From the NCBI GenBank assembly GCA_963838265.1, contig CAWIQN010000009.1:220487-284486 (forward strand): 64,000 bases of DNA, in the 5' to 3' direction. Below the pieces are notes generated by a model, which made no database searches, was not told the origin of the DNA, and saw nothing but the letters and a program-made list of their open reading frames with translations. Positions 1 to 64,000 of this stretch are shown piece after piece. Both the position numbers and the translations under genes were made by a program. The stretch is from an uncultured Acidobacteriota bacterium. GTDB taxonomy: Bacteria; Acidobacteriota; Terriglobia; Acidiferrales; UBA7541. The stretch's first letter is position 1; each line of letters begins with the position of its first letter.

Positions 1-96
1 CACCTGCGCGGTTTCCACGGTAAAAAACGAGCCGAGCACGACGCTCAAACCGAGAACTACGACTAATACGCCAAAAAACCAAAATATCCCGTCCAT
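1..96 (-). CDS. 5' part of a probable SPFH/band-7 family membrane protein (runs off the window; not in the ORF track)
   Basis: The reverse complement reads AGGGAGG-N7-ATG then MDGIFWFFGVLVVVLGLSVVLGSFFTVETAQV. This is a TM helix followed by an FFTV motif typical of SPFH N-termini. Only 32 codons are visible. Confidence 0.55.
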   Translation of the reverse strand, partial: MDGIFWFFGVLVVVLGLSVVLGSFFTVETAQV

Positions 97-518
97 TTCT
101 TGCCCTCCCTCTGCGCAGCAAACCAGCCTGCCGCTGCGTTTCCGCGCTTTCCCGTGTAAGGATTTTCTCGAAGATCCCGAAGTTGCCGAAAGTGTACACG
201 AAACCGAACCGCTCCAGCGGGCGTGCACGTCAAACGTTTCTAAGAACGCATAGGCGCGATGATCGAAGCCAGCGGAAACGAAGTGGGAGTTCTTCACCAA
301 GCTTCGCGAGAAGATGTCGCCTGCGCTGGCATGCGAGGGCGCGACGGAGATATACTCGCGAGTCCACATTTTTTAAACTTGTCGCTCCACCACGAATCCG
401 CGACCGTCGCAAGAATCCCGCGCCACCATCGCGATCATTGTTTATTGGGTGTTTATTGGGCATCCGTTGGCCGCGCATGCGCCGCGTTCGATCGGCACAA
501 ATTTTCGGAGAAAAACCT

Positions 519-2549
519 ATGAAGCCGTTGCACTTCTCGTTACACCTCGCGTCGCACCTTGTTCGTAAGACCTGCCTGCTGTCGCTATTGCTAGCGCTGT
601 GGCTTGCTGTGCCATCCTTCGCGCAGAGTCCGTCGCCGGGCGCTGCGCCGGGTGCGCAAGCGACGTTGCCAAACGAAACGCCGGCGCATTTCGTGCCCAA
701 GACCGACACGCTCGAGTACGTTCGCCGCACAGTTATGATTCCCATGCGCGATGGTGTGAAGTTGCACACGGAAATCCTCATCCCCAAGGGCGCCAATCGC
801 GCGCCGATTCTGCTGACGCGCACGCCGTACAACGCCGCGGAGCTCACCACGCACGCGGAGAGCTCGCATCTCGCGTCCATTCTCGAAGGCTACGACAACG
901 CTAACTTCGTCATCATCGAAGGCGGCTACATCCGCGTGATTCAGGATGTGCGCGGCAAGTACGGCTCCGAAGGCGAATACGTGATGAACCGTCCGCTGCA
1001 CGGCCCGCTCAATCCCACACCGGTCGATCATTCCACGGACACTTACGACACCATCGACTGGCTGGTGAAAAACATTCCGGAGAGCAACGGCAACGTGGGC
1101 ATTCTGGGAATTTCCTACGATGGCTTTACTCCATTGATGGCGCTGGTGAATCCGCACCCTGCGCTCAAAGTTTCCGTGCCGATGAATCCCATGGTGGATG
1201 GCTGGAAGGGCGACGACTGGTTTCACAACGGCGCGTTTCGCGAGCAAAACATGCCTTACATCTACGAGCAGGATGCTACGCGCGGCAATTCCGCCAAATG
1301 GTGGACCACCAACTATGACGACTACGACATGTACATGAAGGCTGGTTCCGCCGGCGAACTGGGCCGCGAACGCGGGCTGGAACAAGTTGGCTTCTGGCGA
1401 AAAATTCTCGAGCATCCGACCTACGACGCCTTTTGGCGCGAACAAGCCATGGACCAGATTTTGGGCGCGCAGCCGCTGAAAATTCCCGTGATGGTGGTGG
1501 ACAGCCTGTGGGATCAAGAAGACATTTACGGAGCTATTGCCGTTTACAAAGCGCTCAAATCCAAAGACGTCGACAACAATAAAGTTTTTCTCGTGATGGG
1601 ACCGTGGCATCACGGACAGGAAATCGATGACGGCAGTTCACTGGGGGCCATTAAATTCAACAGCGACACTTCGTTATATTTTCAGCGCGAAATACTTCGT
1701 CCCTTCCTTGACCACTATCTAAAAGATGACGCGCCTAAATCCAACGTCGCGCCGGTGAATGCCTTTGAAACGGGAACGAATACGTGGCTCCGCTTGCCAT
1801 CGTGGCCCGCGGGCTGCGCGGCGGATGCCAGCCCGGGCTGCGCGATTCATCCCACGCCGCTGTATCTGCAGGCCGGTCTGAAGCTGGGCTTTGCCGTACC
1901 GGTCGCGGGCGACGCTGCGGCTGGCGCCAGCTTCGAGGAGTATATTTCCGATCCCGCTAAGCCCGTGCCGTTTCGCGCGCGTCCCACGCGGCAAGTTGGC
2001 TATGATCACGGTCTGACGTGGCCGCTGTGGCTGGTCGACGACCAGCGCGAAGCCTCGGGTCGCCCCGACGTGGTGGTCTTCACCTCAGACGTGCTGCGCG
2101 CGCCGACCAAAATCAGCGGCCAGCCCATCGCCAACATCGTGGCGTCCACCAGCGGCACGGATTCGGATTGGGTTGTTAAGCTGATCGACGTCTATCCCGA
2201 CGAAGTGGCCGGCGATTCCGCCATGGGCGGCTACCAATTGATGATTTCCGCGGACATCTTCCGCGGCCGCTACCGCGAAAGCCTGGAGTTTGCCAAAGCC
2301 ATCGCGCCGGACCAACCGTTGCTCTACCGCTTCGCGCTACCGACCGCCAATCACGTTTTTTTGCCCGGGCATCGCATCATGGTGCAGATCCAATCCAGCT
2401 GGTTTCCGCTGTACGACCGCAACCCGCAGACGTTTGTCCCGTCTATCTTCTGGGCCAAACCGGCGGACTATCGCAAAGCCACGCAACGCATCTATCACGC
2501 GCCGGGTCAGGCCAGCTTTATCGAATTGCCGCTGGTCACCGCGCCATAA
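519..2549 (+). CDS. Secreted CocE/NonD family hydrolase (alpha-amino acid ester hydrolase / glutaryl-7-ACA acylase-like)
   Basis: Motifs IPMRDGVKL, LTRTPY, GISYDG nucleophile and a C-terminal PepX_C-like domain; signal peptide ending SFA-Q. Start moved from 183 to ATG 519 behind GGAG. Confidence 0.88.
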   Translation: MKPLHFSLHLASHLVRKTCLLSLLLALWLAVPSFAQSPSPGAAPGAQATLPNETPAHFVPKTDTLEYVRRTVMIPMRDGVKLHTEILIPKGANRAPILLTRTPYNAAELTTHAESSHLASILEGYDNANFVIIEGGYIRVIQDVRGKYGSEGEYVMNRPLHGPLNPTPVDHSTDTYDTIDWLVKNIPESNGNVGILGISYDGFTPLMALVNPHPALKVSVPMNPMVDGWKGDDWFHNGAFREQNMPYIYEQDATRGNSAKWWTTNYDDYDMYMKAGSAGELGRERGLEQVGFWRKILEHPTYDAFWREQAMDQILGAQPLKIPVMVVDSLWDQEDIYGAIAVYKALKSKDVDNNKVFLVMGPWHHGQEIDDGSSLGAIKFNSDTSLYFQREILRPFLDHYLKDDAPKSNVAPVNAFETGTNTWLRLPSWPAGCAADASPGCAIHPTPLYLQAGLKLGFAVPVAGDAAAGASFEEYISDPAKPVPFRARPTRQVGYDHGLTWPLWLVDDQREASGRPDVVVFTSDVLRAPTKISGQPIANIVASTSGTDSDWVVKLIDVYPDEVAGDSAMGGYQLMISADIFRGRYRESLEFAKAIAPDQPLLYRFALPTANHVFLPGHRIMVQIQSSWFPLYDRNPQTFVPSIFWAKPADYRKATQRIYHAPGQASFIELPLVTAP

Positions 2550-2615
2550 ATTGGCAGAAGCTCGATCTTTTTGGTTTTATTTGCAACGCATCATATCGTC
2601 GCAGGGAGGCGCTTG

Positions 2616-4037
2616 ATGATTCTGAAACATGTCGCAGGTGAATTTGGGTGGCAGAGAAAGTTGCGCGCGAAAAGCCTTCTGTTCGCCGGACTTTTTGTCG
2701 CAGGTCTCGCCGTGCTTGCGAGTGGGCAATTCGCGTCAGCGCAGTCGGCGCATGCGACGGTAGCCGTGACCAACGCGAAAATTCTCCCCATCGATGGGCC
2801 GGCGATTGAACACGGCACGCTAGTCGTGCGCGACGGGAAAATTGTGGCCGTAGGCGATACCGCATCCACAAAAATTCCTGACGGCGCCACGGTCATCGAC
2901 GCTTCCGGCAAAACCGTCATGCCCGGCATCGTGGATTCGCATTCCCACATCGGTGACGACGGCAACATCCTCGTCTCCGATGGACAGGACGGCAACGAGG
3001 GCACCAATCCCGTGCAGCCCGCGCTGCGCGTCATTGATTCCATCAATCCCGCCGACCCCAACATTCGCATCGCGCTTTCTGGCGGCATCACCACGGCCAA
3101 CATTCTTCCCGGCAGCGCCAACGTGATGGGCGGGCAATCCGCGTACATCAAACTTCGCGGCGCGACGATTGAGGAAATGCTGGTACCTGGCTCCATCGGC
3201 GGAATGAAGATGGCCAACGGGACCAATCCCAAAGGCTACGGTTCGCGCGGCCAAGCTCCAATGACGCGCATGGAAGAGGCTGCGCTCGCCCGCGGCATCT
3301 ACGAAAAGGCCCAGCAGTACAAGATTCACTGGGATGCGTATAACAAAGCAGTCGCCGCGGGAGACAAGACCGCCAAAGCTCCGGACCCGGATCCCGGCCT
3401 CGACGCCGTGGTGCAAATCCTCGAAGGCAAGCGCATCGTGCACAATCACACGCACCGCGCCGACGACGTCATGACCGTTTTGCGGCTGTCTGACGAATTT
3501 CACTATCGCGTAGTGGTGCATCACGGCACGGAGTCCTGCATGGTCGCCAACGAATTGGCGCGCCGTCACGTGGGGGTCAGCTACACCATGATCGATGCGC
3601 CCGGCGGCAAACCCGAAACCATTAACGTGAATATGAGCTGCCCCGCCCAGTTGGAAAAAGCCGGCGTGAAGGTGGCCTTCAACACCGACGACCCCATCAC
3701 CAACTCCCGCCTGCTGCTGCGTTCCGCGGCACTCGCCATTCGCGGCGGCATGTCCGAAGACGCCGCGCTGAAGGGCTTGACCATCTATCCCGCGGAAATG
3801 CTCGATCTGCAAAACCGGGTTGGTTCGCTAACGCCCGGCAAAGATGCGGACTTCGTGATACTGAGCGGCGCGCCCTTCAGCGTTTACACCCACGTGCTGC
3901 AGACCTGGATCGAAGGGCAAAAAGTTTTTGATCGCAGCGATCCCGCGGACCTGCATTACGCCACGGGCGGGTTTGCCGTCGGCGCGCGTTACCCCAAGCT
4001 GGATCCTGCGCAGCCAGTTGCTGGAGGTGCCCAGTGA
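2616..4037 (+). CDS. Secreted amidohydrolase family protein (metal ligands intact)
   Basis: PGIVDSHSH, MKMANG, HTHRADD, HHGTE, FNTDDP, GSLTPGKDADFV. GGGAGG RBS before ATG 2616. Confidence 0.85.
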   Translation: MILKHVAGEFGWQRKLRAKSLLFAGLFVAGLAVLASGQFASAQSAHATVAVTNAKILPIDGPAIEHGTLVVRDGKIVAVGDTASTKIPDGATVIDASGKTVMPGIVDSHSHIGDDGNILVSDGQDGNEGTNPVQPALRVIDSINPADPNIRIALSGGITTANILPGSANVMGGQSAYIKLRGATIEEMLVPGSIGGMKMANGTNPKGYGSRGQAPMTRMEEAALARGIYEKAQQYKIHWDAYNKAVAAGDKTAKAPDPDPGLDAVVQILEGKRIVHNHTHRADDVMTVLRLSDEFHYRVVVHHGTESCMVANELARRHVGVSYTMIDAPGGKPETINVNMSCPAQLEKAGVKVAFNTDDPITNSRLLLRSAALAIRGGMSEDAALKGLTIYPAEMLDLQNRVGSLTPGKDADFVILSGAPFSVYTHVLQTWIEGQKVFDRSDPADLHYATGGFAVGARYPKLDPAQPVAGGAQ

Positions 4038-5338
4038 AATTCTCAGCGAAGCCCTCCGTAAAACTCTCCGTGAAATTCTTCGCGTTTATTTTGACCGCAG
4101 CGCTCGGCTTCGCGGCGGCGAGTTCCACTCGCGCGCAAAATGTTGCCATCAGCGCCGACCATCTATATTCCATGGACGGCACAGCGCCGCAGGGCGGTCC
4201 TGGCCTGGTGCTGATTCGCGACGGCAAGATCGAAGCCGTGCGCAGCGGAGCGAATCTTGCCGCACCCGCAGGCTATCAAGCGCTGCACGCCGTGTACGTC
4301 ACTCCCGGTTTGATCGATACGGACACTACCACCGGCGTTTCCGGCGCATACAACATCCCCGCCGATCAGGATCAGGACGAATCCACCGACCCCAACACCG
4401 CCGACGTGCACGTGCGTGATTCGCTCAATCCGCAGGATCTTCTCTATCGCTACGTAAACTCCTTCGGCGTGACCACGCTTCAAGTGGCCCCGGGTGATCG
4501 CAATCCCATCGCCGGCGTCGCGGGCATCTTCAAGACGGTCGGTCCGCAATCGGCAATTACCACCGTGGACCAAATCTCCCTGCGTCCTGAGTCCGCCATG
4601 GTCTTCAATCTTGGCGAAGGTCCAAAGGAAACCTACGGCTCGGCCCGCACGGCTCCCATGACGCGCATGAAAACCGCCGAGATCATTCGCCACGCGCTGT
4701 TGGACGCCCAGCAGTATCGCGCCAAGTGGGACAAGTGGCAGAAGGATGGTAGCGACGCCACCAAGCTGCCCACGCTCGATACGCGCTTGGCAGTCCTCGC
4801 CGAAGTCGTCGCCGGAAAACTCCCCGCCATCTTCAATGCTTATCGCGCCGATGATATCGATACCGCCATCCGTATCGGCACGGAATTTCGCCTGAAATAT
4901 ATGATCGCCTCCGCCACCGAGGCATATCTGATCACCGATGTCGTCCGCAAAGCTGGCGTTCCCGTGCTGCTCGGTCCGGTGATGCAAGCGCCGTTCCGCC
5001 ACGAAACTGCCAACGCCACCTATGAAAATGCCGCGCTCGTCAGCCAAGCCGGGATTCCCATGGCGCTGATGACCGGCTACGAAGCCTACGTGCCGAAAAG
5101 CCGCATTCTTATTTTCGAAGCCGCCATCGCCGCCGCCAACGGCCTGGGCCTCGAGGGCGCGCTGCGCGCCATCACCATTTCCGCCGCGAAAATTCTCGGA
5201 GTCGATGGCAAGCTAGGCTCGCTCGCCGCGGGCAAAGACGCCGACGTAGTGCTCTTCGATGGCGATCCCTTTGAGTACACCAGCCACGTACAAACCGTCC
5301 TGGTCGGCGGCGCCGTAACCTATCAACGAGCACCGTAA
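4034..5338 (+). CDS. Secreted amidohydrolase-fold protein lacking metal ligands
   Basis: PGLID and GSLAAGKDADVV fold motifs are present, but HxH is replaced by TDT. The GTG start overlaps the upstream TGA. Confidence 0.8.
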   Translation: MKFSAKPSVKLSVKFFAFILTAALGFAAASSTRAQNVAISADHLYSMDGTAPQGGPGLVLIRDGKIEAVRSGANLAAPAGYQALHAVYVTPGLIDTDTTTGVSGAYNIPADQDQDESTDPNTADVHVRDSLNPQDLLYRYVNSFGVTTLQVAPGDRNPIAGVAGIFKTVGPQSAITTVDQISLRPESAMVFNLGEGPKETYGSARTAPMTRMKTAEIIRHALLDAQQYRAKWDKWQKDGSDATKLPTLDTRLAVLAEVVAGKLPAIFNAYRADDIDTAIRIGTEFRLKYMIASATEAYLITDVVRKAGVPVLLGPVMQAPFRHETANATYENAALVSQAGIPMALMTGYEAYVPKSRILIFEAAIAAANGLGLEGALRAITISAAKILGVDGKLGSLAAGKDADVVLFDGDPFEYTSHVQTVLVGGAVTYQRAP

Positions 5339-5461
5339 GCCGGTGGCGAGCTCGACGTGCGCCTCGTTGTCTGCATCTGACCAAAGATGAGTCGCGATTG
5401 CGGGTGCAATAGTAAGTCGCGATAGAATTTGTTGCATTGCGATATTGAGAGGGGATCCCAC

Positions 5462-7597
5462 GTGAACAAACAATCCTGGCGATATCTTGCTTTGACCATG
5501 CTGGTCTTGGCAGCGACCTGCGGACTGACGGCTGCCGCGGCGGATGATTCGCCCGCCGTGAAGCCTCCAGTGGCAAAGAAAGTTCCGAAGACCACGCAGA
5601 TCAATGGCGTAACACTCGTCGACAACTATTTCTGGATGCGCGAGAAAAGCAATCCCGAAGTGCGCGCCTACCTCGAAGCCGAGAACGCCTACACCGACGC
5701 GGTCATGAAGCCCACCGAGCCGCTGCAGAAAAAACTGTATGCGGAGATGCTCAGCCGCATCAAGGAAACCGATGTGGACGTGCCCTATCGCGAGGGCGAT
5801 TACTTTTATTATTCGCGCACGCAGGCGGGACAGCAGTACGCGATTTTCTGCCGAAAAAAGGGAAGCTTGGAAGCTCCCGAAGAAATCATGCTGGACGTGA
5901 ACGAACTAGCCAAAGGGCAGAAGTTCATGTCTTTGGGCGGGTTCGTGGCGGGCGACGATGGCAATCTGCTGGCCTACATCACGGACAATACCGGCTTCCG
6001 GCAATACACGCTGGCCATGAAGGATTTGCGCACCGGCCAAGTACTCGCGGATCACGTCGAGCGGGTGGATTCGTTCGCCTGGGCCAACGATAACAAGACG
6101 CTGTTTTATACCATCGAAGATGAAGTCTCCAAGCGCTCGTATCGCCTGTACCGGCACACCGCCGGAAGCGCCGGGCCGGATGCGCTCATCTACGAAGAAA
6201 AAGACGAGCGCTTCGATGTGTACGTCCAAAAGACCCGCAGCCACGCGTACCTTTTTCTAACCTCCAGCAGCCACACCACCAGCGAAGCGCGTTACATTCC
6301 GGCCGGCCAGCCAATGGCGGAATGGAAAATCCTCGAGCCGCGCAAACAAGGCGTCGAGTATTACCCGGACCACAATGGAAGCTCCTTCTACATTCGCGTG
6401 AACGATACCGGCCGCAATTTCCGACTGGTGAAAACGCCGGTGGATGCTCCCGGAAGCGCGAACTGGAAGGAAGTGGTCCCGCAGCGCGCCAACGTGATGC
6501 TCGATGACGTGGACTTTTTCAAGAATTACTACGTGCTGTCCGAGCGCGAAAATGGTTTGCCGCAAATAGGCGTCACGGATCTGGTCACTGGGGCCGCGCG
6601 CCGCATCGCGTTTCCTGAGCCGGCGTACCTAACGTATGTGCACACCAATCGGCAATATGACACGACGAAGTTTCGCTACGGCTATCAGTCCTTTATTACT
6701 CCCGCTTCGGTCTTCGAGTACGACATGGCCACCGGCGCGTCGGTACTGTTGAAACAGCGCGAAATCCCGGGTGGCTTCGACCGCTCCAAATATCAAGTCG
6801 AACAGATTTATGCCACCGCCACCGATGGCGTGAAAGTTCCCATCTCCTTGGTGCACTTGCGCGGCCTCAAGCTGGACGGCCAAGGGCCTTTATTTCTTAC
6901 CGCCTATGGTTCCTATGGAGCTTCCAGCGATGTCTATTTCAACTCCGATCTTTTCAGCTTGGTAGATCGCGGGGTGGTGTATGCCGTGGCGCACATCCGC
7001 GGCGGCGGAGAAATGGGCAAAGCCTGGCATGACGACGGCCGCATGATGCACAAGAAAAATACTTTCACCGACTTCATCGCCTCGGCGGAGTATTTGGTCG
7101 CGCAACGCTACGGCTCTAACGATCGCCTGGTGATTCAAGGCGCCAGCGCCGGCGGGCTGCTGATGGGCGCGGTGCTCAACATGCGTCCTGATTTATTTCA
7201 CGCCGCGCTGGTGCAAGTGCCTTTTGTCGACGTGATGAACACCATGCTGGACGAGACCCTGCCGCTCACCGTCGGCGAATTTGAAGAATGGGGCAATCCC
7301 AAAGAAAAAGCCGCCTTCGACTACATGCTCACCTATTCGCCTTACGACAACGTCGTCGCCAAGGACTATCCCAACATGCTGGTGCGCACTTCCTTCAACG
7401 ACAGCCAGGTAATGTACTGGGAGCCCGCCAAATACGTGGCCAAAATGCGGGCCTTGCGCACCGATCACAACATTTTGATCTTCAAGACCAACCTGGATCC
7501 CGCGGGACACGGCGGCATGTCCGGCCGCTACGACCGGCTGAAGGATGTGGCATTCAATTACGCGTACTTTCTTACCCAGATGGGCATCTCAAACTGA
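5462..7597 (+). CDS. ptrB: Oligopeptidase B (S9A serine peptidase) with signal peptide
   Basis: DNYFWMRE, HIRGGGEMG, GASAGG (Ser), DSQV (Asp), AGHGG (His). Start set at GTG 5462. Confidence 0.88.
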   Translation: MNKQSWRYLALTMLVLAATCGLTAAAADDSPAVKPPVAKKVPKTTQINGVTLVDNYFWMREKSNPEVRAYLEAENAYTDAVMKPTEPLQKKLYAEMLSRIKETDVDVPYREGDYFYYSRTQAGQQYAIFCRKKGSLEAPEEIMLDVNELAKGQKFMSLGGFVAGDDGNLLAYITDNTGFRQYTLAMKDLRTGQVLADHVERVDSFAWANDNKTLFYTIEDEVSKRSYRLYRHTAGSAGPDALIYEEKDERFDVYVQKTRSHAYLFLTSSSHTTSEARYIPAGQPMAEWKILEPRKQGVEYYPDHNGSSFYIRVNDTGRNFRLVKTPVDAPGSANWKEVVPQRANVMLDDVDFFKNYYVLSERENGLPQIGVTDLVTGAARRIAFPEPAYLTYVHTNRQYDTTKFRYGYQSFITPASVFEYDMATGASVLLKQREIPGGFDRSKYQVEQIYATATDGVKVPISLVHLRGLKLDGQGPLFLTAYGSYGASSDVYFNSDLFSLVDRGVVYAVAHIRGGGEMGKAWHDDGRMMHKKNTFTDFIASAEYLVAQRYGSNDRLVIQGASAGGLLMGAVLNMRPDLFHAALVQVPFVDVMNTMLDETLPLTVGEFEEWGNPKEKAAFDYMLTYSPYDNVVAKDYPNMLVRTSFNDSQVMYWEPAKYVAKMRALRTDHNILIFKTNLDPAGHGGMSGRYDRLKDVAFNYAYFLTQMGISN

Positions 7598-7718
7598 AGG
7601 AAGAACCGCTTTCGGGTCGTGTAATCGCGCGATTGCGGCATGCCCCGGAAGTCATTATGATGGACGCGCCCTAGAATTCTCAGCGATAACGGCGATGTTC
7701 TAACTAAGGAGATTTTCG

Positions 7719-8423
7719 ATGAAGCGATGGATAGCTGGATGTATGAGTTTTGCAATGTGCGCGCTGCCAATCTTGGCGGCCGACGACAGCACCAAGGAAT
7801 CCGACCGGCTGAGTAACTGCGGCACGGTGATGACCGAAATCCTAAACGTACCTGACGACATTCCGCAGGATTTGCTGCAAAAAGCAGAATGCGTCATCGT
7901 CTATCCCTCGGTTCTAAAAGCCGCATTCGTGGTCGGCGGTAGCTACGGCCGCGGCGCCATGACTTGCCGCACCGGCTCCAACTTCCGCGGCCCGTGGAGC
8001 GCTCCTTCCATGATGGCTCTCGAGGGCGGAAGCTTCGGTCTGCAAATCGGCGGACAAGCCACGGACTTCGTGCTGCTGATCATGAACGACCGCGGCGCGC
8101 AATCCATTCTGAGCAGCAAGGTGAAGCTCGGCGGAGACGCCTCCGTCGCCGCGGGTCCCAAGGGCCGCACCGCTTCAGCCGAATCGGACGTCACGCTGCG
8201 CGCGGAAGTTCTCTCCTATTCCAGGTCGCGCGGATTGTTTGCGGGCATTTCGCTGGAAGGCTCGACGGTGCGCCCGGACAACGACGCCAACGAACGCCTC
8301 TACGGCAAGAAGGTCTCCGCGAAAGACATCATCTTCGGCGGTGCGGTGAAGGTTCCGCCCTCCGGCCAAAAGCTGATCTATACGCTCAATCGCCACGCGG
8401 GAGTCAACAAGTCTTCCAAGTAG
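7719..8423 (+). CDS. Lipid-binding SYLF (Ysc84-like) domain protein
   Basis: KAAFVVGGSYGRG, GGSFGLQIGGQATD, SYSRSRGLFAGISLEG; signal peptide. Confidence 0.85.
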   Translation: MKRWIAGCMSFAMCALPILAADDSTKESDRLSNCGTVMTEILNVPDDIPQDLLQKAECVIVYPSVLKAAFVVGGSYGRGAMTCRTGSNFRGPWSAPSMMALEGGSFGLQIGGQATDFVLLIMNDRGAQSILSSKVKLGGDASVAAGPKGRTASAESDVTLRAEVLSYSRSRGLFAGISLEGSTVRPDNDANERLYGKKVSAKDIIFGGAVKVPPSGQKLIYTLNRHAGVNKSSK

Positions 8424-8439
8424 TCTTCGCCGGCTCACG

Positions 8440-8486
8440 AAAAACCGCGCCGCCAAACGTGGCAGTCTGTCACGTCTGGTGGCGCG
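8440..8486 (-). terminator. Long hairpin between convergent SYLF and aceA; probable aceA terminator
   Basis: CGCGCCGCCA pairs with TGGTGGCGCG and ACGTGGCAG with CTGTCACGT; a T run follows on the minus strand. Confidence 0.55.
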
Positions 8487-8503
8487 TCCAATTGTCTTAT
8501 TGT

Positions 8504-9889
8504 TCAGACCGTTTGTGACGCGGCTACGCTCTTTGCGTGGCCGTGCGTTTTCTTATCGTCCTTGTGCTCGTCGCTATCGTGGTCGTGATGGAACTGCGCG
8601 GCTTCCGTCGAGCCCGCCAGCGCTGTCGTCGATGACGCACCGCCGGACACTACGTAGGCGATTTCGTCAAAGTAGCCCGTGCCCACAAATGCCTGATGCT
8701 TCACCGCGCGATAGCCCAGTTCCTGCGCGGCAAACTCTTCCTGCTGCAGCTTGGAATACGCCGTCATGCCGGCGCTGGCATAGCCGCGCGCCAGGTGGAA
8801 CATGGACATATTCAGCGCGTGGAAACCCGCCAGCGTCACAAACTGAAACTTGTAGCCCATCTTGCCCAGTTCGTGCTGAAAATTGGCGATGGTCACATCG
8901 TCCAGTTTTTTCTTCCAGTTGAACGATGGCGAGCAATTGTAGGCCAGCAGCTTGCCCGGAAATTTCGCGTGAATGGCATCCGCGAACTTTCGCGCCTCGG
9001 CCAAATCCGGCGTCGAAGTTTCGCACCACAGCATGTCCGCGTACGGCGCGTACGATAAGCCGCGATTGATGGCCGCGTCGATGCCGCCGCGGAATTGAAA
9101 GAATCCTTCCGGCGTGCGGTCGCCGTAAATGAATTCGCGGTCGCGCTCGTCAGCGTCGGAAAGCAGCAGCCCTGCGGAGTTGGCGTCCGTGCGCGCAATT
9201 AAAATGGTGGGCACGCCGCAAACGTCGGCGGCCAATCGCGCGGCCGTCAGCTTCTCGATAAACTCCCGCGTGGGCACCACCACTTTACCGCCCAGATGCC
9301 CGCACTTTTTGGCGGAAGAAAGTTGATCCTCAAAGTGTACGCCCGCCGCGCCCGCTTCAATCATCGCTTTCATCAGTTCGTACGCGTTCAACGAGCCGCC
9401 GAAGCCGGCTTCCGCGTCCGCCACGATCGGCGCGTACCAGTAAGTGCCCGCGTCTGCCGCGTCTGCGCCTTTGCGCTCCACGGAATCGATTTGGTCCGCG
9501 CGTTGCAACGCGCGATTCAGCCGCGCCACTAGTTTCGGCGCGGAATCGCACGGGTACAGGGATTGGTCGGGATACACGTCGCCGGCGGAGTTGCCGTCCG
9601 CCGCCACTTGCCAGCCTGATCCGTAAATCGCCAGCAGCCCGGCCTGCACCATTTCGATGGCCTGATTGCCGGTGATCGCGCCCAGCGCGGGAACGAACTC
9701 TTCGTCATGCATTACCTTCCACAGCCGCTCGGCGCCCAGTCGCGCCAGCGTGTATTCGATTTGCACCGAGCCGCGCAGTCGCAATACATCTTCGTGCGAG
9801 TACGTCCGCTTGATGCCAGACCAACGCGCGTTGCTGGACCAGTCAGAAATTGACTTGTTACCTGCTTCGTTGATCTTCGTCGCTGACAT
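8504..9889 (-). CDS. aceA: Isocitrate lyase
   Basis: KKCGHLGGK catalytic motif, [27 protein letters not shown]. Confidence 0.96.
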
Positions 9890-9989
9890 AATCGCTCCTC
9901 ACAAACCAAACGTTGAAAATCAAAATCCGGAAACTGTCGCGTCGAAGGCAGGGCAAATAACCCCGCACCGCGCGAACTCTACCTCGCAC

Positions 9990-11624
9990 TCAACAAGGGT
10001 TGAACTCGCCGCGCAAAATCATGTTCTCGCTCAGTTCGCGCGCCTTGCTCAGCGTCTCGGCGGTGCCCACATTCTTGCCGGTGGGTTCGTTCACCAAGCG
10101 CTGCAACTCTTCGTCGAAAAGTCTGTGAATGAGTTCCGGGGAATGCGCCACCGGTCGACCCGATTCATCCAGAATGGCCACCTGCGCGGCCCCCTGTGCG
10201 GAATGCTGCATGCGCTGCGCGATCATCAGCCGGTAAATGCGGTCCGTCGCCAGATCTTCCATGTAGCCATCGAGCAAGCTGGCGCCGCGTCCATTGAGCA
10301 CGCCGTTGCGATAGCGAATCACCGTGCGAATCGCCGCGCGCGTCCCGGCCAGCGTGCGCTTGCCGACGTTCGCGGGAATCGGCCGTAAGTCCGGATGCGT
10401 GTTGGCATTCGCGGGACGCGCGTTCAATTGGTTGGGAGCAGGGAACTGGCTGACCGCGATTTCGTTCTGGTCGGGATGCCCGGTCCAAGCGCCGTCCATG
10501 AGCGAACTAGCTTCATTCTTTTTATCTTGTGCCAGTACCGCCAGCGCGCGCGCATTCAGTTCCGCGTCTTCGCGGCTGGGATACAGCGCGGTCATGCCGC
10601 CAATCGCCAGAAATCCGTGTTTGTGACAAATCTCTGGCATTAAATTGCGCAAATTCTGGAAAAATGCCACATCGTGCGGGATGGTGTTGCGGTCTGGCAA
10701 AACCCACTCGCGCTTTTCCAGATTGAAGTGAATCAGGCTGGCCATGTAGTCCCAGCGTCCCAGATTCAAGCCCAAAATGTGCTCGCGCAGATTCCACGCA
10801 AACTCTTCCATCTGGTACGCCAGCGGATGCGATTCCACCAGCGCCATGCACTTGATAGCGTTTGTTGGCAAACCTTTGGCCGCCGCTACCATTTGAAACA
10901 GATCGCGCCACCACAGCGCCTCGTCCGCGGACTCCGATTTCGGAATGTAAAAACACAGCGGGTGCTTCAGTGCGGCAAAATCCACCTGATAGGTGATCAT
11001 CGCTACATCAAAAAGCGATGCGGGAATCAACTGGTCTTGAATAATCCCGGCTTGATGCAGGTGCAAGCCGCGCGGCCGCGTGAAAATTGTCACTGCGCTC
11101 GGCGCGATGCCCACGGTTTTGTTGCGTTTGCGATCCTCGTATGTGAGCGTGCCGGCCAGCGCGGCCAGCACATTGTCGATGCCGGTCTTTAAATGCGTCC
11201 ACGCATTCGCCGTCGAATCTTCCAGGTCCAGCATCACCCCGGGCGCGCCGGAGTTGAGCATCTTCACCACCAGGTCGGCGTCGTCCGCCGGGCCGGTCAT
11301 TTGATTGCGCTGGTCCGCGCACCACGATGGCAGTTCGATCCGCCATGGCTGCATGGTGGCCACGCTGGGCGGCAAATAGTCGGGAAGTTTTCCCGCGTGC
11401 GCGTTGCGCAGCGCATAGTCACGGCGAGCCAGCAATGCTTGCTGCCGAGGCGTAAGAGCAGTGTGCAGTGCGGTAAGAAATTCCAAAAAGCCGGCCGGTA
11501 GATCGCGCGTGGCGTCGAATCCCGCGGGCGCGGTGTTCACCGGCATAAGCGGCGCCAAGCCAGCGTTCTGCAGAGCGCGTGTTCCGGAAGAATTTGCTTG
11601 AGATGGTGCGGGAGAGCTGGCCAT
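9990..11624 (-). CDS. aceB: Malate synthase (MSA type)
   Basis: MLDLEDS, RPRGLH, LNLGRWDY, DGAWTGHP, MEDLATDRI; directly upstream of aceA. Confidence 0.9.
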   Translation of the reverse strand: MASSPAPSQANSSGTRALQNAGLAPLMPVNTAPAGFDATRDLPAGFLEFLTALHTALTPRQQALLARRDYALRNAHAGKLPDYLPPSVATMQPWRIELPSWCADQRNQMTGPADDADLVVKMLNSGAPGVMLDLEDSTANAWTHLKTGIDNVLAALAGTLTYEDRKRNKTVGIAPSAVTIFTRPRGLHLHQAGIIQDQLIPASLFDVAMITYQVDFAALKHPLCFYIPKSESADEALWWRDLFQMVAAAKGLPTNAIKCMALVESHPLAYQMEEFAWNLREHILGLNLGRWDYMASLIHFNLEKREWVLPDRNTIPHDVAFFQNLRNLMPEICHKHGFLAIGGMTALYPSREDAELNARALAVLAQDKKNEASSLMDGAWTGHPDQNEIAVSQFPAPNQLNARPANANTHPDLRPIPANVGKRTLAGTRAAIRTVIRYRNGVLNGRGASLLDGYMEDLATDRIYRLMIAQRMQHSAQGAAQVAILDESGRPVAHSPELIHRLFDEELQRLVNEPTGKNVGTAETLSKARELSENMILRGEFNPC

Positions 11625-11866
11625 AGCGGTTTATCGTCCCTTTCCGGCGCGCAGCCTGAGCGCGGTCGCAGCTGCAGGCCCGGAGGAATATAGGCAATCG
11701 GAGCGCCAAAGGTTGCGCGCCTCACGCCTAGCATAGTCAGTAAAGCTAGTGACTGCAATGAGATAGCGCGGGGGCGAGCACCCGTTACGGTCGGCCCCGC
11801 GTGCTCGTGGCCCGCACGGCATAAATTTTCCTCGCAACGGAGAGGAACTTCCTTCGCCCTTGGGTG

Positions 11867-11884
11867 TGTTCAATATGCTGAACA
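11867..11884. promoter_or_regulatory. Putative IclR operator 1 (TGTTCAATATGCTGAACA)
   Basis: TGTTCA-N6-TGAACA palindrome in the aceB/iclR divergent region; near-identical copy 75 bp away. Confidence 0.65.
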
Positions 11885-11941
11885 TGTGTTCACGCTGCAC
11901 GCTTGCGTTGTAGCAAAAACCTCATGTCGCGCACAATATTG

Positions 11942-11959
11942 TGTTCAGTATGCTGAACG
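11942..11959. promoter_or_regulatory. Putative IclR operator 2 (TGTTCAGTATGCTGAACG)
   Basis: 16/18 identical to operator 1; lies just upstream of the iclR start. Confidence 0.65.
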
Positions 11960-11972
11960 AGTATTCTAGGAA

Positions 11973-12845
11973 GTGAACATAAGCAAAACTTATCGGCCCA
12001 GCGTATCGCTTGCATCGATTGCTCAAGCCCGTCGGAGGACCTCCGTGCCCGAAAAAGACGCCAGCACCGCCACCGCCGTCGAGCGCGCCTTGAATATCCT
12101 TGAAGCCACCGCGCGGCGCCGCGATGGCATGAACAACTCCGAAATCAGCCGCCGCTTGGCCATCCCCAAAAGCTCCGCTAGCTACATCCTGCGCGTGCTG
12201 GACCGCCGCGGCTATTTGCGTCGCGATGCGCAGACCGGCCGCTACCGCCTGGGCCTGAAAGTGCTCAGCCTCGGCCGCGACGCGCAAGCCGGCGTCGATT
12301 TGGCCGGCGTAAACCTGGTGGACGTGGCGCAGCCCTTCATGCGCGCCCTCAGCGACAAAATTCACATGACCGTACACCTCGCGGTGCTCGATCAGGGCGA
12401 AGCCGTGTACGTGGAAAAAGTGGAAGCGCCGGGATTTTTTAAAATAAATACCTGGGTGGGCCGTCGCATGTTTCTGCATTCCACCAGCGTGGGAAAAGCG
12501 CTGCTCGCCTGGATGCCGAAAAGTGAAGCCGAAACGATTCTGCGCCAGCAAGGATTAAAGAAGCGCACGCCGAAGACGATCGTCAGCGTGCCGCGCCTGA
12601 TCGCGGACCTGGAGCGCGTAAGGGCATTAGGTCACGCGGTGGACGACGAAGAAAATAGCTTGGGCGCGCGCTGCTTGGGCGCTCCCATATTCGATGCCGG
12701 AGGAAATGTTGCCGCGGCTCTCGGCGTCAGCGGCACCCTGACGCAAACCGACGAAAACAATATGCCGCGCATCGTCGACGCCCTCAAAGACGCCGCGCGC
12801 AAAATCTCCCGCCAAACCATCAAAGCCGGCGCCCTCGGCGCGTAG
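11973..12845 (+). CDS. IclR family transcriptional regulator
   Basis: AVERALNILE HTH, IPKSSASYIL, LHSTSVGKALL, DDEENSLG; divergent from aceBA. Confidence 0.9.
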   Translation: MNISKTYRPSVSLASIAQARRRTSVPEKDASTATAVERALNILEATARRRDGMNNSEISRRLAIPKSSASYILRVLDRRGYLRRDAQTGRYRLGLKVLSLGRDAQAGVDLAGVNLVDVAQPFMRALSDKIHMTVHLAVLDQGEAVYVEKVEAPGFFKINTWVGRRMFLHSTSVGKALLAWMPKSEAETILRQQGLKKRTPKTIVSVPRLIADLERVRALGHAVDDEENSLGARCLGAPIFDAGGNVAAALGVSGTLTQTDENNMPRIVDALKDAARKISRQTIKAGALGA

Positions 12846-12871
12846 CACCATCAGCTCAAACCATTCGCGTC

Positions 12872-12895
12872 GTAGGGGCACGGCATGCCGTGCCC
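12872..12895 (+). repeat. GTAG-type REP palindrome
   Basis: GTAG-GGGCACGGCATGCCGTGCCC. Confidence 0.75.
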
Positions 12896-12932
12896 GTCGC
12901 TCTGCCAGCACCGCGGGACCATCTAAAACGTT

Positions 12933-12960
12933 GTAGGGGCGCAGCATGCTGCGCCCCAGC
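12933..12960 (+). repeat. GTAG-type REP palindrome
   Basis: GTAGGGGCGCAGCATGCTGCGCCCCAGC, identical to 48308-48335. Confidence 0.8.
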
Positions 12961-12978
12961 CCGGCAAGATCGACCGTG

Positions 12979-13611
12979 TTACGACGTCTTAGCCGCGACG
13001 GTTAAATTATTCTTCACGGAAATCACATTGGGCACGTCGTTAGCGCGCAATTTTGCCAAATTCTTGTCCGACTCGTTGTCCACTATGCCTTCCAGCGTGA
13101 CGTTGCCATTTTTCACGATCATATGGATGGCGGCGACCGAAGAATACGCATAGCGCGACAGCACCGCATCGCTGTAAATCGCGCGATACAAGGCGCGGCG
13201 CAATTCATCATCCGTCGGTGAAACCGGCAGCACTTCAATGTTGTTCACCACGCCCGTAATACCTTCGATTTCTCTCACCGCGGCTTCCGCGTCCGATTTC
13301 AGCGTGGGCCGCACCACTTGCCCCTGCAGGGTCACAATGTCCCCATCGATGCGGTATGAAAGATAATCGAACTCCGAATAGTAGGGCAGTAGCTGCAACT
13401 GGTGGCGCACTTCTTTGAGCAAATTCTGTCGCGCAGGTGATTCGCCGCGTTGTGTCTTGGCGTCCTGCCACGCGCCGCCGCTTGGCGCGCCAACAACGCT
13501 CACAAGTAGAAGCAGCGACGCGAACGCGAGCAAACCCGAAAGGCCGCGTGGCCTCGAAAGATTTTTGCGCAAGGTTGCTCCTTCAAATTCACCGCATGTG
13601 CCAAACCGCAA
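12979..13611 (-). CDS. BON domain-containing periplasmic protein
   Basis: Two BON-like repeats (VTLQGQV..., VKNGNVTLEGIV...VKNNL); signal peptide. Start uncertain. Confidence 0.8.
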   Translation of the reverse strand: MRFGTCGEFEGATLRKNLSRPRGLSGLLAFASLLLLVSVVGAPSGGAWQDAKTQRGESPARQNLLKEVRHQLQLLPYYSEFDYLSYRIDGDIVTLQGQVVRPTLKSDAEAAVREIEGITGVVNNIEVLPVSPTDDELRRALYRAIYSDAVLSRYAYSSVAAIHMIVKNGNVTLEGIVDNESDKNLAKLRANDVPNVISVKNNLTVAAKTS

Positions 13612-13752
13612 ATTAGATTGGGAGCGCGGTCCGAACGGGTGCCAGCGCGTGTTGCCTTACGAACCGCCGCCGTCTGCGACGGGCTGCCAATCTTCGCGCC
13701 GGATGCTAGCATAACTGTAGCGGCCAAATAACCGGAACCGGAGATACTGGGG

Positions 13753-14490
13753 ATGTTGTTGATTGCGCATCGCGGAGCATCGGGCCACGCGCCAGAAAAT
13801 ACTTTGGCGGCGTTTCGCAAAGCTGTGGCGCTCGGCGTACATTTCATCGAGACGGACTTGCAGTTGACGCGCGACACTCGGCTGGTGGCTATCCACGACG
13901 ACACCGTAAACCGCACCACCAACGGCCACGGCAAAGTGCACGATCTGAGCCTGGAAGAATTGCGCAAACTCGATGCCGGTTCCTGGTTCGGCAGCGAATT
14001 TACCGGCGAACGCATCCCCACGCTGGAAGAGATCTTGGAGTTCGCGAAGAAACACGACGTGGTGTTTTACCTGGAACTGAAACCCGGCGGCTCCTGGGGC
14101 GGCGAGCAGACGCTGATCAGCGCGCTGCGGAATTCTGGAGAAATCGCGCGCACGGTGGTAATTTCTTTTGATCCGGCAATTCTCGCGGCGGTGCGCAAAA
14201 TTGAACCCACGTTGATGACCGGTCTACTATACGAAGGTCAGCTTGAAGATCCGCTCGATAAAGCGCTGGAAATCGGCGCGCGGCAAATCGCGGTGCGCGG
14301 AGATTTGGTTACGCCGTGGCTGCTCGGCCAGGCGCGCCGCAGGGATTTACAGGTGGTGGCCTGGACCGTAAATCAAGGCGCGCATATGCGTTTGCTGATG
14401 GCCGCGGGCATCGACGGCATCATGAGCGATTATCCGGAGCGCTTGATCGCGGCGAATAAAAAATCCGCCGAAAAATCCAGCACACCCTGA
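13753..14490 (+). CDS. Glycerophosphodiester phosphodiesterase
   Basis: IAHRGASGHAPENT, ETDLQLTRD, HD, ELK, VAWTVN, GIMSDYP. Confidence 0.9.
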   Translation: MLLIAHRGASGHAPENTLAAFRKAVALGVHFIETDLQLTRDTRLVAIHDDTVNRTTNGHGKVHDLSLEELRKLDAGSWFGSEFTGERIPTLEEILEFAKKHDVVFYLELKPGGSWGGEQTLISALRNSGEIARTVVISFDPAILAAVRKIEPTLMTGLLYEGQLEDPLDKALEIGARQIAVRGDLVTPWLLGQARRRDLQVVAWTVNQGAHMRLLMAAGIDGIMSDYPERLIAANKKSAEKSSTP

Positions 14491-14506
14491 AACGTTATCC
14501 TGAAAA

Positions 14507-15328
14507 CTAGCGATGGCCGTGGATTTGCGTCGCCAGTGCGGCGAGTTGCGAGGCGGTAAGTTGCTCCGCGCGGGCGTCAGGGCGCAGTTGCAGCGATGCC
14601 AGAGCTTCGCGGACGGCGTCCGGTTCGGCTACCGCGCGCAAATTATTGACCAGCGTTTTGCGTTTTTTTGCGAAACACAATTTAACAAAATCAAAAAATG
14701 CTTTTTCGTCGGGAATGACCAGACCCGCGCGAGCGCCGGGAAAACGCAGCGTAACCAGCGCGGATTCTACTTCGGGCGGAGGCGTAAATGCCTCCCGCGG
14801 AATCTCCATGGCAATGTCCGGACGCGAGTAATATTGCGTGAGCACGGAGAGATAGCCGTAGTCGCTGGTGCCAGGCGCGGCCGCAAGGCGCAGCGCCACT
14901 TCGTGTTGAATCACGATGTGAACTTCGTCCAGCAAATCCGCGACGTCGAACAGCCGTTGCAGAATCGGCGACGTGATGTAGTACGGCAGATTGCCGTAGA
15001 CGCGTAGGCGGCGTCCGTTGGCGATGGCGGCGAGGTCGAGCTCCAGAATGTCGCCCGGAACTACCGTGAGATTCGGAAATTGTTTCGCAAGCCGCTGCAA
15101 GCCGGCGATAAGCGACGTATCGAGTTCGATGCCGTAGACCGCTGCGCCGCTGGCGACCAACTGCTCGGTCATTTCGCCGTGGCCGGCGCCAATTTCGAGC
15201 CAGCAGGAATTCTCACCGCTGGCGCGCGCGCCACCGATGGAGTGTCGCGAGACGCCAATTGCCCGCGCGATCTGTTCGCGGCATTCCAAATCCGAAAGAA
15301 AGTGTTGCCCAAGCCGCTGTCGAGCCAT
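14507..15328 (-). CDS. rsmA: 16S rRNA m6,2A dimethyltransferase
   Basis: LGQHFL, EIGAGHG, GNLPYYIT, FTPPPEVES, KRKTL. Start moved to MARQRL at 15328. Confidence 0.92.
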   Translation of the reverse strand: MARQRLGQHFLSDLECREQIARAIGVSRHSIGGARASGENSCWLEIGAGHGEMTEQLVASGAAVYGIELDTSLIAGLQRLAKQFPNLTVVPGDILELDLAAIANGRRLRVYGNLPYYITSPILQRLFDVADLLDEVHIVIQHEVALRLAAAPGTSDYGYLSVLTQYYSRPDIAMEIPREAFTPPPEVESALVTLRFPGARAGLVIPDEKAFFDFVKLCFAKKRKTLVNNLRAVAEPDAVREALASLQLRPDARAEQLTASQLAALATQIHGHR

Positions 15329-15435
15329 GCGAAAGTTTAACAGAGCGCGGCAGGACGCTCGCATTTGTAGCGGCCGCCGTCTGCGGCGGTCGCCTTTGCG
15401 GTCGCGGAGAACGCTCTGACGTCTCGCGGAAGGAA

Positions 15436-15514
15436 GTAGCACAGGCACTCTTGCCTGTGCGGTTTCTTGTGCGGCGTAGCTGACACCGCGCACAGGCAAG
15501 AGTGCCTGTGCTAC
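15436..15514. repeat. Inverted REP doublet (REPIN-like)
   Basis: GTAGCACAGGCACTCTTGCCTGTGC (15436-15460) and its exact reverse complement (15490-15514). Confidence 0.8.
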
Positions 15515-15621
15515 AAAAACAAGAGTGCCGTGCAACCACAGCGGCACCACAAGATCCGCAACTTGACGCGCCGCGGGCGGTTGGATAGCGTACATGGGCG
15601 GTTGCGAGGGCCGCGTCGCGC

Positions 15622-17166
15622 GTGCGAATACTTTTTGTAGCGTCGGAAGGATTGCCGTTCTCCAAGACCGGCGGCCTGGCGGACGTGGTGGAAGCGCTGC
15701 CGAAGGCGCTGGTGCAGCAGGGCCACGAAGTGGCGGTGGTGTTGCCGCGCTACCGCGGCGCGAAGAATGACGCTGCCGTGTTGCCCAGCGTCACCGTGCC
15801 GATGGGTGGTCGGCTCCGGTTCCCCTCGATTGGCGGCGGCGCGCTGTTGCATGGCGTGAAGTATTTCTTTGTGGAAGACGCGGAGTATTTTGACCGCGAT
15901 GGAATCTACGGCGGCGGCTGGGGCGATTTTTCGGACAATGCCGAACGCTACGCCGAACTTTGCCGCGCGGCGATTGAGGTGGCCAAGCATGTGTGGCCGG
16001 CGGACGCGATCCATTGCCACGACTGGCAGACCGGTTTGCTGCCAGTGCTAATGCGCACCTCTCACGCGGACGACCCGCTCTTAAAAGATACGCCAGTGAT
16101 TTTCACCATCCACAACATGGGTTACCAGGGCGTGTTTGGACGGGATGTGATCGACCGCGCCGGAATTCCAGCCGGCACGTTTCATCCCGGCGGACTAGAA
16201 TATTTTGGCAAAGTGAATTATCTGAAAGCCGGCATTGTGTATTCGGATTATCTGACCACGGTGAGCAGCAAGTACGCGCAGGAGATTCAGACGCCGGAAT
16301 TCGGCTACGGACTCGACGGCGTGGCGCGGGGGCGCGGCGATCGCCTGGTGGGAATCCTGAATGGCGTGGACTACGCCGAGTGGAGTCCGGATACAGATAC
16401 CTTCATCGCGGAGAAATTCTCGCTCAAAGATTTGCATGGCAAGCACGCTTGCAAAACGGAGTTGATGCAACTGTTTGGCATTGCGCCAGAACATGCGGCG
16501 CGGCCGCTGACCGGGATTGTTTCGCGTTTTGCGGATCAAAAAGGTTTCGACCTGATTGCCGAGCGCGCGCACGAATTGATGCGCGAAGAATTGTCGTTGG
16601 TGGTGCTGGGCTCCGGCGAGCGGCGCTACGAAGAGTTGTTTCAAGCGCTGGCCGTGGCGTATCCCGGAAGAGTGGGCGCGCGCATCGCATACGATAATGC
16701 CGTGGCGCACAAGATTGAAGCCGGCGCGGACATGTTTTTGATGCCATCGCGGTACGAACCGTGCGGCTTGAATCAGATCTACAGTTTGAAGTATGGTACG
16801 GTGCCGATTGTCCGAGCCACCGGTGGCTTGGATGATACGATTGAGACGTTCGACCTGGAGCACGGAACGGGGACGGGCTTCAAGTTCACGGAATATTCCG
16901 GAGCGGCGATGATGTATGCGGTGCGGCAAGCGTTGCACCACTTCATCGACGAGCGCATCTGGAAGCGCATCCAGCTGAACGGCATGGCCAAAGATTTTTC
17001 GTGGAACGGTCCGGCGCGCGAGTACGCTAAACTGTATGAGGTGGCGTGGAGTCAGCGTCATCCCGGGCAGAGCGTGCCGAAGCCGAAGGAGTCGCAGGCA
17101 CAAAACGTGTCTGCCGGCGGGCGTCCCACGGAAAGAAACCAAAAGAGTTTGCGATCATCTAATTAA
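15622..17166 (+). CDS. glgA: Glycogen synthase
   Basis: KTGGLADV, HCHDWQT, TIHNMGYQG, MPSRYEPCGLNQ, RATGGL. Confidence 0.95.
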   Translation: MRILFVASEGLPFSKTGGLADVVEALPKALVQQGHEVAVVLPRYRGAKNDAAVLPSVTVPMGGRLRFPSIGGGALLHGVKYFFVEDAEYFDRDGIYGGGWGDFSDNAERYAELCRAAIEVAKHVWPADAIHCHDWQTGLLPVLMRTSHADDPLLKDTPVIFTIHNMGYQGVFGRDVIDRAGIPAGTFHPGGLEYFGKVNYLKAGIVYSDYLTTVSSKYAQEIQTPEFGYGLDGVARGRGDRLVGILNGVDYAEWSPDTDTFIAEKFSLKDLHGKHACKTELMQLFGIAPEHAARPLTGIVSRFADQKGFDLIAERAHELMREELSLVVLGSGERRYEELFQALAVAYPGRVGARIAYDNAVAHKIEAGADMFLMPSRYEPCGLNQIYSLKYGTVPIVRATGGLDDTIETFDLEHGTGTGFKFTEYSGAAMMYAVRQALHHFIDERIWKRIQLNGMAKDFSWNGPAREYAKLYEVAWSQRHPGQSVPKPKESQAQNVSAGGRPTERNQKSLRSSN

Positions 17167-17222
17167 ACTGAGCGGAGAGGGAGAGGCGGCGAGACGCATT
17201 TAACTCGCTGAAAACAAAGGAT

Positions 17223-17573
17223 ATGGCTGATAACATTAAAGCTGAGACCATTCAAGCAGTGACGGATACGAATTTTGAGGCAGAGGTTTTAACGGCAAGC
17301 GCGTCGCAACCCGTGCTGGTGGATTTTTGGGCCGAGTGGTGCCGCCCATGCCACATGCTGGCGCCGACGGTGGCGGAGATTGCCAACGACTACACCGGCA
17401 AGATCAAGGTGATGAAGTTGAACGTCGACGAAGCCATGAACTCCGCGGGCCGTTATCGCGTGCAGGGCATCCCGACGCTGCTGCTGTTTAAGAACGGGCA
17501 AGTGGTGGAGCAGATCGTGGGCGCGGTGCCCAAGGATCAGATCACCAAGGCTGTGGACCGGCACCTGGCGTAA
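17223..17573 (+). CDS. trxA: Thioredoxin
   Basis: VLVDFWAEWCRPC, IPTLLLFKNG, VGA. Confidence 0.9.
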   Translation: MADNIKAETIQAVTDTNFEAEVLTASASQPVLVDFWAEWCRPCHMLAPTVAEIANDYTGKIKVMKLNVDEAMNSAGRYRVQGIPTLLLFKNGQVVEQIVGAVPKDQITKAVDRHLA

Positions 17574-17597
17574 TTTTTGGTTAGAGTTTTGGCGAAG

Positions 17598-17629
17598 GCG
17601 CGTCGCACTTGTGCGACGCGCTTTTTTTT
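17598..17629 (+). terminator. Rho-independent terminator after trxA
   Basis: GCGCGTCGCA-cttg-TGCGACGCGC followed by T8. Confidence 0.85.
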
Positions 17630-17802
17630 GCGATGGTGCGTGGTGGTGGCTGAGTTCGGATTAGACTGTTGAGTTCATCCGCGGCCAGCGCGTAGATCTC
17701 TGCGGATTGCTAAGTGTGCTTTCAACACAGAGGGCCAGAGAACACAGGGAAGAGTTGCGTCACGTCGGCCTGTGGTGCGGAACATTCGGATGGAGTCCTG
17801 CG

Positions 17803-18390
17803 ATGGATAAAGCAAAGGTGGTGAAGCGCTGCAGCTGGGCGAGCAACGAGCTGAACATTCCTTATCACGACGAGGAATGGGGCGTGCCAGTGCATGATGA
17901 CCGGCGTTGGTTCGAGATGCTGATTCTCGAGGGCGCGCAGGCCGGGTTGAGTTGGGATACGGTACTGAAAAAGCGAGCGCGCTATCGCGAAGTGTTTGAT
18001 GGCTTTGATCCCGCGGTTGTGGCGCGGTACGACAAAAAGAAAGTTAGGGCGCTGCTGGCCGATCCGGGGATTATACGGAACCGGCTGAAGGTGGCGGCGA
18101 CGATTGACAACGCGAAAGCGTTTTTGGCGGTGCAGCAAGAGTTTGGGTCGTTCGACGCGTACGTGTGGCGATTTTTGGGTGGTAAGCCGAAGCGCAATGC
18201 CTGGAAGGTGCATCGCGGGTTGCCGGCGAAGACCGCGGAATCGGATGCGCTTAGTAAGGACTTGCAGAAGCGCGGGTTTCGGTTTGTGGGGTCGACGATT
18301 TGTTATGCGTTGATGCAGGCCACCGGGCTGGTGAACGATCATTTGGTGGATTGTTTTCGGTATCGCGCGGTGGAGACCTCGCGAGCTTGA
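17803..18390 (+). CDS. tag: DNA-3-methyladenine glycosylase I
   Basis: RCSW, YHDEEWG, LEGAQAGLSW, IIRNRLK, FRFVGSTICYALMQATG, DHLVDC. Confidence 0.93.
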   Translation: MDKAKVVKRCSWASNELNIPYHDEEWGVPVHDDRRWFEMLILEGAQAGLSWDTVLKKRARYREVFDGFDPAVVARYDKKKVRALLADPGIIRNRLKVAATIDNAKAFLAVQQEFGSFDAYVWRFLGGKPKRNAWKVHRGLPAKTAESDALSKDLQKRGFRFVGSTICYALMQATGLVNDHLVDCFRYRAVETSRA

Positions 18391-18498
18391 CGTCGGGGTT
18401 GATGGGAATTCGGCCGTGGTTCAGCCGCAAGATGGGCCGCGCCTCCGGCGCTTGGTGGCGGTGGTGATGGTCCGGCCAGAGGCGGCCCGGTTTTTGAA

Positions 18499-18544
18499 AG
18501 GATGTGAAAACAAAGGGACTTAAAGTCCTTTGTTTTCACATCCT
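18499..18544. repeat. Long near-perfect inverted repeat
   Basis: AGGATGTGAAAACAAAGG(G)ACT-taa-AGTCCTTTGTTTTCACATCCT. Confidence 0.75.
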
Positions 18545-18729
18545 CTTACAAGTGTTCATTCTGCGGCAGTTACCGCCGAGATTTATTATCCACTTGGTTA
18601 CTAGAAGGGCGGCGGGAGACAATCCATAATAGCGAAGTTGGTGGACATGGAAATTTCCTCAGTTCAGGGTGAATTTTGGATTTTTACGGGGATGCTCGCA
18701 GAGGCGAGGCGCACTTCTCTACGGGAAGG

Positions 18730-18759
18730 ATAATACCAGGAAGATGGCAGGTCTGTCAA
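18730..18759 (-). promoter_or_regulatory. Sigma70-like promoter TTGACA-18-TATTAT with extended -10 (TGn)
   Basis: The minus strand reads TTGACAgacctgccatcttccTGgTATTAT. Confidence 0.55.
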
Positions 18760-18830
18760 GATAATTCCATGGGTATCTACATCCCGTTACTTATCATGGA
18801 GATATAGACTGTCAGGCATTGCGGAGGGGC

Positions 18831-18854
18831 GGGCACGGCGTGCCGTGCCCCTAC
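18831..18854 (-). repeat. GTAG-type REP palindrome
   Basis: Reverse complement is GTAGGGGCACGGCACGCCGTGCCC. Confidence 0.75.
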
Positions 18855-18944
18855 AGAGAGGAAAGTCGCGGCGAAGTGGGAGGAGTGAAGCGGAATTAAC
18901 ATTAGTACGATTTGGGTTCTTTTCAAGAGAGTGGTCCATCGTAA

Positions 18945-19280
18945 ATGCTAGAGGCCCCTTCTAAATCTTATAGGGAGATGGGCCGAATGCTATTCAGGGA
19001 ACACCGATTTACGTTTTTTGCGGGCGCGGAAATTCACGTGTTTAGAATCGAAGAGCTGATTGGTGGGGTGGCCTACTGGCCGCAGAGATTCCGTTTACAA
19101 CTCCCCGCTTCCTCCCGTGGTGAAGCCAAGACAATTTATGGAACAGACTGCGAGACGCTGGCGCAAAAGGCCGCGGAGTTATTGACCCGCGAGTCCGCGG
19201 GCGGAGAAAGAAGCGTCGGGGCGCGCGTCTCGCCGTGGCGGCCCGGCGGACCGCCGCAGACACTGCAGATTCAGGAGTAA
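18945..19280 (+). CDS. Hypothetical small protein
   Basis: Open frame with plausible composition, ending 10 bp before the GGDEF gene. Start may be 18987. Confidence 0.45.
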   Translation: MLEAPSKSYREMGRMLFREHRFTFFAGAEIHVFRIEELIGGVAYWPQRFRLQLPASSRGEAKTIYGTDCETLAQKAAELLTRESAGGERSVGARVSPWRPGGPPQTLQIQE

Positions 19281-19290
19281 GAAACGCCGC

Positions 19291-20571
19291 ATGCGTCCGG
19301 AAACCGCGGAGTTTCTTAAGCAACGCGCGCTGGGGATACTGTTTGTGGTTAGCAACCCAGCTTCGGTAGAGGTGTGTCTGCAACAGCTGGAGGGAGCGCG
19401 ATTCGCGGCGCGGGCGGACATCGTGGTGACGCTGGCGGAGTGCACGGAAAAGCTTCACGCGCAATCGTATGACCTGGTGGTGGCGGAGTATCCCAACGCG
19501 AGCTGGAGCGGAGCGCGGGATTTGAAGCTGCTGCATCAGGTGGTGCAGGAGATTCCGTTGCTTTTTTTTGTGACCGCCGGCGGAAGCGAAGCGATCGAGG
19601 AATTGACCGCGCACGGGGCATTCGATCACCTGGAGCGGGCGCATGTGGCGCAACTGCCGATGGCGGTGCGGCGGATCCTAAATGAGCGGAGGCTGCGGAG
19701 CGAATTGGAAGAGGCGGAGAAAGCGCTGCAGCATTCGCAATCGCGCTATCGCGCGCTGGTGGACAATCCGGCGTACGGGATCCTGCGTTGCGACGCGGGA
19801 GGGAAATTTCTTGACGTTAACGATGCGCTGGTGACGATGCTGGGGTACCCGAGCAAGGAGGAGCTGGTGGCGGCAAGCCAGGCTTTGGCAAGCCGCTTCG
19901 ATCTGGGGCTGGTGATGCCGTTTGGAAGTCCGCTACAGAAGAAGCGAATCGAGGCCGTGGAAGTAGCGTGGGAACGGAAAAACGGCACGATTTTGCGGGC
20001 GAAGTTGAGCGGACGTGGAGTCCACGCGGAAGCCGGGCAATTGCTGAGGTACGAGGTAATTGTCGTGGACATTACGGAACAGCGAGAACTGGAGACGCAG
20101 CTGCGGCGACAGGCCTCGAGCGATCCGTTGACAGGGTTGGCGAATCGCCGCAGCCTGTTTGAATCGCTGCACGGCGAGATCTGCCGATGCCAGCGTACGA
20201 GGCGGGAGTTTTCGTTCGTAATGCTGGATCTGGATGGATTGAAGGATATCAACGATCGATTCGGGCATCTAGCTGGGGATCGGGCGTTGTGCAGGCTGGC
20301 GGACATTCTGAAAGACTGTTCGCGATCGGTGGACGTGCTGGCGCGGCAGGGTGGGGATGAGTTCGGTTTAATGCTGCCGGAGACGGATGTGGCGTCGGCG
20401 GAGATTGTGGTCCGGCGGATTGGCATGCTCCTGGCGAAAGATATAGAGGAGCCGGGGATTTCGGTGAGTTTTGGGATTGCGGGATTTCCGGCGGATGGAG
20501 AGGCGATTGCCACGCTGATCCATGCGGCGGACGTGGCGCTTTATGCGATGAAGGGGAGGCGGTTGAAGTAG
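19291..20571 (+). CDS. Diguanylate cyclase (degenerate REC - PAS - GGDEF)
   Basis: SDPLTGLANRR, LDLDGLKDINDRFGHLAGD, RSVD I-site, intact GGDEF; PAS starts YRALVDN; REC has E in place of the phospho-D. Confidence 0.88.
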   Translation: MRPETAEFLKQRALGILFVVSNPASVEVCLQQLEGARFAARADIVVTLAECTEKLHAQSYDLVVAEYPNASWSGARDLKLLHQVVQEIPLLFFVTAGGSEAIEELTAHGAFDHLERAHVAQLPMAVRRILNERRLRSELEEAEKALQHSQSRYRALVDNPAYGILRCDAGGKFLDVNDALVTMLGYPSKEELVAASQALASRFDLGLVMPFGSPLQKKRIEAVEVAWERKNGTILRAKLSGRGVHAEAGQLLRYEVIVVDITEQRELETQLRRQASSDPLTGLANRRSLFESLHGEICRCQRTRREFSFVMLDLDGLKDINDRFGHLAGDRALCRLADILKDCSRSVDVLARQGGDEFGLMLPETDVASAEIVVRRIGMLLAKDIEEPGISVSFGIAGFPADGEAIATLIHAADVALYAMKGRRLK

Positions 20572-20634
20572 GGAGGGTGGGGGCGCGAAGGGTTGTTAGC
20601 GATTGCAATGGGTTGCTGAAGACCTGCAGCTTCG

Positions 20635-20689
20635 GGGGCTAAAGCCCGGTGGTTTCCAGGTGGTTCATGTCGGAGCTGAAAGCTCCGAC
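20635..20689. repeat. REP-like palindrome pair
   Basis: GGGCTAAAGCCC and GTCGGAGCTGAAAGCTCCGAC between convergent genes. Confidence 0.6.
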
Positions 20690-20706
20690 ACACAAAGCTC
20701 AGATCT

Positions 20707-21204
20707 TCAGAAGGAGTCTTCGATTACGGTGCCGTGCTTGCGGCGTTTCCATTCGTAGCGGGCTTCGCGGAGTTGCAGAGCGTAGGCGGCGGTGGGAGTT
20801 TCGCCAAGGGTACTTTCGGCGGCGTACAGATAGTGAGAAACGACCCCGAAGCGGAGGAGTACGGAGTCGTCCATTTTGGCGATACGGGCGCGCAAGCACT
20901 TGATATCGGCGGGGGATTGCGAGGCGCAGTCGTTTAAGGATGGCTCGATTTTGGAGGCGATGTAGAACCGTTCGGCTTTGTCGAGGCTGGCCATCAGAAA
21001 ATCGATGGCTAAGTCACAGGATTTGATGGTGTATTGCTCTTGCCGCTGCAGGTCTTGCGGCAGAATTTCGCACAGGCGCTGCGCTTCCAGGCGGCGCAAG
21101 AGAATTTCGACCAGTAGAGATTCCGTTGGCACGGGGGACACCTGCAACAGAACCGCAGTGGTACGTCTGTTTGGGGCGGAGTCTAGCAAGGTGTCACGAA
21201 ACAT
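20707..21204 (-). CDS. Hypothetical protein
   Basis: 165-aa ORF with a helical C-terminus (LRARIAKMDDSVLLRFG...QLREARYEWKRR); no family recognised with confidence. Confidence 0.55.
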   Translation of the reverse strand: MFRDTLLDSAPNRRTTAVLLQVSPVPTESLLVEILLRRLEAQRLCEILPQDLQRQEQYTIKSCDLAIDFLMASLDKAERFYIASKIEPSLNDCASQSPADIKCLRARIAKMDDSVLLRFGVVSHYLYAAESTLGETPTAAYALQLREARYEWKRRKHGTVIEDSF

Positions 21205-21284
21205 GTCAAATGGTATTTAGACTGGTTCCATTAGTAATAGCAGTAAATATATAGGACGGCAGCATAAGAGAATTGTCATTGTTC

Positions 21285-21313
21285 TTGACAATGCGAAGAT
21301 GGCTTTATATAAA
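21285..21313 (+). promoter_or_regulatory. Near-consensus sigma70 promoter
   Basis: TTGACA-17 bp-TATAAA. Confidence 0.65.
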
Positions 21314-21428
21314 TCTAACGTATTTGTTCCCTCCATTAATTTTCTGTGACTTTTTCAGCAGTGATCCGAGGCCAGAATTCCGGGCAAACCGTCCGGCCGT
21401 GTCTCTAACTTTACTTGGGAGTAGAACG

Positions 21429-21719
21429 ATGAAAGCAAGAATGAGGGTAAGCAGCTTTAAACCGCAGTCATTGAAGGTGGCTACGGCGGCCTCAGAAGTG
21501 GCCCGGGTAACGGGCCAGGATATCACCGTGGATCTATTCTCGCCGCAACGTAGGTGTACGCGCTGCGCGCACAAAGCGGACGTGTTTATTGGGCCGAGGA
21601 ACGTGTGCGCGTCATGCTGGGTGGAGCTGGTGACGCGGTACGCAGGCGTGGGCGCGCGAGAGTTGCGCGCGGAACTGCCGGCGATCAAGGCGGCGCTGAC
21701 GAGCCCTTCAGCGGCATAG
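21429..21719 (+). CDS. Small hypothetical protein with two CxxC motifs
   Basis: CTRC...CASC; GGAG upstream of ATG 21429; downstream of the consensus promoter. Confidence 0.5.
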   Translation: MKARMRVSSFKPQSLKVATAASEVARVTGQDITVDLFSPQRRCTRCAHKADVFIGPRNVCASCWVELVTRYAGVGARELRAELPAIKAALTSPSAA

Positions 21720-21803
21720 AGTCGGCGGCATGGCGTTGGGTGGCTAAGGTGCGCGAAAGCGCACAGCCAGGAATGGCTGTGCCACGAGACTGTGCCGCTA
21801 GAC

Positions 21804-22226
21804 TCAACGGCGGCTGCAGATGGCGCGGGCGTTGTCGATCAACGATGAGAAATCACTGGTCATGGCGAAGACTGCGTCGACGCCATGAAGAAGGGCTTCC
21901 TTTTCCGATTGCATGGTAGGGTTGTCGGTGACAAGGAAAAGTGGTGTCTCCGGTGTGGATAATTTTAGAGCTGCGATGTTGGCAAGGAGTGCTGGAGAAA
22001 TGGGAGCTTCCAGAATGAGCAGCTGGGGACGGAACGATCGCCACAATGTGGTTACATCGGAGTTGTTTTCATCACTGACAGATACTTGGAAATCGATTTC
22101 GGATTTTAAAGCTTCAGCGAGCTTCTGGCAGAACACAGGATCACGGCAAATGGCGAGCACGCGGGGCAAATCAGACCTCCGCAAAATGGCTGGCCTAGGC
22201 TCTAGCTTCAGGGCAGGGTTAATCAC
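21804..22226 (-). CDS. Stand-alone degenerate receiver-domain protein
   Basis: REC-like pattern (VLAIC..., RPQLLILE, TPLFLVT, ALLHGVDAVF) lacking the acidic pocket, phospho-Asp and Lys. Confidence 0.6.
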   Translation of the reverse strand: MINPALKLEPRPAILRRSDLPRVLAICRDPVFCQKLAEALKSEIDFQVSVSDENNSDVTTLWRSFRPQLLILEAPISPALLANIAALKLSTPETPLFLVTDNPTMQSEKEALLHGVDAVFAMTSDFSSLIDNARAICSRR

Positions 22227-22408
22227 CTAACTAGCAATTAGATGTAACGTTATGTGATGAGGTTAGTTATAGCAATGGAGGATTTCCCTGATATCGTCAT
22301 AGGGGATTCCCCGTAGCGACGATCATGAACCGGGAATAGGTGTTCTCCGACGCGGCGAGTTGCGGAAATAGCATGTATTGAAGATAACGGTCCGTGGAAA
22401 TGAAAGAT

Positions 22409-22609
22409 TTAAGGTAGCAGAGAGGGAGTTAGCTCTTGCTCGCTACGAACTCCCTCGCAGATGCGGTTCTCGTCTGGGACCTCCACTCTGAGGATTCCGC
22501 CATGAAGACGGGCGAAATGCTCGACGAGGAGCCTGCCACGGCCGAAGAGCTCGACGAGGTTCACGCGGTTGGTGAAGCCGTCAGAATAGATGTAGCGAAG
22601 AACGATCAT
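22409..22609 (-). CDS. Possible small hypothetical protein (66 aa)
   Basis: GGAG 9 nt upstream of ATG 22609 (MIVLRYIYSDG...); no recognised family. Confidence 0.3.
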   Translation of the reverse strand: MIVLRYIYSDGFTNRVNLVELFGRGRLLVEHFARLHGGILRVEVPDENRICEGVRSEQELTPSLLP

Positions 22610-22888
22610 TAGACACAACTCCAGCGATTTATCGGCAGTCAAGCGACGGAACCGACAAAATCGAGCGAAGAAGCTGTCTTCGTAAGATTTTGAGAATTGG
22701 GCCTGGTGACTTGATTCAATACATACGCCTAAGAGACGAAGGGGGCTAGAGCCTTTTACGTACCCAGAGTATGTATCGAGCGGAGTGCCATTCTGGCGCT
22801 GACCGTACAATTGTGAACAAACGGCAAAGGCAGTTTGCGGAGACGACTTTCACGCAGGCGCTCAAGTGCGCCAAAAAAAGCACGGGGT

Positions 22889-22911
22889 GCGGGTCTGAAG
22901 ACCCGCGCTAC
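22889..22911 (-). repeat. GTAG-type REP palindrome (TGAA-loop class)
   Basis: GCGGGTCTGAAGACCCGCGCTAC. Confidence 0.7.
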
Positions 22912-23018
22912 GAAAGACTACTGGAGCTGGATTGCTTGCGTTGCGCGTGAGGCGGGCGTACGATGCGAAGTTGTGTTTGGGCTGAAATTTTGGGCTGTGC
23001 GCAGGAGAATGCGACGCG

Positions 23019-24320
23019 ATGAAATCCGTGGTGGTGGTGGGCGCACAGTGGGGCGATGAGGGGAAGGGCAAGGTTGTCGATTATCTGGCGGGGTCGTTTG
23101 ACTATATTGCCCGGGTGGCGGGCGGGCACAACGCCGGGCATACGGTCATTATCGGAGATACGAAGTATGTTTTGCAGCTGATCCCCTGCGGGATCTTGCG
23201 GCCGACGCAGCATGCCGTGATCGGGACGGGCGTGGTGGTGGATCCCGCGGCGCTGGTGGCGGAGATTGAGACGCTGGCGAAGGCGGGAATCAGCGTCAAG
23301 GGGCGGCTGCACATCAGTAATCGCGCGCATTTGATTTTTCCGTATCATCGCGAATTGGATAAAGCGGCGGAAGGCGCGCGCGGGGCGGATAAAATCGGGA
23401 CGACCTCGCGGGGAATTGGTCCGGCGTACGAGGACAAGATGGCGCGGCGCGGGTTGCGCATGTGCGATTTGCTGGAGCCGGAACTGTTTCGCAAAAAGGC
23501 CGCGCACGTGGTGGCGGAGAAAAACCGGCTGGCGAAGGGCGCGTATGGCGCGGACATTGATTTTTCGCACGAAGTGGAAGAGACGCTGAAGGCCGGGGAG
23601 AAAATCCGCGAGTACATTTGCGATACCGCGGAGATGGTGAATCACGCGCTGGATACGGGGAAATCGGTGCTGTTTGAGGGCGCGCAGGGGACGATGCTGG
23701 ATATTGATCACGGGACGTACCCGTTTGTGACGTCGTCCAGCGCGATTTCTGGCGGGGCGACTACCGGAGTGGGCGTGCCGCCGACGAAGATTAAACATGT
23801 ACTGGGGATTTCCAAGGCGTATACCACGCGGGTAGGGAGCGGGCCATTTCCCACGGAGATGCCGGACCTGGATGCGGCGGAGTTGCGGAAGCGCGGGAAA
23901 GAGTTTGGGGCGGTGACGGGGCGTCCGCGGCGGTGCGGTTGGTTGGATTTGGCGATGCTGCGGTATTCGAAGATGATCAACGGGATCGATTCGCTGGTGA
24001 TTACGAAACTGGATGTGTTTGATACGCAGCGGGAGATACAGGTCTGCGTGGGGTACAAGTACAAAGGTTTACCACTGCACGAGATGCCGGCACTGGCGGA
24101 GGAGTACGAGCACGTGGTGCCGGAGTATAAGACGATGCCGGGATGGATGGAGTCGTCGACGTACGGGGTGAAGGATGGGGCGAAGTTGCCGCGGACGGCT
24201 ACGGATTACTTGAGATTTATTTCGGATTTTTTGCAGGTGGAGATTGGGATGATTTCTACCGGGCCGGAGCGGGATGCGACGATTGTGCCGGAGGGGACGT
24301 TGTTTGCGCGGTGGTTGTGA
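23019..24320 (+). CDS. purA: Adenylosuccinate synthetase
   Basis: GAQWGDEGKGK, GGHNAGHT, EGAQG, GTYPFVTSS, TGRPRRCGW, KLDV. Confidence 0.97.
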   Translation: MKSVVVVGAQWGDEGKGKVVDYLAGSFDYIARVAGGHNAGHTVIIGDTKYVLQLIPCGILRPTQHAVIGTGVVVDPAALVAEIETLAKAGISVKGRLHISNRAHLIFPYHRELDKAAEGARGADKIGTTSRGIGPAYEDKMARRGLRMCDLLEPELFRKKAAHVVAEKNRLAKGAYGADIDFSHEVEETLKAGEKIREYICDTAEMVNHALDTGKSVLFEGAQGTMLDIDHGTYPFVTSSSAISGGATTGVGVPPTKIKHVLGISKAYTTRVGSGPFPTEMPDLDAAELRKRGKEFGAVTGRPRRCGWLDLAMLRYSKMINGIDSLVITKLDVFDTQREIQVCVGYKYKGLPLHEMPALAEEYEHVVPEYKTMPGWMESSTYGVKDGAKLPRTATDYLRFISDFLQVEIGMISTGPERDATIVPEGTLFARWL

Positions 24321-24452
24321 GAGATAGCGGGAAGCAAAGGATGTAGAGGAAGTAGAGGACGTAGAGGAACGGAAGCATTGCGGGGTGGGATTCGCTGCTG
24401 AGTTGGATGTGCCGCTGATTTGGATTTACTGCTGTTGCGAAAGTCAAAAGAA

Positions 24453-24475
24453 CGGGTCTGAAGACCCGCCACTAC
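24453..24475 (-). repeat. GTAG-type REP palindrome (TGAA-loop class)
   Basis: CGGGTCTGAAGACCCGCCACTAC. Confidence 0.7.
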
Positions 24476-24481
24476 TTCTTC

Positions 24482-25726
24482 ATGATTAGTTACCAGACGG
24501 CGCGGCGGATTATTTGCGAACAACTTGGGAAGGTTGGGGCGGGCGCGGCCGGCGTCGAAGAGGTGTCGCTGGCGGAGGCTGCGGGGCGGGTGCTGGCGCG
24601 GGATGTGGCGGCGGATCGGGATTATCCGCCGTTTGCGCGGTCGGCGCGGGATGGGTATGCGGTGCGGTCGGCGGAGATGCGCGAGGGGGCGGCGCTGACT
24701 TGCGTAGGAGAGATTAAGGCTGGGGATGCTCCGCCGGCGCTGGGTGGCGGCGCGATTTGCTTGCAGATTATGACCGGGGCGGCGGTGCCTTCGGGCGCGG
24801 ACGCGGTGGTGATGATTGAGCATACCGAGCGCGTTGGCGACGTGGTGCGTTTTTCGCGTAGAGCGGTGGCGGGGCAGAACGTGATACCGCAGGGTAGCGA
24901 AGCTAAGAGCGGGCAGATCGTGCTGAGCGCCGGGATGCGCGTGGGTTATGCGGAGTTGGCGCAGGCGGCGCAGGTTGGGGCGGCGGAGTTGCGATGCGCG
25001 CGGCGGCCGCGCGTGGCGATCTTGTCGACGGGCGATGAGATTGTGCCGTTCACGCAAGCGCCCGGAGCGTATCAGATTCGGAATAGCAATGCGGTGTCGC
25101 TGGCGGCGCAGGTGCGCGCGGCGGGCGGCGAGCCCGTGATGCTGGGGCACGCGGTGGATCGCGAGGAGGAGTTGCGGGAGAAGATTGCTGCTGGGTTGCG
25201 CGAAGATATTTTGGTGCTTTCCGGCGGTGTGTCGATGGGGAAATACGATTTAGTGGAAGCGGTGTTGCGCTCGATGGGGGCGGAGTTTTTTTTCGATGCG
25301 GTGGCGATACGACCGGGGAGGCCCGCGGTGTTTGCGGTGTGTCAGGGTAAGCCGGTGTTTGGGCTGCCGGGTAATCCGGTGTCGACCATGGTGACGTTTG
25401 AGCTTTTTGTAGTGCCGGCGATTGATTTGCGGAGCGGGGCTGGGGCGCGGGCGCTGCCGTTTGTGGAAGTGGTGCTGGGTGAAGATTTGCGGGAGAAGCC
25501 GGGGATGACGCACTTTTTGCCGGCGCGGGTGGAGTGGGAGGAAGCTGCGGCTGAATCCGCAGGATCTGCGAGCGGGATTGGTAGAGTTCGGGCGCTGAAG
25601 TGGCAGGGGTCTGGAGATATTGGGGCGATGGTGCAGGCGAACTGTTATTTGGTGGTGGCGGCGGAGTTGTCGCGTGTGGCGGCGGGAAGTCGGGTGCCGA
25701 TTTTGTTGCGGGGCGATGTGGTGTGA
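24482..25726 (+). CDS. moeA: Molybdopterin molybdotransferase
   Basis: SARDGYAV, IMTGA, STGDE, SGGVSMG, RPGRP, GLPGNPVS. Confidence 0.93.
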   Translation: MISYQTARRIICEQLGKVGAGAAGVEEVSLAEAAGRVLARDVAADRDYPPFARSARDGYAVRSAEMREGAALTCVGEIKAGDAPPALGGGAICLQIMTGAAVPSGADAVVMIEHTERVGDVVRFSRRAVAGQNVIPQGSEAKSGQIVLSAGMRVGYAELAQAAQVGAAELRCARRPRVAILSTGDEIVPFTQAPGAYQIRNSNAVSLAAQVRAAGGEPVMLGHAVDREEELREKIAAGLREDILVLSGGVSMGKYDLVEAVLRSMGAEFFFDAVAIRPGRPAVFAVCQGKPVFGLPGNPVSTMVTFELFVVPAIDLRSGAGARALPFVEVVLGEDLREKPGMTHFLPARVEWEEAAAESAGSASGIGRVRALKWQGSGDIGAMVQANCYLVVAAELSRVAAGSRVPILLRGDVV

Positions 25727-25826
25727 GTTGGCGGGAACGGAAGCAAAGATAACGCAGAGACGCAGAGTTCTCAGAGGAAACGCAGAGAGAGACAAGAAAG
25801 ATAGAGAAGGACAGAGAGAGAAGCGA

Positions 25827-26363
25827 TTGAAGAGGCTATCGCATTACGGGGACGGCGGGCAGGTGGCGATGGTGGATGTTTCGGCCAAAGGGGTGACTAC
25901 GCGCACTGCGGTGGCCGAAGGATTTGTGAAGATGAAGCCGGGGGTGGTGCGGGCGGTGCGGCGGCTGAAGAATCCCAAGGGGGATCCGCTGGAAGTGGCG
26001 CGAATTGCGGGAATTGCGGCTTGCAAGAGGACGGCGGAGTGGATACCTCTTTGTCATCCTTTGCCGCTGACGCACATTGCTGTGACTGCACGGCTATGCC
26101 AAAATGGCGTGTTGCTGCGTTCCAGCGTCACAACGGCGGCCCAGACCGGCGTTGAAATGGAAGCGCTGGTGGCCGTCAGCGCGGCCGCCCTCACGGTCTA
26201 CGACATGTGCAAGGCTCTCGATAAAAGCATGGAAATCACGGACATCGTGCTGGTTGAGAAGACCGGTGGGAAAAGCGGAGATTATGTCCGCAAGGTGAAG
26301 CCGCGAGCGAAGAGTTCGGCACGTTCGGCAAGTTCTTCAAGTTCCACAAGGCGCGGGCGATGA
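25827..26363 (+). CDS. moaC: Cyclic pyranopterin monophosphate synthase
   Basis: LSHY..MVDVSAK, IPLCHPL, TGVEMEAL, YDMCKA, KTGGKSG. Start set at TTG 25827. Confidence 0.93.
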   Translation: MKRLSHYGDGGQVAMVDVSAKGVTTRTAVAEGFVKMKPGVVRAVRRLKNPKGDPLEVARIAGIAACKRTAEWIPLCHPLPLTHIAVTARLCQNGVLLRSSVTTAAQTGVEMEALVAVSAAALTVYDMCKALDKSMEITDIVLVEKTGGKSGDYVRKVKPRAKSSARSASSSSSTRRGR

Positions 26364-27124
26364 GCGCCGCTTCCAAGAGCGGCATCACGCTGCTGGTGGC
26401 GGACGATAACCCACTGGTGCGCAACCTGATTGTTAAGGGGCTCGAGGGCGCGTGTGAGGTGGCCATCGCCGCGGACGGGGCCGATGCGCTGCTGCGGGTG
26501 ATTGACGACCCGCCGGATGCGATTCTTTGCGATTACAAAATGCCCGGGCTGGACGGCCGACAGCTGTTTGAGAAGCTGCGCGGGCGGGAAGCTACGCGGC
26601 ACATACCGTTCTTGTTCATGGCCAGCCGCGCGGATATTGAAGAGCGGCTGCGGCCCATGGTGGACGGCGTGGAAGAGTTCATCACCAAACCGTTCCTGGT
26701 GAAGGACCTGGTGCGCGTCACGAAAAAGGTGTTGGACCGGCTGCATCTGGAAAAATTGCAGAAGCACGCGTCGCGGCCGGGTGTAATTCAAGGGCGGCTG
26801 GAAGAGATGAGCATGATCGACTTGATGCAATCGCTGGAGATGGGGCAGAAATCCTGCCGGCTGATTGTGCAGAATCAGGGCGAACGAGCGGAGCTTTATT
26901 TTGCCAGCGGGCAATGCCGGGACGCGAAGGGCGCCGGGTTGGAAGGGGACGAGGCGGTTTACAAAGTCTTGCTTTGGACTGCGGGCGAATTTGAAATTGA
27001 TTTCAACGCGGCGAATGGCTCGACGCGCACCACCACCACGAGGAATACCACTGGTCTGTTGATGGAAGCGATGCGGTTGATGGACGAGGCCAGCCAAAGG
27101 GCCGACGCCGTGGAGACGCAGTAG
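26360..27124 (+). CDS. Response regulator with DUF4388 (PATAN-like) output domain
   Basis: Intact REC (ADD, D in LCDYKMPG, KPF) plus QGRLEEMSMIDLMQSLE...GEFEIDF...TTGLLMEAMRLMDE. Confidence 0.8.
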   Translation: MSAASKSGITLLVADDNPLVRNLIVKGLEGACEVAIAADGADALLRVIDDPPDAILCDYKMPGLDGRQLFEKLRGREATRHIPFLFMASRADIEERLRPMVDGVEEFITKPFLVKDLVRVTKKVLDRLHLEKLQKHASRPGVIQGRLEEMSMIDLMQSLEMGQKSCRLIVQNQGERAELYFASGQCRDAKGAGLEGDEAVYKVLLWTAGEFEIDFNAANGSTRTTTTRNTTGLLMEAMRLMDEASQRADAVETQ

Positions 27125-27146
27125 ATCCCTGACGACCGTTTTCCCC

Positions 27147-27623
27147 ATGCGCATAGGTGTAGTCACGATTAGCGATAGCGTTGCGAAAGGCGAACGCGAA
27201 GACGCGTCTGGCCCGGCGGTGGTGGCGGTGTGCCGAGGGCTTGGATGGGAGATTATTTCCGAGGATGTTCTGTCGGATGATTTGACGGGCATCAGCGAAC
27301 ATTTGCGGGCGCTGGCGCATGCGAATCGCGTGGATGTGATCTTGACCACAGGCGGGACGGGCTTAGGTCCGCGAGACAATGCGCCGGAAGCCACGCAAGC
27401 TATTGCCGAGCGCATCATTCCTGGAATTGGCGAAGAGATGCGGCGAGCGGGTCGCGAGAAGGTTCCGACGGCGGTGCTTTCACGGGCGATTGCGGCTAGC
27501 GCAGGCAAGACGCTGATTGTGAATTTGCCGGGGAGTCCCAAGGGTGCGGCGGAATCGCTCGACGCGATTGCGCATTTGTTGCCGCATGCGGTGCACGTGT
27601 TGCATGGGGCGCGCCACGACTAG
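27147..27623 (+). CDS. Molybdopterin adenylyltransferase (MogA/MoaB family)
   Basis: TISDS, TTGGTG, RDNAPEA, SRA, NLPGSP. Confidence 0.9.
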   Translation: MRIGVVTISDSVAKGEREDASGPAVVAVCRGLGWEIISEDVLSDDLTGISEHLRALAHANRVDVILTTGGTGLGPRDNAPEATQAIAERIIPGIGEEMRRAGREKVPTAVLSRAIAASAGKTLIVNLPGSPKGAAESLDAIAHLLPHAVHVLHGARHD

Positions 27624-27735
27624 GCTGATCCAGACGTGCATCCAGGCTGTGCTCCGGCGATAAGCTTAGGCGGCGTGGGAGATTTGTGAAACTTGGATTG
27701 ACCGCGCGGCGGTTCGCGTCAACAATGTCTGCACC

Positions 27736-28563
27736 ATGACGAAAAAACTTTCAGACAAAAAATTGGCGGTGCTTGGCGCTGGGAAGCTTGGCGGGATACT
27801 GCTGCGGGCCTATTTGCGGCAGGGATTATTCCTGGCGAAGAATGTGTCGGCTAGCGTGAAGCATGCGGAAAAGGCCGCGGCGCTGGGGAAAGAGCTGGGA
27901 ATTGCGGCGTCCGCGGATAATCGCAAAGCGGTGCGCGGCGCGGACATTGTACTGCTGGGGGTGAAGCCGCAGGTGGTCGGCGAGGTGTTGAAAGAGGTCG
28001 CTGAGGAGCTTAGTGAAGATACTTTGGTGATCTCAGTGGCGGCTTCCGTGCCGACCAGTTATATCGAACAGCGCGCGGGAGCGAAGGTGCCGGTGGTGCG
28101 GGCGATGCCGAATACGCCCGCTACCGTTGGGTGCGGAATGACCGGGATTTGCCGCGGAGCACACGCGGGGCGGGAGCATTTGGAGACGGCGCAGGCGATG
28201 TTTGACGCGGTGGGGCGGACGGTGGTGGTGGACGAGAAAAATATGGATGCGGTTACCGGGCTTTCGGCGAGCGGGCCGGCATTTGCTTACATTATTTTGG
28301 AGTCGCTGGCGGAGGCTGGGGTGAAGGTGGGGCTGCCGCGGGATGTGTCTACGTTGCTGGCGGCGCAGACGATGAAGGGTGCGGCTAGCGTGGTGCTGGA
28401 GACGGGGGAGCATCCGGCACAGCTGAAGGATGCGGTGACTACGCCTGCGGGGTGCACGATTGACGGGATTATGGAATTGGAAGAGGGGAAGTTGCGGGTG
28501 ACGTTGATTAAGGCAGTGGTGAAGGCTACGCAGCGGGCTTCGGAGTTGTTGTTTGAGAAATAG
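27736..28563 (+). CDS. proC: Pyrroline-5-carboxylate reductase
   Basis: GAGKLG, VKPQ, RAMPNTP, SASGPAF, VTTPAGCT. Confidence 0.94.
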   Translation: MTKKLSDKKLAVLGAGKLGGILLRAYLRQGLFLAKNVSASVKHAEKAAALGKELGIAASADNRKAVRGADIVLLGVKPQVVGEVLKEVAEELSEDTLVISVAASVPTSYIEQRAGAKVPVVRAMPNTPATVGCGMTGICRGAHAGREHLETAQAMFDAVGRTVVVDEKNMDAVTGLSASGPAFAYIILESLAEAGVKVGLPRDVSTLLAAQTMKGAASVVLETGEHPAQLKDAVTTPAGCTIDGIMELEEGKLRVTLIKAVVKATQRASELLFEK

Positions 28564-28625
28564 GAACGTTCTCTTTTGTCGCGCTTTGAAAATTAAAACA
28601 TAAAAAGAAATCGATGACGGCGTAC

Positions 28626-28663
28626 GCCCGGGCGAGCTGGGACACGGCATGCCGTGCCCCTAT
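28626..28663 (-). repeat. Degenerate REP, extended class
   Basis: The reverse complement resembles 48308-48347 (palindrome followed by CAGCT(C/T)GCCCGGGC). Confidence 0.6.
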
Positions 28664-28733
28664 GAAGACTAGTCGCGAAATTTGTTTCGTTGGTTGTGCA
28701 ACCTGTATGCTTGGTTCGCGAGGCCACCGCGGG

Positions 28734-28979
28734 ATGCTCCCTGAAGATCAGCCTGTAGGAAAGCAATCAGCATCCAGTGCGAAGGCACGGCAGGCTACGC
28801 ACCAGTCTGCGATGGCTTTGGAGCTGCCTTTCGTGCTCATCGGCACGATTGTGCTTGGCGCGGCGCTCGGTTTTTTTCTGGATCGCTGGCTGCATACTAA
28901 ACCAATATTGACTTTTGTGCTGGCCGGGTTGGGTGTTATAGGCGGCATTCGGGAAATCATTCGACGCGTGCCCGGCTAG
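28734..28979 (+). CDS. AtpZ/AtpI family protein
   Basis: MALELPFVL...GFFLDRWLHTKP; first gene of the F0 block. Confidence 0.8.
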   Translation: MLPEDQPVGKQSASSAKARQATHQSAMALELPFVLIGTIVLGAALGFFLDRWLHTKPILTFVLAGLGVIGGIREIIRRVPG

Positions 28980-28995
28980 CCGTTTGGGGAAAGCC

Positions 28996-29412
28996 ATGGC
29001 GGAAAATGACGCGGGATTGATGCACGGACACGCTACGGAACGGCGGATCGCTTGGCTTACCTTGGCGATGGGATTGGCGTTCGGATGTGCGGCACTGGCA
29101 CTGCACCGTCGCGATTGGGTCGCTGGGCTGATTCTTGGCGCGACGCTGGCGTGGTTTAATTTCCGGTGGCTGGCCCGCGGGTTAGACGCGCTGGTCAGCA
29201 GTTCGACCGCGCAAGAAGGCCGTCCGAAGCCGCAAGTGCCGCTGAGCACGTACTTTATCGGGCTGTTTCGCTACAGCTTGATAGGCCTGTGCGTGTATGT
29301 TATTTTTACTTATCTGCACGTTCCCCTTGGTAGCTTGATTGTGGGGTTGTGTGCGCTGGGAGCCGCGGCAATCGCGGCCAGTGTGTACGAAATTTTGCGT
29401 CCCACAGCTTAG
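28996..29412 (+). CDS. atpI: ATP synthase subunit I-like protein
   Basis: Four hydrophobic segments; position between atpZ and atpB. Confidence 0.75.
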   Translation: MAENDAGLMHGHATERRIAWLTLAMGLAFGCAALALHRRDWVAGLILGATLAWFNFRWLARGLDALVSSSTAQEGRPKPQVPLSTYFIGLFRYSLIGLCVYVIFTYLHVPLGSLIVGLCALGAAAIAASVYEILRPTA

Positions 29413-29447
29413 AACGCGGACGCCGCTCGGGTGGAGTTACTCAATCG

Positions 29448-30278
29448 ATGGAACATCACGTAAGCTGGGTCACGGAAATATTTAATCGCTATTTTGGCGG
29501 ATTGGCGCTGTCGCTGCTTGCGGCGCTGCATGTTCAGCCAAGCGATCCTGCGGTGCCCATTCCGCAACACGTGGTGATGGCCATTCTGGTGCTCTTGTTT
29601 TGCACGCTGCTGGCGCTGATTTTGCGCACGCAGCTTTCCGTCGAGAAACCGGGCTCCTTGCAGCAGATTGCGGAGGGGCTGATCACCAACCCACTTGGAT
29701 TTGGCATCCGCGATTTGCTGGAAGAAAATGCCGGCCACGATGGATTGAAATATGTGCCGTGGGTGGGCTCGACGGCGATCTTTATTCTGGTGGGCAACCT
29801 CTTCGGGGCGTTTCCGTTTTTCAGCGCGCCCACCGGCGTGGTGGCCGTACCGCTCTCGTGCGCGGTACTGACGTTTCTCTATTTCAATTATCAGGGCGCG
29901 CGGCATCACGGCGTGCTTGGCTATCTGAAGACGTTTGCCGGTTCACCGAAGACTGCGGGAGAATGGGCGTTGGCGCTGCTGCTGTTCCCGGTGGAAATCA
30001 TTAGCACCTGTGCGCGTCTCATGTCCCTGACGGTCCGTCTCTGGGCCAACATGTTTGCCAGCGACTTGATCTATGTGATTTTCCTGGGCATCTTGAGCGG
30101 GGCGGCGGCGTTTGGATGGTCCAAGTCGCCGGTCGCGGGCGTGATTGTGGGTATTTTCCCGGCGTTGTTTCCCGTCGCGCTGATCGCGTTGCACATTTTC
30201 GTTTCCGTGGTGCAGGCCTACGTCTTCACGGTGTTGCCCGCGGTATACATTGGGATGGCCACAGCGGACGATCACTGA
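29448..30278 (+). CDS. atpB: F0F1 ATP synthase subunit a
   Basis: SLTVRLWANMFA (essential Arg), VQAYVFTVL..YIG. Confidence 0.92.
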   Translation: MEHHVSWVTEIFNRYFGGLALSLLAALHVQPSDPAVPIPQHVVMAILVLLFCTLLALILRTQLSVEKPGSLQQIAEGLITNPLGFGIRDLLEENAGHDGLKYVPWVGSTAIFILVGNLFGAFPFFSAPTGVVAVPLSCAVLTFLYFNYQGARHHGVLGYLKTFAGSPKTAGEWALALLLFPVEIISTCARLMSLTVRLWANMFASDLIYVIFLGILSGAAAFGWSKSPVAGVIVGIFPALFPVALIALHIFVSVVQAYVFTVLPAVYIGMATADDH

Positions 30279-30438
30279 TCGCCCGCTGTGCGGCGGCAAT
30301 CCAGGTTTAAGACTCGCGAAATTCTTGCTATGAAAAGTTTGCCGGACGCGGTTGGCCGGCAATGTGCTGCTTCAGTGTGAGCCCGGCTGCACGGTGTCCG
30401 GGAACCACCTCCTGGCGGCAATTTATAAGGAGGCAGTG

Positions 30439-30753
30439 ATGAAGAAGTTGCTGGTAGTACTGACGTCCCTCGTGGGCGTGTTGATGGTGGCGCCTGCGGC
30501 GTTTGCGCAAGGCGCAGATGCGGCGGCAGGCGGTGGCGGCAAAGGCCTGACGGCGTTGGCAGTGGCGATCGGTATGGGCGCGGCAGCGTTTGGCTGCGGC
30601 CTCGGACAGGGCCGCATCGCGTCGGCGGCTTGCGAAGGGATGGCACGCAATCCTGGAGCGGCAGGACCGATTCGCGCAGCGATGATTCTGGGCCTGGTAT
30701 TCGTCGAGACGCTGGTGCTGTTCACGCTGGCGATGATGTATCTGAAGTCGTAG
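30439..30753 (+). CDS. atpE: F0F1 ATP synthase subunit c (the ORF track labels it minus, but it reads on the PLUS strand)
   Basis: The plus strand at 30439 reads ATG AAG AAG TTG after AAGGAGG. GxGxGxG stretch, ARNP loop, ion-binding E in FVETL. Confidence 0.93.
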   Translation: MKKLLVVLTSLVGVLMVAPAAFAQGADAAAGGGGKGLTALAVAIGMGAAAFGCGLGQGRIASAACEGMARNPGAAGPIRAAMILGLVFVETLVLFTLAMMYLKS

Positions 30754-30774
30754 ATTTTTTTGGATGGAATTATG

Positions 30775-30811
30775 AAGGCCCGGGAGCTTCGCTTTCGGGC
30801 CTTTTCTTTTT
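30775..30811 (+). terminator. Rho-independent terminator after atpE
   Basis: AAGGCCCGGGAG-cttcg-CTTTCGGGCCTT followed by TTCTTTTT. Confidence 0.8.
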
Positions 30812-30869
30812 GGGTGCTCTTCACGTGGTGAGTTAGCAAGCTGAAATTCGCGTCGTGAGAGAATGAGCA

Positions 30870-31469
30870 ATGCCGTCCATCAAAGATCACGAGTCGTCGC
30901 TGGTCAAGCAGTTCATTGCCAGCTTCGAGAAGCTAGACGAAATGCGCGCCAGCGAGATCCTCGATCCAGTCGCTTGGCAACTCACGGATGGCGAATGCGA
31001 CAAATACGGATACAAGAGATGGCGTCCGGCCAATTCGATGACCGATCGCGCGGAACTGGAAACCCTTTATGCAAAGCTTCCTGCCCGGTTTCCGCCGCTC
31101 TATGAACGACTGGTTCTTTCGTACCGATGGGCTGAAGTAGACTTGTAGCTCTTCAGTTTGCTCGCGAATCCTCCCGGACCGAATCTAACAGATCTATTGC
31201 ATGAGATGTCGAAGGACCAGTTTCTCTGGAACGCTCTTCTTGAGAAGGGATTCGTGCGATTTGGCAAAGGCGCCGATTTTGATTACAACCCAGTTTGTTT
31301 TGATCTTAGCGCGCGCCGTAAAAACGGAGATTTTCGCGTCGTCAAGATCGATCACGAAGAGATTTTATGCAACCGCAGGGTAAAGATTGTCGGAGAACTA
31401 GCGGCAAGCTTTGAAAAGCTGGTGATGCTCACGATTGAAGCGGGCGAGCGCAAAAATGCTAAGGACTAG
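30870..31469 (+). pseudogene. SMI1/KNR4 (SUKH)-like protein interrupted by an in-frame TAG at 31146-31148
   Basis: The two track ORFs are in the same frame (..AEVDL*LFSLLANPPG..). LPARFPPLY, YNPVCFD and ELAASF patterns fit SUKH-like proteins. Confidence 0.6.
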
Positions 31470-32950
31470 CGGAGGCCGCCAATTAGTGTGGGTTGCAGGA
31501 TGAAGTTGAGGACTTGATTGGGGGCGACGCCGAGCCAGACGGTGCCGAGGGCGGTGAATAGCAAGACCAGGACTACGGTGATGGGGAAGCGGACTAGCGG
31601 GGCGGCGGCCATTTCGGCGCTGGGTTCGCGCATGTACATGACTACGATTACGCGGAAATAGTAGTAGGCGCCGATTACGCTGTTGACGGCCATGATTACG
31701 GCTAGCCAGATCAGGTGAGACTCTACCGCGGCTTTGAAGATGTACAACTTGCCGAAGAAGCCCGCGGTAATGGGCAGGCCCAGCAGCGAAAGCAGGAACA
31801 GGCTGAGCGTGGCAGCGACCCAGGGCTGGCGCTGGCCGAGGCCGGCGTAGTCGTCGATGGAGAGATGCTTTTCGCCGGCGCCGCCGATTTGCGAAACGAT
31901 GGTGAATGCGCCGATTTTTACCAGCGCGTAGCTCACGAGATAGAAGAGCACTGCGGCGTAGGCGGGACCGGCGCTGCCGTTGAGATCCGAGGTCATGTAC
32001 GTTACCGCGGCAAAGGCCACGAGAATGTATCCGGCGTGGGCGATGGAGCTGTACGCCAGCATCCGTTTTAGATTGGTCTGCACCAGAGCGCCGAGATTGC
32101 CGGCGAACATGGTGAGTACGGCGAGAATCCAGAAGGCCCAGAACCACAAATGCGTGGCGGCGGGGACGGTGGCGAAGATGCGCAGCATCAGCGCGAAGGC
32201 TCCGGCCTTCGGGCCTGCGGAGAAGAGCGCTGTTACCGGTGTTGGCGCGCCTTCGTAAACGTCGGGCGTCCAAATCTGAAACGGGGCAGCGGCCACTTTG
32301 AAGCACAGCCCGATCAGGATCATCGCCAGGCCCAGTTTCAGGAGATTGCTTTGCGGGTCGCCGGCGCCCATCTGGTTCAGCAGGGTGGTGCCGGTGGCGC
32401 CGTAGACCATGGCGATGCCGTACAAAAAGAATGCGGTGGCGAAAGAGCCCAGCAGAAAATATTTCATGGCCGATTCGCCGGATTTCAGCGACTCGCGGCG
32501 ATATCCCGCCAGGACGTAGCTGGCGATGGAGCTCATTTCGAGGCCGACGAAGGCGGTGAGCAGTTCCTGCGCGCCGGCTAGAACGCCCATGCCAGCGGTG
32601 GCGAAGAGCAGGAGCGCGTAAAATTCCGCCGCTGGTAAGTTCTCACGTTCGAGATAAGGGTCCGCGGCTAAAACTACCAGGGCCGCAACGGTGCCGACCA
32701 GCAGGTGAAAAAATACGCTGAAAGCATCCGACTCGATCAGGCCATGAAAGCCCGGGCCAGCGAAGGCCCCAGAGATCACGGACAAGCCGGTGCCAAGCAG
32801 CGCCCCGGTCAGCGCCAGAAACGTGAAGAAATGGCGATTCTTGACGAAGGGCTGCAACAACATGATGAGCGTGCCGAATCCGCACCAGAGTACTTCTGGC
32901 AGAACGCGATAAAAATCTTCGGGAGTCGGAATTGCGGAGCTGGGAAGCAT
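31466..32950 (-). CDS. nuoN: NADH-quinone oxidoreductase subunit N
   Basis: LEMSS, ESAMKYFLLG, FKVAAAPF..WTPDVYEGAP, KRMLAYSSIAHAGY. Confidence 0.95.
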   Translation of the reverse strand: MLPSSAIPTPEDFYRVLPEVLWCGFGTLIMLLQPFVKNRHFFTFLALTGALLGTGLSVISGAFAGPGFHGLIESDAFSVFFHLLVGTVAALVVLAADPYLERENLPAAEFYALLLFATAGMGVLAGAQELLTAFVGLEMSSIASYVLAGYRRESLKSGESAMKYFLLGSFATAFFLYGIAMVYGATGTTLLNQMGAGDPQSNLLKLGLAMILIGLCFKVAAAPFQIWTPDVYEGAPTPVTALFSAGPKAGAFALMLRIFATVPAATHLWFWAFWILAVLTMFAGNLGALVQTNLKRMLAYSSIAHAGYILVAFAAVTYMTSDLNGSAGPAYAAVLFYLVSYALVKIGAFTIVSQIGGAGEKHLSIDDYAGLGQRQPWVAATLSLFLLSLLGLPITAGFFGKLYIFKAAVESHLIWLAVIMAVNSVIGAYYYFRVIVVMYMREPSAEMAAAPLVRFPITVVLVLLFTALGTVWLGVAPNQVLNFILQPTLIGGLR

Positions 32951-34549
32951 TTAGCGGAGCGCGCGCCTTTCCATGGAAATTTTCTTTACCAGTCCGGGCG
33001 CGAGCACGCTGGCATGCGCGCCGTTTGCCGGAGGTGCGGCCGCGGGAGCTGCGCCCTGGTAGAGGCGCTCTGGGTTTACCTGGTCGATGACGGTCTGTGA
33101 GGATACGGCGGTGCGGCGGGTGATGTACGCGGAGCCGACACCCATCCACAGCGTGACGATTGCCATGGTGACCAAAATCCAGCGTTCGCGAGCCGAAACA
33201 TCGGGCAGCGTCTTGTTTTTTTCGTGAGTAATCTCGCCAAAGAACACGCGTTGATAGGACCACAGCAGGTAGCACGCGGAGAGAATCACGCCCAGTGCAG
33301 CCCAGGAAGCCCATTGCCAGTGCGTCTGGTACGTGCCCAGCAGGATTAGATATTCGCCGACAAAGCCGTTCAGGATCGGCAGGCCGAGTGACGAAAGCGC
33401 GGCGAACAAAAAGAACGCGGCCAGCTTCGGCATGGGAGTGCCCAGGCCCCCGTACTCGCTAATTTCGAAGGTGTGCTTACGGTCGTAGAGCATGCCTACG
33501 AGCAAGAACAGCGCGCCGGTGGAAATGCCGTGCGCAAGCATCTGGTACACCGCGCCCTGCATGGAAATATTCTGGAAGGCGAAAATTCCCAGAACCACAA
33601 AGCCCAAGTGACTGACTGAAGAGTAGGCCACCAATTTCTTGAGATTGGGCTGCACCATGGCGACCAGCGCGCCGTAAATGATGCCGATGATGGCGAGCAC
33701 GGCGATGTAGGGCGCGGCGCGATGCGCGGAGTCCGGAAAGAGCGGCAGGCAGAAGCGCATCATGCCGTAGGTGCCCATTTTCAGCAGGATACCCGCGAGC
33801 ATTACCGAGCCGGCGGTGGGAGCTTCCACGTGCGCGTCGGGCAGCCAGGTGTGCAACGGGAAGAGCGGCACTTTGATGGCGAAGGCCACGAAGAACGCCA
33901 GGAACAAAAGCATTTCTCCGCGCTGATCGACAAGATTCAGATCGCTGGCGAGCACTTCTTGAATGTGCGGCAGATCAAATGAGCCAGTGGCGTGGTATAG
34001 CCAAACAATGCCCACCAGCATCAGGATCGAGCCGGCCATGGTGTAGATCACGAATTTCACGGCGGCGTAGATGCGGCGGTCGTGGCCCCAGATGCCGATC
34101 AGGAAGGCCATGGGAATGAGCATCACTTCCCAGAACAAAAAGAAGAGGAAGAGGTCCAGCGAAAGAAATACGCCGATCACGCCAACTTCCAGCATCAGCA
34201 TCATGATGAAAAACTCTTTAACGCGATGGTTGATGCTGGACCACGACGCCAGAATGGAAATAGGCGTCAGGAACGCGGTGAGAATCACCAGGAACATGCT
34301 CAGGCCGTCGACGCCAACGTGGTAGTTGATCGGTGGAATGCGTATCCAGCTGTAAGTTTCGCCGAGGGAGTAACCCTTGGCGCTGACTGGGACCTTCACG
34401 AGCAGCAACAGGGAAAAAATAAATTCAATCACCGAGATCAACATTGCGAAGCGGCGAATCCAGAGATGATCGTCGGCGCGCAACAGCAGCAGCGCAAGCG
34501 CACCCAGGGCGGGGAAGAAAATCAAGACGGTAAGGAGGCCGAAAGGCAT
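32951..34549 (-). CDS. nuoM: NADH-quinone oxidoreductase subunit M
   Basis: GVDGLS, FWEVMLIP, HTWLPDAHVEAPT, LKMGTYG, AYSSVSHLG. Start moved to 34549. Confidence 0.95.
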   Translation of the reverse strand: MPFGLLTVLIFFPALGALALLLLRADDHLWIRRFAMLISVIEFIFSLLLLVKVPVSAKGYSLGETYSWIRIPPINYHVGVDGLSMFLVILTAFLTPISILASWSSINHRVKEFFIMMLMLEVGVIGVFLSLDLFLFFLFWEVMLIPMAFLIGIWGHDRRIYAAVKFVIYTMAGSILMLVGIVWLYHATGSFDLPHIQEVLASDLNLVDQRGEMLLFLAFFVAFAIKVPLFPLHTWLPDAHVEAPTAGSVMLAGILLKMGTYGMMRFCLPLFPDSAHRAAPYIAVLAIIGIIYGALVAMVQPNLKKLVAYSSVSHLGFVVLGIFAFQNISMQGAVYQMLAHGISTGALFLLVGMLYDRKHTFEISEYGGLGTPMPKLAAFFLFAALSSLGLPILNGFVGEYLILLGTYQTHWQWASWAALGVILSACYLLWSYQRVFFGEITHEKNKTLPDVSARERWILVTMAIVTLWMGVGSAYITRRTAVSSQTVIDQVNPERLYQGAAPAAAPPANGAHASVLAPGLVKKISMERRALR

Positions 34550-36552
34550 TAGCGCACCATCCCGACGACTGGGGGCTGCAGGTGCACCCAGAACACCACG
34601 GCGATCACCAAGATCGCGCCGACCACCACCCACACGGCGTAGCTGCGTGTGTTACCGGATTGCGTGTGGCGGCTGGCGTCGCCGACGGCGCTGGCGCCAT
34701 GCGCGAGGCCGTTGACGGCGCCGTCGATGATCTCCACGTCCACAACTTTCCAGAGCACGTTACGCGAAATCCATAGGAGCGGCCCAACGATCACGGCGGC
34801 GTAGAGTTCGTCCACGTAATATTTGTGCAGCAGCGTGGTGTAGACACCGCCCAGAGATTTGGCAATGCTCGCGGGCTTGCCGGGCTGCTTCAGATACAGC
34901 CAATACGCTACAACCAAGCCGAGTAACGCAGAGAAAACCGCCACGCCCACGAGGAGCCATTCCATGGAATGCTCGGCTACGCCATCAATCACTTCCGGAA
35001 TTTCTAGTTGTCCGATCACCGGGTTGAGGAAGGCGCGGAAGGAATCCACGCCGCCAAAAAGTTGCGGGGCCGCGAGCCATCCACCGACGATCGACAGCAG
35101 CGCGAGAATCACCAGCGGGCCGAGCATGCTCCAGGGAGACTCGTGCACGTGCACGTGATGCTCGTCGTAACGCTCCTTGCCGAAGAACGTCAGGAACACC
35201 AGCCGGAACATGTAAAAGGAGGTCATCAGTGCGGTAAACAGTCCCAGGCCGTACAAAACGTGGCCACCATTCGGATTGATGTATGCGCCTAGCAGGATGG
35301 CGTCCTTGCTGAAAAAGCCTGCAAAGGGCGGAATGCCGGCAATCGCGATCGTGGCCGTCAGCATGGTGGCAAAGGTCCACTTAATTTTTGTGCGCAGGCC
35401 ACCCATCTTCATCATGTCTTGCTCGCCGCCCATGGCGTGGATCACGCTGCCGGCGGAAAGAAATAGCAGGGCTTTGAAGAAGGCGTGGGTCATTAGATGG
35501 AAAATGCCCGCGGAAAATGCGCCGACGCCGCAGCCCAGAAACATGTAGCCGAGCTGGCTGACAGTCGAATACGCCAGAACTTTCTTGATGTCGGTTTGCA
35601 CCAGACCGATGGTCGCCGCGAAAAATGCCGTGGCGCAGCCGACGACGGCCACTACCGTCATGGCCGTGGTCGAATGGAGAAACAAAATATTCGAGCGCGC
35701 CACTACGTAGACTCCTGCGGTGACCATGGTGGCCGCGTGAATCAACGCGCTGACTGGAGTGGGGCCTTCCATGGCGTCCGGCAGCCACACATATAGAGGA
35801 AGTTGTGCGGACTTTCCGCAGGCGCCCATGAATAGCAGCAAGCAAGCTACGGTGAAGGTGCCGAAATATCCCCAAGGCTCGTGCGGCCAGTTTAGCTGGC
35901 TGACTCTGGCGAAGAGCGTTGCGAAATCCAGGGTCTTGAAGGTGCGGAATAGCAAAAACATGCCGAGCATGAAGCCGAAGTCGCCGATGCGGTTGACGAT
36001 GAAAGCTTTCTTGCCCGCGTTGGCCGCCGAATTCCTGAGAAAATAAAAACCGATGAGCAAATAGCTGGCGAGCCCGACGCCTTCCCATCCGACAAACAGC
36101 AGGACGTAGTTGGCGGCCAAGATGAGAATCAGCATGAAAAACATGAACAGGTTCAGGTAGGAAAAGAAGCGGTAGTAACCGCTTTCGTGCGCCATGTAGC
36201 CGGTGGAATAAATGTGAATCAGGAAGCCCACGCCGGTTACGACCATCAGCATTACGACGGTGAGCTGGTCCATCTGCAGATCGAAGCCCGCGCGGAAAAG
36301 CGAGCCGCCGTGGACCAAATCCGGAATCACGATCCAATCAAAATATTCCTTATGAACGAGGGCCTGACCGTTCGCGAAAAACTCGCGCACCGCTTCGAGC
36401 GCGCAGGCGAAAGAGAGTCCCGTGGCGCCCAGCGCCACGGTGTTTACAACTTTATTTGGCCACTTTGCCCCAAGCAAACCGTTGATCGCCGAACCGAGCA
36501 GCGGCAGCAGCAGGATAATCCACAGATAATCGAGCATGGGATAATTGGACAT
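34549..36552 (-). CDS. nuoL: NADH-quinone oxidoreductase subunit L
   Basis: GWEGVG, NRIGD, WLPDAMEGPTPVSALIHAATMV, THAFFKALLFL. Confidence 0.96.
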   Translation of the reverse strand: MSNYPMLDYLWIILLLPLLGSAINGLLGAKWPNKVVNTVALGATGLSFACALEAVREFFANGQALVHKEYFDWIVIPDLVHGGSLFRAGFDLQMDQLTVVMLMVVTGVGFLIHIYSTGYMAHESGYYRFFSYLNLFMFFMLILILAANYVLLFVGWEGVGLASYLLIGFYFLRNSAANAGKKAFIVNRIGDFGFMLGMFLLFRTFKTLDFATLFARVSQLNWPHEPWGYFGTFTVACLLLFMGACGKSAQLPLYVWLPDAMEGPTPVSALIHAATMVTAGVYVVARSNILFLHSTTAMTVVAVVGCATAFFAATIGLVQTDIKKVLAYSTVSQLGYMFLGCGVGAFSAGIFHLMTHAFFKALLFLSAGSVIHAMGGEQDMMKMGGLRTKIKWTFATMLTATIAIAGIPPFAGFFSKDAILLGAYINPNGGHVLYGLGLFTALMTSFYMFRLVFLTFFGKERYDEHHVHVHESPWSMLGPLVILALLSIVGGWLAAPQLFGGVDSFRAFLNPVIGQLEIPEVIDGVAEHSMEWLLVGVAVFSALLGLVVAYWLYLKQPGKPASIAKSLGGVYTTLLHKYYVDELYAAVIVGPLLWISRNVLWKVVDVEIIDGAVNGLAHGASAVGDASRHTQSGNTRSYAVWVVVGAILVIAVVFWVHLQPPVVGMVR

Positions 36553-36854
36553 TAGAGTTTGAGCAGGTCCACGCGTTCCACGTTGAGCGATTGCCGGTTG
36601 CGCGCAATCAAGATAATGATGCCGAGCCCGACGGCGGCTTCAGCGGCAGCCACGATAATCACAAACAGCACGAAAATCTGGCCGTCCAGCTTTCCGGTTC
36701 GCTGGCTGAAGGCCACAAAAGCCAGATTCACCGCGTTCAGCATCAGTTCGATGGACATGAAAATGGTGATGATGTTGCGCTTGAAAATAAACGCCAGGAC
36801 ACCCAAGCCGAAGAGCACGGCGCTAAGCGCCACATAGTAAGTCGTGGGAACCAT
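36552..36854 (-). CDS. nuoK: NADH-quinone oxidoreductase subunit K
   Basis: MSIELMLNAVN, AAAEAAVGL. Confidence 0.95.
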   Translation of the reverse strand: MVPTTYYVALSAVLFGLGVLAFIFKRNIITIFMSIELMLNAVNLAFVAFSQRTGKLDGQIFVLFVIIVAAAEAAVGLGIIILIARNRQSLNVERVDLLKL

Positions 36855-36857
36855 TCT

Positions 36858-37373
36858 CTAATTCTCCCGATGCGCCAGAACGATGGCGCCCAGAATAGCG
36901 ATCAAGATCAGAATCGATGTCAGCTCAAAGGGATAGGCGAAATTCTTAAAAATCATGCTGGAAAGTTCGCGCGTGGAAGAAAGCGTGCCAGGAATTTTTC
37001 CGGTGTCGCCGGCCACCTGCACGAAAAGTCCCGCGGAGCGCGCCACCGTGGCGGCCACGAATCCGGTGAGCGCCAATGCCAGCAAAATTCCGGGGAAGCC
37101 CGCCATCTTGGAGATGCTGGTGTGCTCTTCGAGCCCGGCGTTCAGGAGCATGATCACAAAAACGAACAGCACCATGATCGCGCCGCCATAAACGATGATC
37201 TGCACCGCGGCCACAAATTCCGCGCCCATTAACAGGTATAGGCCCGCCAACGCCACCATCACGACGATTAAAGAAAGCGCGCTGTGAATGGGATGCTTCT
37301 GAAAAATCAGGCTCAGCGCGCCGATGACGGACAGCGCCGCAAGGATAAAAAATACCAGTAGTTGCGCGCTCAC
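36858..37373 (-). CDS. nuoJ: NADH-quinone oxidoreductase subunit J
   Basis: AEFVAAVQIIVYGGAIMVLFVFVIMLL, PFELTS. Confidence 0.95.
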   Translation of the reverse strand: MSAQLLVFFILAALSVIGALSLIFQKHPIHSALSLIVVMVALAGLYLLMGAEFVAAVQIIVYGGAIMVLFVFVIMLLNAGLEEHTSISKMAGFPGILLALALTGFVAATVARSAGLFVQVAGDTGKIPGTLSSTRELSSMIFKNFAYPFELTSILILIAILGAIVLAHREN

Positions 37374-38617
37374 GGGTTACTCCGCAGCAGAACAAAGAAA
37401 GCCGTCAGTACCACGTTGGCGATGGAGACGGGAAGCAAAAGCTTCCAGCCAAAGGCCATCAGTTGGTCGTAGCGGAAACGCGGCAGCGTTCCGCGCATCC
37501 ACACGTACACGAACAGGAATACGAGGATTTTGCCGAGCAACCAGAACGGTCCTTGAATAAAAACGTTTACGAATTGCAATTGCGGCAGCGCCAGCACTAA
37601 ACCGATTAGCGTTACCACCGTGCCGATGCCGGGGAGAATCAACCGGCCCCAAATTGTCTCGTAACGAATGCCATCCCAAATCACCCACAAGCCGGAGGGA
37701 ATCAGCAGCAGCGACGGCAGATAGTACGTGAAGGTCCAGGAGTGCGGAAAAGGAGACAGCCAGCCGCCAAAAAACAAAATCGAGCACAAGCATGAAACGG
37801 TGATCATGCTGGTGTATTCCGCGATGAAAAACATGGCGAACTTAAAGCTGGAATACTCAGTATGAAAACCGGCGACGAGTTCCGATTCCGCTTCCGCCAG
37901 ATCGAAGGGCACGCGATTGGTCTCCGCGATGGCTGCCACAAAAAAGCAGAAGAAGCCGAGTATCTGCGGAAACGGCCCGGAGAAAATGTTCCAGCCCAAA
38001 ATCCCCACGCCCCAGGCGGGATGCGATTGGGCGTTAATAATCTCGGTGAGATTAAAACTGTTGGCCATGAGCAGCACGCCGACGACCGACAGCGTCAGCG
38101 CCAGTTCGTAACTGATCATCTGCGCCGAACTGCGCAAGCTTCCCAGCAGCGGGTACTTGCTGTTGGAGGACCAGCCTGCCAGCGCCACGCCATACACGCC
38201 GAGCGCGGTAATCGCGAACAATACCAGCAAACCGATGCTGGGATTGGCGATGTACAAATACACCTGGTGGCCCAAAACCTTGATTGGATCCGGACCAAAC
38301 GGAATCACCGCAATGGAGGTCAGCGCCAGCCCCAGCGCCAGCAGCGGCGCCAGGAAATATACAAATTTATCCACGCCGGCCGGCGTCGGATCTTCCTTCA
38401 GCAAAAATTTCGCGCCATCGGCCAGTGGCTGCAGCAAACCATGCGGACCCACGCGATGCGGCCCCCAACGCGACTGCATGTGTGCCACCACCTTGCGCTC
38501 GAACCACGTCAAATACGCGTTGACGGTGAGCACAATGAACAACAGCAACGCGATTTTAATCAACGTGATGATGATTTCGGCGTGGGCCGATATGGAACTT
38601 AAAACGAAGTCGATCAC
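37370..38617 (-). CDS. nuoH: NADH-quinone oxidoreductase subunit H
   Basis: ERKV..RWGP, QPLADGAK, AETNRVPFDL, GFHTEYS, PRFRYDQL. Confidence 0.96.
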   Translation of the reverse strand: MIDFVLSSISAHAEIIITLIKIALLLFIVLTVNAYLTWFERKVVAHMQSRWGPHRVGPHGLLQPLADGAKFLLKEDPTPAGVDKFVYFLAPLLALGLALTSIAVIPFGPDPIKVLGHQVYLYIANPSIGLLVLFAITALGVYGVALAGWSSNSKYPLLGSLRSSAQMISYELALTLSVVGVLLMANSFNLTEIINAQSHPAWGVGILGWNIFSGPFPQILGFFCFFVAAIAETNRVPFDLAEAESELVAGFHTEYSSFKFAMFFIAEYTSMITVSCLCSILFFGGWLSPFPHSWTFTYYLPSLLLIPSGLWVIWDGIRYETIWGRLILPGIGTVVTLIGLVLALPQLQFVNVFIQGPFWLLGKILVFLFVYVWMRGTLPRFRYDQLMAFGWKLLLPVSIANVVLTAFFVLLRSNP

Positions 38618-40866
38618 GGCTTTGCTTCCGCCTCCGGCAAAGATTCCATCATGGTGCAGAAACGACCGAGTGTTCCGCTGGTGAATAAGGTGTCTTGCGC
38701 GGAGCGAATCAAGCCGGCGGGCACATCATACGCGCCGTGGCCATTGCGCGAAAATTGCACGCGCGAAGGCTCGGCGCCGCCGGTAAGCAGTCCCGCTGCT
38801 TGCACGTTGTAGCTGGGCACAGCCTTGCTAATCTCTTCAAATACCGCCGCCGGCGTTTTGTAGTGAAAGGCTTTGCCAAGTCCGAGTTTCTCGAGTTGGT
38901 GCGACAGAATGCGCAGCAAATCAAAATCGGTGCGCGGGCCCATGATTTCCGCGGCTTTGTGCAGCAGTTGAATTTCGCCGGAAGTGTTGGTAACCGTGCC
39001 ATCTTTTTCGTAGGCCGAAGCCGCGGGGAAAACAATGTCCGCCTGATTGGCCGTTTCCGTCAAAAACATTTCGTGCACGATCAGCAGGTCCAATTTGCCG
39101 CGGCCAAATCCCAACGTTCCGAAATGTGCCAGCGGGTTCGCGCCCATCACGTAGAGCGCTTTCAATTTTCCGGACTGCGCGGCTTCCACCATTTGTGGCG
39201 CGGTCATTCCCGCCTGCGAAGGAATCACGCCGCCCCACAACTTTTCAAAGGCTTCGCGAGCGCCGGCGTTATCCACATACGCGTAGCCCGGTAAGCGATC
39301 CGGCAGCACGCCCATGTCTGCCGCGCCGCGCGAATTGGCATAGTCGGCCAGCGCCATGTAGCGCACCTGCCCCGGCAGCTTCGAGCCGAACGCCGTGAGC
39401 AGCGCAATCGCCGCACCAGAAATTTCCGCGCCGAAGACGATGGCGACTTCTGGCTCCTGTTCAAGCGCAGCTTTTAGCGCGACGAGCCGTTCCACAAGTT
39501 CGTGGCCCAGCTGGCCTTCTTCGTGCGCCACCCAGCGCAACGCCGCGGCTTCCTGCCCCGGTGCTACCTTTACATATTGCGTGGCTTTGCGTTCCAACTT
39601 GATTTCCGCGGAGTTGATGACAAAAAGTTTACTGGCGAAGTGCCGGATGCCCGAGCGAATCTGCCAAGCCACCAGCGGATTCTGATTGGTGGGATCGTTG
39701 CCCACCAGCAGCACGGCCTTCGATTGATACAGCTGTTCCATCGTCAGCATGGCATCGCCCGCGCGGTCGCCCAGAGCGGTTACCAGGCCCGTGAAATCCG
39801 CGGTGCGATGATGATCGATGTTGTTGGTGCCGAACGTGGCGCGCGCCATGCGCTGAAACAAATAATGTTCTTCGTTGGAGGTGCGGTTCGACCCGATGAA
39901 GCCGAAGGCGTCTTTTTTGCCGGCGTCGGCGACCGCTTTGAGCTTTGCGGCGGCAGTTTGTGCGGCTTCTTCCCACGAAACGGGGTAGAGCTTGTCGCCC
40001 TTGCGTACCAAGGGCTGGCGCACGCGGTCGGGATGCCGCGTAAAATCAAAGCCAAAGCGCCCTTTGACGCACAGAAAATCCTTGTTGATCCCAGACATGT
40101 CGCGATTATTCGCCCGCATGATTTCGTGATTGCGCACGCTCAGCGTCGTTTTGCAGCCATTTGAACAGTGCGTGCAAATGGTCGAATGGTATTGCATTTC
40201 CCACGGCCGCGTCTTGTAGCGATACGTGCCGCTGGTCAGCGCTCCAACCGGGCAAATATCGATGCACATGCCGCACTCTTCGCATTCCAGATGATCTTCG
40301 CGATTGGGAATGATGATGCTGTGCGCGCCGCGCATGCCCACGCCAAGAGCCTTCACGTCCATGCCCTCGTCGCACACACGCACGCAGCGGAAACACAGAA
40401 TGCAGCGCGGGGCATCGTAGTACACCAGATCCGACCATTTTTCTTCTGGACGGTGAATTTTTTCTTCCACAAAGCGGCTGGTATCCGCGCCGTAGCGAAA
40501 GACCATGTCTTGCAATTCGCACTCGCCGCCTTTGTCACACACGGGGCAATCCAGCGGGTGATTGGTCAGCAAGAATTCCAGCATGTACTTGCGCGCGTTG
40601 CGCACTTGCTCGGAGTCCGTCTTGACCACCATGCCTTCGGTCGCGACCAGCGTGCACGCGGTCTGCAGCTTGGGCATTTTTTCCACTTCGATCAGGCACA
40701 TGCGGCATGCCGCCTGCAACGAAAGGCCCGGGTAATAGCAGAACGAAGGCACCTCGGTGCCGATGCGCCGCGTGGCCTCGATGACCAGCGTGCCGGCAGG
40801 GACTTGCGTGTCCGCGCCATTAATCTTCAGCGTTACCAGCTTCTGTTCCGTTTTCTGATCGGCCAT
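38614..40866 (-). CDS. nuoG: NADH-quinone oxidoreductase subunit G
   Basis: CY..ACRMCL..C, HPLDCPVCDKGGECELQ, CILCFRCVRVC, CEECGMCIDICPVGAL. Confidence 0.95.
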   Translation of the reverse strand: MADQKTEQKLVTLKINGADTQVPAGTLVIEATRRIGTEVPSFCYYPGLSLQAACRMCLIEVEKMPKLQTACTLVATEGMVVKTDSEQVRNARKYMLEFLLTNHPLDCPVCDKGGECELQDMVFRYGADTSRFVEEKIHRPEEKWSDLVYYDAPRCILCFRCVRVCDEGMDVKALGVGMRGAHSIIIPNREDHLECEECGMCIDICPVGALTSGTYRYKTRPWEMQYHSTICTHCSNGCKTTLSVRNHEIMRANNRDMSGINKDFLCVKGRFGFDFTRHPDRVRQPLVRKGDKLYPVSWEEAAQTAAAKLKAVADAGKKDAFGFIGSNRTSNEEHYLFQRMARATFGTNNIDHHRTADFTGLVTALGDRAGDAMLTMEQLYQSKAVLLVGNDPTNQNPLVAWQIRSGIRHFASKLFVINSAEIKLERKATQYVKVAPGQEAAALRWVAHEEGQLGHELVERLVALKAALEQEPEVAIVFGAEISGAAIALLTAFGSKLPGQVRYMALADYANSRGAADMGVLPDRLPGYAYVDNAGAREAFEKLWGGVIPSQAGMTAPQMVEAAQSGKLKALYVMGANPLAHFGTLGFGRGKLDLLIVHEMFLTETANQADIVFPAASAYEKDGTVTNTSGEIQLLHKAAEIMGPRTDFDLLRILSHQLEKLGLGKAFHYKTPAAVFEEISKAVPSYNVQAAGLLTGGAEPSRVQFSRNGHGAYDVPAGLIRSAQDTLFTSGTLGRFCTMMESLPEAEAKP

Positions 40867-40905
40867 AAAGTCGTTACCGCGAATTTCTCAGCGCATCTGC
40901 TTTTC

Positions 40906-40929
40906 GTAGGCGCGCGGCATGCCGTGCCC
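40906..40929 (+). repeat. GTAG-type REP between nuoF and nuoG
   Basis: GTAGGCGCGCGGCATGCCGTGCCC. Confidence 0.65.
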
Positions 40930-40952
40930 GGTCGTGCCGAGGAGCAGGTTGC

Positions 40953-42767
40953 TTATCTGGCTCCCAAAAGCGCATCTACATTTTTATAAGCGCAGCGGCC
41001 CTGCAAGTGATCCTCAAATTCATTGCGCCACTTTTCCACGATGCTGATCGTCGGCATCGCTGCCGCATCGCCCAGCGCACAAAAAGTTCTGCCCAGCATA
41101 TTCTTGGACAATTCCAGAACGTTAGTAATGTCCGCCGCTGTGCCGTACCCGGCGTGAAAGCGGTCCAGCATCTTCATCAGCCAGGACGTGCCCTCGCGGC
41201 AGGGAATGCACCAGCCGCAGGATTCGTGCGCGTAGAAATGCATTACGCGGCGCGCCATGTCCACCATGCAGGTGTCTTCGTCCATCACCACCATGCCGCC
41301 GGAGCCAAGCATCGAGCCAGCTTTGGCCAGCGAATCGAAATCCATCGGAATATCGATCTCGTCCGCGGTAAGAAACGGGCAAGAGCTGCCGCCGGGAATC
41401 ACCGCTTTCAATTTCTTTCCGCCGGGAATGCCGCCCACCACCTCGTAGATAAACTTCTTCATGTTCAGGCCGAGCGGAACTTCGTAAATTCCCGGCTTGA
41501 CCACATGACCGGAGACGCACAGCATGCGCGTGCCGCCATTCTTGGGCGTGCCCAGGGCCGCGTACGCGTCGCCGCCCATGCGAATAATCGCCGGCACGGA
41601 ACTCAGAGTCTCCGCGTTATTAATGACCGTTGGGCAACCATACAACCCCACCACGGCAGGGAAGGGCGGCTTGATGCGCGGGTTGCCGCGCTTGCCTTCC
41701 AGCGATTCCATCAGCGCCGATTCTTCGCCGCATTCGTACGCGCCGGCGCCGGTGTGAGTGATCAAATCAAAGTCAAATCCCGTGCCGAGAATATTTTTGC
41801 CTACGTAGCCGCGCTCATACGCTTCCGCCAACGCGATGTCCATAATGTCCAGCACGTAACGGTATTCGCCGCGAATATAAATGAAGCCCTCGTGCGCGCC
41901 AAACGCGCGGCCGGCAATCACCATGCCCTCGATCAGCTGGTGCGGATCGAGCTCCATCAATGGGCGATCCTTGCAGCTGCCGGGTTCCGACTCGTCCGCA
42001 TTGCAGATCAAATATTTCGGCTTGGGCGAATCTTTCGGCACGAACGACCACTTCATGCCCGTCGGAAAGCCCGCGCCGCCGCGTCCGCGCAGCCCCGATT
42101 TCTTGACGTCCTCGATGATCTGCTCGGGCGCCATCTCTTTCAGCGCCTTTTCGAGCGCCTGATAGCCTTCATTCTGAATATAGGTGTCGATCTTGCGCGA
42201 ATTGGGTATGCCCCAGCGCTTGCTGATCACCGGAATCTCAAGCGGACTGCGCGGATGCAGCGCCCCGGAGGTTACCGGCTCGTGATCCGGCTTGCGCCCG
42301 GCATCCAGCGTTTCGATGATGCGGTCAAATCGTAGCGGGGTGAGATTCTCGTAAAAATCGTAGTTCACCTGCATCGCGGGTGCGCCGGTGCAGGCGCCGA
42401 TACACTCCACTTCTTCCAGCGAGAATATGCCGTCTGAAGTAACTTCCTTGTTGCCGATGTTCAGCCGCTTTTTCGCGCGATCCAGCAGTTCATTTCCCCC
42501 GCGCAGCATGCACGCCACGTTGGTGCATACCTGCACGTGATTCTTGCCCCAGGGCTTGCGGTGCAGCATGGAGTAGTACGCCAGCGTTTCTTCCACCTGC
42601 ACTTCGTGCAAGTCCAGGCGCCTGGCAATTTCCGTCACCATTTCGTCGCTGATGACGCCATATTCATCTTGCGCGTACATCAGCATCGGAATCAGCGCGC
42701 TGCGCTTCACCGGATAGCTCGTCTGCAACTTTTCAAACTTCGCCGCAAGTTGTGGTGAAAGTTCCAT
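40953..42767 (-). CDS. nuoEF: Fused NADH-quinone oxidoreductase subunits E and F
   Basis: The N-terminal ~160 aa carry CTNVAC...CIGAC (NuoE). These are followed in frame by GRGGAGFPTG, NADESEPG, AGAYECGEE and SCGWCIPCREG...CALG (NuoF). Confidence 0.92.
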   Translation of the reverse strand: MELSPQLAAKFEKLQTSYPVKRSALIPMLMYAQDEYGVISDEMVTEIARRLDLHEVQVEETLAYYSMLHRKPWGKNHVQVCTNVACMLRGGNELLDRAKKRLNIGNKEVTSDGIFSLEEVECIGACTGAPAMQVNYDFYENLTPLRFDRIIETLDAGRKPDHEPVTSGALHPRSPLEIPVISKRWGIPNSRKIDTYIQNEGYQALEKALKEMAPEQIIEDVKKSGLRGRGGAGFPTGMKWSFVPKDSPKPKYLICNADESEPGSCKDRPLMELDPHQLIEGMVIAGRAFGAHEGFIYIRGEYRYVLDIMDIALAEAYERGYVGKNILGTGFDFDLITHTGAGAYECGEESALMESLEGKRGNPRIKPPFPAVVGLYGCPTVINNAETLSSVPAIIRMGGDAYAALGTPKNGGTRMLCVSGHVVKPGIYEVPLGLNMKKFIYEVVGGIPGGKKLKAVIPGGSSCPFLTADEIDIPMDFDSLAKAGSMLGSGGMVVMDEDTCMVDMARRVMHFYAHESCGWCIPCREGTSWLMKMLDRFHAGYGTAADITNVLELSKNMLGRTFCALGDAAAMPTISIVEKWRNEFEDHLQGRCAYKNVDALLGAR

Positions 42768-42822
42768 ATTCGTTTATGAAATTCCTGTAAATCTCAAACG
42801 CCGCCGAACCATTCCGTTGTTT

Positions 42823-44019
42823 CTATCGGTCTACTTCGCCGAGCACAATATCAATCGTTCCGATACACGCCACCACATCTGAAATCAACTGCCCTTCCGT
42901 CAACTTCGGAAGTGCCTGCAAATTGATGAACGACGGCGACCGGAAATGCACACGCAGCGGTTTCGCCGAGCCATCGCTGGCCACGAAGCATCCCAGCTCC
43001 CCGCGCGGCGATTCCACAGCCACAAAGGCTTCTCCCGGTGGCGGCGCAAATCCCTCGGTAAAAATTTTGAAGTGGTAGATAAGCGCTTCCATCTCCGTCT
43101 TCATCTTTTCGCGCGCTGGCGGCACGATGCCCGGCGCCTCGGAGCGAATCGGCCCTTGATCCGCAATCTTGTCGAAGGCCTGCCGCACGATCTTCAAACT
43201 CTCGCGCATCTCCGCCACGCGCACCATATACCGGCCGAAGCAATCCGAATCCGTCCGCGTCGGAACGTCAAACTCAAACTCTTCGTAGCTCGAATACGGA
43301 AACATCCTGCGATTGTCGTAGGCCAGCCCGGAAGCGCGCAGCGTCGGCCCGGTCATGCTCAGTGCAACCGCGTCTTCCGTCGATATATAACCAATCCCCT
43401 GCGTACGGCCCATCCAGATGCGATTTTTCGTCAACAGCGTCTCGTAGTCGTCCACGCGGCTGGGCATCATTTTCAAAAACTTGTCGATGGCTGCGCGCCA
43501 GCCTGCCGGAGGCTCCAGCGCCAACCCGCCGATGCGGAAATAGCTGGTCATCATGCGCTGTCCGGCGAACAGCTCAAAAATCTTCAGAATCTCTTCGCGT
43601 TCCCGGAAACAGTAAAGAAAAACGGACATCGCGCCCAAATCGATGGCGTGCGTCCCCAGCCACACCAGGTGCGACGAAATGCGCTGCAGCTCCACCAGCA
43701 TCACGCGGACATATTGCGCGCGCTTCGGAACTTCGAGGCCCAGCAATTTTTCCACCGCCAGGCAGTACACCAGGTTGTTGCCCAGCGGATTCAAATAATC
43801 CATCCGGTCCGTAAGCGTGATGGCTTGCGAATACGTTTTGTCTTCGCAGGATTTTTCAATGCCGGTGTGCAGATACCCCAGATCGGGCACCGCTTTCACC
43901 ACCGTTTCGCCGTCCAGCTCCAGCGCGATGCGCAACACCCCGTGCGTTGAGGGATGCTGCGGACCCATGTTCAAAACCATGGTCTTCGCTGTGCCGATCG
44001 GTGTTTCGACGGTGGTCAT
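42823..44019 (-). CDS. nuoD: NADH-quinone oxidoreductase subunit D
   Basis: NMGPQHPSTHGVLR, GYLHTG, DRMDY, ESPRGE, DIVLGEVDR. Start moved to 44019. Confidence 0.96.
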   Translation of the reverse strand: MTTVETPIGTAKTMVLNMGPQHPSTHGVLRIALELDGETVVKAVPDLGYLHTGIEKSCEDKTYSQAITLTDRMDYLNPLGNNLVYCLAVEKLLGLEVPKRAQYVRVMLVELQRISSHLVWLGTHAIDLGAMSVFLYCFREREEILKIFELFAGQRMMTSYFRIGGLALEPPAGWRAAIDKFLKMMPSRVDDYETLLTKNRIWMGRTQGIGYISTEDAVALSMTGPTLRASGLAYDNRRMFPYSSYEEFEFDVPTRTDSDCFGRYMVRVAEMRESLKIVRQAFDKIADQGPIRSEAPGIVPPAREKMKTEMEALIYHFKIFTEGFAPPPGEAFVAVESPRGELGCFVASDGSAKPLRVHFRSPSFINLQALPKLTEGQLISDVVACIGTIDIVLGEVDR

Positions 44020-44540
44020 ACGGTTGGCTTTCTGAACGCCGGAATATAGGTAGACGGCACGTCGCGGAATCCCTGCGTCGGGAAGTCGCGCCGCAGCGGA
44101 TGGCCTTCCCAATCGTCGGGCAGCAAAATGCGCCGCAAATCCGGATGCCCAGTAAACTGAATCCCAAACAGATCGAAAATTTCGCGTTCCAGCCAGCCCG
44201 CTCCCGGCCACACCGGGACCAGCGTGTCCACCACCGGATCGCTGCCGGAAAGTTTTGTTTTTAATCGCAGACGGTCGCGGCGGGGAATCGATACCAGGTG
44301 ATAGTTCACTTCGAAGCGCGGTTCCATCGGATAACGATCCACGCAGGTGGCGTCCGTGAGCAAATTGTATTGCAGCTCTTGGTCCTCGCGACACCGCGCG
44401 GCCGTTTCGCGCAGGAGTTCGCGCGGCACCACGATGGTGGTCTCGCCGCGAAATTCAATCACTTCCGCCACCGCGCGGCCATTCCAGGCACGCAGGTGCT
44501 CGACCACAAAATTAGCGTTCTGGCTGGTATTCTCGCTCAC
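44016..44540 (-). CDS. nuoC: NADH-quinone oxidoreductase subunit C
   Basis: RFEVNYHL, WLEREIFDLFG..GHPDLRRIL..GHPLRRDFP. Confidence 0.95.
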   Translation of the reverse strand: MSENTSQNANFVVEHLRAWNGRAVAEVIEFRGETTIVVPRELLRETAARCREDQELQYNLLTDATCVDRYPMEPRFEVNYHLVSIPRRDRLRLKTKLSGSDPVVDTLVPVWPGAGWLEREIFDLFGIQFTGHPDLRRILLPDDWEGHPLRRDFPTQGFRDVPSTYIPAFRKPTV

Positions 44541-44573
44541 GTCTTGAGTGCTTTTCCGAAACAGAGTAGGCGG

Positions 44574-44945
44574 CTATTTGTGCCAGTCCAGCGCGCCTTT
44601 TTTCCAGAGATACACGTAGCCAACCATCAGAATCGCGATATACAACATCATTTCCGCAAAGCCGAACCAGCGTAAAGAACGAAACACAAAAGCCCAGGGA
44701 TATAGAAAAATGGCCTCCACATCGAACAAAATGAAAACCATGGCCACCAGGTAGAACCGTACGGAAAAGGGTTGCCGCGCGTCGCCCGTCGGCACCATGC
44801 CGCATTCGTAGGCTTGTTGTTTGGCCTTACTGGGCCTGCGCCAGCCCACCAGCACGGACATCGCGCTTATCGCGCTCGCAAGAAACACCGCGATGAGCAG
44901 GTGTAAAAGAAGCGGAGTATAGACTTGTATGCCTGAATCGCTCAT
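44574..44945 (-). CDS. nuoA: NADH-quinone oxidoreductase subunit A
   Basis: YECG, FYLVAMVFILFDVEAIFLYPWA, YLWKKGALDW. Confidence 0.95.
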   Translation of the reverse strand: MSDSGIQVYTPLLLHLLIAVFLASAISAMSVLVGWRRPSKAKQQAYECGMVPTGDARQPFSVRFYLVAMVFILFDVEAIFLYPWAFVFRSLRWFGFAEMMLYIAILMVGYVYLWKKGALDWHK

Positions 44946-45048
44946 GGCGAAGGGTTATAATAGCCATTCGAGGGCAGCCGGTCAAATGCCGCGAAAAAAT
45001 TAACAATCTTCAAAGACGGACGGTCTTGGGACGAAAGCGAATAGCAAA

Positions 45049-45894
45049 ATGGTGTTTGGTCACAATTCGAATGTAAAGGTCGGCGAGACCACTTTTCACG
45101 TGCAAACGGAGGATCGCGGCGTCACCACCGCGCTGATCGATACCACCGTTTACTACATGGGCCGGGTGATGCATCGCCGCGCCAACAATTATCACGATTT
45201 GATTCCACTCGATCCAGACCGCGAAGAGGCGCTGCGTTTGCGCCTGGACGAGCAGCACCGCTCCACGCTGGAAGACATTCGTTCTGGCGCGCTGTATTTG
45301 GCGCCGCCACCGCCGCCGGCCTCAGCCGCGCCGAAAGAAGCGCACGTTCCTGTTTCACGCGCGCCGGAAACGCGCAAAGAAGCGCCGTCCGAAAACGTCG
45401 CGGCTTCGCCAAGCGCCAATGGCGCAATGGGGAGAGCAACGGGCGTGACGGGCTTGAGCGGCGCATCGGGATCGAACGGCGCAACCGCCAGCATTGCGGG
45501 CGGAGTCGCGGCCGGTAGCGTTGTCAGTGGTGCCGTTGCGAAAAATCCCGCTGATCCAACTTCGTCCGCATTGAAGCTGGAATTGCGCAACGCGCAATCC
45601 TGGCTCTCCGGCAAACAAGCCAAACTCGAAATTAGCGTTTCGTCGCCGACCGGAGAGCCCCTAGCCGACGCCAAGGTGACCGCTTACGTGGAAGGTGCCG
45701 CCACCCCCGAGCAATATTTCGGCGAAACAGACGCCCACGGACACGCGCAAATTAGTTTCACGATGCCCCGTTTATCCGGCGCCCAGGTGGCGCTGGTGAT
45801 TGAAGCCGAGCGCGATCACGGCGCGCCCATGTCCCGTGCCAAAGCCCACGGAAAATTACGCTTCGCGTTGCGCAGCAAGCCGCGTCCAGCCTAG
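45049..45894 (+). CDS. Hypothetical protein (two domains joined by a Pro/Ala/Gly linker)
   Basis: Ordered-looking N-terminus (FHVQTEDRG...), low-complexity middle and beta-rich C-terminus; divergent from nuoA. Confidence 0.65.
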   Translation: MVFGHNSNVKVGETTFHVQTEDRGVTTALIDTTVYYMGRVMHRRANNYHDLIPLDPDREEALRLRLDEQHRSTLEDIRSGALYLAPPPPPASAAPKEAHVPVSRAPETRKEAPSENVAASPSANGAMGRATGVTGLSGASGSNGATASIAGGVAAGSVVSGAVAKNPADPTSSALKLELRNAQSWLSGKQAKLEISVSSPTGEPLADAKVTAYVEGAATPEQYFGETDAHGHAQISFTMPRLSGAQVALVIEAERDHGAPMSRAKAHGKLRFALRSKPRPA

Positions 45895-45920
45895 CGAAGC
45901 GCCGCAACCAATTGCTGGGA

Positions 45921-46133
45921 CTAGCCGCCGCCCACGAACTGCACAATCTCATAGCGATCGCCAGCCTCAACCATGGTGTCCCGCCAATGCGGCCGCGGCA
46001 CAATCAGCAAGTTTCGCTCCACGGCCACGCGCCCGCCTTCCAGCCCCAGCTCGCGCAATAATTCCGTAACCGTCGCGCCCGCTTTTGCCGCGCGCGCTTC
46101 ACCATTCACCACGATTTGTACGGACTCTTCCAT
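45921..46133 (-). CDS. thiS: Sulfur carrier protein ThiS
   Basis: IVVNGE, VAVERN, EIVQFVGGG C-terminus. Confidence 0.88.
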   Translation of the reverse strand: MEESVQIVVNGEARAAKAGATVTELLRELGLEGGRVAVERNLLIVPRPHWRDTMVEAGDRYEIVQFVGGG

Positions 46134-46184
46134 GGGCGCCACCCCGTTACAACTTTACAGCTCATTACAGCTCATTACGACTCG

Positions 46185-46820
46185 TCACAGCCCATCCAGA
46201 ATATGCCCCATCTTCGCTTTCTTCGTCTGCATGTATGCCCGCGAAATCTTCGAAATGCGCGGCTGACACGGCACCCGCTCCACCACGCGAATCCCCGACG
46301 CCTCGAGCTGCCGCACCTTTTCCGGATTGTTGGACAGCAGGCGAATTTTCCTCGCGCCCAGCTGTTTCAAAACCTGCCCGGAAAAATCATAATCCCGCAC
46401 ATCCGCCGCGAATCCCAATTTCTCGTTGGCCTCGACGGTATCCATCCCGCCGTCCTGCAACTCATAAGCGCGCAACTTATTCATCAACCCAATCCCGCGT
46501 CCCTCTTGCGGCAAATACAAAAGTATCCCGCTCCCCGCCTTCGCAATCTTCTTCAGCGAAAGCTCCAGCTGCGCCCGGCAATCGCAACGCAGCGAAGCCA
46601 GCACATCCCCGGTCAAACATTGCGAGTGAATTCGCACCAAAGGCGCGCTCTTGCCTTTGATCTTCCCATGCACCAGCGCCACCGCCTCTTCCATCGGCCC
46701 GCGCCCCGCAAATCCGTGAATCGTAAACTTCCCGAATCGCGAAGGCAGCGCCGCCTGCGCCACTTCCTTTAGCTTTAGAGTCTTCCCGCCGCGCTTCCGT
46801 TTGTGTAGTTTGCCCGTCAT
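46185..46820 (-). CDS. ribA: GTP cyclohydrolase II
   Basis: VRIHSQCLTGD..SLRCDC, QEGRGIGL.NKLRAY.LQD, LLSNNPEK. Start uncertain. Confidence 0.93.
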   Translation of the reverse strand: MTGKLHKRKRGGKTLKLKEVAQAALPSRFGKFTIHGFAGRGPMEEAVALVHGKIKGKSAPLVRIHSQCLTGDVLASLRCDCRAQLELSLKKIAKAGSGILLYLPQEGRGIGLMNKLRAYELQDGGMDTVEANEKLGFAADVRDYDFSGQVLKQLGARKIRLLSNNPEKVRQLEASGIRVVERVPCQPRISKISRAYMQTKKAKMGHILDGL

Positions 46821-46977
46821 GTGGAACAAGAAGTATAGCAGGTGGTGCTCTGCGCGAAAATTTACACCGCAGCGCCACAAAAGATCGCACGTTCATCCTT
46901 TCCTGTACCTCCTTTACTTCCTTTATCTCCTCTACCTCCTTTCCATGCGCTAAACTGAAACCCGCCGGAAAACTCAA

Positions 46978-48297
46978 TTGGACGCCCCCACATCAGTCCG
47001 CGATTTGCTATTCACCTTGTTGCTCAAGGTCGGGGTAGCCGCGTCCATCGCCGCCCTGCTAGCCCGCTGGAACACCTTCCGCCGCGTGCTCTTCACCGAA
47101 GAGCGCGACCCCGACCAAAAGCTAAAATTAATGTTGTTCATGACGCCGCCGCTGATCGTCGGCGTCACGCTGCGTCTGGTCGGCTACCAATATCGCTTCG
47201 CCGACTTGTCGCTCGAAGGCGCGTTCCTCATGGGCCTCCTCGGCGGACGCGTGGTCGGCCCCATCGGTGGCGCCATCATCACCATCCCCGCCCTGATTTT
47301 TCACGAGTGGCTGGCTATGCCCGCCGCCGCCGCCGCGGGATTGCTCGGCGGCCTAATCCGTCAAGCCATCCCCAACAAAGAAGACCTCTGGAATTTCGGC
47401 CCCTTCACATTTCTAAATATTCCGAAAGCGGTTGTCCGCCTGATGACCCGCGCCGAACTTTTCTGGGAAATGGCGCCATTGATGGCCTGCGTAGGCTTGG
47501 AACTCGGCCGCGTAGCCTTAGTCTCCGCCACCACGCCGAAATGGCTTTTCGCCATAGACCCGCACTGGGACTGGTGGCTGGGCCTCACGGTAATCGCCAC
47601 GCTGATGGCCGTCGCCGCACCGCTCAAAATTTGGAACAACACCCGCATCGAAATGAATCTTGAGCGTCACCAGCAACTCCTGCTGAAAGCCCGCATGGAC
47701 GCGCTCTCCAGCCAGATCAATCCACATTTTCTTTTCAACACGCTCAACACGGTCTCCGCGCTAATCCGCTTCGATCCAGACACCGCGCGCGGCGTCGTCC
47801 TAAAGCTCAGCAACATCCTCCGCCGTCTGCTTCGCAAGCACGAAACTTTCGTTCCGCTACGTGAAGAACTCGAATTCATCGACAACTACCTGGATATCGA
47901 AGTCGCCCGCTTCGGCCGAGACAACCTGGACATCGTCAAGCAACTCGACGACGACACCCTCGAGACCTTCGTCCCCAGCATGCTCTTGCAACCAATCGTG
48001 GAAAATTGCCTCAAGCACGGTCTCGCGCCCAAACTCGAAGGCGGCAAAATCCAGCTCCGCACCACTCATCGCGACGGCCGCCTGCACGTGGAAATCGAAG
48101 ACAACGGCGTCGGCATCTCCGAAGAAAAAATGCCCCACGTCTACGTCGAGGGCATTGGCCTAAGCAACGTGCGCGAACGCCTGCGCGTCCTCTACGGCAC
48201 CGATTTTAATTTGGACATTCAGAGCCGCCCGGGCGAAGGCACCATCATCCGCATCGACATCCCCGAAGTAGTAGCCACCATGCAGTCCGTCCGCTAA
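46978..48297 (+). CDS. LytS/YehU-type membrane sensor histidine kinase
   Basis: Multi-TM N-terminus; ALSSQINPHFLFNTLN, LQPIVENCLKHG, EDNGVG, GIGLSNVRERL. Confidence 0.88.
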   Translation: MDAPTSVRDLLFTLLLKVGVAASIAALLARWNTFRRVLFTEERDPDQKLKLMLFMTPPLIVGVTLRLVGYQYRFADLSLEGAFLMGLLGGRVVGPIGGAIITIPALIFHEWLAMPAAAAAGLLGGLIRQAIPNKEDLWNFGPFTFLNIPKAVVRLMTRAELFWEMAPLMACVGLELGRVALVSATTPKWLFAIDPHWDWWLGLTVIATLMAVAAPLKIWNNTRIEMNLERHQQLLLKARMDALSSQINPHFLFNTLNTVSALIRFDPDTARGVVLKLSNILRRLLRKHETFVPLREELEFIDNYLDIEVARFGRDNLDIVKQLDDDTLETFVPSMLLQPIVENCLKHGLAPKLEGGKIQLRTTHRDGRLHVEIEDNGVGISEEKMPHVYVEGIGLSNVRERLRVLYGTDFNLDIQSRPGEGTIIRIDIPEVVATMQSVR

Positions 48298-48307
48298 GGA
48301 TGCCCTT

Positions 48308-48347
48308 GTAGGGGCGCAGCATGCTGCGCCCCAGCTTGCCCGGGCGA
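48308..48347 (+). repeat. GTAG-type REP, extended class
   Basis: GTAGGGGCGCAGCATGCTGCGCCCCAGCTTGCCCGGGCGA. Confidence 0.8.
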
Positions 48348-48367
48348 TTACGTCGAGAGCCGTTTGT

Positions 48368-49291
48368 TTAGACTTCCCCCGCGCGAACGCCAAGCCGCAC
48401 CCTGGCTCCCAATTCCATCCCCGCCGAAGCCGCGCGCACTTCAACTGAACTTCCCGCCAAACGGCAAGTCACCGTCCCCGCAGCCTCTTGCACCGCCACC
48501 ACGATCGCCTCGAAGTCCGTCCCGGCCACAGTAAACTCTTCCGCGGCAATCCTGCCGTGCTCAAGAGTAATAACGCGTTCCCCGAGCGCCCGCACCTCTT
48601 CATAGTCGTGCGTCACGTAAAGAATAGGAATGCCATGCGACTGATTCCAGGCGCGCAAATCTTCGATGATGTGCGCCTTCGTGCGCGCGTCCAACGATGA
48701 CAAGGGCTCGTCCAAAAGCAAAACACACGGTTCGGTGACCAACGCCCGCGCCAGCGCCACGCGTTGCTGCTCGCCACCAGATACCTCTCGCGGCAAGCGG
48801 TCGGCAAGGTGCGCGATGCGAAACGATTCCATGATAGTGGCCGCCCGCCGCAGCCGCTCCGCCTTATCCAGCTTGCTCAGGCCATAAACCACATTTTCTT
48901 GCACGCTCAGATGCGGAAAAAGCGCCAAATTCTGAAATACAAAAGCCACGTTGCGATGACGCGGCTCGAGATTGATTCGGCGCTCCGAATCAAACACCAC
49001 GCGTTCGCCAATCGTGATGCAGCCGCGCTCCAACTCCGAAAGTCCCGCGACGCAGCGCAACAACGTCGTCTTCCCGGCGCCAGAGTGGCCACGCAGCACC
49101 GTGAACCCCGGCGGCACCTGGAATCTCGACTCTAGCGTGAAGCAAGTCTTTCCCGCGATGGCGTGCCGTTTGCACACGTCGATATGTAATACGCTGGGCG
49201 CGTTGTTGTCCGCGCCGGCCGCCACGTGGTCATTAGCCGCGGGTACGGCTACGTCTGGAAACCAGCTGCCAAGAACGCTTAGTTCTCCCAT
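48368..49291 (-). CDS. Oxyanion (ModC/WtpC-like) ABC transporter ATPase; C-terminal TOBE region appears short
   Basis: GHSGAGKT, VSGGEQQR, LLLDEP, VTHD. Confidence 0.85.
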   Translation of the reverse strand: MGELSVLGSWFPDVAVPAANDHVAAGADNNAPSVLHIDVCKRHAIAGKTCFTLESRFQVPPGFTVLRGHSGAGKTTLLRCVAGLSELERGCITIGERVVFDSERRINLEPRHRNVAFVFQNLALFPHLSVQENVVYGLSKLDKAERLRRAATIMESFRIAHLADRLPREVSGGEQQRVALARALVTEPCVLLLDEPLSSLDARTKAHIIEDLRAWNQSHGIPILYVTHDYEEVRALGERVITLEHGRIAAEEFTVAGTDFEAIVVAVQEAAGTVTCRLAGSSVEVRAASAGMELGARVRLGVRAGEV

Positions 49292-50106
49292 TTTGTCACC
49301 TTCCCAAGTGGCGCCAGAACATCCGCAACGCCCGTCAAACGGCTAAGATTCATGGAGACGCTTACGGCAATCACCGCCAAAATCACTAAACAGAACGCAA
49401 TTGGCAGCGCCCCCGCCAGTCCATCCGACTCGAATTTCACCCACAGGTACACCGGCAGCGTGTGCGGGTTGTACGCCATGATCAGCGTCGCGCCAAATTC
49501 CCCGAGCGCGCGAATCCACGCCAATGTGATTCCCGCGGCGATGCCCGGCCACGCTAGCGGAAGCGATATCCGCCAAAAAATGCGCCACGCCGAATCGCCC
49601 AAAGTCCCGGCCGCCGATTCCAGTTCGGAATCTACGCTCGAGAATCCCGCCAGCGCCGAAACAATCACAAACGGCGACGCCACAAAAATCTGCACCAGAA
49701 TGATTCCCAATAAACTATTCGTGAGTGGAATATTCCGCGCGTCAAACGGTTGGCCGATCGCTCCGTACGGGCCGAACAGCCGCAACAAAAGTATTCCACC
49801 CGCCAGATCGGGCACCACCATCGGCAGAAACACCAGCCCAATCCACAGTCTCTTAAACGGCAATTTGGCGCGCGCCAGCAGATAACCCAGCGGCACGCCC
49901 ATCAGCGACATCGCCAACACCGCAATCCCAGAAGACACCACGGAAACTTTCAACGCACTCAATGCCTCTGGCTGCCGCAACGACGCCAGCACCTCCGCCG
50001 GGTTGCTCTTCAGCAGCAAATTGGCGATGGGCAAAACCAAATTCAGCAGCAGTACGCCGCCCAGCAACGCAAAAATCACGAATGTGCGATTCAGTAGACG
50101 GTTCAT
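49279..50106 (-). CDS. Oxyanion (ModB/WtpB-like) ABC transporter permease
   Basis: LPMVVP..GILLL, ESAAGTLG EAA loop, RALGEFGAT. Confidence 0.88.
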   Translation of the reverse strand: MNRLLNRTFVIFALLGGVLLLNLVLPIANLLLKSNPAEVLASLRQPEALSALKVSVVSSGIAVLAMSLMGVPLGYLLARAKLPFKRLWIGLVFLPMVVPDLAGGILLLRLFGPYGAIGQPFDARNIPLTNSLLGIILVQIFVASPFVIVSALAGFSSVDSELESAAGTLGDSAWRIFWRISLPLAWPGIAAGITLAWIRALGEFGATLIMAYNPHTLPVYLWVKFESDGLAGALPIAFCLVILAVIAVSVSMNLSRLTGVADVLAPLGKVTKWEN

Positions 50107-51107
50107 GGCGGAAACGCTCCCGTACTAAAGCCGCGCAGCTCTTGCGGAACTTCGTTGGGATCCCCGCCGGTTTGGTGCGCCACGTTGGTAAATCCAAACT
50201 GCGTCAAGAGTTTGTCGGAAGACAAAACAAATTTGACGAACGCCAGCGCCGCCTCGCGATGCCGCACCGTCTCTGGGATGGTGATGGTGAAAAGAATCGG
50301 CGCGCCAACCACGTGCTCGCCAGACTTCGTATCGTACGATTCCTGCGCGTAGCTGGCCGCGAACCGCGGATCGCCCAGATTAATTTCCGGCGGCAGCGTC
50401 ACAAACGGCAGCTTGTGCGCCACCGCTTCGTGCTTATAAAAAATCCCCGCATCAAACTCGCCGGATTCCAGCCGCGCCAGCAGCACAATTTCTGGAAACA
50501 CTTGCGCTGGATTCAGCGCCGCGCCCAGCAATCGCGGAATCTCCGGCCGATGGTAATACCGCCCCGCCAGCCCAAACATAAATAGCGTCCGGTAACCCTT
50601 CGGATCGATACTCGGGTCGCCGCGTCCAAATCGCACCCTCGGAGTCTCCAGCAGTTCGTACCACGCCATTTTCCCCGCGCGCACATCCTCAAACGTCGCC
50701 GCAAATTTACTCTGCGGGTCGTACCCCAGCACCAGTTGCGAAGCCGCCACGGTCATGAACCATTTCACAAGGTTGCCGTTTTCCTGCCCCATCAGCACCT
50801 GCCGATTGACGCCCGGATCCGCGCTGATATACACGTCCGGCGCCCGCATGTGATCGCGAATCATCCGCGCGCCTCCCAAGGATCCTTGCGCCTCGCCTTG
50901 ATAGGAAATTCCCGTAGCGCGAATGAACTCTGGCCCCACGCCGTTCTCCATCACCGCGGCGAGTGAACCCGCGTACAAAACCGAAACACCCTGCGCTTCG
51001 GAACTTCCCGCTGTGGGCAGCAGCAGAATGGCAGTGCATGCTGCCAACACCGCACCCACCATGCGTTTCATCAGGCCTTGAACTTCACCACGCGATTTCG
51101 TTTTCAT
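50103..51107 (-). CDS. WtpA/ModA-type oxyanion-binding periplasmic protein
   Basis: YAGSL, AQGS, DVYISAD, DPSIDPKGYR, PE..L..RLESGEFD, LPPEINLG; signal peptide ending AQG. Confidence 0.82.
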   Translation of the reverse strand: MKTKSRGEVQGLMKRMVGAVLAACTAILLLPTAGSSEAQGVSVLYAGSLAAVMENGVGPEFIRATGISYQGEAQGSLGGARMIRDHMRAPDVYISADPGVNRQVLMGQENGNLVKWFMTVAASQLVLGYDPQSKFAATFEDVRAGKMAWYELLETPRVRFGRGDPSIDPKGYRTLFMFGLAGRYYHRPEIPRLLGAALNPAQVFPEIVLLARLESGEFDAGIFYKHEAVAHKLPFVTLPPEINLGDPRFAASYAQESYDTKSGEHVVGAPILFTITIPETVRHREAALAFVKFVLSSDKLLTQFGFTNVAHQTGGDPNEVPQELRGFSTGAFPP

Positions 51108-51200
51108 GAAATATTCGCAATTGCAAAAAATTCGGAAACCGCCACAACGGAGGCCTTCATCACGTGCTGGAAAGCCTCCGTCGCGCGGTCCATCATATTG

Positions 51201-53039
51201 TCATGACTTGGTGATGGTAATCGGCGTCCCGTCAAACTTCGTGAACTGGAAAAACACGTCCTGCTCCGGATAGGTGTTGATCACCGTTTGCAGCAGGATG
51301 ATCGCGACCTGTTCGCCAAGCAGCAGCGATTGCGTGTAGTCACTGCGCCAGTGCATGCCCGCGGTATCCCGCGCGATGCCCACGTTCGAAGCCAGTTTGT
51401 TGAGTTCCGTCCCCACGGTAATCTGCCCTACGTCCGCGCCGGCGTAGGGAACTAGAGTCGTCCCATCCGGCGAATACATCGGCGTGACCCCGTTCGCAAG
51501 AAACGTCTCCGAATCATTGAAAAACGCCTTCAGCACCGTCACCGAAGCGCCGCCTACCGTCGCGTGCCCCGATCCGTACGCCGGATGCGTCGGAGATCCC
51601 TCCGGATACGCCATCGGCAACCAGTAGCCTCCGAACTTCGAAAACGTCTGCGGCAACGCTTGCGAGTTCAGCACATCCGAGTGCACCGGATACGTCGCCG
51701 CTCCGGTAAAAATATTTTGCAGCCATCCGCCATACTCTTCCGGACGCAGCGTGCGATGCACGAAATACTTCTGGTACCACACCGCGCGCAGCGCCCGCAG
51801 CGAGGCATCCGCCATCAGCGCCGTAATGTGCGGCCCGCCCCACTGCGCAAAATTCGTTTCTGCCGGAGTCTTCGTCGCGCTATAGGGCGACCCGGGGTTG
51901 AGCGGGAAGTTCTGCGCCAGCATCGCTACCGCGCCGAAATAATATGCTTGGTACAGCTCGTCGATGTGCACCAGCCCGCCAAAGCTACGGCCGTCGTGCA
52001 CCCACACTGGATTCGGCTCCAGCTGGTTATTCCCAAAGTCAAAAAAGATGCTTCTGCTCAGCGCCGGTACGGTCACCTGGCCGTTTTGCACCGCCAGAAA
52101 TGCCGACTGCGTGGTCATGTAATCCACGTTCGGGGCATACGTGAAATACTGCTGCGCGGCCACGCCGCTCGAATTGTCCACCGCAAAATTTCCCAATCCA
52201 AAGGTCGTCGGCATCATCAGCAGCTGCGACACATAAGGCCCCACCGTGTCTCCCACGGTGATTCCGCGGAATAGCGTCTGGGCCGTAACTTGCCCACCCT
52301 GTTTCGGCCCTTTGAAATTGGATAGCGCATTTAAATCCGCGATCGCTGCCGAAGATAACGGCTCCGCCCCGTACTGGCTAAACGGCACATCTCTACACAG
52401 TGCGTGCCAGTACAGCTCCACAGCTTCTCCCGCGCGCTCTGCGCTCGAAAACGTCGGAGCCGGCGGAATCGTCACCGCCGCGCTATCCACCCCATCCAAA
52501 TTCACCACCAAGCCTGCCTGCGGACTCGCATACGGCGCCGTTCCGCCCAGCGTAATAGCCTCAAAGTCCGCTTGTTTGCCCGTCGTGCAGGCCTTCAGAA
52601 ATGTCTTGTACGCTGCCGGATCCACTTGCCCCAACCCATCGTGTGGCAAATTCTTGGTGAAATTTCCGATGTAGTTGTCGTTGGCAAACGCAGATTCGTC
52701 CGTGTTCGGGACCTGCGCCGGCAGCGGCCTTGCCAACTCCTTCAACGCCGCCTTTTCTCGGATCGCGAATACAAACGCTTGCCGCGCTGCGCCTCCCACA
52801 GGAAAGGTCGCCGTCGGCGTAGCCGGGTTAACCGCAGCTTGCGCCGCCGCCGCGTTCCCGCCCATCAGCGGTTCCAGCGGAATCGCCGCCGCCGCTGTGG
52901 CCAATGCCGCCAAGCCGCCGGCATGTCCCAAAAACGCACGCCGACTCGGCCCGCGCGACCCCACTTTTGCATTCGGATTTACGAGGTTATTGCTGTCGCC
53001 TTTGTATTCCGTCGGGACGCTCTTCTTCTCTTCGCTCAT
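51201..53039 (-). CDS. Vanadium-dependent haloperoxidase (bromoperoxidase-like) with Tat signal
   Basis: WYQK....HRTLRPE (K, R), PTHPAYGSGH (S, G, H), RDTAGMHWRSD (R, H), GNFTKNLPHD, ELNKLASN; SRRAFL Tat motif. Start set at 53039 behind AAGGAG. Confidence 0.88.
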   Translation of the reverse strand: MSEEKKSVPTEYKGDSNNLVNPNAKVGSRGPSRRAFLGHAGGLAALATAAAAIPLEPLMGGNAAAAQAAVNPATPTATFPVGGAARQAFVFAIREKAALKELARPLPAQVPNTDESAFANDNYIGNFTKNLPHDGLGQVDPAAYKTFLKACTTGKQADFEAITLGGTAPYASPQAGLVVNLDGVDSAAVTIPPAPTFSSAERAGEAVELYWHALCRDVPFSQYGAEPLSSAAIADLNALSNFKGPKQGGQVTAQTLFRGITVGDTVGPYVSQLLMMPTTFGLGNFAVDNSSGVAAQQYFTYAPNVDYMTTQSAFLAVQNGQVTVPALSRSIFFDFGNNQLEPNPVWVHDGRSFGGLVHIDELYQAYYFGAVAMLAQNFPLNPGSPYSATKTPAETNFAQWGGPHITALMADASLRALRAVWYQKYFVHRTLRPEEYGGWLQNIFTGAATYPVHSDVLNSQALPQTFSKFGGYWLPMAYPEGSPTHPAYGSGHATVGGASVTVLKAFFNDSETFLANGVTPMYSPDGTTLVPYAGADVGQITVGTELNKLASNVGIARDTAGMHWRSDYTQSLLLGEQVAIILLQTVINTYPEQDVFFQFTKFDGTPITITKS

Positions 53040-53489
53040 GTCTTCTCTCCTTTTTGCATGGTCGCCCTTGCGAGCAACCTTGCAAGCAACCCTTACAAGC
53101 AAATGGGTACCCTGTGACTGGAGCGATTCGGGGAGCTACTCTCTCGGAATCCAAAGTCGCAAGCGGGGAGGGGGCGACTCTGGGTAGCGCTGGAACGCCA
53201 ACCTGTTCCCGAGAGTTCGAGTCTTCGCCAGTTGGCGCGCAGACTACTCCGAGCGCCGCGCATTGTCTACTGTTTATAAGGACGATTTTGGTTCAGGTAC
53301 CGCGGACAGGGTGCCCAAAGCGTAACCACAAGATAATCAACGAGATTGCTTCACGACTACGTCCAGGTATCGCTGCCTATCCATCGCGCGGTGATAACAA
53401 ACGTGCTGGCGCCATAAAGCCAACAATCGCCAGAAACCGCAACCCTTCAGCGGAGGCGCCACTTTTCACTCTCCAGGCACACCAGTATT

Positions 53490-53505
53490 TTCTGTATTTA
53501 CAGAA
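53490..53505. promoter_or_regulatory. Putative operator of the GbsR-like regulator
   Basis: Perfect TTCTGTA-TT-TACAGAA palindrome about 55 bp upstream of the regulator start. Confidence 0.55.
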
Positions 53506-53558
53506 TCTACCGAATATGCTAACGTGGGCCTAGTTAAACATCCTCCCTCGGAGACTCG

Positions 53559-54119
53559 ATGAACGATCAACATAGCCAAGTCGGCCAACTAACTCCCGTA
53601 GCGCAAAAATTCGTTTTGCATTGGGGCGAAATGGGCACCCGCTGGGGCCTCAACCGCACCGTCGCCCAACTCCACGCCCTGCTGTTCATCTCCCCGCGCC
53701 CGCTTCCCGCTGACGAAATTTCCACCACGCTAGCCGTCGCCCGCTCCAACGTCTCCACCAGCCTCCGCGAACTCCAGGGTTGGCGCATCGTCCGCGTCGT
53801 CCACGTCCTCGGCGATCGCCGCGACCACTTCGAAGCCATCAAGGACGTCGTCGAAATCTTCCGCATCGTCTCCGAAGAGCGCAAACGCCGCGAAATTGAC
53901 CCCACCCTCCGCGTCCTCGCCGAGTGCGTCGAAGAATCAAAGGGCGCGGGCGACGCCTACAGCCACGAGCGCCTCGTCAGCATGCTCGAATTCCTCACCG
54001 CCATGACCGGCATGTTCGAAGAAATCATGCGCATGCCCAGCCCCGCCCTGAAAGGCGTGGTCAAACTCCGCGGCAAAGTAATCACCCTGCTAGGCACCGA
54101 AAAAAAGAAAACGGGTTAG
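53559..54119 (+). CDS. GbsR/MarR family transcriptional regulator
   Basis: [39 protein letters not shown]. Confidence 0.85.
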
Positions 54120-54181
54120 TAGCACAGGTTTACGCCCGCAGGGCGCACTCCTGTTTACCCTGAGGCACGAAGGGCCTGTGC
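54119..54181 (+). repeat. GTAG REP with expanded loop (compound repeat)
   Basis: GTAGCACAGG...CCTGTGC arms as at 15436, enclosing CCCTGAGGCACGAAGGG. Confidence 0.55.
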
Positions 54182-54225
54182 TCTTTTCGCAGTCGCACGG
54201 AAGCCACGGTGAACCAGAGGCAACC

Positions 54226-54642
54226 ATGATCTCTCTAGCCAACGAATACACCGATAGCAAGGGCCGTCACGCAAGAGGCTGGCTCTTCTTCGACGCCGAC
54301 TGCCTCTTCTGCACAAAAATCGCCCGCGCGTTAGCTCCCATCCTGGAACGCCGCGGCTTAGCGCTAGCCCCCCTGCAAGATCCCAGAGTAGCCGCCCTCC
54401 TAGGCCTCTCCCACGACCACCTAATGCGCGAAATCCATCTACTAATATCCGACGGCACCCAATTCGGCGGTGCCAACGCCGTAGTAGCCCTGTCCCGACA
54501 AATCTGGTGGGCACGCCCGCTGGTCTGGCTAGCAAAAATTCCCGGCATCATGAACCTACTGCGCGCCGCCTACCGCGCCATCGCCGCCAACCGCAGCTGC
54601 TCCGCCGCAAATTGCGTCGTCCCTCCGGCGAACCACACGTAA
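54226..54642 (+). CDS. DCC1-like thiol-disulfide oxidoreductase (DUF393)
   Basis: [23 protein letters not shown]. Confidence 0.8.
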
Positions 54643-55656
54643 ATGAAACCCCGCATCCCACGTCGCGTCGTTCTCGCGGGAGGCAGCGGCCAAGTCGGAA
54701 CTCTTCTCGCCAGACATTTTCAAGCCCACGGCGACGCGGTGGTCGTGCTAAGCCGCAAACCGGTCGTTCCACTTTTGCGAGCAGCAGAATGGGACGCCAA
54801 CACCATCGGACCGTGGATCAAAGAACTGGACGGCGCGGACCTGTTGATAAATCTAACCGGCCGCAGCGTCAACTGCCGCTACCACGCCGCTAACCGCCGC
54901 GAAATCCTCGAATCCAGAGTGCACAGCACGCGAGTCCTCGGCGAAGCCATCGCCAAACTCAAGCAACCTCCTCCACTTTGGTTGAACGCCAGCACCGCCA
55001 CAATTTATCGCCACGCCCTGGATCACCCCATGGATGAAGAAACCGGCGAGCTTGGCGGAAACGAGCCAAACGCGCCGTCCACCTGGAAATTCAGCATCGA
55101 GGTGGCCAAGCGCTGGGAAGAGTCCTTCTTCGCTTGTGAATTGCCGGCCACCAGAAAAATCGCGCTGCGCAGCGCTATGGTTATGAGCCCCGACCGCGGC
55201 GGCATCTTCGACGTTCTACTCACGCTGGTGCGTTTTGGCCTCGGCGGCGCATCAGGAAACGGTCGCCAATTTGTATCCTGGATTCACGAACAAGATTTCG
55301 TCGGCGCGATCGAACACCTAATCGCGAACCCCAACGTCAGTGGCTGTGTAAACCTGTCCTCTCCCAACCCAATTCCAAACGCCGAATTCATGCGCGCACT
55401 CCGTTCCGCCTGGGGCATTCGCGTGGGTCTACCCGCTACAAAATGGATGCTGGAAATAGGTGCGCTATTCCTGCGCACAGAAACGGAACTAATCCTCAAA
55501 AGCCGCCGCGTCGTGCCAACACGGTTACTACACGATGGCTTTCAGTTTCGCTTCCCGGAATGGCCCGCGGCCTCACGCGATCTAGTCCGGCGTTGGAAAA
55601 TTCCGTCGGAAAGTTTTCCCCAATTAGCAGACTACTCCGCCGAATCACAAGTGTGA
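54643..55656 (+). CDS. TIGR01777-family NAD-dependent epimerase-like protein
   Basis: GGSGQVG, INLTGRSV, SRVHST, NASTATIY, GNGRQFVSWIH, NLSSPNP, LKSRRVVP. Confidence 0.85.
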   Translation: MKPRIPRRVVLAGGSGQVGTLLARHFQAHGDAVVVLSRKPVVPLLRAAEWDANTIGPWIKELDGADLLINLTGRSVNCRYHAANRREILESRVHSTRVLGEAIAKLKQPPPLWLNASTATIYRHALDHPMDEETGELGGNEPNAPSTWKFSIEVAKRWEESFFACELPATRKIALRSAMVMSPDRGGIFDVLLTLVRFGLGGASGNGRQFVSWIHEQDFVGAIEHLIANPNVSGCVNLSSPNPIPNAEFMRALRSAWGIRVGLPATKWMLEIGALFLRTETELILKSRRVVPTRLLHDGFQFRFPEWPAASRDLVRRWKIPSESFPQLADYSAESQV

Positions 55657-55850
55657 CCCTCGCCCACGAACCGACCTGAATCGTCCACCCTTCCCATCTC
55701 TTCTCCACGCTCTCCGTCTCTCTGCGCTCTCTCCGTTAGTCTTTTTTCTCCAATCCCGCACGATCCACTCACCAATGAAAATAGAAAAGTATCGCATTAC
55801 GATATATAATGTCTTTAGGCAGCAAGGTCAACGGAGACCACCGCAACGAT

Positions 55851-57710
55851 ATGAGCACCACCGCCGAAAACACCACCACCGCCAACGCCGCAAAATCCCC
55901 CAGCCCCCCGCCGGGCGCAGCGTGGGAGACCCTCGGCGACTTCACCGCCACCACGCGTCTCCTACCCATCTCCGCCCTGGCCATCGCCATCGGCGTAGTC
56001 GCCGCCTTCGTAGCCCTGGCGCTCTTGCGCCTCATTGGACTCTTCACCAACATCTTCTACTACGGTCGCTGGAGCACCGCCCTGGTCTCTCCAGCAGGCA
56101 ATCACTTGGGAATTTTCAGCATGCTGGTCCCCATCGGCGGCGCGCTGATCATCGGCCTGATGGCCCGTTACGGTTCCGAACGCATACGCGGCCACGGCAT
56201 CCCCGAAGCCATCGAAGCCATTCTGATCAACGGCAGCCGCGTCGAACCCAAAGTCGCCTTCCTCAAACCAATCTCTTCCGCAATTTCCATTGGCTCGGGC
56301 GGCCCCTTCGGCGCGGAAGGCCCCATCATCATGACCGGCGGAGCCATCGGCTCCATGATCGCCCAACTTTTCCATCTCACCAGCGCCGAGCGTAAGACGC
56401 TCCTCGTCGCCGGCGCCGCCGCGGGCATGTCCGCTACTTTCGCCGCGCCTCTGGCCTCCGTGCTCCTCGCCGTCGAATTGTTACTCTTTGAATGGAAGCC
56501 CCGCAGCCTCGTTCCCGTCGCGCTAGCCAGCGCCACCGCGGCCATCTTGCGCCGCTATCTTCTCGGCTTTGGCCCGCTTTTCCCGGTGCCCGAACACCCG
56601 CTGTATATCGGCGTTTACGGCTTGCTGGCGTGCGTCCTCGTAGGCGTGCTCGGTGGCGCCTTGTCCGCTCTTCTGACCATTTCTGTGTACGCCGCCGAAG
56701 ATGCTTTCCATCGCTTGCCCATTCACTGGATGTGGTGGCCCATGATCGGCGGCTTGGTAATTGGCTTGGGTGGCCTGATTTTTCCGCAGGCCCTCGGAGT
56801 GGGTTACGACACCATCGGCGCACTGCTTCAGGGCAATGCTACCACCCACATCATCTTGGGCGTCTTGTTCGTAAAACTACTTATCTGGGCCGTCTCGCTC
56901 GGCTCCGGCACTTCCGGTGGCGTGCTCGCTCCGCTCTTAATGATGGGCGGCGCGCTCGGTGGACTAGAAGCCATGTTCCTCCCTCACGAAGGCGCTGGAT
57001 TCTGGCCGCTCATCAGCATGGCCGCCGTCCTCGCCGGCACCATGCGCGCCCCGCTCACCAGCATTATTTTTGCTTTTGAATTAACCCACGACGGAAATGT
57101 TTTCTTGCCGCTGCTCATCGCGGGCGCAGTCGCACACGCCTTCACGGTTCTCACCATGAAGCGCTCCATCCTCACGGAAAAGGTCGCGCGCCGCGGCTAT
57201 CACCTGAGCAGGGAATACGCCGTTGACCCGCTGGAGATTCTTCAGGTCCGCGAGGTGATGCGCACCAATGTGCTCGTTCTCTCCGCAGGCATGACGCTGG
57301 CGGAGTTGCAACAATCCCTCCGCGCCGATCGCCGCGAGAATCAGCGTTTGCTTCCGGTAGTAAATGCCGAAGGGCGTTTCGTCGGTGTGCTCACCCGCGA
57401 TGACCTGCGCAAACGAATCGCCCAAGAAGGCGACGCCGCCATGCACCGCACCCTTGCAGAACTAATCCGGCCAGACACCGTCTCGACCTCTCCCGAAGAA
57501 CCACTCAGAGTTGTCGTTTATCGCATGGCCGAAATGGGTTTCACGCGCATGCCGGTAGTCGAACGCAACACCGGAAAATTTGCCGGCCTCGTATCGCTCC
57601 AGGATCTACTAAAAGCCCGCGAACGCAACCTCCAAGACGAGCGCCGCCGCGACCGCATCCTAACCCTCCGCTTCCTCTCCCCAACACTCAAGCCCCCCAC
57701 CAAACCGTAG
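55851..57710 (+). CDS. ClC chloride channel/transporter family protein with tandem CBS domains
   Basis: GHGIPE, GGPFGAEGP, AAGMSATF.AP, GTSGGVLAP, TEKVARRG, two CBS domains. Confidence 0.9.
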   Translation: MSTTAENTTTANAAKSPSPPPGAAWETLGDFTATTRLLPISALAIAIGVVAAFVALALLRLIGLFTNIFYYGRWSTALVSPAGNHLGIFSMLVPIGGALIIGLMARYGSERIRGHGIPEAIEAILINGSRVEPKVAFLKPISSAISIGSGGPFGAEGPIIMTGGAIGSMIAQLFHLTSAERKTLLVAGAAAGMSATFAAPLASVLLAVELLLFEWKPRSLVPVALASATAAILRRYLLGFGPLFPVPEHPLYIGVYGLLACVLVGVLGGALSALLTISVYAAEDAFHRLPIHWMWWPMIGGLVIGLGGLIFPQALGVGYDTIGALLQGNATTHIILGVLFVKLLIWAVSLGSGTSGGVLAPLLMMGGALGGLEAMFLPHEGAGFWPLISMAAVLAGTMRAPLTSIIFAFELTHDGNVFLPLLIAGAVAHAFTVLTMKRSILTEKVARRGYHLSREYAVDPLEILQVREVMRTNVLVLSAGMTLAELQQSLRADRRENQRLLPVVNAEGRFVGVLTRDDLRKRIAQEGDAAMHRTLAELIRPDTVSTSPEEPLRVVVYRMAEMGFTRMPVVERNTGKFAGLVSLQDLLKARERNLQDERRRDRILTLRFLSPTLKPPTKP

Positions 57711-57888
57711 CCAGTCACGGCTTTCTCGGAGTGCAGTTTACCCTGAGCGCCCTCTGTGAAGCGCGGCGCGACGCCGTTTTACCACGATCCGCCCCACCCA
57801 AATCGCCCCAGAGCACCCGCAACTCGATATCTCCTCTCCGCGCTTGTCCCGACCTCCTCCCGGCATTGGCGCGGGCGCGGGACACCCG

Positions 57889-58821
57889 TTATTGCACTCG
57901 ACTCCAACTGGCATCGGGGTTGAACTCAGTAAGCGCGGCTGCTGTTTCCGCCGTCGTCTTGCCCAAATCCTTCTGCAGCAACTGGCCATCCTGATTGATG
58001 AGGAATGTCATCACCCCCGAATTGCGGTACTCAGCTGGATAGGCGACGAAGGCGAATCCACCGGTCATCTTCCCATCGACCACGTAGTTCTTCGCGCCAC
58101 CTGGAGCGTTACTGCCTTGCTGCGTCAGCATATGGAAGTAATAGCCGTGGAAAGGCACGTGCGAGTCCGGCTTTACGCTATATCCTTCTTTGGTTGCGAA
58201 TGCCGCCAGTGGTCCGAGCGGGCTTTTCGGCTGGCCTTCTTGCGGCTCCCAGTACAGACCGTTCTGCTTGCCAGTGTCACTGATAAATTTCAAAGCGTAC
58301 TGGTTCACGCCATCATGACGCTGTGAGAAATATTCCGCTTGAGCGTCGGCCAGCGCGCCACAAACGGCAATGATGGCCAGTTCATTCCTCCCAATACGAC
58401 GCGCCAAAATCTCTTCCCGGCCTGCACTCGCGTCGAAGTACCACTGTCCTGCGGCATTCTTCTTCAGCGGGATCGGGAAGGCGAAATTGTCCGCACCAAT
58501 TATCAGCATTTGGGATTCGTCAGGCATCTTGCGCCAGCGATGCATCACGCCATAGGCGGTCACAAACAGGGCGGCGGTATTTTTGTCCTGCACGGGATCG
58601 CCGGAGAGAATGATGTCTTTCGAGTCCGGACCAAAAACGGCCAGTACCGTGTTTGGGTCGCCTGACTTTGCCGCAGCCACCAGCCCGTTACCTGCCTCTT
58701 CGGGTGACGCAAATAGTTGGAACGAAGGTTTAGCGGACTTCTGGCAGGCGACGACGGCGATGATTAGTGTCAGAAGGATGAATTGAGCCGAATTAGTGAT
58801 TCTGCGGGTTGTCAGCGGCAT
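57889..58821 (-). CDS. DUF2950 family putative lipoprotein
   Basis: FASPEEA, RRIGRNEL, GLYW, PFHGYYF, AYPAEYRNSGVMTF; lipobox-like VVAC. Start set at 58821. Confidence 0.82.
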   Translation of the reverse strand: MPLTTRRITNSAQFILLTLIIAVVACQKSAKPSFQLFASPEEAGNGLVAAAKSGDPNTVLAVFGPDSKDIILSGDPVQDKNTAALFVTAYGVMHRWRKMPDESQMLIIGADNFAFPIPLKKNAAGQWYFDASAGREEILARRIGRNELAIIAVCGALADAQAEYFSQRHDGVNQYALKFISDTGKQNGLYWEPQEGQPKSPLGPLAAFATKEGYSVKPDSHVPFHGYYFHMLTQQGSNAPGGAKNYVVDGKMTGGFAFVAYPAEYRNSGVMTFLINQDGQLLQKDLGKTTAETAAALTEFNPDASWSRVQ

Positions 58822-58903
58822 ACCTATCCTCCAGATCATCAACTGCAAGAATTTCATCAACAACCCACCAACGTTGACTTCGTTTGCGCCTGTACCGCCG
58901 AGT

Positions 58904-60298
58904 CTACCTACGACCACCCCAGCCACCGCTGCGTCCCATACTTGACGAACCGCGAGCGCTGGCAGCCCTGTTATTCCATCCGCCGCCCCCGCTGCTCATG
59001 GCCGATGACCCACCGCTTTTTTCCTGTCCACCCCAGCCGCTGGAACTGGATTTGTTGTAACTTGACGGACTTCCGCTCTTCTGATTCCAACCGCTGCCCG
59101 TATTGCTATAGGTTTTGCCGTTCGCCGCGGCATACTTGTCGCCATTTGCCGTTTGGCCTACCGCGGCGCTGTTGCCGTTCTTGCCCGTCGCGCCATAAGC
59201 CGAGGCACCGGTCGAGCTGTGCATCTGCCCAGTTGTTCCGTTAGCGTTGGTTTGGTGCTGGCTGTCAACGGTGGTGCCATTTTTCGAAGCGGTCGAGGCT
59301 CCATAGCTGCCATACGCATTGGACCCTTGCACTGTCGAGGCGGAGGCCCCGGTCCTTGGGTTGTACGCTTGACCGGCACTTACGCTGCCGTAGCCGTTTG
59401 AGGCCGTGCCGCCACGCGCGTACGTCCCGGTGGACGGGTTGTAGCCGTTGCTATAATGCGCGGAGCCGTTGGGACCATAGACAGAGCCGCTCGAGCCGTA
59501 ATAGCCGCCGTGCCAAGCATTGTTTCCGTAGTACGCCCCACCGTGGTACACCACCACAGCGGTGCCATGCCAGCCGCAGTTCCAACTGCTATATCCCCAG
59601 GCGCAACAACCACCGCTCAGCATGGCCCCTACCGCAATGCCAACTCCAAACGCCACCACGGCGGTGGTCACAACGGCTGCCGTGCTGTACCCGGGAGTCA
59701 CATACGGGTATCCGTAAACCACCGCCGGGTTGTACACCGGGACATACACGACCTGAGGATTCGCTGGCTGAATTATGATGGTCTGCGGTGACTGCTGCGA
59801 AACAACAATCTGCGGGCTTGATTTCAGATTGCCGGCCGCGAGCGCTTTCGCGCGCAATACCTGCACTGCTGCCATCACATCGGCGGTCTGGGTGTGATAC
59901 GCCTCTCCCAGCGCGGAGGTCCAACTGAGGTTCTGCGCTAAGTTGCCGAGCACAGAAGGGAATTGTGTGAGCGCCTTCACACTGGGATCCCAGGGCTGCG
60001 CATCGACGGCCTGCATCAGAGTCGTGCCCGTCACAGAGCTGTTTTGCTGAAGCCAGCTGGCCGCCGACGCAACCTGGTCTGGGAAGGTCGAAGCACTGAG
60101 AATCTGCGCCACCAGGGCGTCCGGGTAAAGCGCGATGGGTGCCACGAGCTGTTGCACCTCATCCGGAGACAATGGCGCGCCTTGCCCCGAATAATCCGTT
60201 TCACCCGTTTGAGCACCAGCTTCTAGCGGTACGGCGCTCATTACCAGCAGGAACGACAGCGTCGTTGACAAGAGCTGTCTTGTGAAGGTCGTGATCAT
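58904..60298 (-). CDS. DUF3300 family protein with Gly/Ser/Asn-rich tail
   Basis: LVAPIALYPDALVAQIL, WDPSVKAL, VQVLR, IQPANPQVVYVPVYNP. Start set at 60298. Confidence 0.85.
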   Translation of the reverse strand: MITTFTRQLLSTTLSFLLVMSAVPLEAGAQTGETDYSGQGAPLSPDEVQQLVAPIALYPDALVAQILSASTFPDQVASAASWLQQNSSVTGTTLMQAVDAQPWDPSVKALTQFPSVLGNLAQNLSWTSALGEAYHTQTADVMAAVQVLRAKALAAGNLKSSPQIVVSQQSPQTIIIQPANPQVVYVPVYNPAVVYGYPYVTPGYSTAAVVTTAVVAFGVGIAVGAMLSGGCCAWGYSSWNCGWHGTAVVVYHGGAYYGNNAWHGGYYGSSGSVYGPNGSAHYSNGYNPSTGTYARGGTASNGYGSVSAGQAYNPRTGASASTVQGSNAYGSYGASTASKNGTTVDSQHQTNANGTTGQMHSSTGASAYGATGKNGNSAAVGQTANGDKYAAANGKTYSNTGSGWNQKSGSPSSYNKSSSSGWGGQEKSGGSSAMSSGGGGWNNRAASARGSSSMGRSGGWGGRR

Positions 60299-60580
60299 AT
60301 TCTTCTCCTTCAAGCTGCGTAGCTTTTTGTCTTAAGTCGCGCAACCTTGACCGGGTATAGGCACCGCTTCTCAACATCTTCTCTACAGCACGGATGGAAT
60401 TCTGTCTATCGTCAATATTGCCGGTGGCTGTAAAAAGCGAGATTTTCCAGAAACGGCCCAAATCGGCGAATGAACGTGCCGAGACGTTAAGTCTTTTTTG
60501 ATTTTCTGGCTCTTTCTTCGACACCCATGAGCCGCGCATTTAGACGTCGGACTCTAGTTCGCCCTGACAGCCGAAAGCGT

Positions 60581-60798
60581 CCGCCGCCGCACTTGCACGG
60601 CTACTTCGTTTCCCGCCAACGACAGTTCCAACTCACAGCATTACCGAACGGCCGCACCCGCCTCGAAGGCACCACCTGGTACACCGACGCCATCTGGCCC
60701 GCAGCCCCTGGCATCTCTGGTCCGACTACATCGTCCAGCGCATTCACATGCGCGTCCTCGAACACATCAAGCACGAAGTAGAGCCCCCAAGGCCCTAG
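60581..60798 (+). pseudogene. Frameshifted 3' remnant of an SRPBCC-like membrane protein gene
   Basis: PPHLHGYFVSRQ.QF.LTALPNGRTRLEGTTWY..WP continues in another frame as WHLWSDYIVQRIHMRVLEHIK. No 5' part is present. The family call is from recall. Confidence 0.5.
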
Positions 60799-61180
60799 CC
60801 CGCTTTTTTCGGAGCCGGATGGGGACGGAGTTGAAGTAATGGAGTAAGCGGTTTACCACGCGGGCGCCGTTTTCCGTTTGGCCAAGTTTCGAGAGACGGG
60901 GTTCGCCGTGGTTCAGCTTCCGGTTAGGCCGTGTTACGTCCAGAGTCAATCCCAAGCGCGGAGATCACTTCCCACAAGCCGACAATACCAATCCTGGCTC
61001 GATGAGTGACATAGTGATCTCCAAACGCTTGCGTGCTCACTATCTATATGAAGCCCTCAGAGCGGGGCTCGCCGAACTTCAACATCCCCAGACTATGTTG
61101 AGAGCAGATTTCTTAGAGGATTGGCCCCGAAGTGCTTTGAACTTCGCGTCGGCGGCCACTACCCAGGCCCAGGACCCGGC

Positions 61181-61837
61181 TCAAACGCCGGCGAGAGAAA
61201 GTTTTAGCTTCTGCTTGCCGATGGCCCTCAGGCGCGGCAGGAGCACCAAGTCGGCCGCTTCCTCAGCATCTTTGAGGAGCGTCTTGCGCGGCGTGCCCAT
61301 CCGCGCACGCATGGTCAGCCCACGCGCCAAATCCGTGACTTGGATCGCGCGCACGGCTACCGGAAAGTCAGGCGGGATGTCTCCAGCGGTGATCCCGTCC
61401 CGGAAACGGCGCTCCACCAGCGCCGCGCCGCCCGCGACAGTGTCCTGCAGGAACCGCTGAACCTCAGCGTCGTTCACAAGCGGCGCGACGCACACCATCA
61501 GGCAGCCCCGGGCGGACCCTTTCTCGGTCGCACTTTCGACGGCGTACCTCAGAAAGCCCGTGATCGAGTCGCGAAGACTCTGTGGCGAGAGGAGTGCCTT
61601 CGCGGCTGATGCGCCCTTCCGTTCTGCATACGCCTTAAGGACGCGCAAGAATATCGCCCGCTTGTCCCCAAAGACGGCATACAGGCTCGGCCGTCCCACA
61701 CCCATCCCGGCGACGAGATCGTCAATCGTCACTCCGTCGTAGCCTTTCGACCAAAACACCTGAGTCGCCTTTTCCAGCGCCCCCGTCTCGTCGAAGCTGC
61801 GCGGTCGACCCCGCGGCCTAGCGGTCTTCTGAATCAT
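61181..61837 (-). CDS. TetR/AcrR family transcriptional regulator
   Basis: RGRPRSFD, FWSKGYDGVTIDDL..MGV.RPSLYAVFGDK, GCLMV. Confidence 0.9.
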   Translation of the reverse strand: MIQKTARPRGRPRSFDETGALEKATQVFWSKGYDGVTIDDLVAGMGVGRPSLYAVFGDKRAIFLRVLKAYAERKGASAAKALLSPQSLRDSITGFLRYAVESATEKGSARGCLMVCVAPLVNDAEVQRFLQDTVAGGAALVERRFRDGITAGDIPPDFPVAVRAIQVTDLARGLTMRARMGTPRKTLLKDAEEAADLVLLPRLRAIGKQKLKLSLAGV

Positions 61838-61852
61838 TTAGTTCAAAACTCC

Positions 61853-61882
61853 TTGACACTTTCCATCCCACCAATATATAAC
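61853..61882 (+). promoter_or_regulatory. Sigma70-like promoter for the SDR gene, flanked by TAGTTC(A/G)AAA repeats (possible TetR operators)
   Basis: TTGACA at 61853 and TATATA/TATAAC 16-18 bp downstream; TAGTTCAAAA near 61839 and TAGTTCGAAA near 61888. Confidence 0.5.
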
Positions 61883-61964
61883 CGCATAGTTCGAAATTAG
61901 CAAGCTGACTCTGGCCTCGTCGGGCCTCACGACTCGGCCTTCACACTTCACCAGGGAGACGCCC

Positions 61965-62912
61965 ATGGAACATTCGACCGCTCTAGTCACCGGGACTATA
62001 TTAATAACCGGAGCAAATATTGGGCTTGGGAAAGAGACTGCCCGACAGTTAGCCCTAAAAAAAGAAACAAAAAAGGTAATTCTTTTTTGCAGAAATCGAG
62101 CGAGAGCAGAGGCAGCAAAAAAAGACCTTGAGGAGAAAACGGGGGAAAAGATTTTCGAAATTATTATTGGGGATGTTACGGATGCAAATTCTGCAAGAAA
62201 AGCAGTAGAAGAAATAAAGGAACCTATTGATGCAATAGTTTTAAATGCAGGTGGAGTAGTTGGGAAAACGGCTGCGAAATCTACGCCTTCCGGTATGAAT
62301 CAATTAGCTGCTACGAACATTTTAGGTAATGTAATTCTAGCGGAGGAATTAATTAAACGGGACAAGTTAAGGAAAACAGTTCTATCTGTAAGTGCGGAGG
62401 CTGTTCCAGGAGTAAAGATGCTCGGAGTAAAACGAGTTTCAATGAGGACTTCTTCTGTAGCTGAGTTTGCTGCTATTCTTGATGGATCATATTTCGGTAA
62501 TAAGTTCAATGCATTGCAAGCATACGCATATGTCAAGTATGCAGAAACCATGTGGACGTTATCAATGGCAAGAAAATATCCTAAGCTCAAGTTTATTGTT
62601 GTGAGCCCAGGAAATACAAAAGGAACTCAGGCGCCAGATAGTCTTCCCCCGCCAATGCGGTTTATGTTGAAGTTTGTGATGATGCCTATTGTATTCCCGT
62701 TGATGGGCGGAATGGTGCATACGCTGGAAGTAGGTGCAAAACGCTTTGTAGATGCCATTTCGGATGAGCGGTATAAAAGCGGCGTTTTTTATGCCAGTAA
62801 AGAGGGTAAGTTATCGGGGGACATGGTGGACCAGAGCACTTTTTTTACTGATTTGAAAAATACTTCATTTCAAGATAACGCAAACGAAGCAATTCACCAT
62901 TTCATAAATTAG
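61965..62912 (+). CDS. SDR family oxidoreductase, AT-rich, with chimeric 5' end
   Basis: ITGANIGLG, VLNAG, Y.YVK, VSPG; a hand-counted 60-mer at 62041 is 35% GC. Confidence 0.82.
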   Translation: MEHSTALVTGTILITGANIGLGKETARQLALKKETKKVILFCRNRARAEAAKKDLEEKTGEKIFEIIIGDVTDANSARKAVEEIKEPIDAIVLNAGGVVGKTAAKSTPSGMNQLAATNILGNVILAEELIKRDKLRKTVLSVSAEAVPGVKMLGVKRVSMRTSSVAEFAAILDGSYFGNKFNALQAYAYVKYAETMWTLSMARKYPKLKFIVVSPGNTKGTQAPDSLPPPMRFMLKFVMMPIVFPLMGGMVHTLEVGAKRFVDAISDERYKSGVFYASKEGKLSGDMVDQSTFFTDLKNTSFQDNANEAIHHFIN

Positions 62913-63189
62913 GCCTGTTCTTCGCCTCGCCGCCCAAGAAGTTCACCGGCCCAATCGAGGCGATGCGCCACCCACATTTTCACGATCGCGCCAGCCAAGA
63001 AGCCGCGTGGCAGGCCGTCGTCAAGGTCTCTGGCAGCGATTTCTCTTCCGCAGCAACTTGAGAGCGGCGTCCTGCGGTATTGTGAAATAAATAGTTCAAA
63101 AAGGTCTTGACCGCAGCCTCCGCGCCTGATTATCATACCAAACAGTTCAGAATCAGCAAAGCAACCCTGACCTCGCAAGGAGAATACAC

Positions 63190-63933
63190 ATGGAACGTTA
63201 CGAAGGTAAAAAAGTGGTGATCATCGGCGGCACCAGCGGCATGGGGCTCGCAACGGCGAAGATGCTCATGGGTGGCGGTGCGCGCGTCCTGGTGACGGGT
63301 CTCTCGAAGGTCGGCCTGGAATCGGCGCAGAAAGAGCTTGGAAAGGACGCCCTCGTGGTTTCGAGCGACGCGCGTTCGTTGACGGAAATCGACACTCTTG
63401 CCTCTCAAGTGAAGGCCGAGTTCGACACTTTCGACCTGCTCTTCGTCAACGCCGGGTTCAGCATCCGAGCGCCTCTTGAGAGCATGACCGAGGCTGTCTA
63501 CGACGAGATGTTCAACCTGAACGCCAAGGGGCCGCTTTTCGTGATGCAGAAGCTCACGCCGTTAATAAACCGGGGAGGCTCTATCGTCCTCACGACCTCG
63601 ATCGCCAACGTCAAGGGGATGCCCGGCAACGCCGCATACGGAGCCGCCAAGGCCGCGCTGCGATCCTTCGCTCGGACGCTCGCCGCCGAGTTGCTTCCTC
63701 GCGAGATTCGCGTCAACGCGGTGACGCCCGGCCCCATCGACACGCCGATTATCGGCAAAGCGTTTCCCGGCGACGCGGGTGTCCAGATCAGGGAGAAGAT
63801 GATCGGTATGAGTCCGATGAAGCGCTTCGGAACGTCGGAGGAAGTCGCGAAGGCCGTCCTCTTCCTCGCGTTCGACGCGACCTACACGACCGGCGCCGAG
63901 CTTCCGGTAGACGGAGGATGGTCTCAACTCTAA
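63190..63933 (+). CDS. Classical SDR family oxidoreductase
   Basis: IIGGTSGMG, FVNAG, YGAAKAA, VNAVTPGPIDT, TGAELPVDGG. Confidence 0.92.
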   Translation: MERYEGKKVVIIGGTSGMGLATAKMLMGGGARVLVTGLSKVGLESAQKELGKDALVVSSDARSLTEIDTLASQVKAEFDTFDLLFVNAGFSIRAPLESMTEAVYDEMFNLNAKGPLFVMQKLTPLINRGGSIVLTTSIANVKGMPGNAAYGAAKAALRSFARTLAAELLPREIRVNAVTPGPIDTPIIGKAFPGDAGVQIREKMIGMSPMKRFGTSEEVAKAVLFLAFDATYTTGAELPVDGGWSQL

Positions 63934-64000
63934 GGTGGTGGACCGTCCAGGAGGGTAAGCTGGCATCGAGAACGGTCTTCAATGACTCGCGTACAATTGC

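Follow-up and report, generated by a model that had tools for sequence, protein, structure and literature searches.

Does an ABC transporter that is encoded next to a vanadium-dependent haloperoxidase (VHPO) supply this enzyme with its cofactor? The question is raised by a cluster of four genes in a stretch of 64,000 nucleotides from a soil acidobacterium, which was analyzed as a whole and is called the window here. Soil Acidobacteriota are rich in VHPOs, to which the natural formation of organohalogens is commonly attributed. Vanadium acquisition by bacteria is largely unknown, and a recent review describes the molecular basis of vanadium uptake as poorly understood (2026; PMC13102585). In the original prediction, the transporter was a dedicated vanadate importer, which enables loading of the VHPO in the cytoplasm prior to its export via the Tat pathway.

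The haloperoxidase gene and its surroundings

The four open reading frames are all located on the minus strand and encode a VHPO homologue of 612 aa (51201-53039), a periplasmic binding protein (SBP) of 334 aa (50103-51107), an ABC permease of 275 aa (49279-50106) and an ABC ATPase of 307 aa (48368-49291). The ORF check agreed fully with the predicted layout, i.e., a gap of 93 bp between the VHPO and the SBP gene, an overlap of 4 bp between the SBP and the permease gene, and an overlap of 13 bp between the permease and the ATPase gene. The VHPO gene starts with ATG at 53039, with AGGAG upstream, and a VHPO homologue with 96% identity (P0121) begins with the same residues MSEEKK, which agrees with this start; a longer version starting with TTG at 53102 is unlikely. 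A MoeA-like ORF (24482-25726) was recognized by eye from its N-terminal sequence, without a family search. It lies about 24 kb from the cluster, in agreement with the original statement that the Moco genes of the window are unlinked and more than 20 kb away.

A phmmer search revealed that the VHPO matches solved vanadium bromoperoxidases over its full length (1qhb, E 4.7e-74; 5lpc, E 3e-72; residues ~90-608). The prediction that all vanadate-binding motifs are present was borne out by alignment to the Corallina motifs, and the site is complete with K424, R432, S490-G491-H492, R557 and H563. The vanadate-binding residues K424 and R432 are located together with the halide-pocket tryptophan W421 in WYQKYFVHRTLRP (51744-51779), and S490-G491-H492 is encoded at 51564-51572. 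The vanadate-binding arginine R557 and the metal-ligand histidine H563 are part of RDTAGMH (51351-51371), which aligns with RNMAGVH of the Corallina enzyme, and both are invariant in alignment A2. H485, another halide-pocket residue, is also present, and W421 is conserved. The transporter-linked VHPOs retain the complete vanadate site, with S490 in 22/22, and E, A, Q or S is found at this position in unlinked homologues. This signature is not diagnostic, as the validated Acaryochloris marina enzyme has an alanine there. Based on full-length homology and site residues, the protein is classified as a vanadium-type haloperoxidase of the bromoperoxidase type, with a putative activity in halide oxidation with H2O2.

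The predicted Tat-type signal was also found. The N-terminal region (residues 1-68, 52836-53039) contains SRRAFL at residues 32-37, an alanine-rich h-region and AQA at residues 66-68, as read from the translation, and a weak Pfam match to the Rieske TAT signal was obtained. In alignment A2, R33, R34 and F36 show a conservation of 90% or more, and the same twin-arginine motif is present in the clade B homologues.

The 93-bp gap contains a GC-rich stem-loop directly after the VHPO stop codon (51136-51191, minus strand), with a U-run at 51125-51130. This hairpin was absent from the original description of the locus. Its folding energy is -40 kcal/mol (z -4.83), and none of 200 shuffled sequences was equally stable. 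Hairpins of other sequence were found at the same position in 13 related loci. A consensus terminator scan did not call the hairpin in the gap; it is nevertheless likely to be a terminator or an attenuator. Because of this terminator-like element, co-transcription of the VHPO with the transporter is doubtful, and the two are probably expressed at different levels.

The binding protein, the permease and the ATPase

The SBP matched the Pfam family SBP_bac_11 (PF13531) as well as the PDB entries 3cij and 2onk (phmmer, E 1e-31). With a structural model of the SBP (pLDDT only 71.8, weak C-lobe), the top ten Foldseek hits were all archaeal ModA/WtpA proteins, and bacterial ModA structures were ranked from the 11th position only, with 14-19% identity. 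By sequence and modeled fold, the SBP is thus placed in the archaeal WtpA/ModA class, within an uncharacterized bacterial clade. As predicted, it carries the aspartate of the WtpA-type DPxGYR motif and the later glutamate. D168 (DPKGYR, 50604-50606) and E206 (50490-50492) form a carboxylate pair. In Archaeoglobus fulgidus ModA (3cij), the aligned positions are residues 125 and 190 of the chain, and their spacing of 65 is that of Asp153/Glu218, to which they correspond. D168 and E206 are invariant in 64 members of the SBP clade. In WtpA-class proteins, the Asp153/Glu218 pair coordinates Mo or W octahedrally, and its conservation therefore fits a metal oxyanion that is able to expand its coordination shell.

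The permease belongs to the WtpB/ModB/CysT family (Pfam BPD_transp_1), and the ATPase is ModC/WtpC-like. However, the three proteins missed every NCBIfam equivalog cut-off for Wtp and Mod. The SBP reached 147 bits against the WtpA cut-off of 355, the permease reached 198 bits against the WtpB cut-off of 340 (and 197 bits with TIGR01581), and the ATPase reached 189 bits against the WtpC cut-off of 440. The ATPase scored 228 bits against the ModC cut-off of 285, and the match covered only positions 11-215 of 353. The ATPase has a Walker A motif at residue 68 and a short C-terminal tail, and Pfam did not report a TOBE domain. None of the ModA models matched the SBP at E < 0.01. The absent ModA match, the ModC score below the cut-off and the missing TOBE domain speak against a bacterial ModABC system. 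An SBP of the VupABC/TupABC type is not supported either: VupA is TupA-like, and at the level of family models the window SBP matched only PF13531 and WtpA-class models.

Linkage of haloperoxidases to importers

It had been left open in the original prediction whether the linkage is confined to one genome. The neighborhood survey showed that it is not, and adjacency was found in many loci of soil Acidobacteriota. Among VHPO-seeded loci with enough flanking sequence, an importer was located within ~4 kb in 13/14 loci of VHPO clades A and B, in contrast to 0/39 loci of other clades (Fisher p = 1.7e-11). In the VHPO tree, clade B, which includes the window enzyme, had a bootstrap value of 100% and clade A of 95%. 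The partner importers belong to three unrelated families. WtpABC-like ABC transporters were found in the window and in loci L001-4, L023, L028, L038, L061 and L141-147, MFS proteins in L148 and L149, and PHO4/PiT proteins in L150, L071, L087 and L098. When the importer is an MFS protein, and mostly also when it is a PHO4 protein, its gene is co-directional and lies ~100 bp downstream of the VHPO gene. The gene order varies while the linkage is kept, i.e., the VHPO gene can lie between the SBP and permease genes, the genes can be divergent, or two VHPO genes can flank one transporter. That the adjacency recurs with different gene orders and with importers of three unrelated families argues strongly for a functional link, and it would suit the delivery of an oxyanion cofactor to the cytoplasm ahead of Tat export. 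The VHPO-importer coupling is real and recurrent, and it has not been described before.

The claim that the transporter is dedicated to the VHPO was not supported. Within the SBP clade (60-78% identity), 53/60 species-representative loci lack a VHPO within 10 kb. Their usual neighbor is an acyl-CoA-dehydrogenase-like gene, and AroD/E-fusion, FMN-reductase and PhyH genes are found as well. Every candidate pocket residue is common to VHPO-linked and unlinked SBPs, no residue separates the two groups, and the linked SBPs are not robustly monophyletic (22% bootstrap). A more fitting description of the transporter is that of a VHPO-coupled member of a broader clade of oxyanion importers.

Most of the relatives' importers have a fused low-molecular-weight phosphatase (LMW-PTP) domain, which the window's system has lost. 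The same domain is fused to an ABC ATPase, an MFS protein and a PHO4 protein; the three versions of the domain are ~60% identical and have VFVCxGNTSRSP, FCMTEEQR and DLEDPSG in common. The cytoplasmic domain is closest to YwlE-type phosphatases and has an intact CX5R P-loop. It is well established that vanadate inhibits Cys-based phosphatases tightly.

Proposed vanadate supply and alternative explanations

The interchangeability of the importers, the common LMW-PTP domain and the absence of a signal peptide from the PHO4-linked VHPOs favor import of a phosphate-like oxyanion into the compartment in which the enzyme folds. Vanadate fits best, and the importer adjacency in close relatives is suggestive, but no proof, of a built-in supply line. 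Vanadate is a phosphate-like oxyanion that could also accept carboxylate ligands, and in yeast it enters via phosphate transporters (PMC6219546). In the model that we favor, at a little less than an even chance, the VHPO-coupled importer would carry vanadate into the cytoplasm, where the apo-VHPO would fold and bind its cofactor, and the holo-enzyme would then leave via Tat. The holo-enzyme of the PHO4-linked relatives would remain cytoplasmic; as these VHPOs have no signal peptide, the importer there serves a cytoplasmic enzyme. The LMW-PTP domain might bind the incoming oxyanion as a feedback sensor or acceptor. Rather doubtful is the broader proposal that the clade A and B VHPOs, the ABC, MFS and PiT importers and the LMW-PTP domain together form an unrecognized pathway of vanadium acquisition and loading, in which the P-loop would act as cytoplasmic vanadate receptor, as feedback sensor or in the hand-off to the apo-enzyme before Tat export. 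The prediction of vanadate import for metallation before Tat export is partly supported: the coupling is recurrent, the dedicated character is not supported, and co-transcription is doubtful.

Several observations speak against vanadate supply. Most of the 71 unlinked VHPO homologues have a Tat motif, yet an adjacent importer was found for none. Cytoplasmic phosphate would compete with vanadate, and thiols would reduce it. The window ATPase lacks the LMW-PTP domain, and the hairpin lies in the gap. Other secreted bacterial VHPOs are mostly exported via Sec (PMC11312541), and, therefore, their vanadate must be acquired outside the cell.

An unlikely alternative is that an ordinary bacterial WtpABC-like importer feeds Moco enzymes with Mo or W, and that its adjacency to the VHPO was inherited in one acidobacterial lineage and is irrelevant to cofactor supply. 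The nearest solved or characterized SBP relatives bind Mo/W, the Asp/Glu pair is the WtpA ligand set for these metals, and the best scores of the permease and the ATPase were obtained with WtpB and ModC, respectively. In addition, the SBP clade is widespread without VHPOs and with identical pocket residues, and the MoeA-like ORF suggests that the organism probably needs Mo. However, this explanation accounts neither for MFS or PiT/PHO4 proteins at the same position beside sister VHPOs, nor for the 13/14 versus 0/39 distribution and the survival of the linkage through rearrangements. Furthermore, searches of the window and of seven related loci gave no Moco riboswitch, genes for Moco or Mo enzymes are not among the recurrent neighbors of the SBP clade, and the Wtp and Mod cut-offs were all missed.

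Somewhat less probable still is another oxyanion (arsenate, antimonate, chromate, or S or P species), or an LMW-PTP domain for detoxification or signaling, in which case the linkage of the VHPO would not reflect cofactor supply. The ABC clade is found mainly among genes of the flavin-dependent oxygenase type (ACAD/SfnB-like, FMN reductase, luciferase-like, PhyH), which resemble nutrient-scavenging or small-molecule clusters. Chromate is bound by AFE_1498, and Acr3-ArsC fusions of a transporter and an LMW-PTP-fold domain are known in arsenic resistance. However, the domain lacks the ArsC pair Cys82/Cys89 and scores far better as YwlE-type, the acidic pocket residues disfavor fully ionized sulfate, and no resistance genes recur near the SBP clade.

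Phosphate scavenging is improbable. In this case the VHPO-like protein would be an exported PAP2-type phosphatase, the importer would take up the released phosphate, and the LMW-PTP domain would regulate the process or trim organophosphates. The VHPO active-site motifs are common to PAP2 acid phosphatases, which is a known relationship, but the Pfam PAP2 score was below the gathering cut-off (25.1 versus 27.2 bits), and the full-length homology is to validated bromoperoxidases, with W421 and H485 kept. PHO4/PiT is one of the partner families, but the PHO4-linked VHPOs without signal peptide could not liberate phosphate in the extracellular space. The L147 cluster includes a PhoR/PhoB-like two-component pair, but its matches are generic and far below their cut-offs. 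The fused domain is a catalytically intact phosphatase fold, but the SBP is of the WtpA and not of the PstS class, and glyoxal-oxidase-like genes, whose products can produce H2O2, adjoin the VHPO gene in two loci (L150 and L120). Lastly, chance adjacency without function, which would agree with the lack of conservation of other neighbors of the cluster, such as MarR and ClC, across the surveyed loci, is effectively refuted by the survey, in which the linkage recurred across Terriglobia orders and in several architectures.

If the coupling is indeed vanadate supply, it would for the first time make VHPO maturation accessible to genetics, explain the use of Tat by these VHPOs, point to putative vanadate transporters from three families, and assign a role to the uncharacterized transporter-phosphatase fusion. 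Even if the substrate is Mo or W, the WtpA-like clade of bacteria in which a phosphatase domain is fused to the transporter is undescribed and widespread, as it is present in Acidobacteriota, Gammaproteobacteria, Myxococcota and Actinomycetota.

Comparison with known systems

The Corallina and Acaryochloris bromoperoxidases (1qhb, 5lpc) share the same vanadate-binding set, apart from the alanine of A. marina, but they lack a Tat signal and a reported linked importer. In addition, the window enzyme has E361 and an insertion of 3-4 residues, which are both specific to the transporter-linked clades. The actinobacterial Acr3-ArsC proteins likewise combine a membrane transporter with a cytoplasmic LMW-PTP-fold domain for a phosphate-like oxyanion. 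However, they are exporters coupled to arsenate reduction, whereas the carriers described here are importers with a YwlE-like domain, and the window ATPase has no such domain at all.

Archaeal WtpABC and A. fulgidus ModABC (2onk, 3cij, 3cg1) have the same SBP fold class, Asp/Glu pair, and permease and ATPase families. In contrast, the present clade is bacterial and from soil, the window SBP is only 26-29% identical to its archaeal counterparts, K170, H226 and E227 near the candidate pocket residues are additional invariant residues, and most members have the LMW-PTP domain on the ATPase. The bacterial WtpA-like SBP AFE_1498 of Acidithiobacillus ferrooxidans has its Asp and Glu 39 residues apart, compared to 38 in the window SBP, and it binds Mo/W and also chromate, in a study whose assayed anions did not include vanadate (PMC11350598). 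The binding of Mo/W by all characterized relatives of the SBP also speaks against vanadate supply. AFE_1498 is probably outside the tight SBP clade of the window, as it was not recovered by a pattern scan.

To our knowledge, VupABC of Anabaena variabilis is the only defined bacterial vanadate ABC importer. In the literature found, it is mentioned only together with vnf genes. Like the system described here, it is an ABC importer that depends on an SBP and whose genes are associated with those of a vanadium enzyme, and the proposed logic of cofactor-metal supply is alike, but its client is the V-nitrogenase, whereas the client here is a haloperoxidase.

The haloperoxidase gene and the ABC importer of the window

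The gene of the vanadium-dependent haloperoxidase (VHPO) encodes a protein of 612 aa (51201-53039, minus strand). Its ATG is preceded by AGGAG, and a metagenomic homologue with 96% identity begins with the same residues. The protein could be aligned over nearly its full length with the vanadium bromoperoxidases of Corallina (1qhb, E 4.7e-74) and Acaryochloris (5lpc, E 3e-72). This alignment bore out the claim of the original prediction that all vanadate-binding motifs are present, i.e., the vanadate-site set is complete (K424, R432, S490-G491-H492, R557, and H563). W421 and H485, which we take to line the halide pocket, are also present. The N-terminus carries the twin-arginine motif SRRAFL (residues 32-37), followed by an Ala-rich hydrophobic stretch and AQA.

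After a gap of 93 bp follow, also on the minus strand, the genes for a binding protein (334 aa, 50103-51107), a permease (275 aa, 4 bp overlap with the preceding gene), and an ATPase (307 aa, 13 bp overlap). The spacing and both overlaps, which had been described before, were reproduced from the ORF coordinates; all ORFs of the four co-oriented genes at 48368-53039 were confirmed, and every particular was correct. According to Pfam and NCBIfam, all three transporter proteins belong to the sulfate/molybdate group of ABC systems. The top models were WtpA for the binding protein, WtpB/TIGR01581 for the permease, and ModC/WtpC for the ATPase, all with scores under the curated equivalog cut-offs. 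Sequence matches of the binding protein among structures were exclusively archaeal ModA/WtpA (E 1e-31), and the best ten fold matches were also archaeal ModA/WtpA structures, followed by bacterial ModA with 14-19% identity. D168, located in the motif DPKGYR, and E206 align with chain residues 125 and 190 of A. fulgidus ModA, and the spacing of 65 between the latter equals that of Asp153/Glu218, a pair for which octahedral Mo/W coordination was reported. The predicted WtpA-type DPxGYR aspartate and later glutamate were thus confirmed. Both residues are invariant throughout the clade of the binding protein; they lie in the C-lobe, for which the AlphaFold model has low confidence.

The 93 bp spacer can form a long GC-rich hairpin directly 3' of the VHPO stop codon (-40 kcal/mol, z = -4.8 versus shuffled sequences). 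Stem-loop and U-run together occupy 51125-51191; GAAUUUUUUG comes directly after the hairpin, with some 25 nt left to the start of the binding protein gene. Hairpins at the same place, unrelated in sequence, were found in 13 related loci. A scan with consensus terminators and promoters made no call in the gap and yielded one weak promoter-like site overlapping the VHPO 3' end; the hairpin was found afterwards by direct folding. It looks like a terminator or an attenuator, and, thus, simple co-transcription of the VHPO and the transporter is not to be assumed. A search for RNA runs containing the locus found none, the matching runs being soil DNA metagenomes only.

Several further genes are encoded in the window. 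A MarR/GbsR-CudC-like regulator (53559-54119, plus strand) is divergent from the VHPO with a spacer of 520 bp and is not conserved beside the VHPOs of relatives. A ClC chloride channel with two CBS domains (55809-57710, plus strand) lies 2.7 kb upstream of the VHPO, a tempting halide link; a homologue is absent from every related locus. As the DCC, epimerase, histidine kinase, and RibA neighbours are likewise not conserved in related loci, all six genes were regarded as lying outside the system. Large minus-strand ORFs at 31466-44945 resemble, judged by eye from the translations, an NADH dehydrogenase (nuo-type) operon. A MoeA-like molybdopterin molybdotransferase ORF (24482-25726, plus strand) was recognized by eye from its N-terminal sequence. 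It lies at a distance of about 24 kb, in agreement with the earlier statement that the Moco genes are unlinked and more than 20 kb away. Should this assignment hold, the organism makes use of molybdenum cofactor and, therefore, needs a molybdenum importer somewhere.

Gene neighbourhoods of related haloperoxidases and binding proteins

The neighbourhood survey on the VHPO side comprised 80 metagenomic loci with homologues of 41-59% identity and seven homologues (51-61%) that were looked up individually. Most homologues had no conserved neighbour whatsoever. In the VHPO tree, all transporter-adjacent enzymes fell into two clades, clade B (bootstrap 100%), which includes the VHPO of the window, and clade A (95%). 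Uniting them as a single clade had a bootstrap of only 48%, and they were kept as two. Among the VHPO-seeded loci with enough flank, an anion importer was encoded beside the enzyme in 13 of 14 cases in clades A and B, but in none of 39 cases in other clades (Fisher p = 1.7e-11). The linkage thus recurs in relatives and is not unique to this genome. The sole clade-B VHPO without an importer (locus L062) has RND efflux genes and an alpha/beta hydrolase as neighbours and is a true exception.

The family of the importer varies. It is an anion-symporter-type MFS protein in L148 and L149 and a PHO4/PiT protein in L150, L071, L087, and L098. All six importer genes are co-directional with the VHPO and lie downstream of it, at about 290 bp in L098 and at about 100 bp in the other five loci. 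For the ABC systems the orders VHPO-binding protein-permease-ATPase, binding protein...VHPO-permease-ATPase, and permease-ATPase-VHPO were found, as well as a divergent arrangement and two VHPO paralogues around one transporter. A linkage that persists when the genes are rearranged, and also when an unrelated family takes the place of the partner, is the strongest indication of functional coupling that a comparison could give here.

In L141:8001-15311, VHPO paralogues of 621 and 601 aa flank an operon for binding protein, permease, ATPase, and phosphatase, one co-directional and one convergent. Small ORFs between the VHPO and the transporter in L143 and L145 had no family match.

Twin-arginine motifs are present in all clade-B VHPOs. 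The PHO4-linked clade-A enzymes of L150, L071, and L087 start with MPxLPVPPAP, have a stop codon just upstream, and have no signal peptide. PHO4-linked VHPOs are, thus, predicted to be cytoplasmic, while the ABC- and MFS-linked enzymes are of the Tat type, and a linked VHPO would always fold where the neighbouring importer delivers. At the level of single residues, S490 of the SGH motif (51570-51572) is found in all 22 linked VHPOs, whereas E, A, Q, or S occurs there in unlinked homologues. E361 (51957-51959) is invariant in linked VHPOs and replaced by a hydrophobic residue in unlinked ones, and the linked clades also share a specific short insertion (residues 292-295). S490 as a signature is only suggestive, since Ala occupies this position in the validated enzyme of Acaryochloris. 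In two transporter-linked loci (L150:5933-7810 and L120:125-2044) the VHPO adjoins a glyoxal-oxidase/GlxA-like radical copper oxidase. Members of this family oxidize their substrates with release of H2O2, and these neighbours fit a true peroxidase role.

On the side of the binding protein, an alignment of 22 homologues with 61-79% identity to the window protein served as query against a genome set in which each species is represented once, and 60 loci were found (L001-L060), in Acidobacteriota, Gammaproteobacteria (including USC-gamma Chromatiales), Xanthobacteraceae, Kofleriaceae, Acidimicrobiia, Aeromicrobium, Mycobacterium, and Vulcanimicrobiota. The triad of binding protein, permease, and ATPase was retained in 50 of them, and a VHPO was present within 10 kb in only seven, i.e., the four closest relatives and one locus each of Terriglobales, Sulfotelmatobacter, and Bryobacteraceae. 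Nine candidate pocket residues (S48, S76, D168, K170, Y172, E206, Y224, H226, and E227) are invariant irrespective of linkage, and the alignment contains no specificity-determining position that separates linked from unlinked proteins. A first NJ tree had hinted at monophyly of the VHPO-linked binding proteins, but the bootstrap was only 22%. Thus, the transporter type is not VHPO-specific, and the word "dedicated" of the original prediction is not supported.

An acyl-CoA-dehydrogenase-fold gene lies immediately upstream in 19/60 of these loci, often together with an AroD/AroE fusion, an FMN reductase, and a PhyH dioxygenase. This combination is the commonest context of the ABC clade and occurs in four phyla (L005-L011, L013-L015, L018, L020, L021, L024, L026, L027, L034, L036, L051, L054, and L152-L155); a DegT aminotransferase, a methyltransferase, and a shikimate kinase sometimes join it. 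The cluster could serve nutrient scavenging or small-molecule synthesis. In USC-gamma-type Gammaproteobacteria (L007-L009, L020, L024, and L027) a cytochrome-c-fused Peripla_BP_6 protein, SCO1/SenC, and a YVTN beta-propeller are encoded downstream of the ATPase.

A phosphatase domain fused to the importers

The ATPase has about 550 aa and carries a C-terminal low-molecular-weight phosphatase domain (PF01451; e.g., L143:11739-13406) in 40 of the 60 loci seeded from the binding protein and in the majority of the VHPO-linked loci. Further fusions are those of L141-L148, L150, L071, L087, and L098; in L148 the carrier of the same C-terminal domain is the MFS protein, and in the last four loci it is the PHO4 protein. 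The three carriers are unrelated importers. Their phosphatase domains are about 60% identical to each other and share the motifs VFVCxGNTSRSP (the CX5R P-loop), FCMTEEQR, and DLEDPSG. The domain is nearest to YwlE-type phosphatases (E 5e-15); arsenate reductases matched marginally, and their second cysteine pair is missing. The ATPases of the window and of its four closest relatives do not have the domain, and the P-loop is degenerate in L023 and L147. A homologue search with the domain returned chiefly short fragments and frameshifted long-read contigs, from which no fusion architectures were read. The domain may sense or receive the incoming oxyanion.

Substrate and proposed role

The importer can serve the VHPO only via delivery to the cytoplasm or via uptake of the enzyme product. 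A common substrate must suit a two-carboxylate WtpA-type pocket, a PiT carrier, an anion-symporter MFS protein, a phosphatase P-loop, and the VHPO active site. These five partners point to a phosphate-like oxyanion that is able to take extra oxygen ligands, and vanadate fits all five. We tentatively favour, at slightly less than even chances, that the importer brings vanadate into the cytoplasm, where the VHPO would be loaded with its cofactor, and that the loaded enzyme of the window would then leave via Tat. This proposal has weak points. Most of the ABC clade has no VHPO and another gene context, the majority of the Tat-type homologues of the VHPO lack an importer beside them, and other secreted bacterial VHPOs mostly use Sec (PMC11312541).

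Import of molybdate or tungstate ranks next and is considered unlikely. It suits the ABC system, and a bacterial WtpA-like protein of Acidithiobacillus binds Mo, W, and Cr, vanadate being outside the panel of that study (PMC11350598), but it does not fit the switch to MFS and PHO4 partners. Neither the window nor any of seven related loci contained a Moco riboswitch that reached the gathering threshold, and, thus, this search gave no regulatory evidence for molybdenum at the locus. A different oxyanion or a different role of the transporter is somewhat less probable still. Phosphate scavenging is improbable, because the binding protein is of the wrong class and there would be no sense in pairing a phosphate importer with a cytoplasmic phosphatase.

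As the original prediction had supposed for a VHPO-dedicated vanadate importer, the literature search did not turn up any account of a transporter linked to a VHPO, nor of Tat-dependent vanadate loading or of transporter-phosphatase fusions of this type. To our knowledge, nitrogenase is the client of the only vanadate ABC system defined so far. Vanadium uptake was described as poorly understood in a 2026 review (PMC13102585). Taken together, the arrangement is best classed with the cofactor-metal importers that are encoded beside their client enzyme, with an extension that is unusual and testable.
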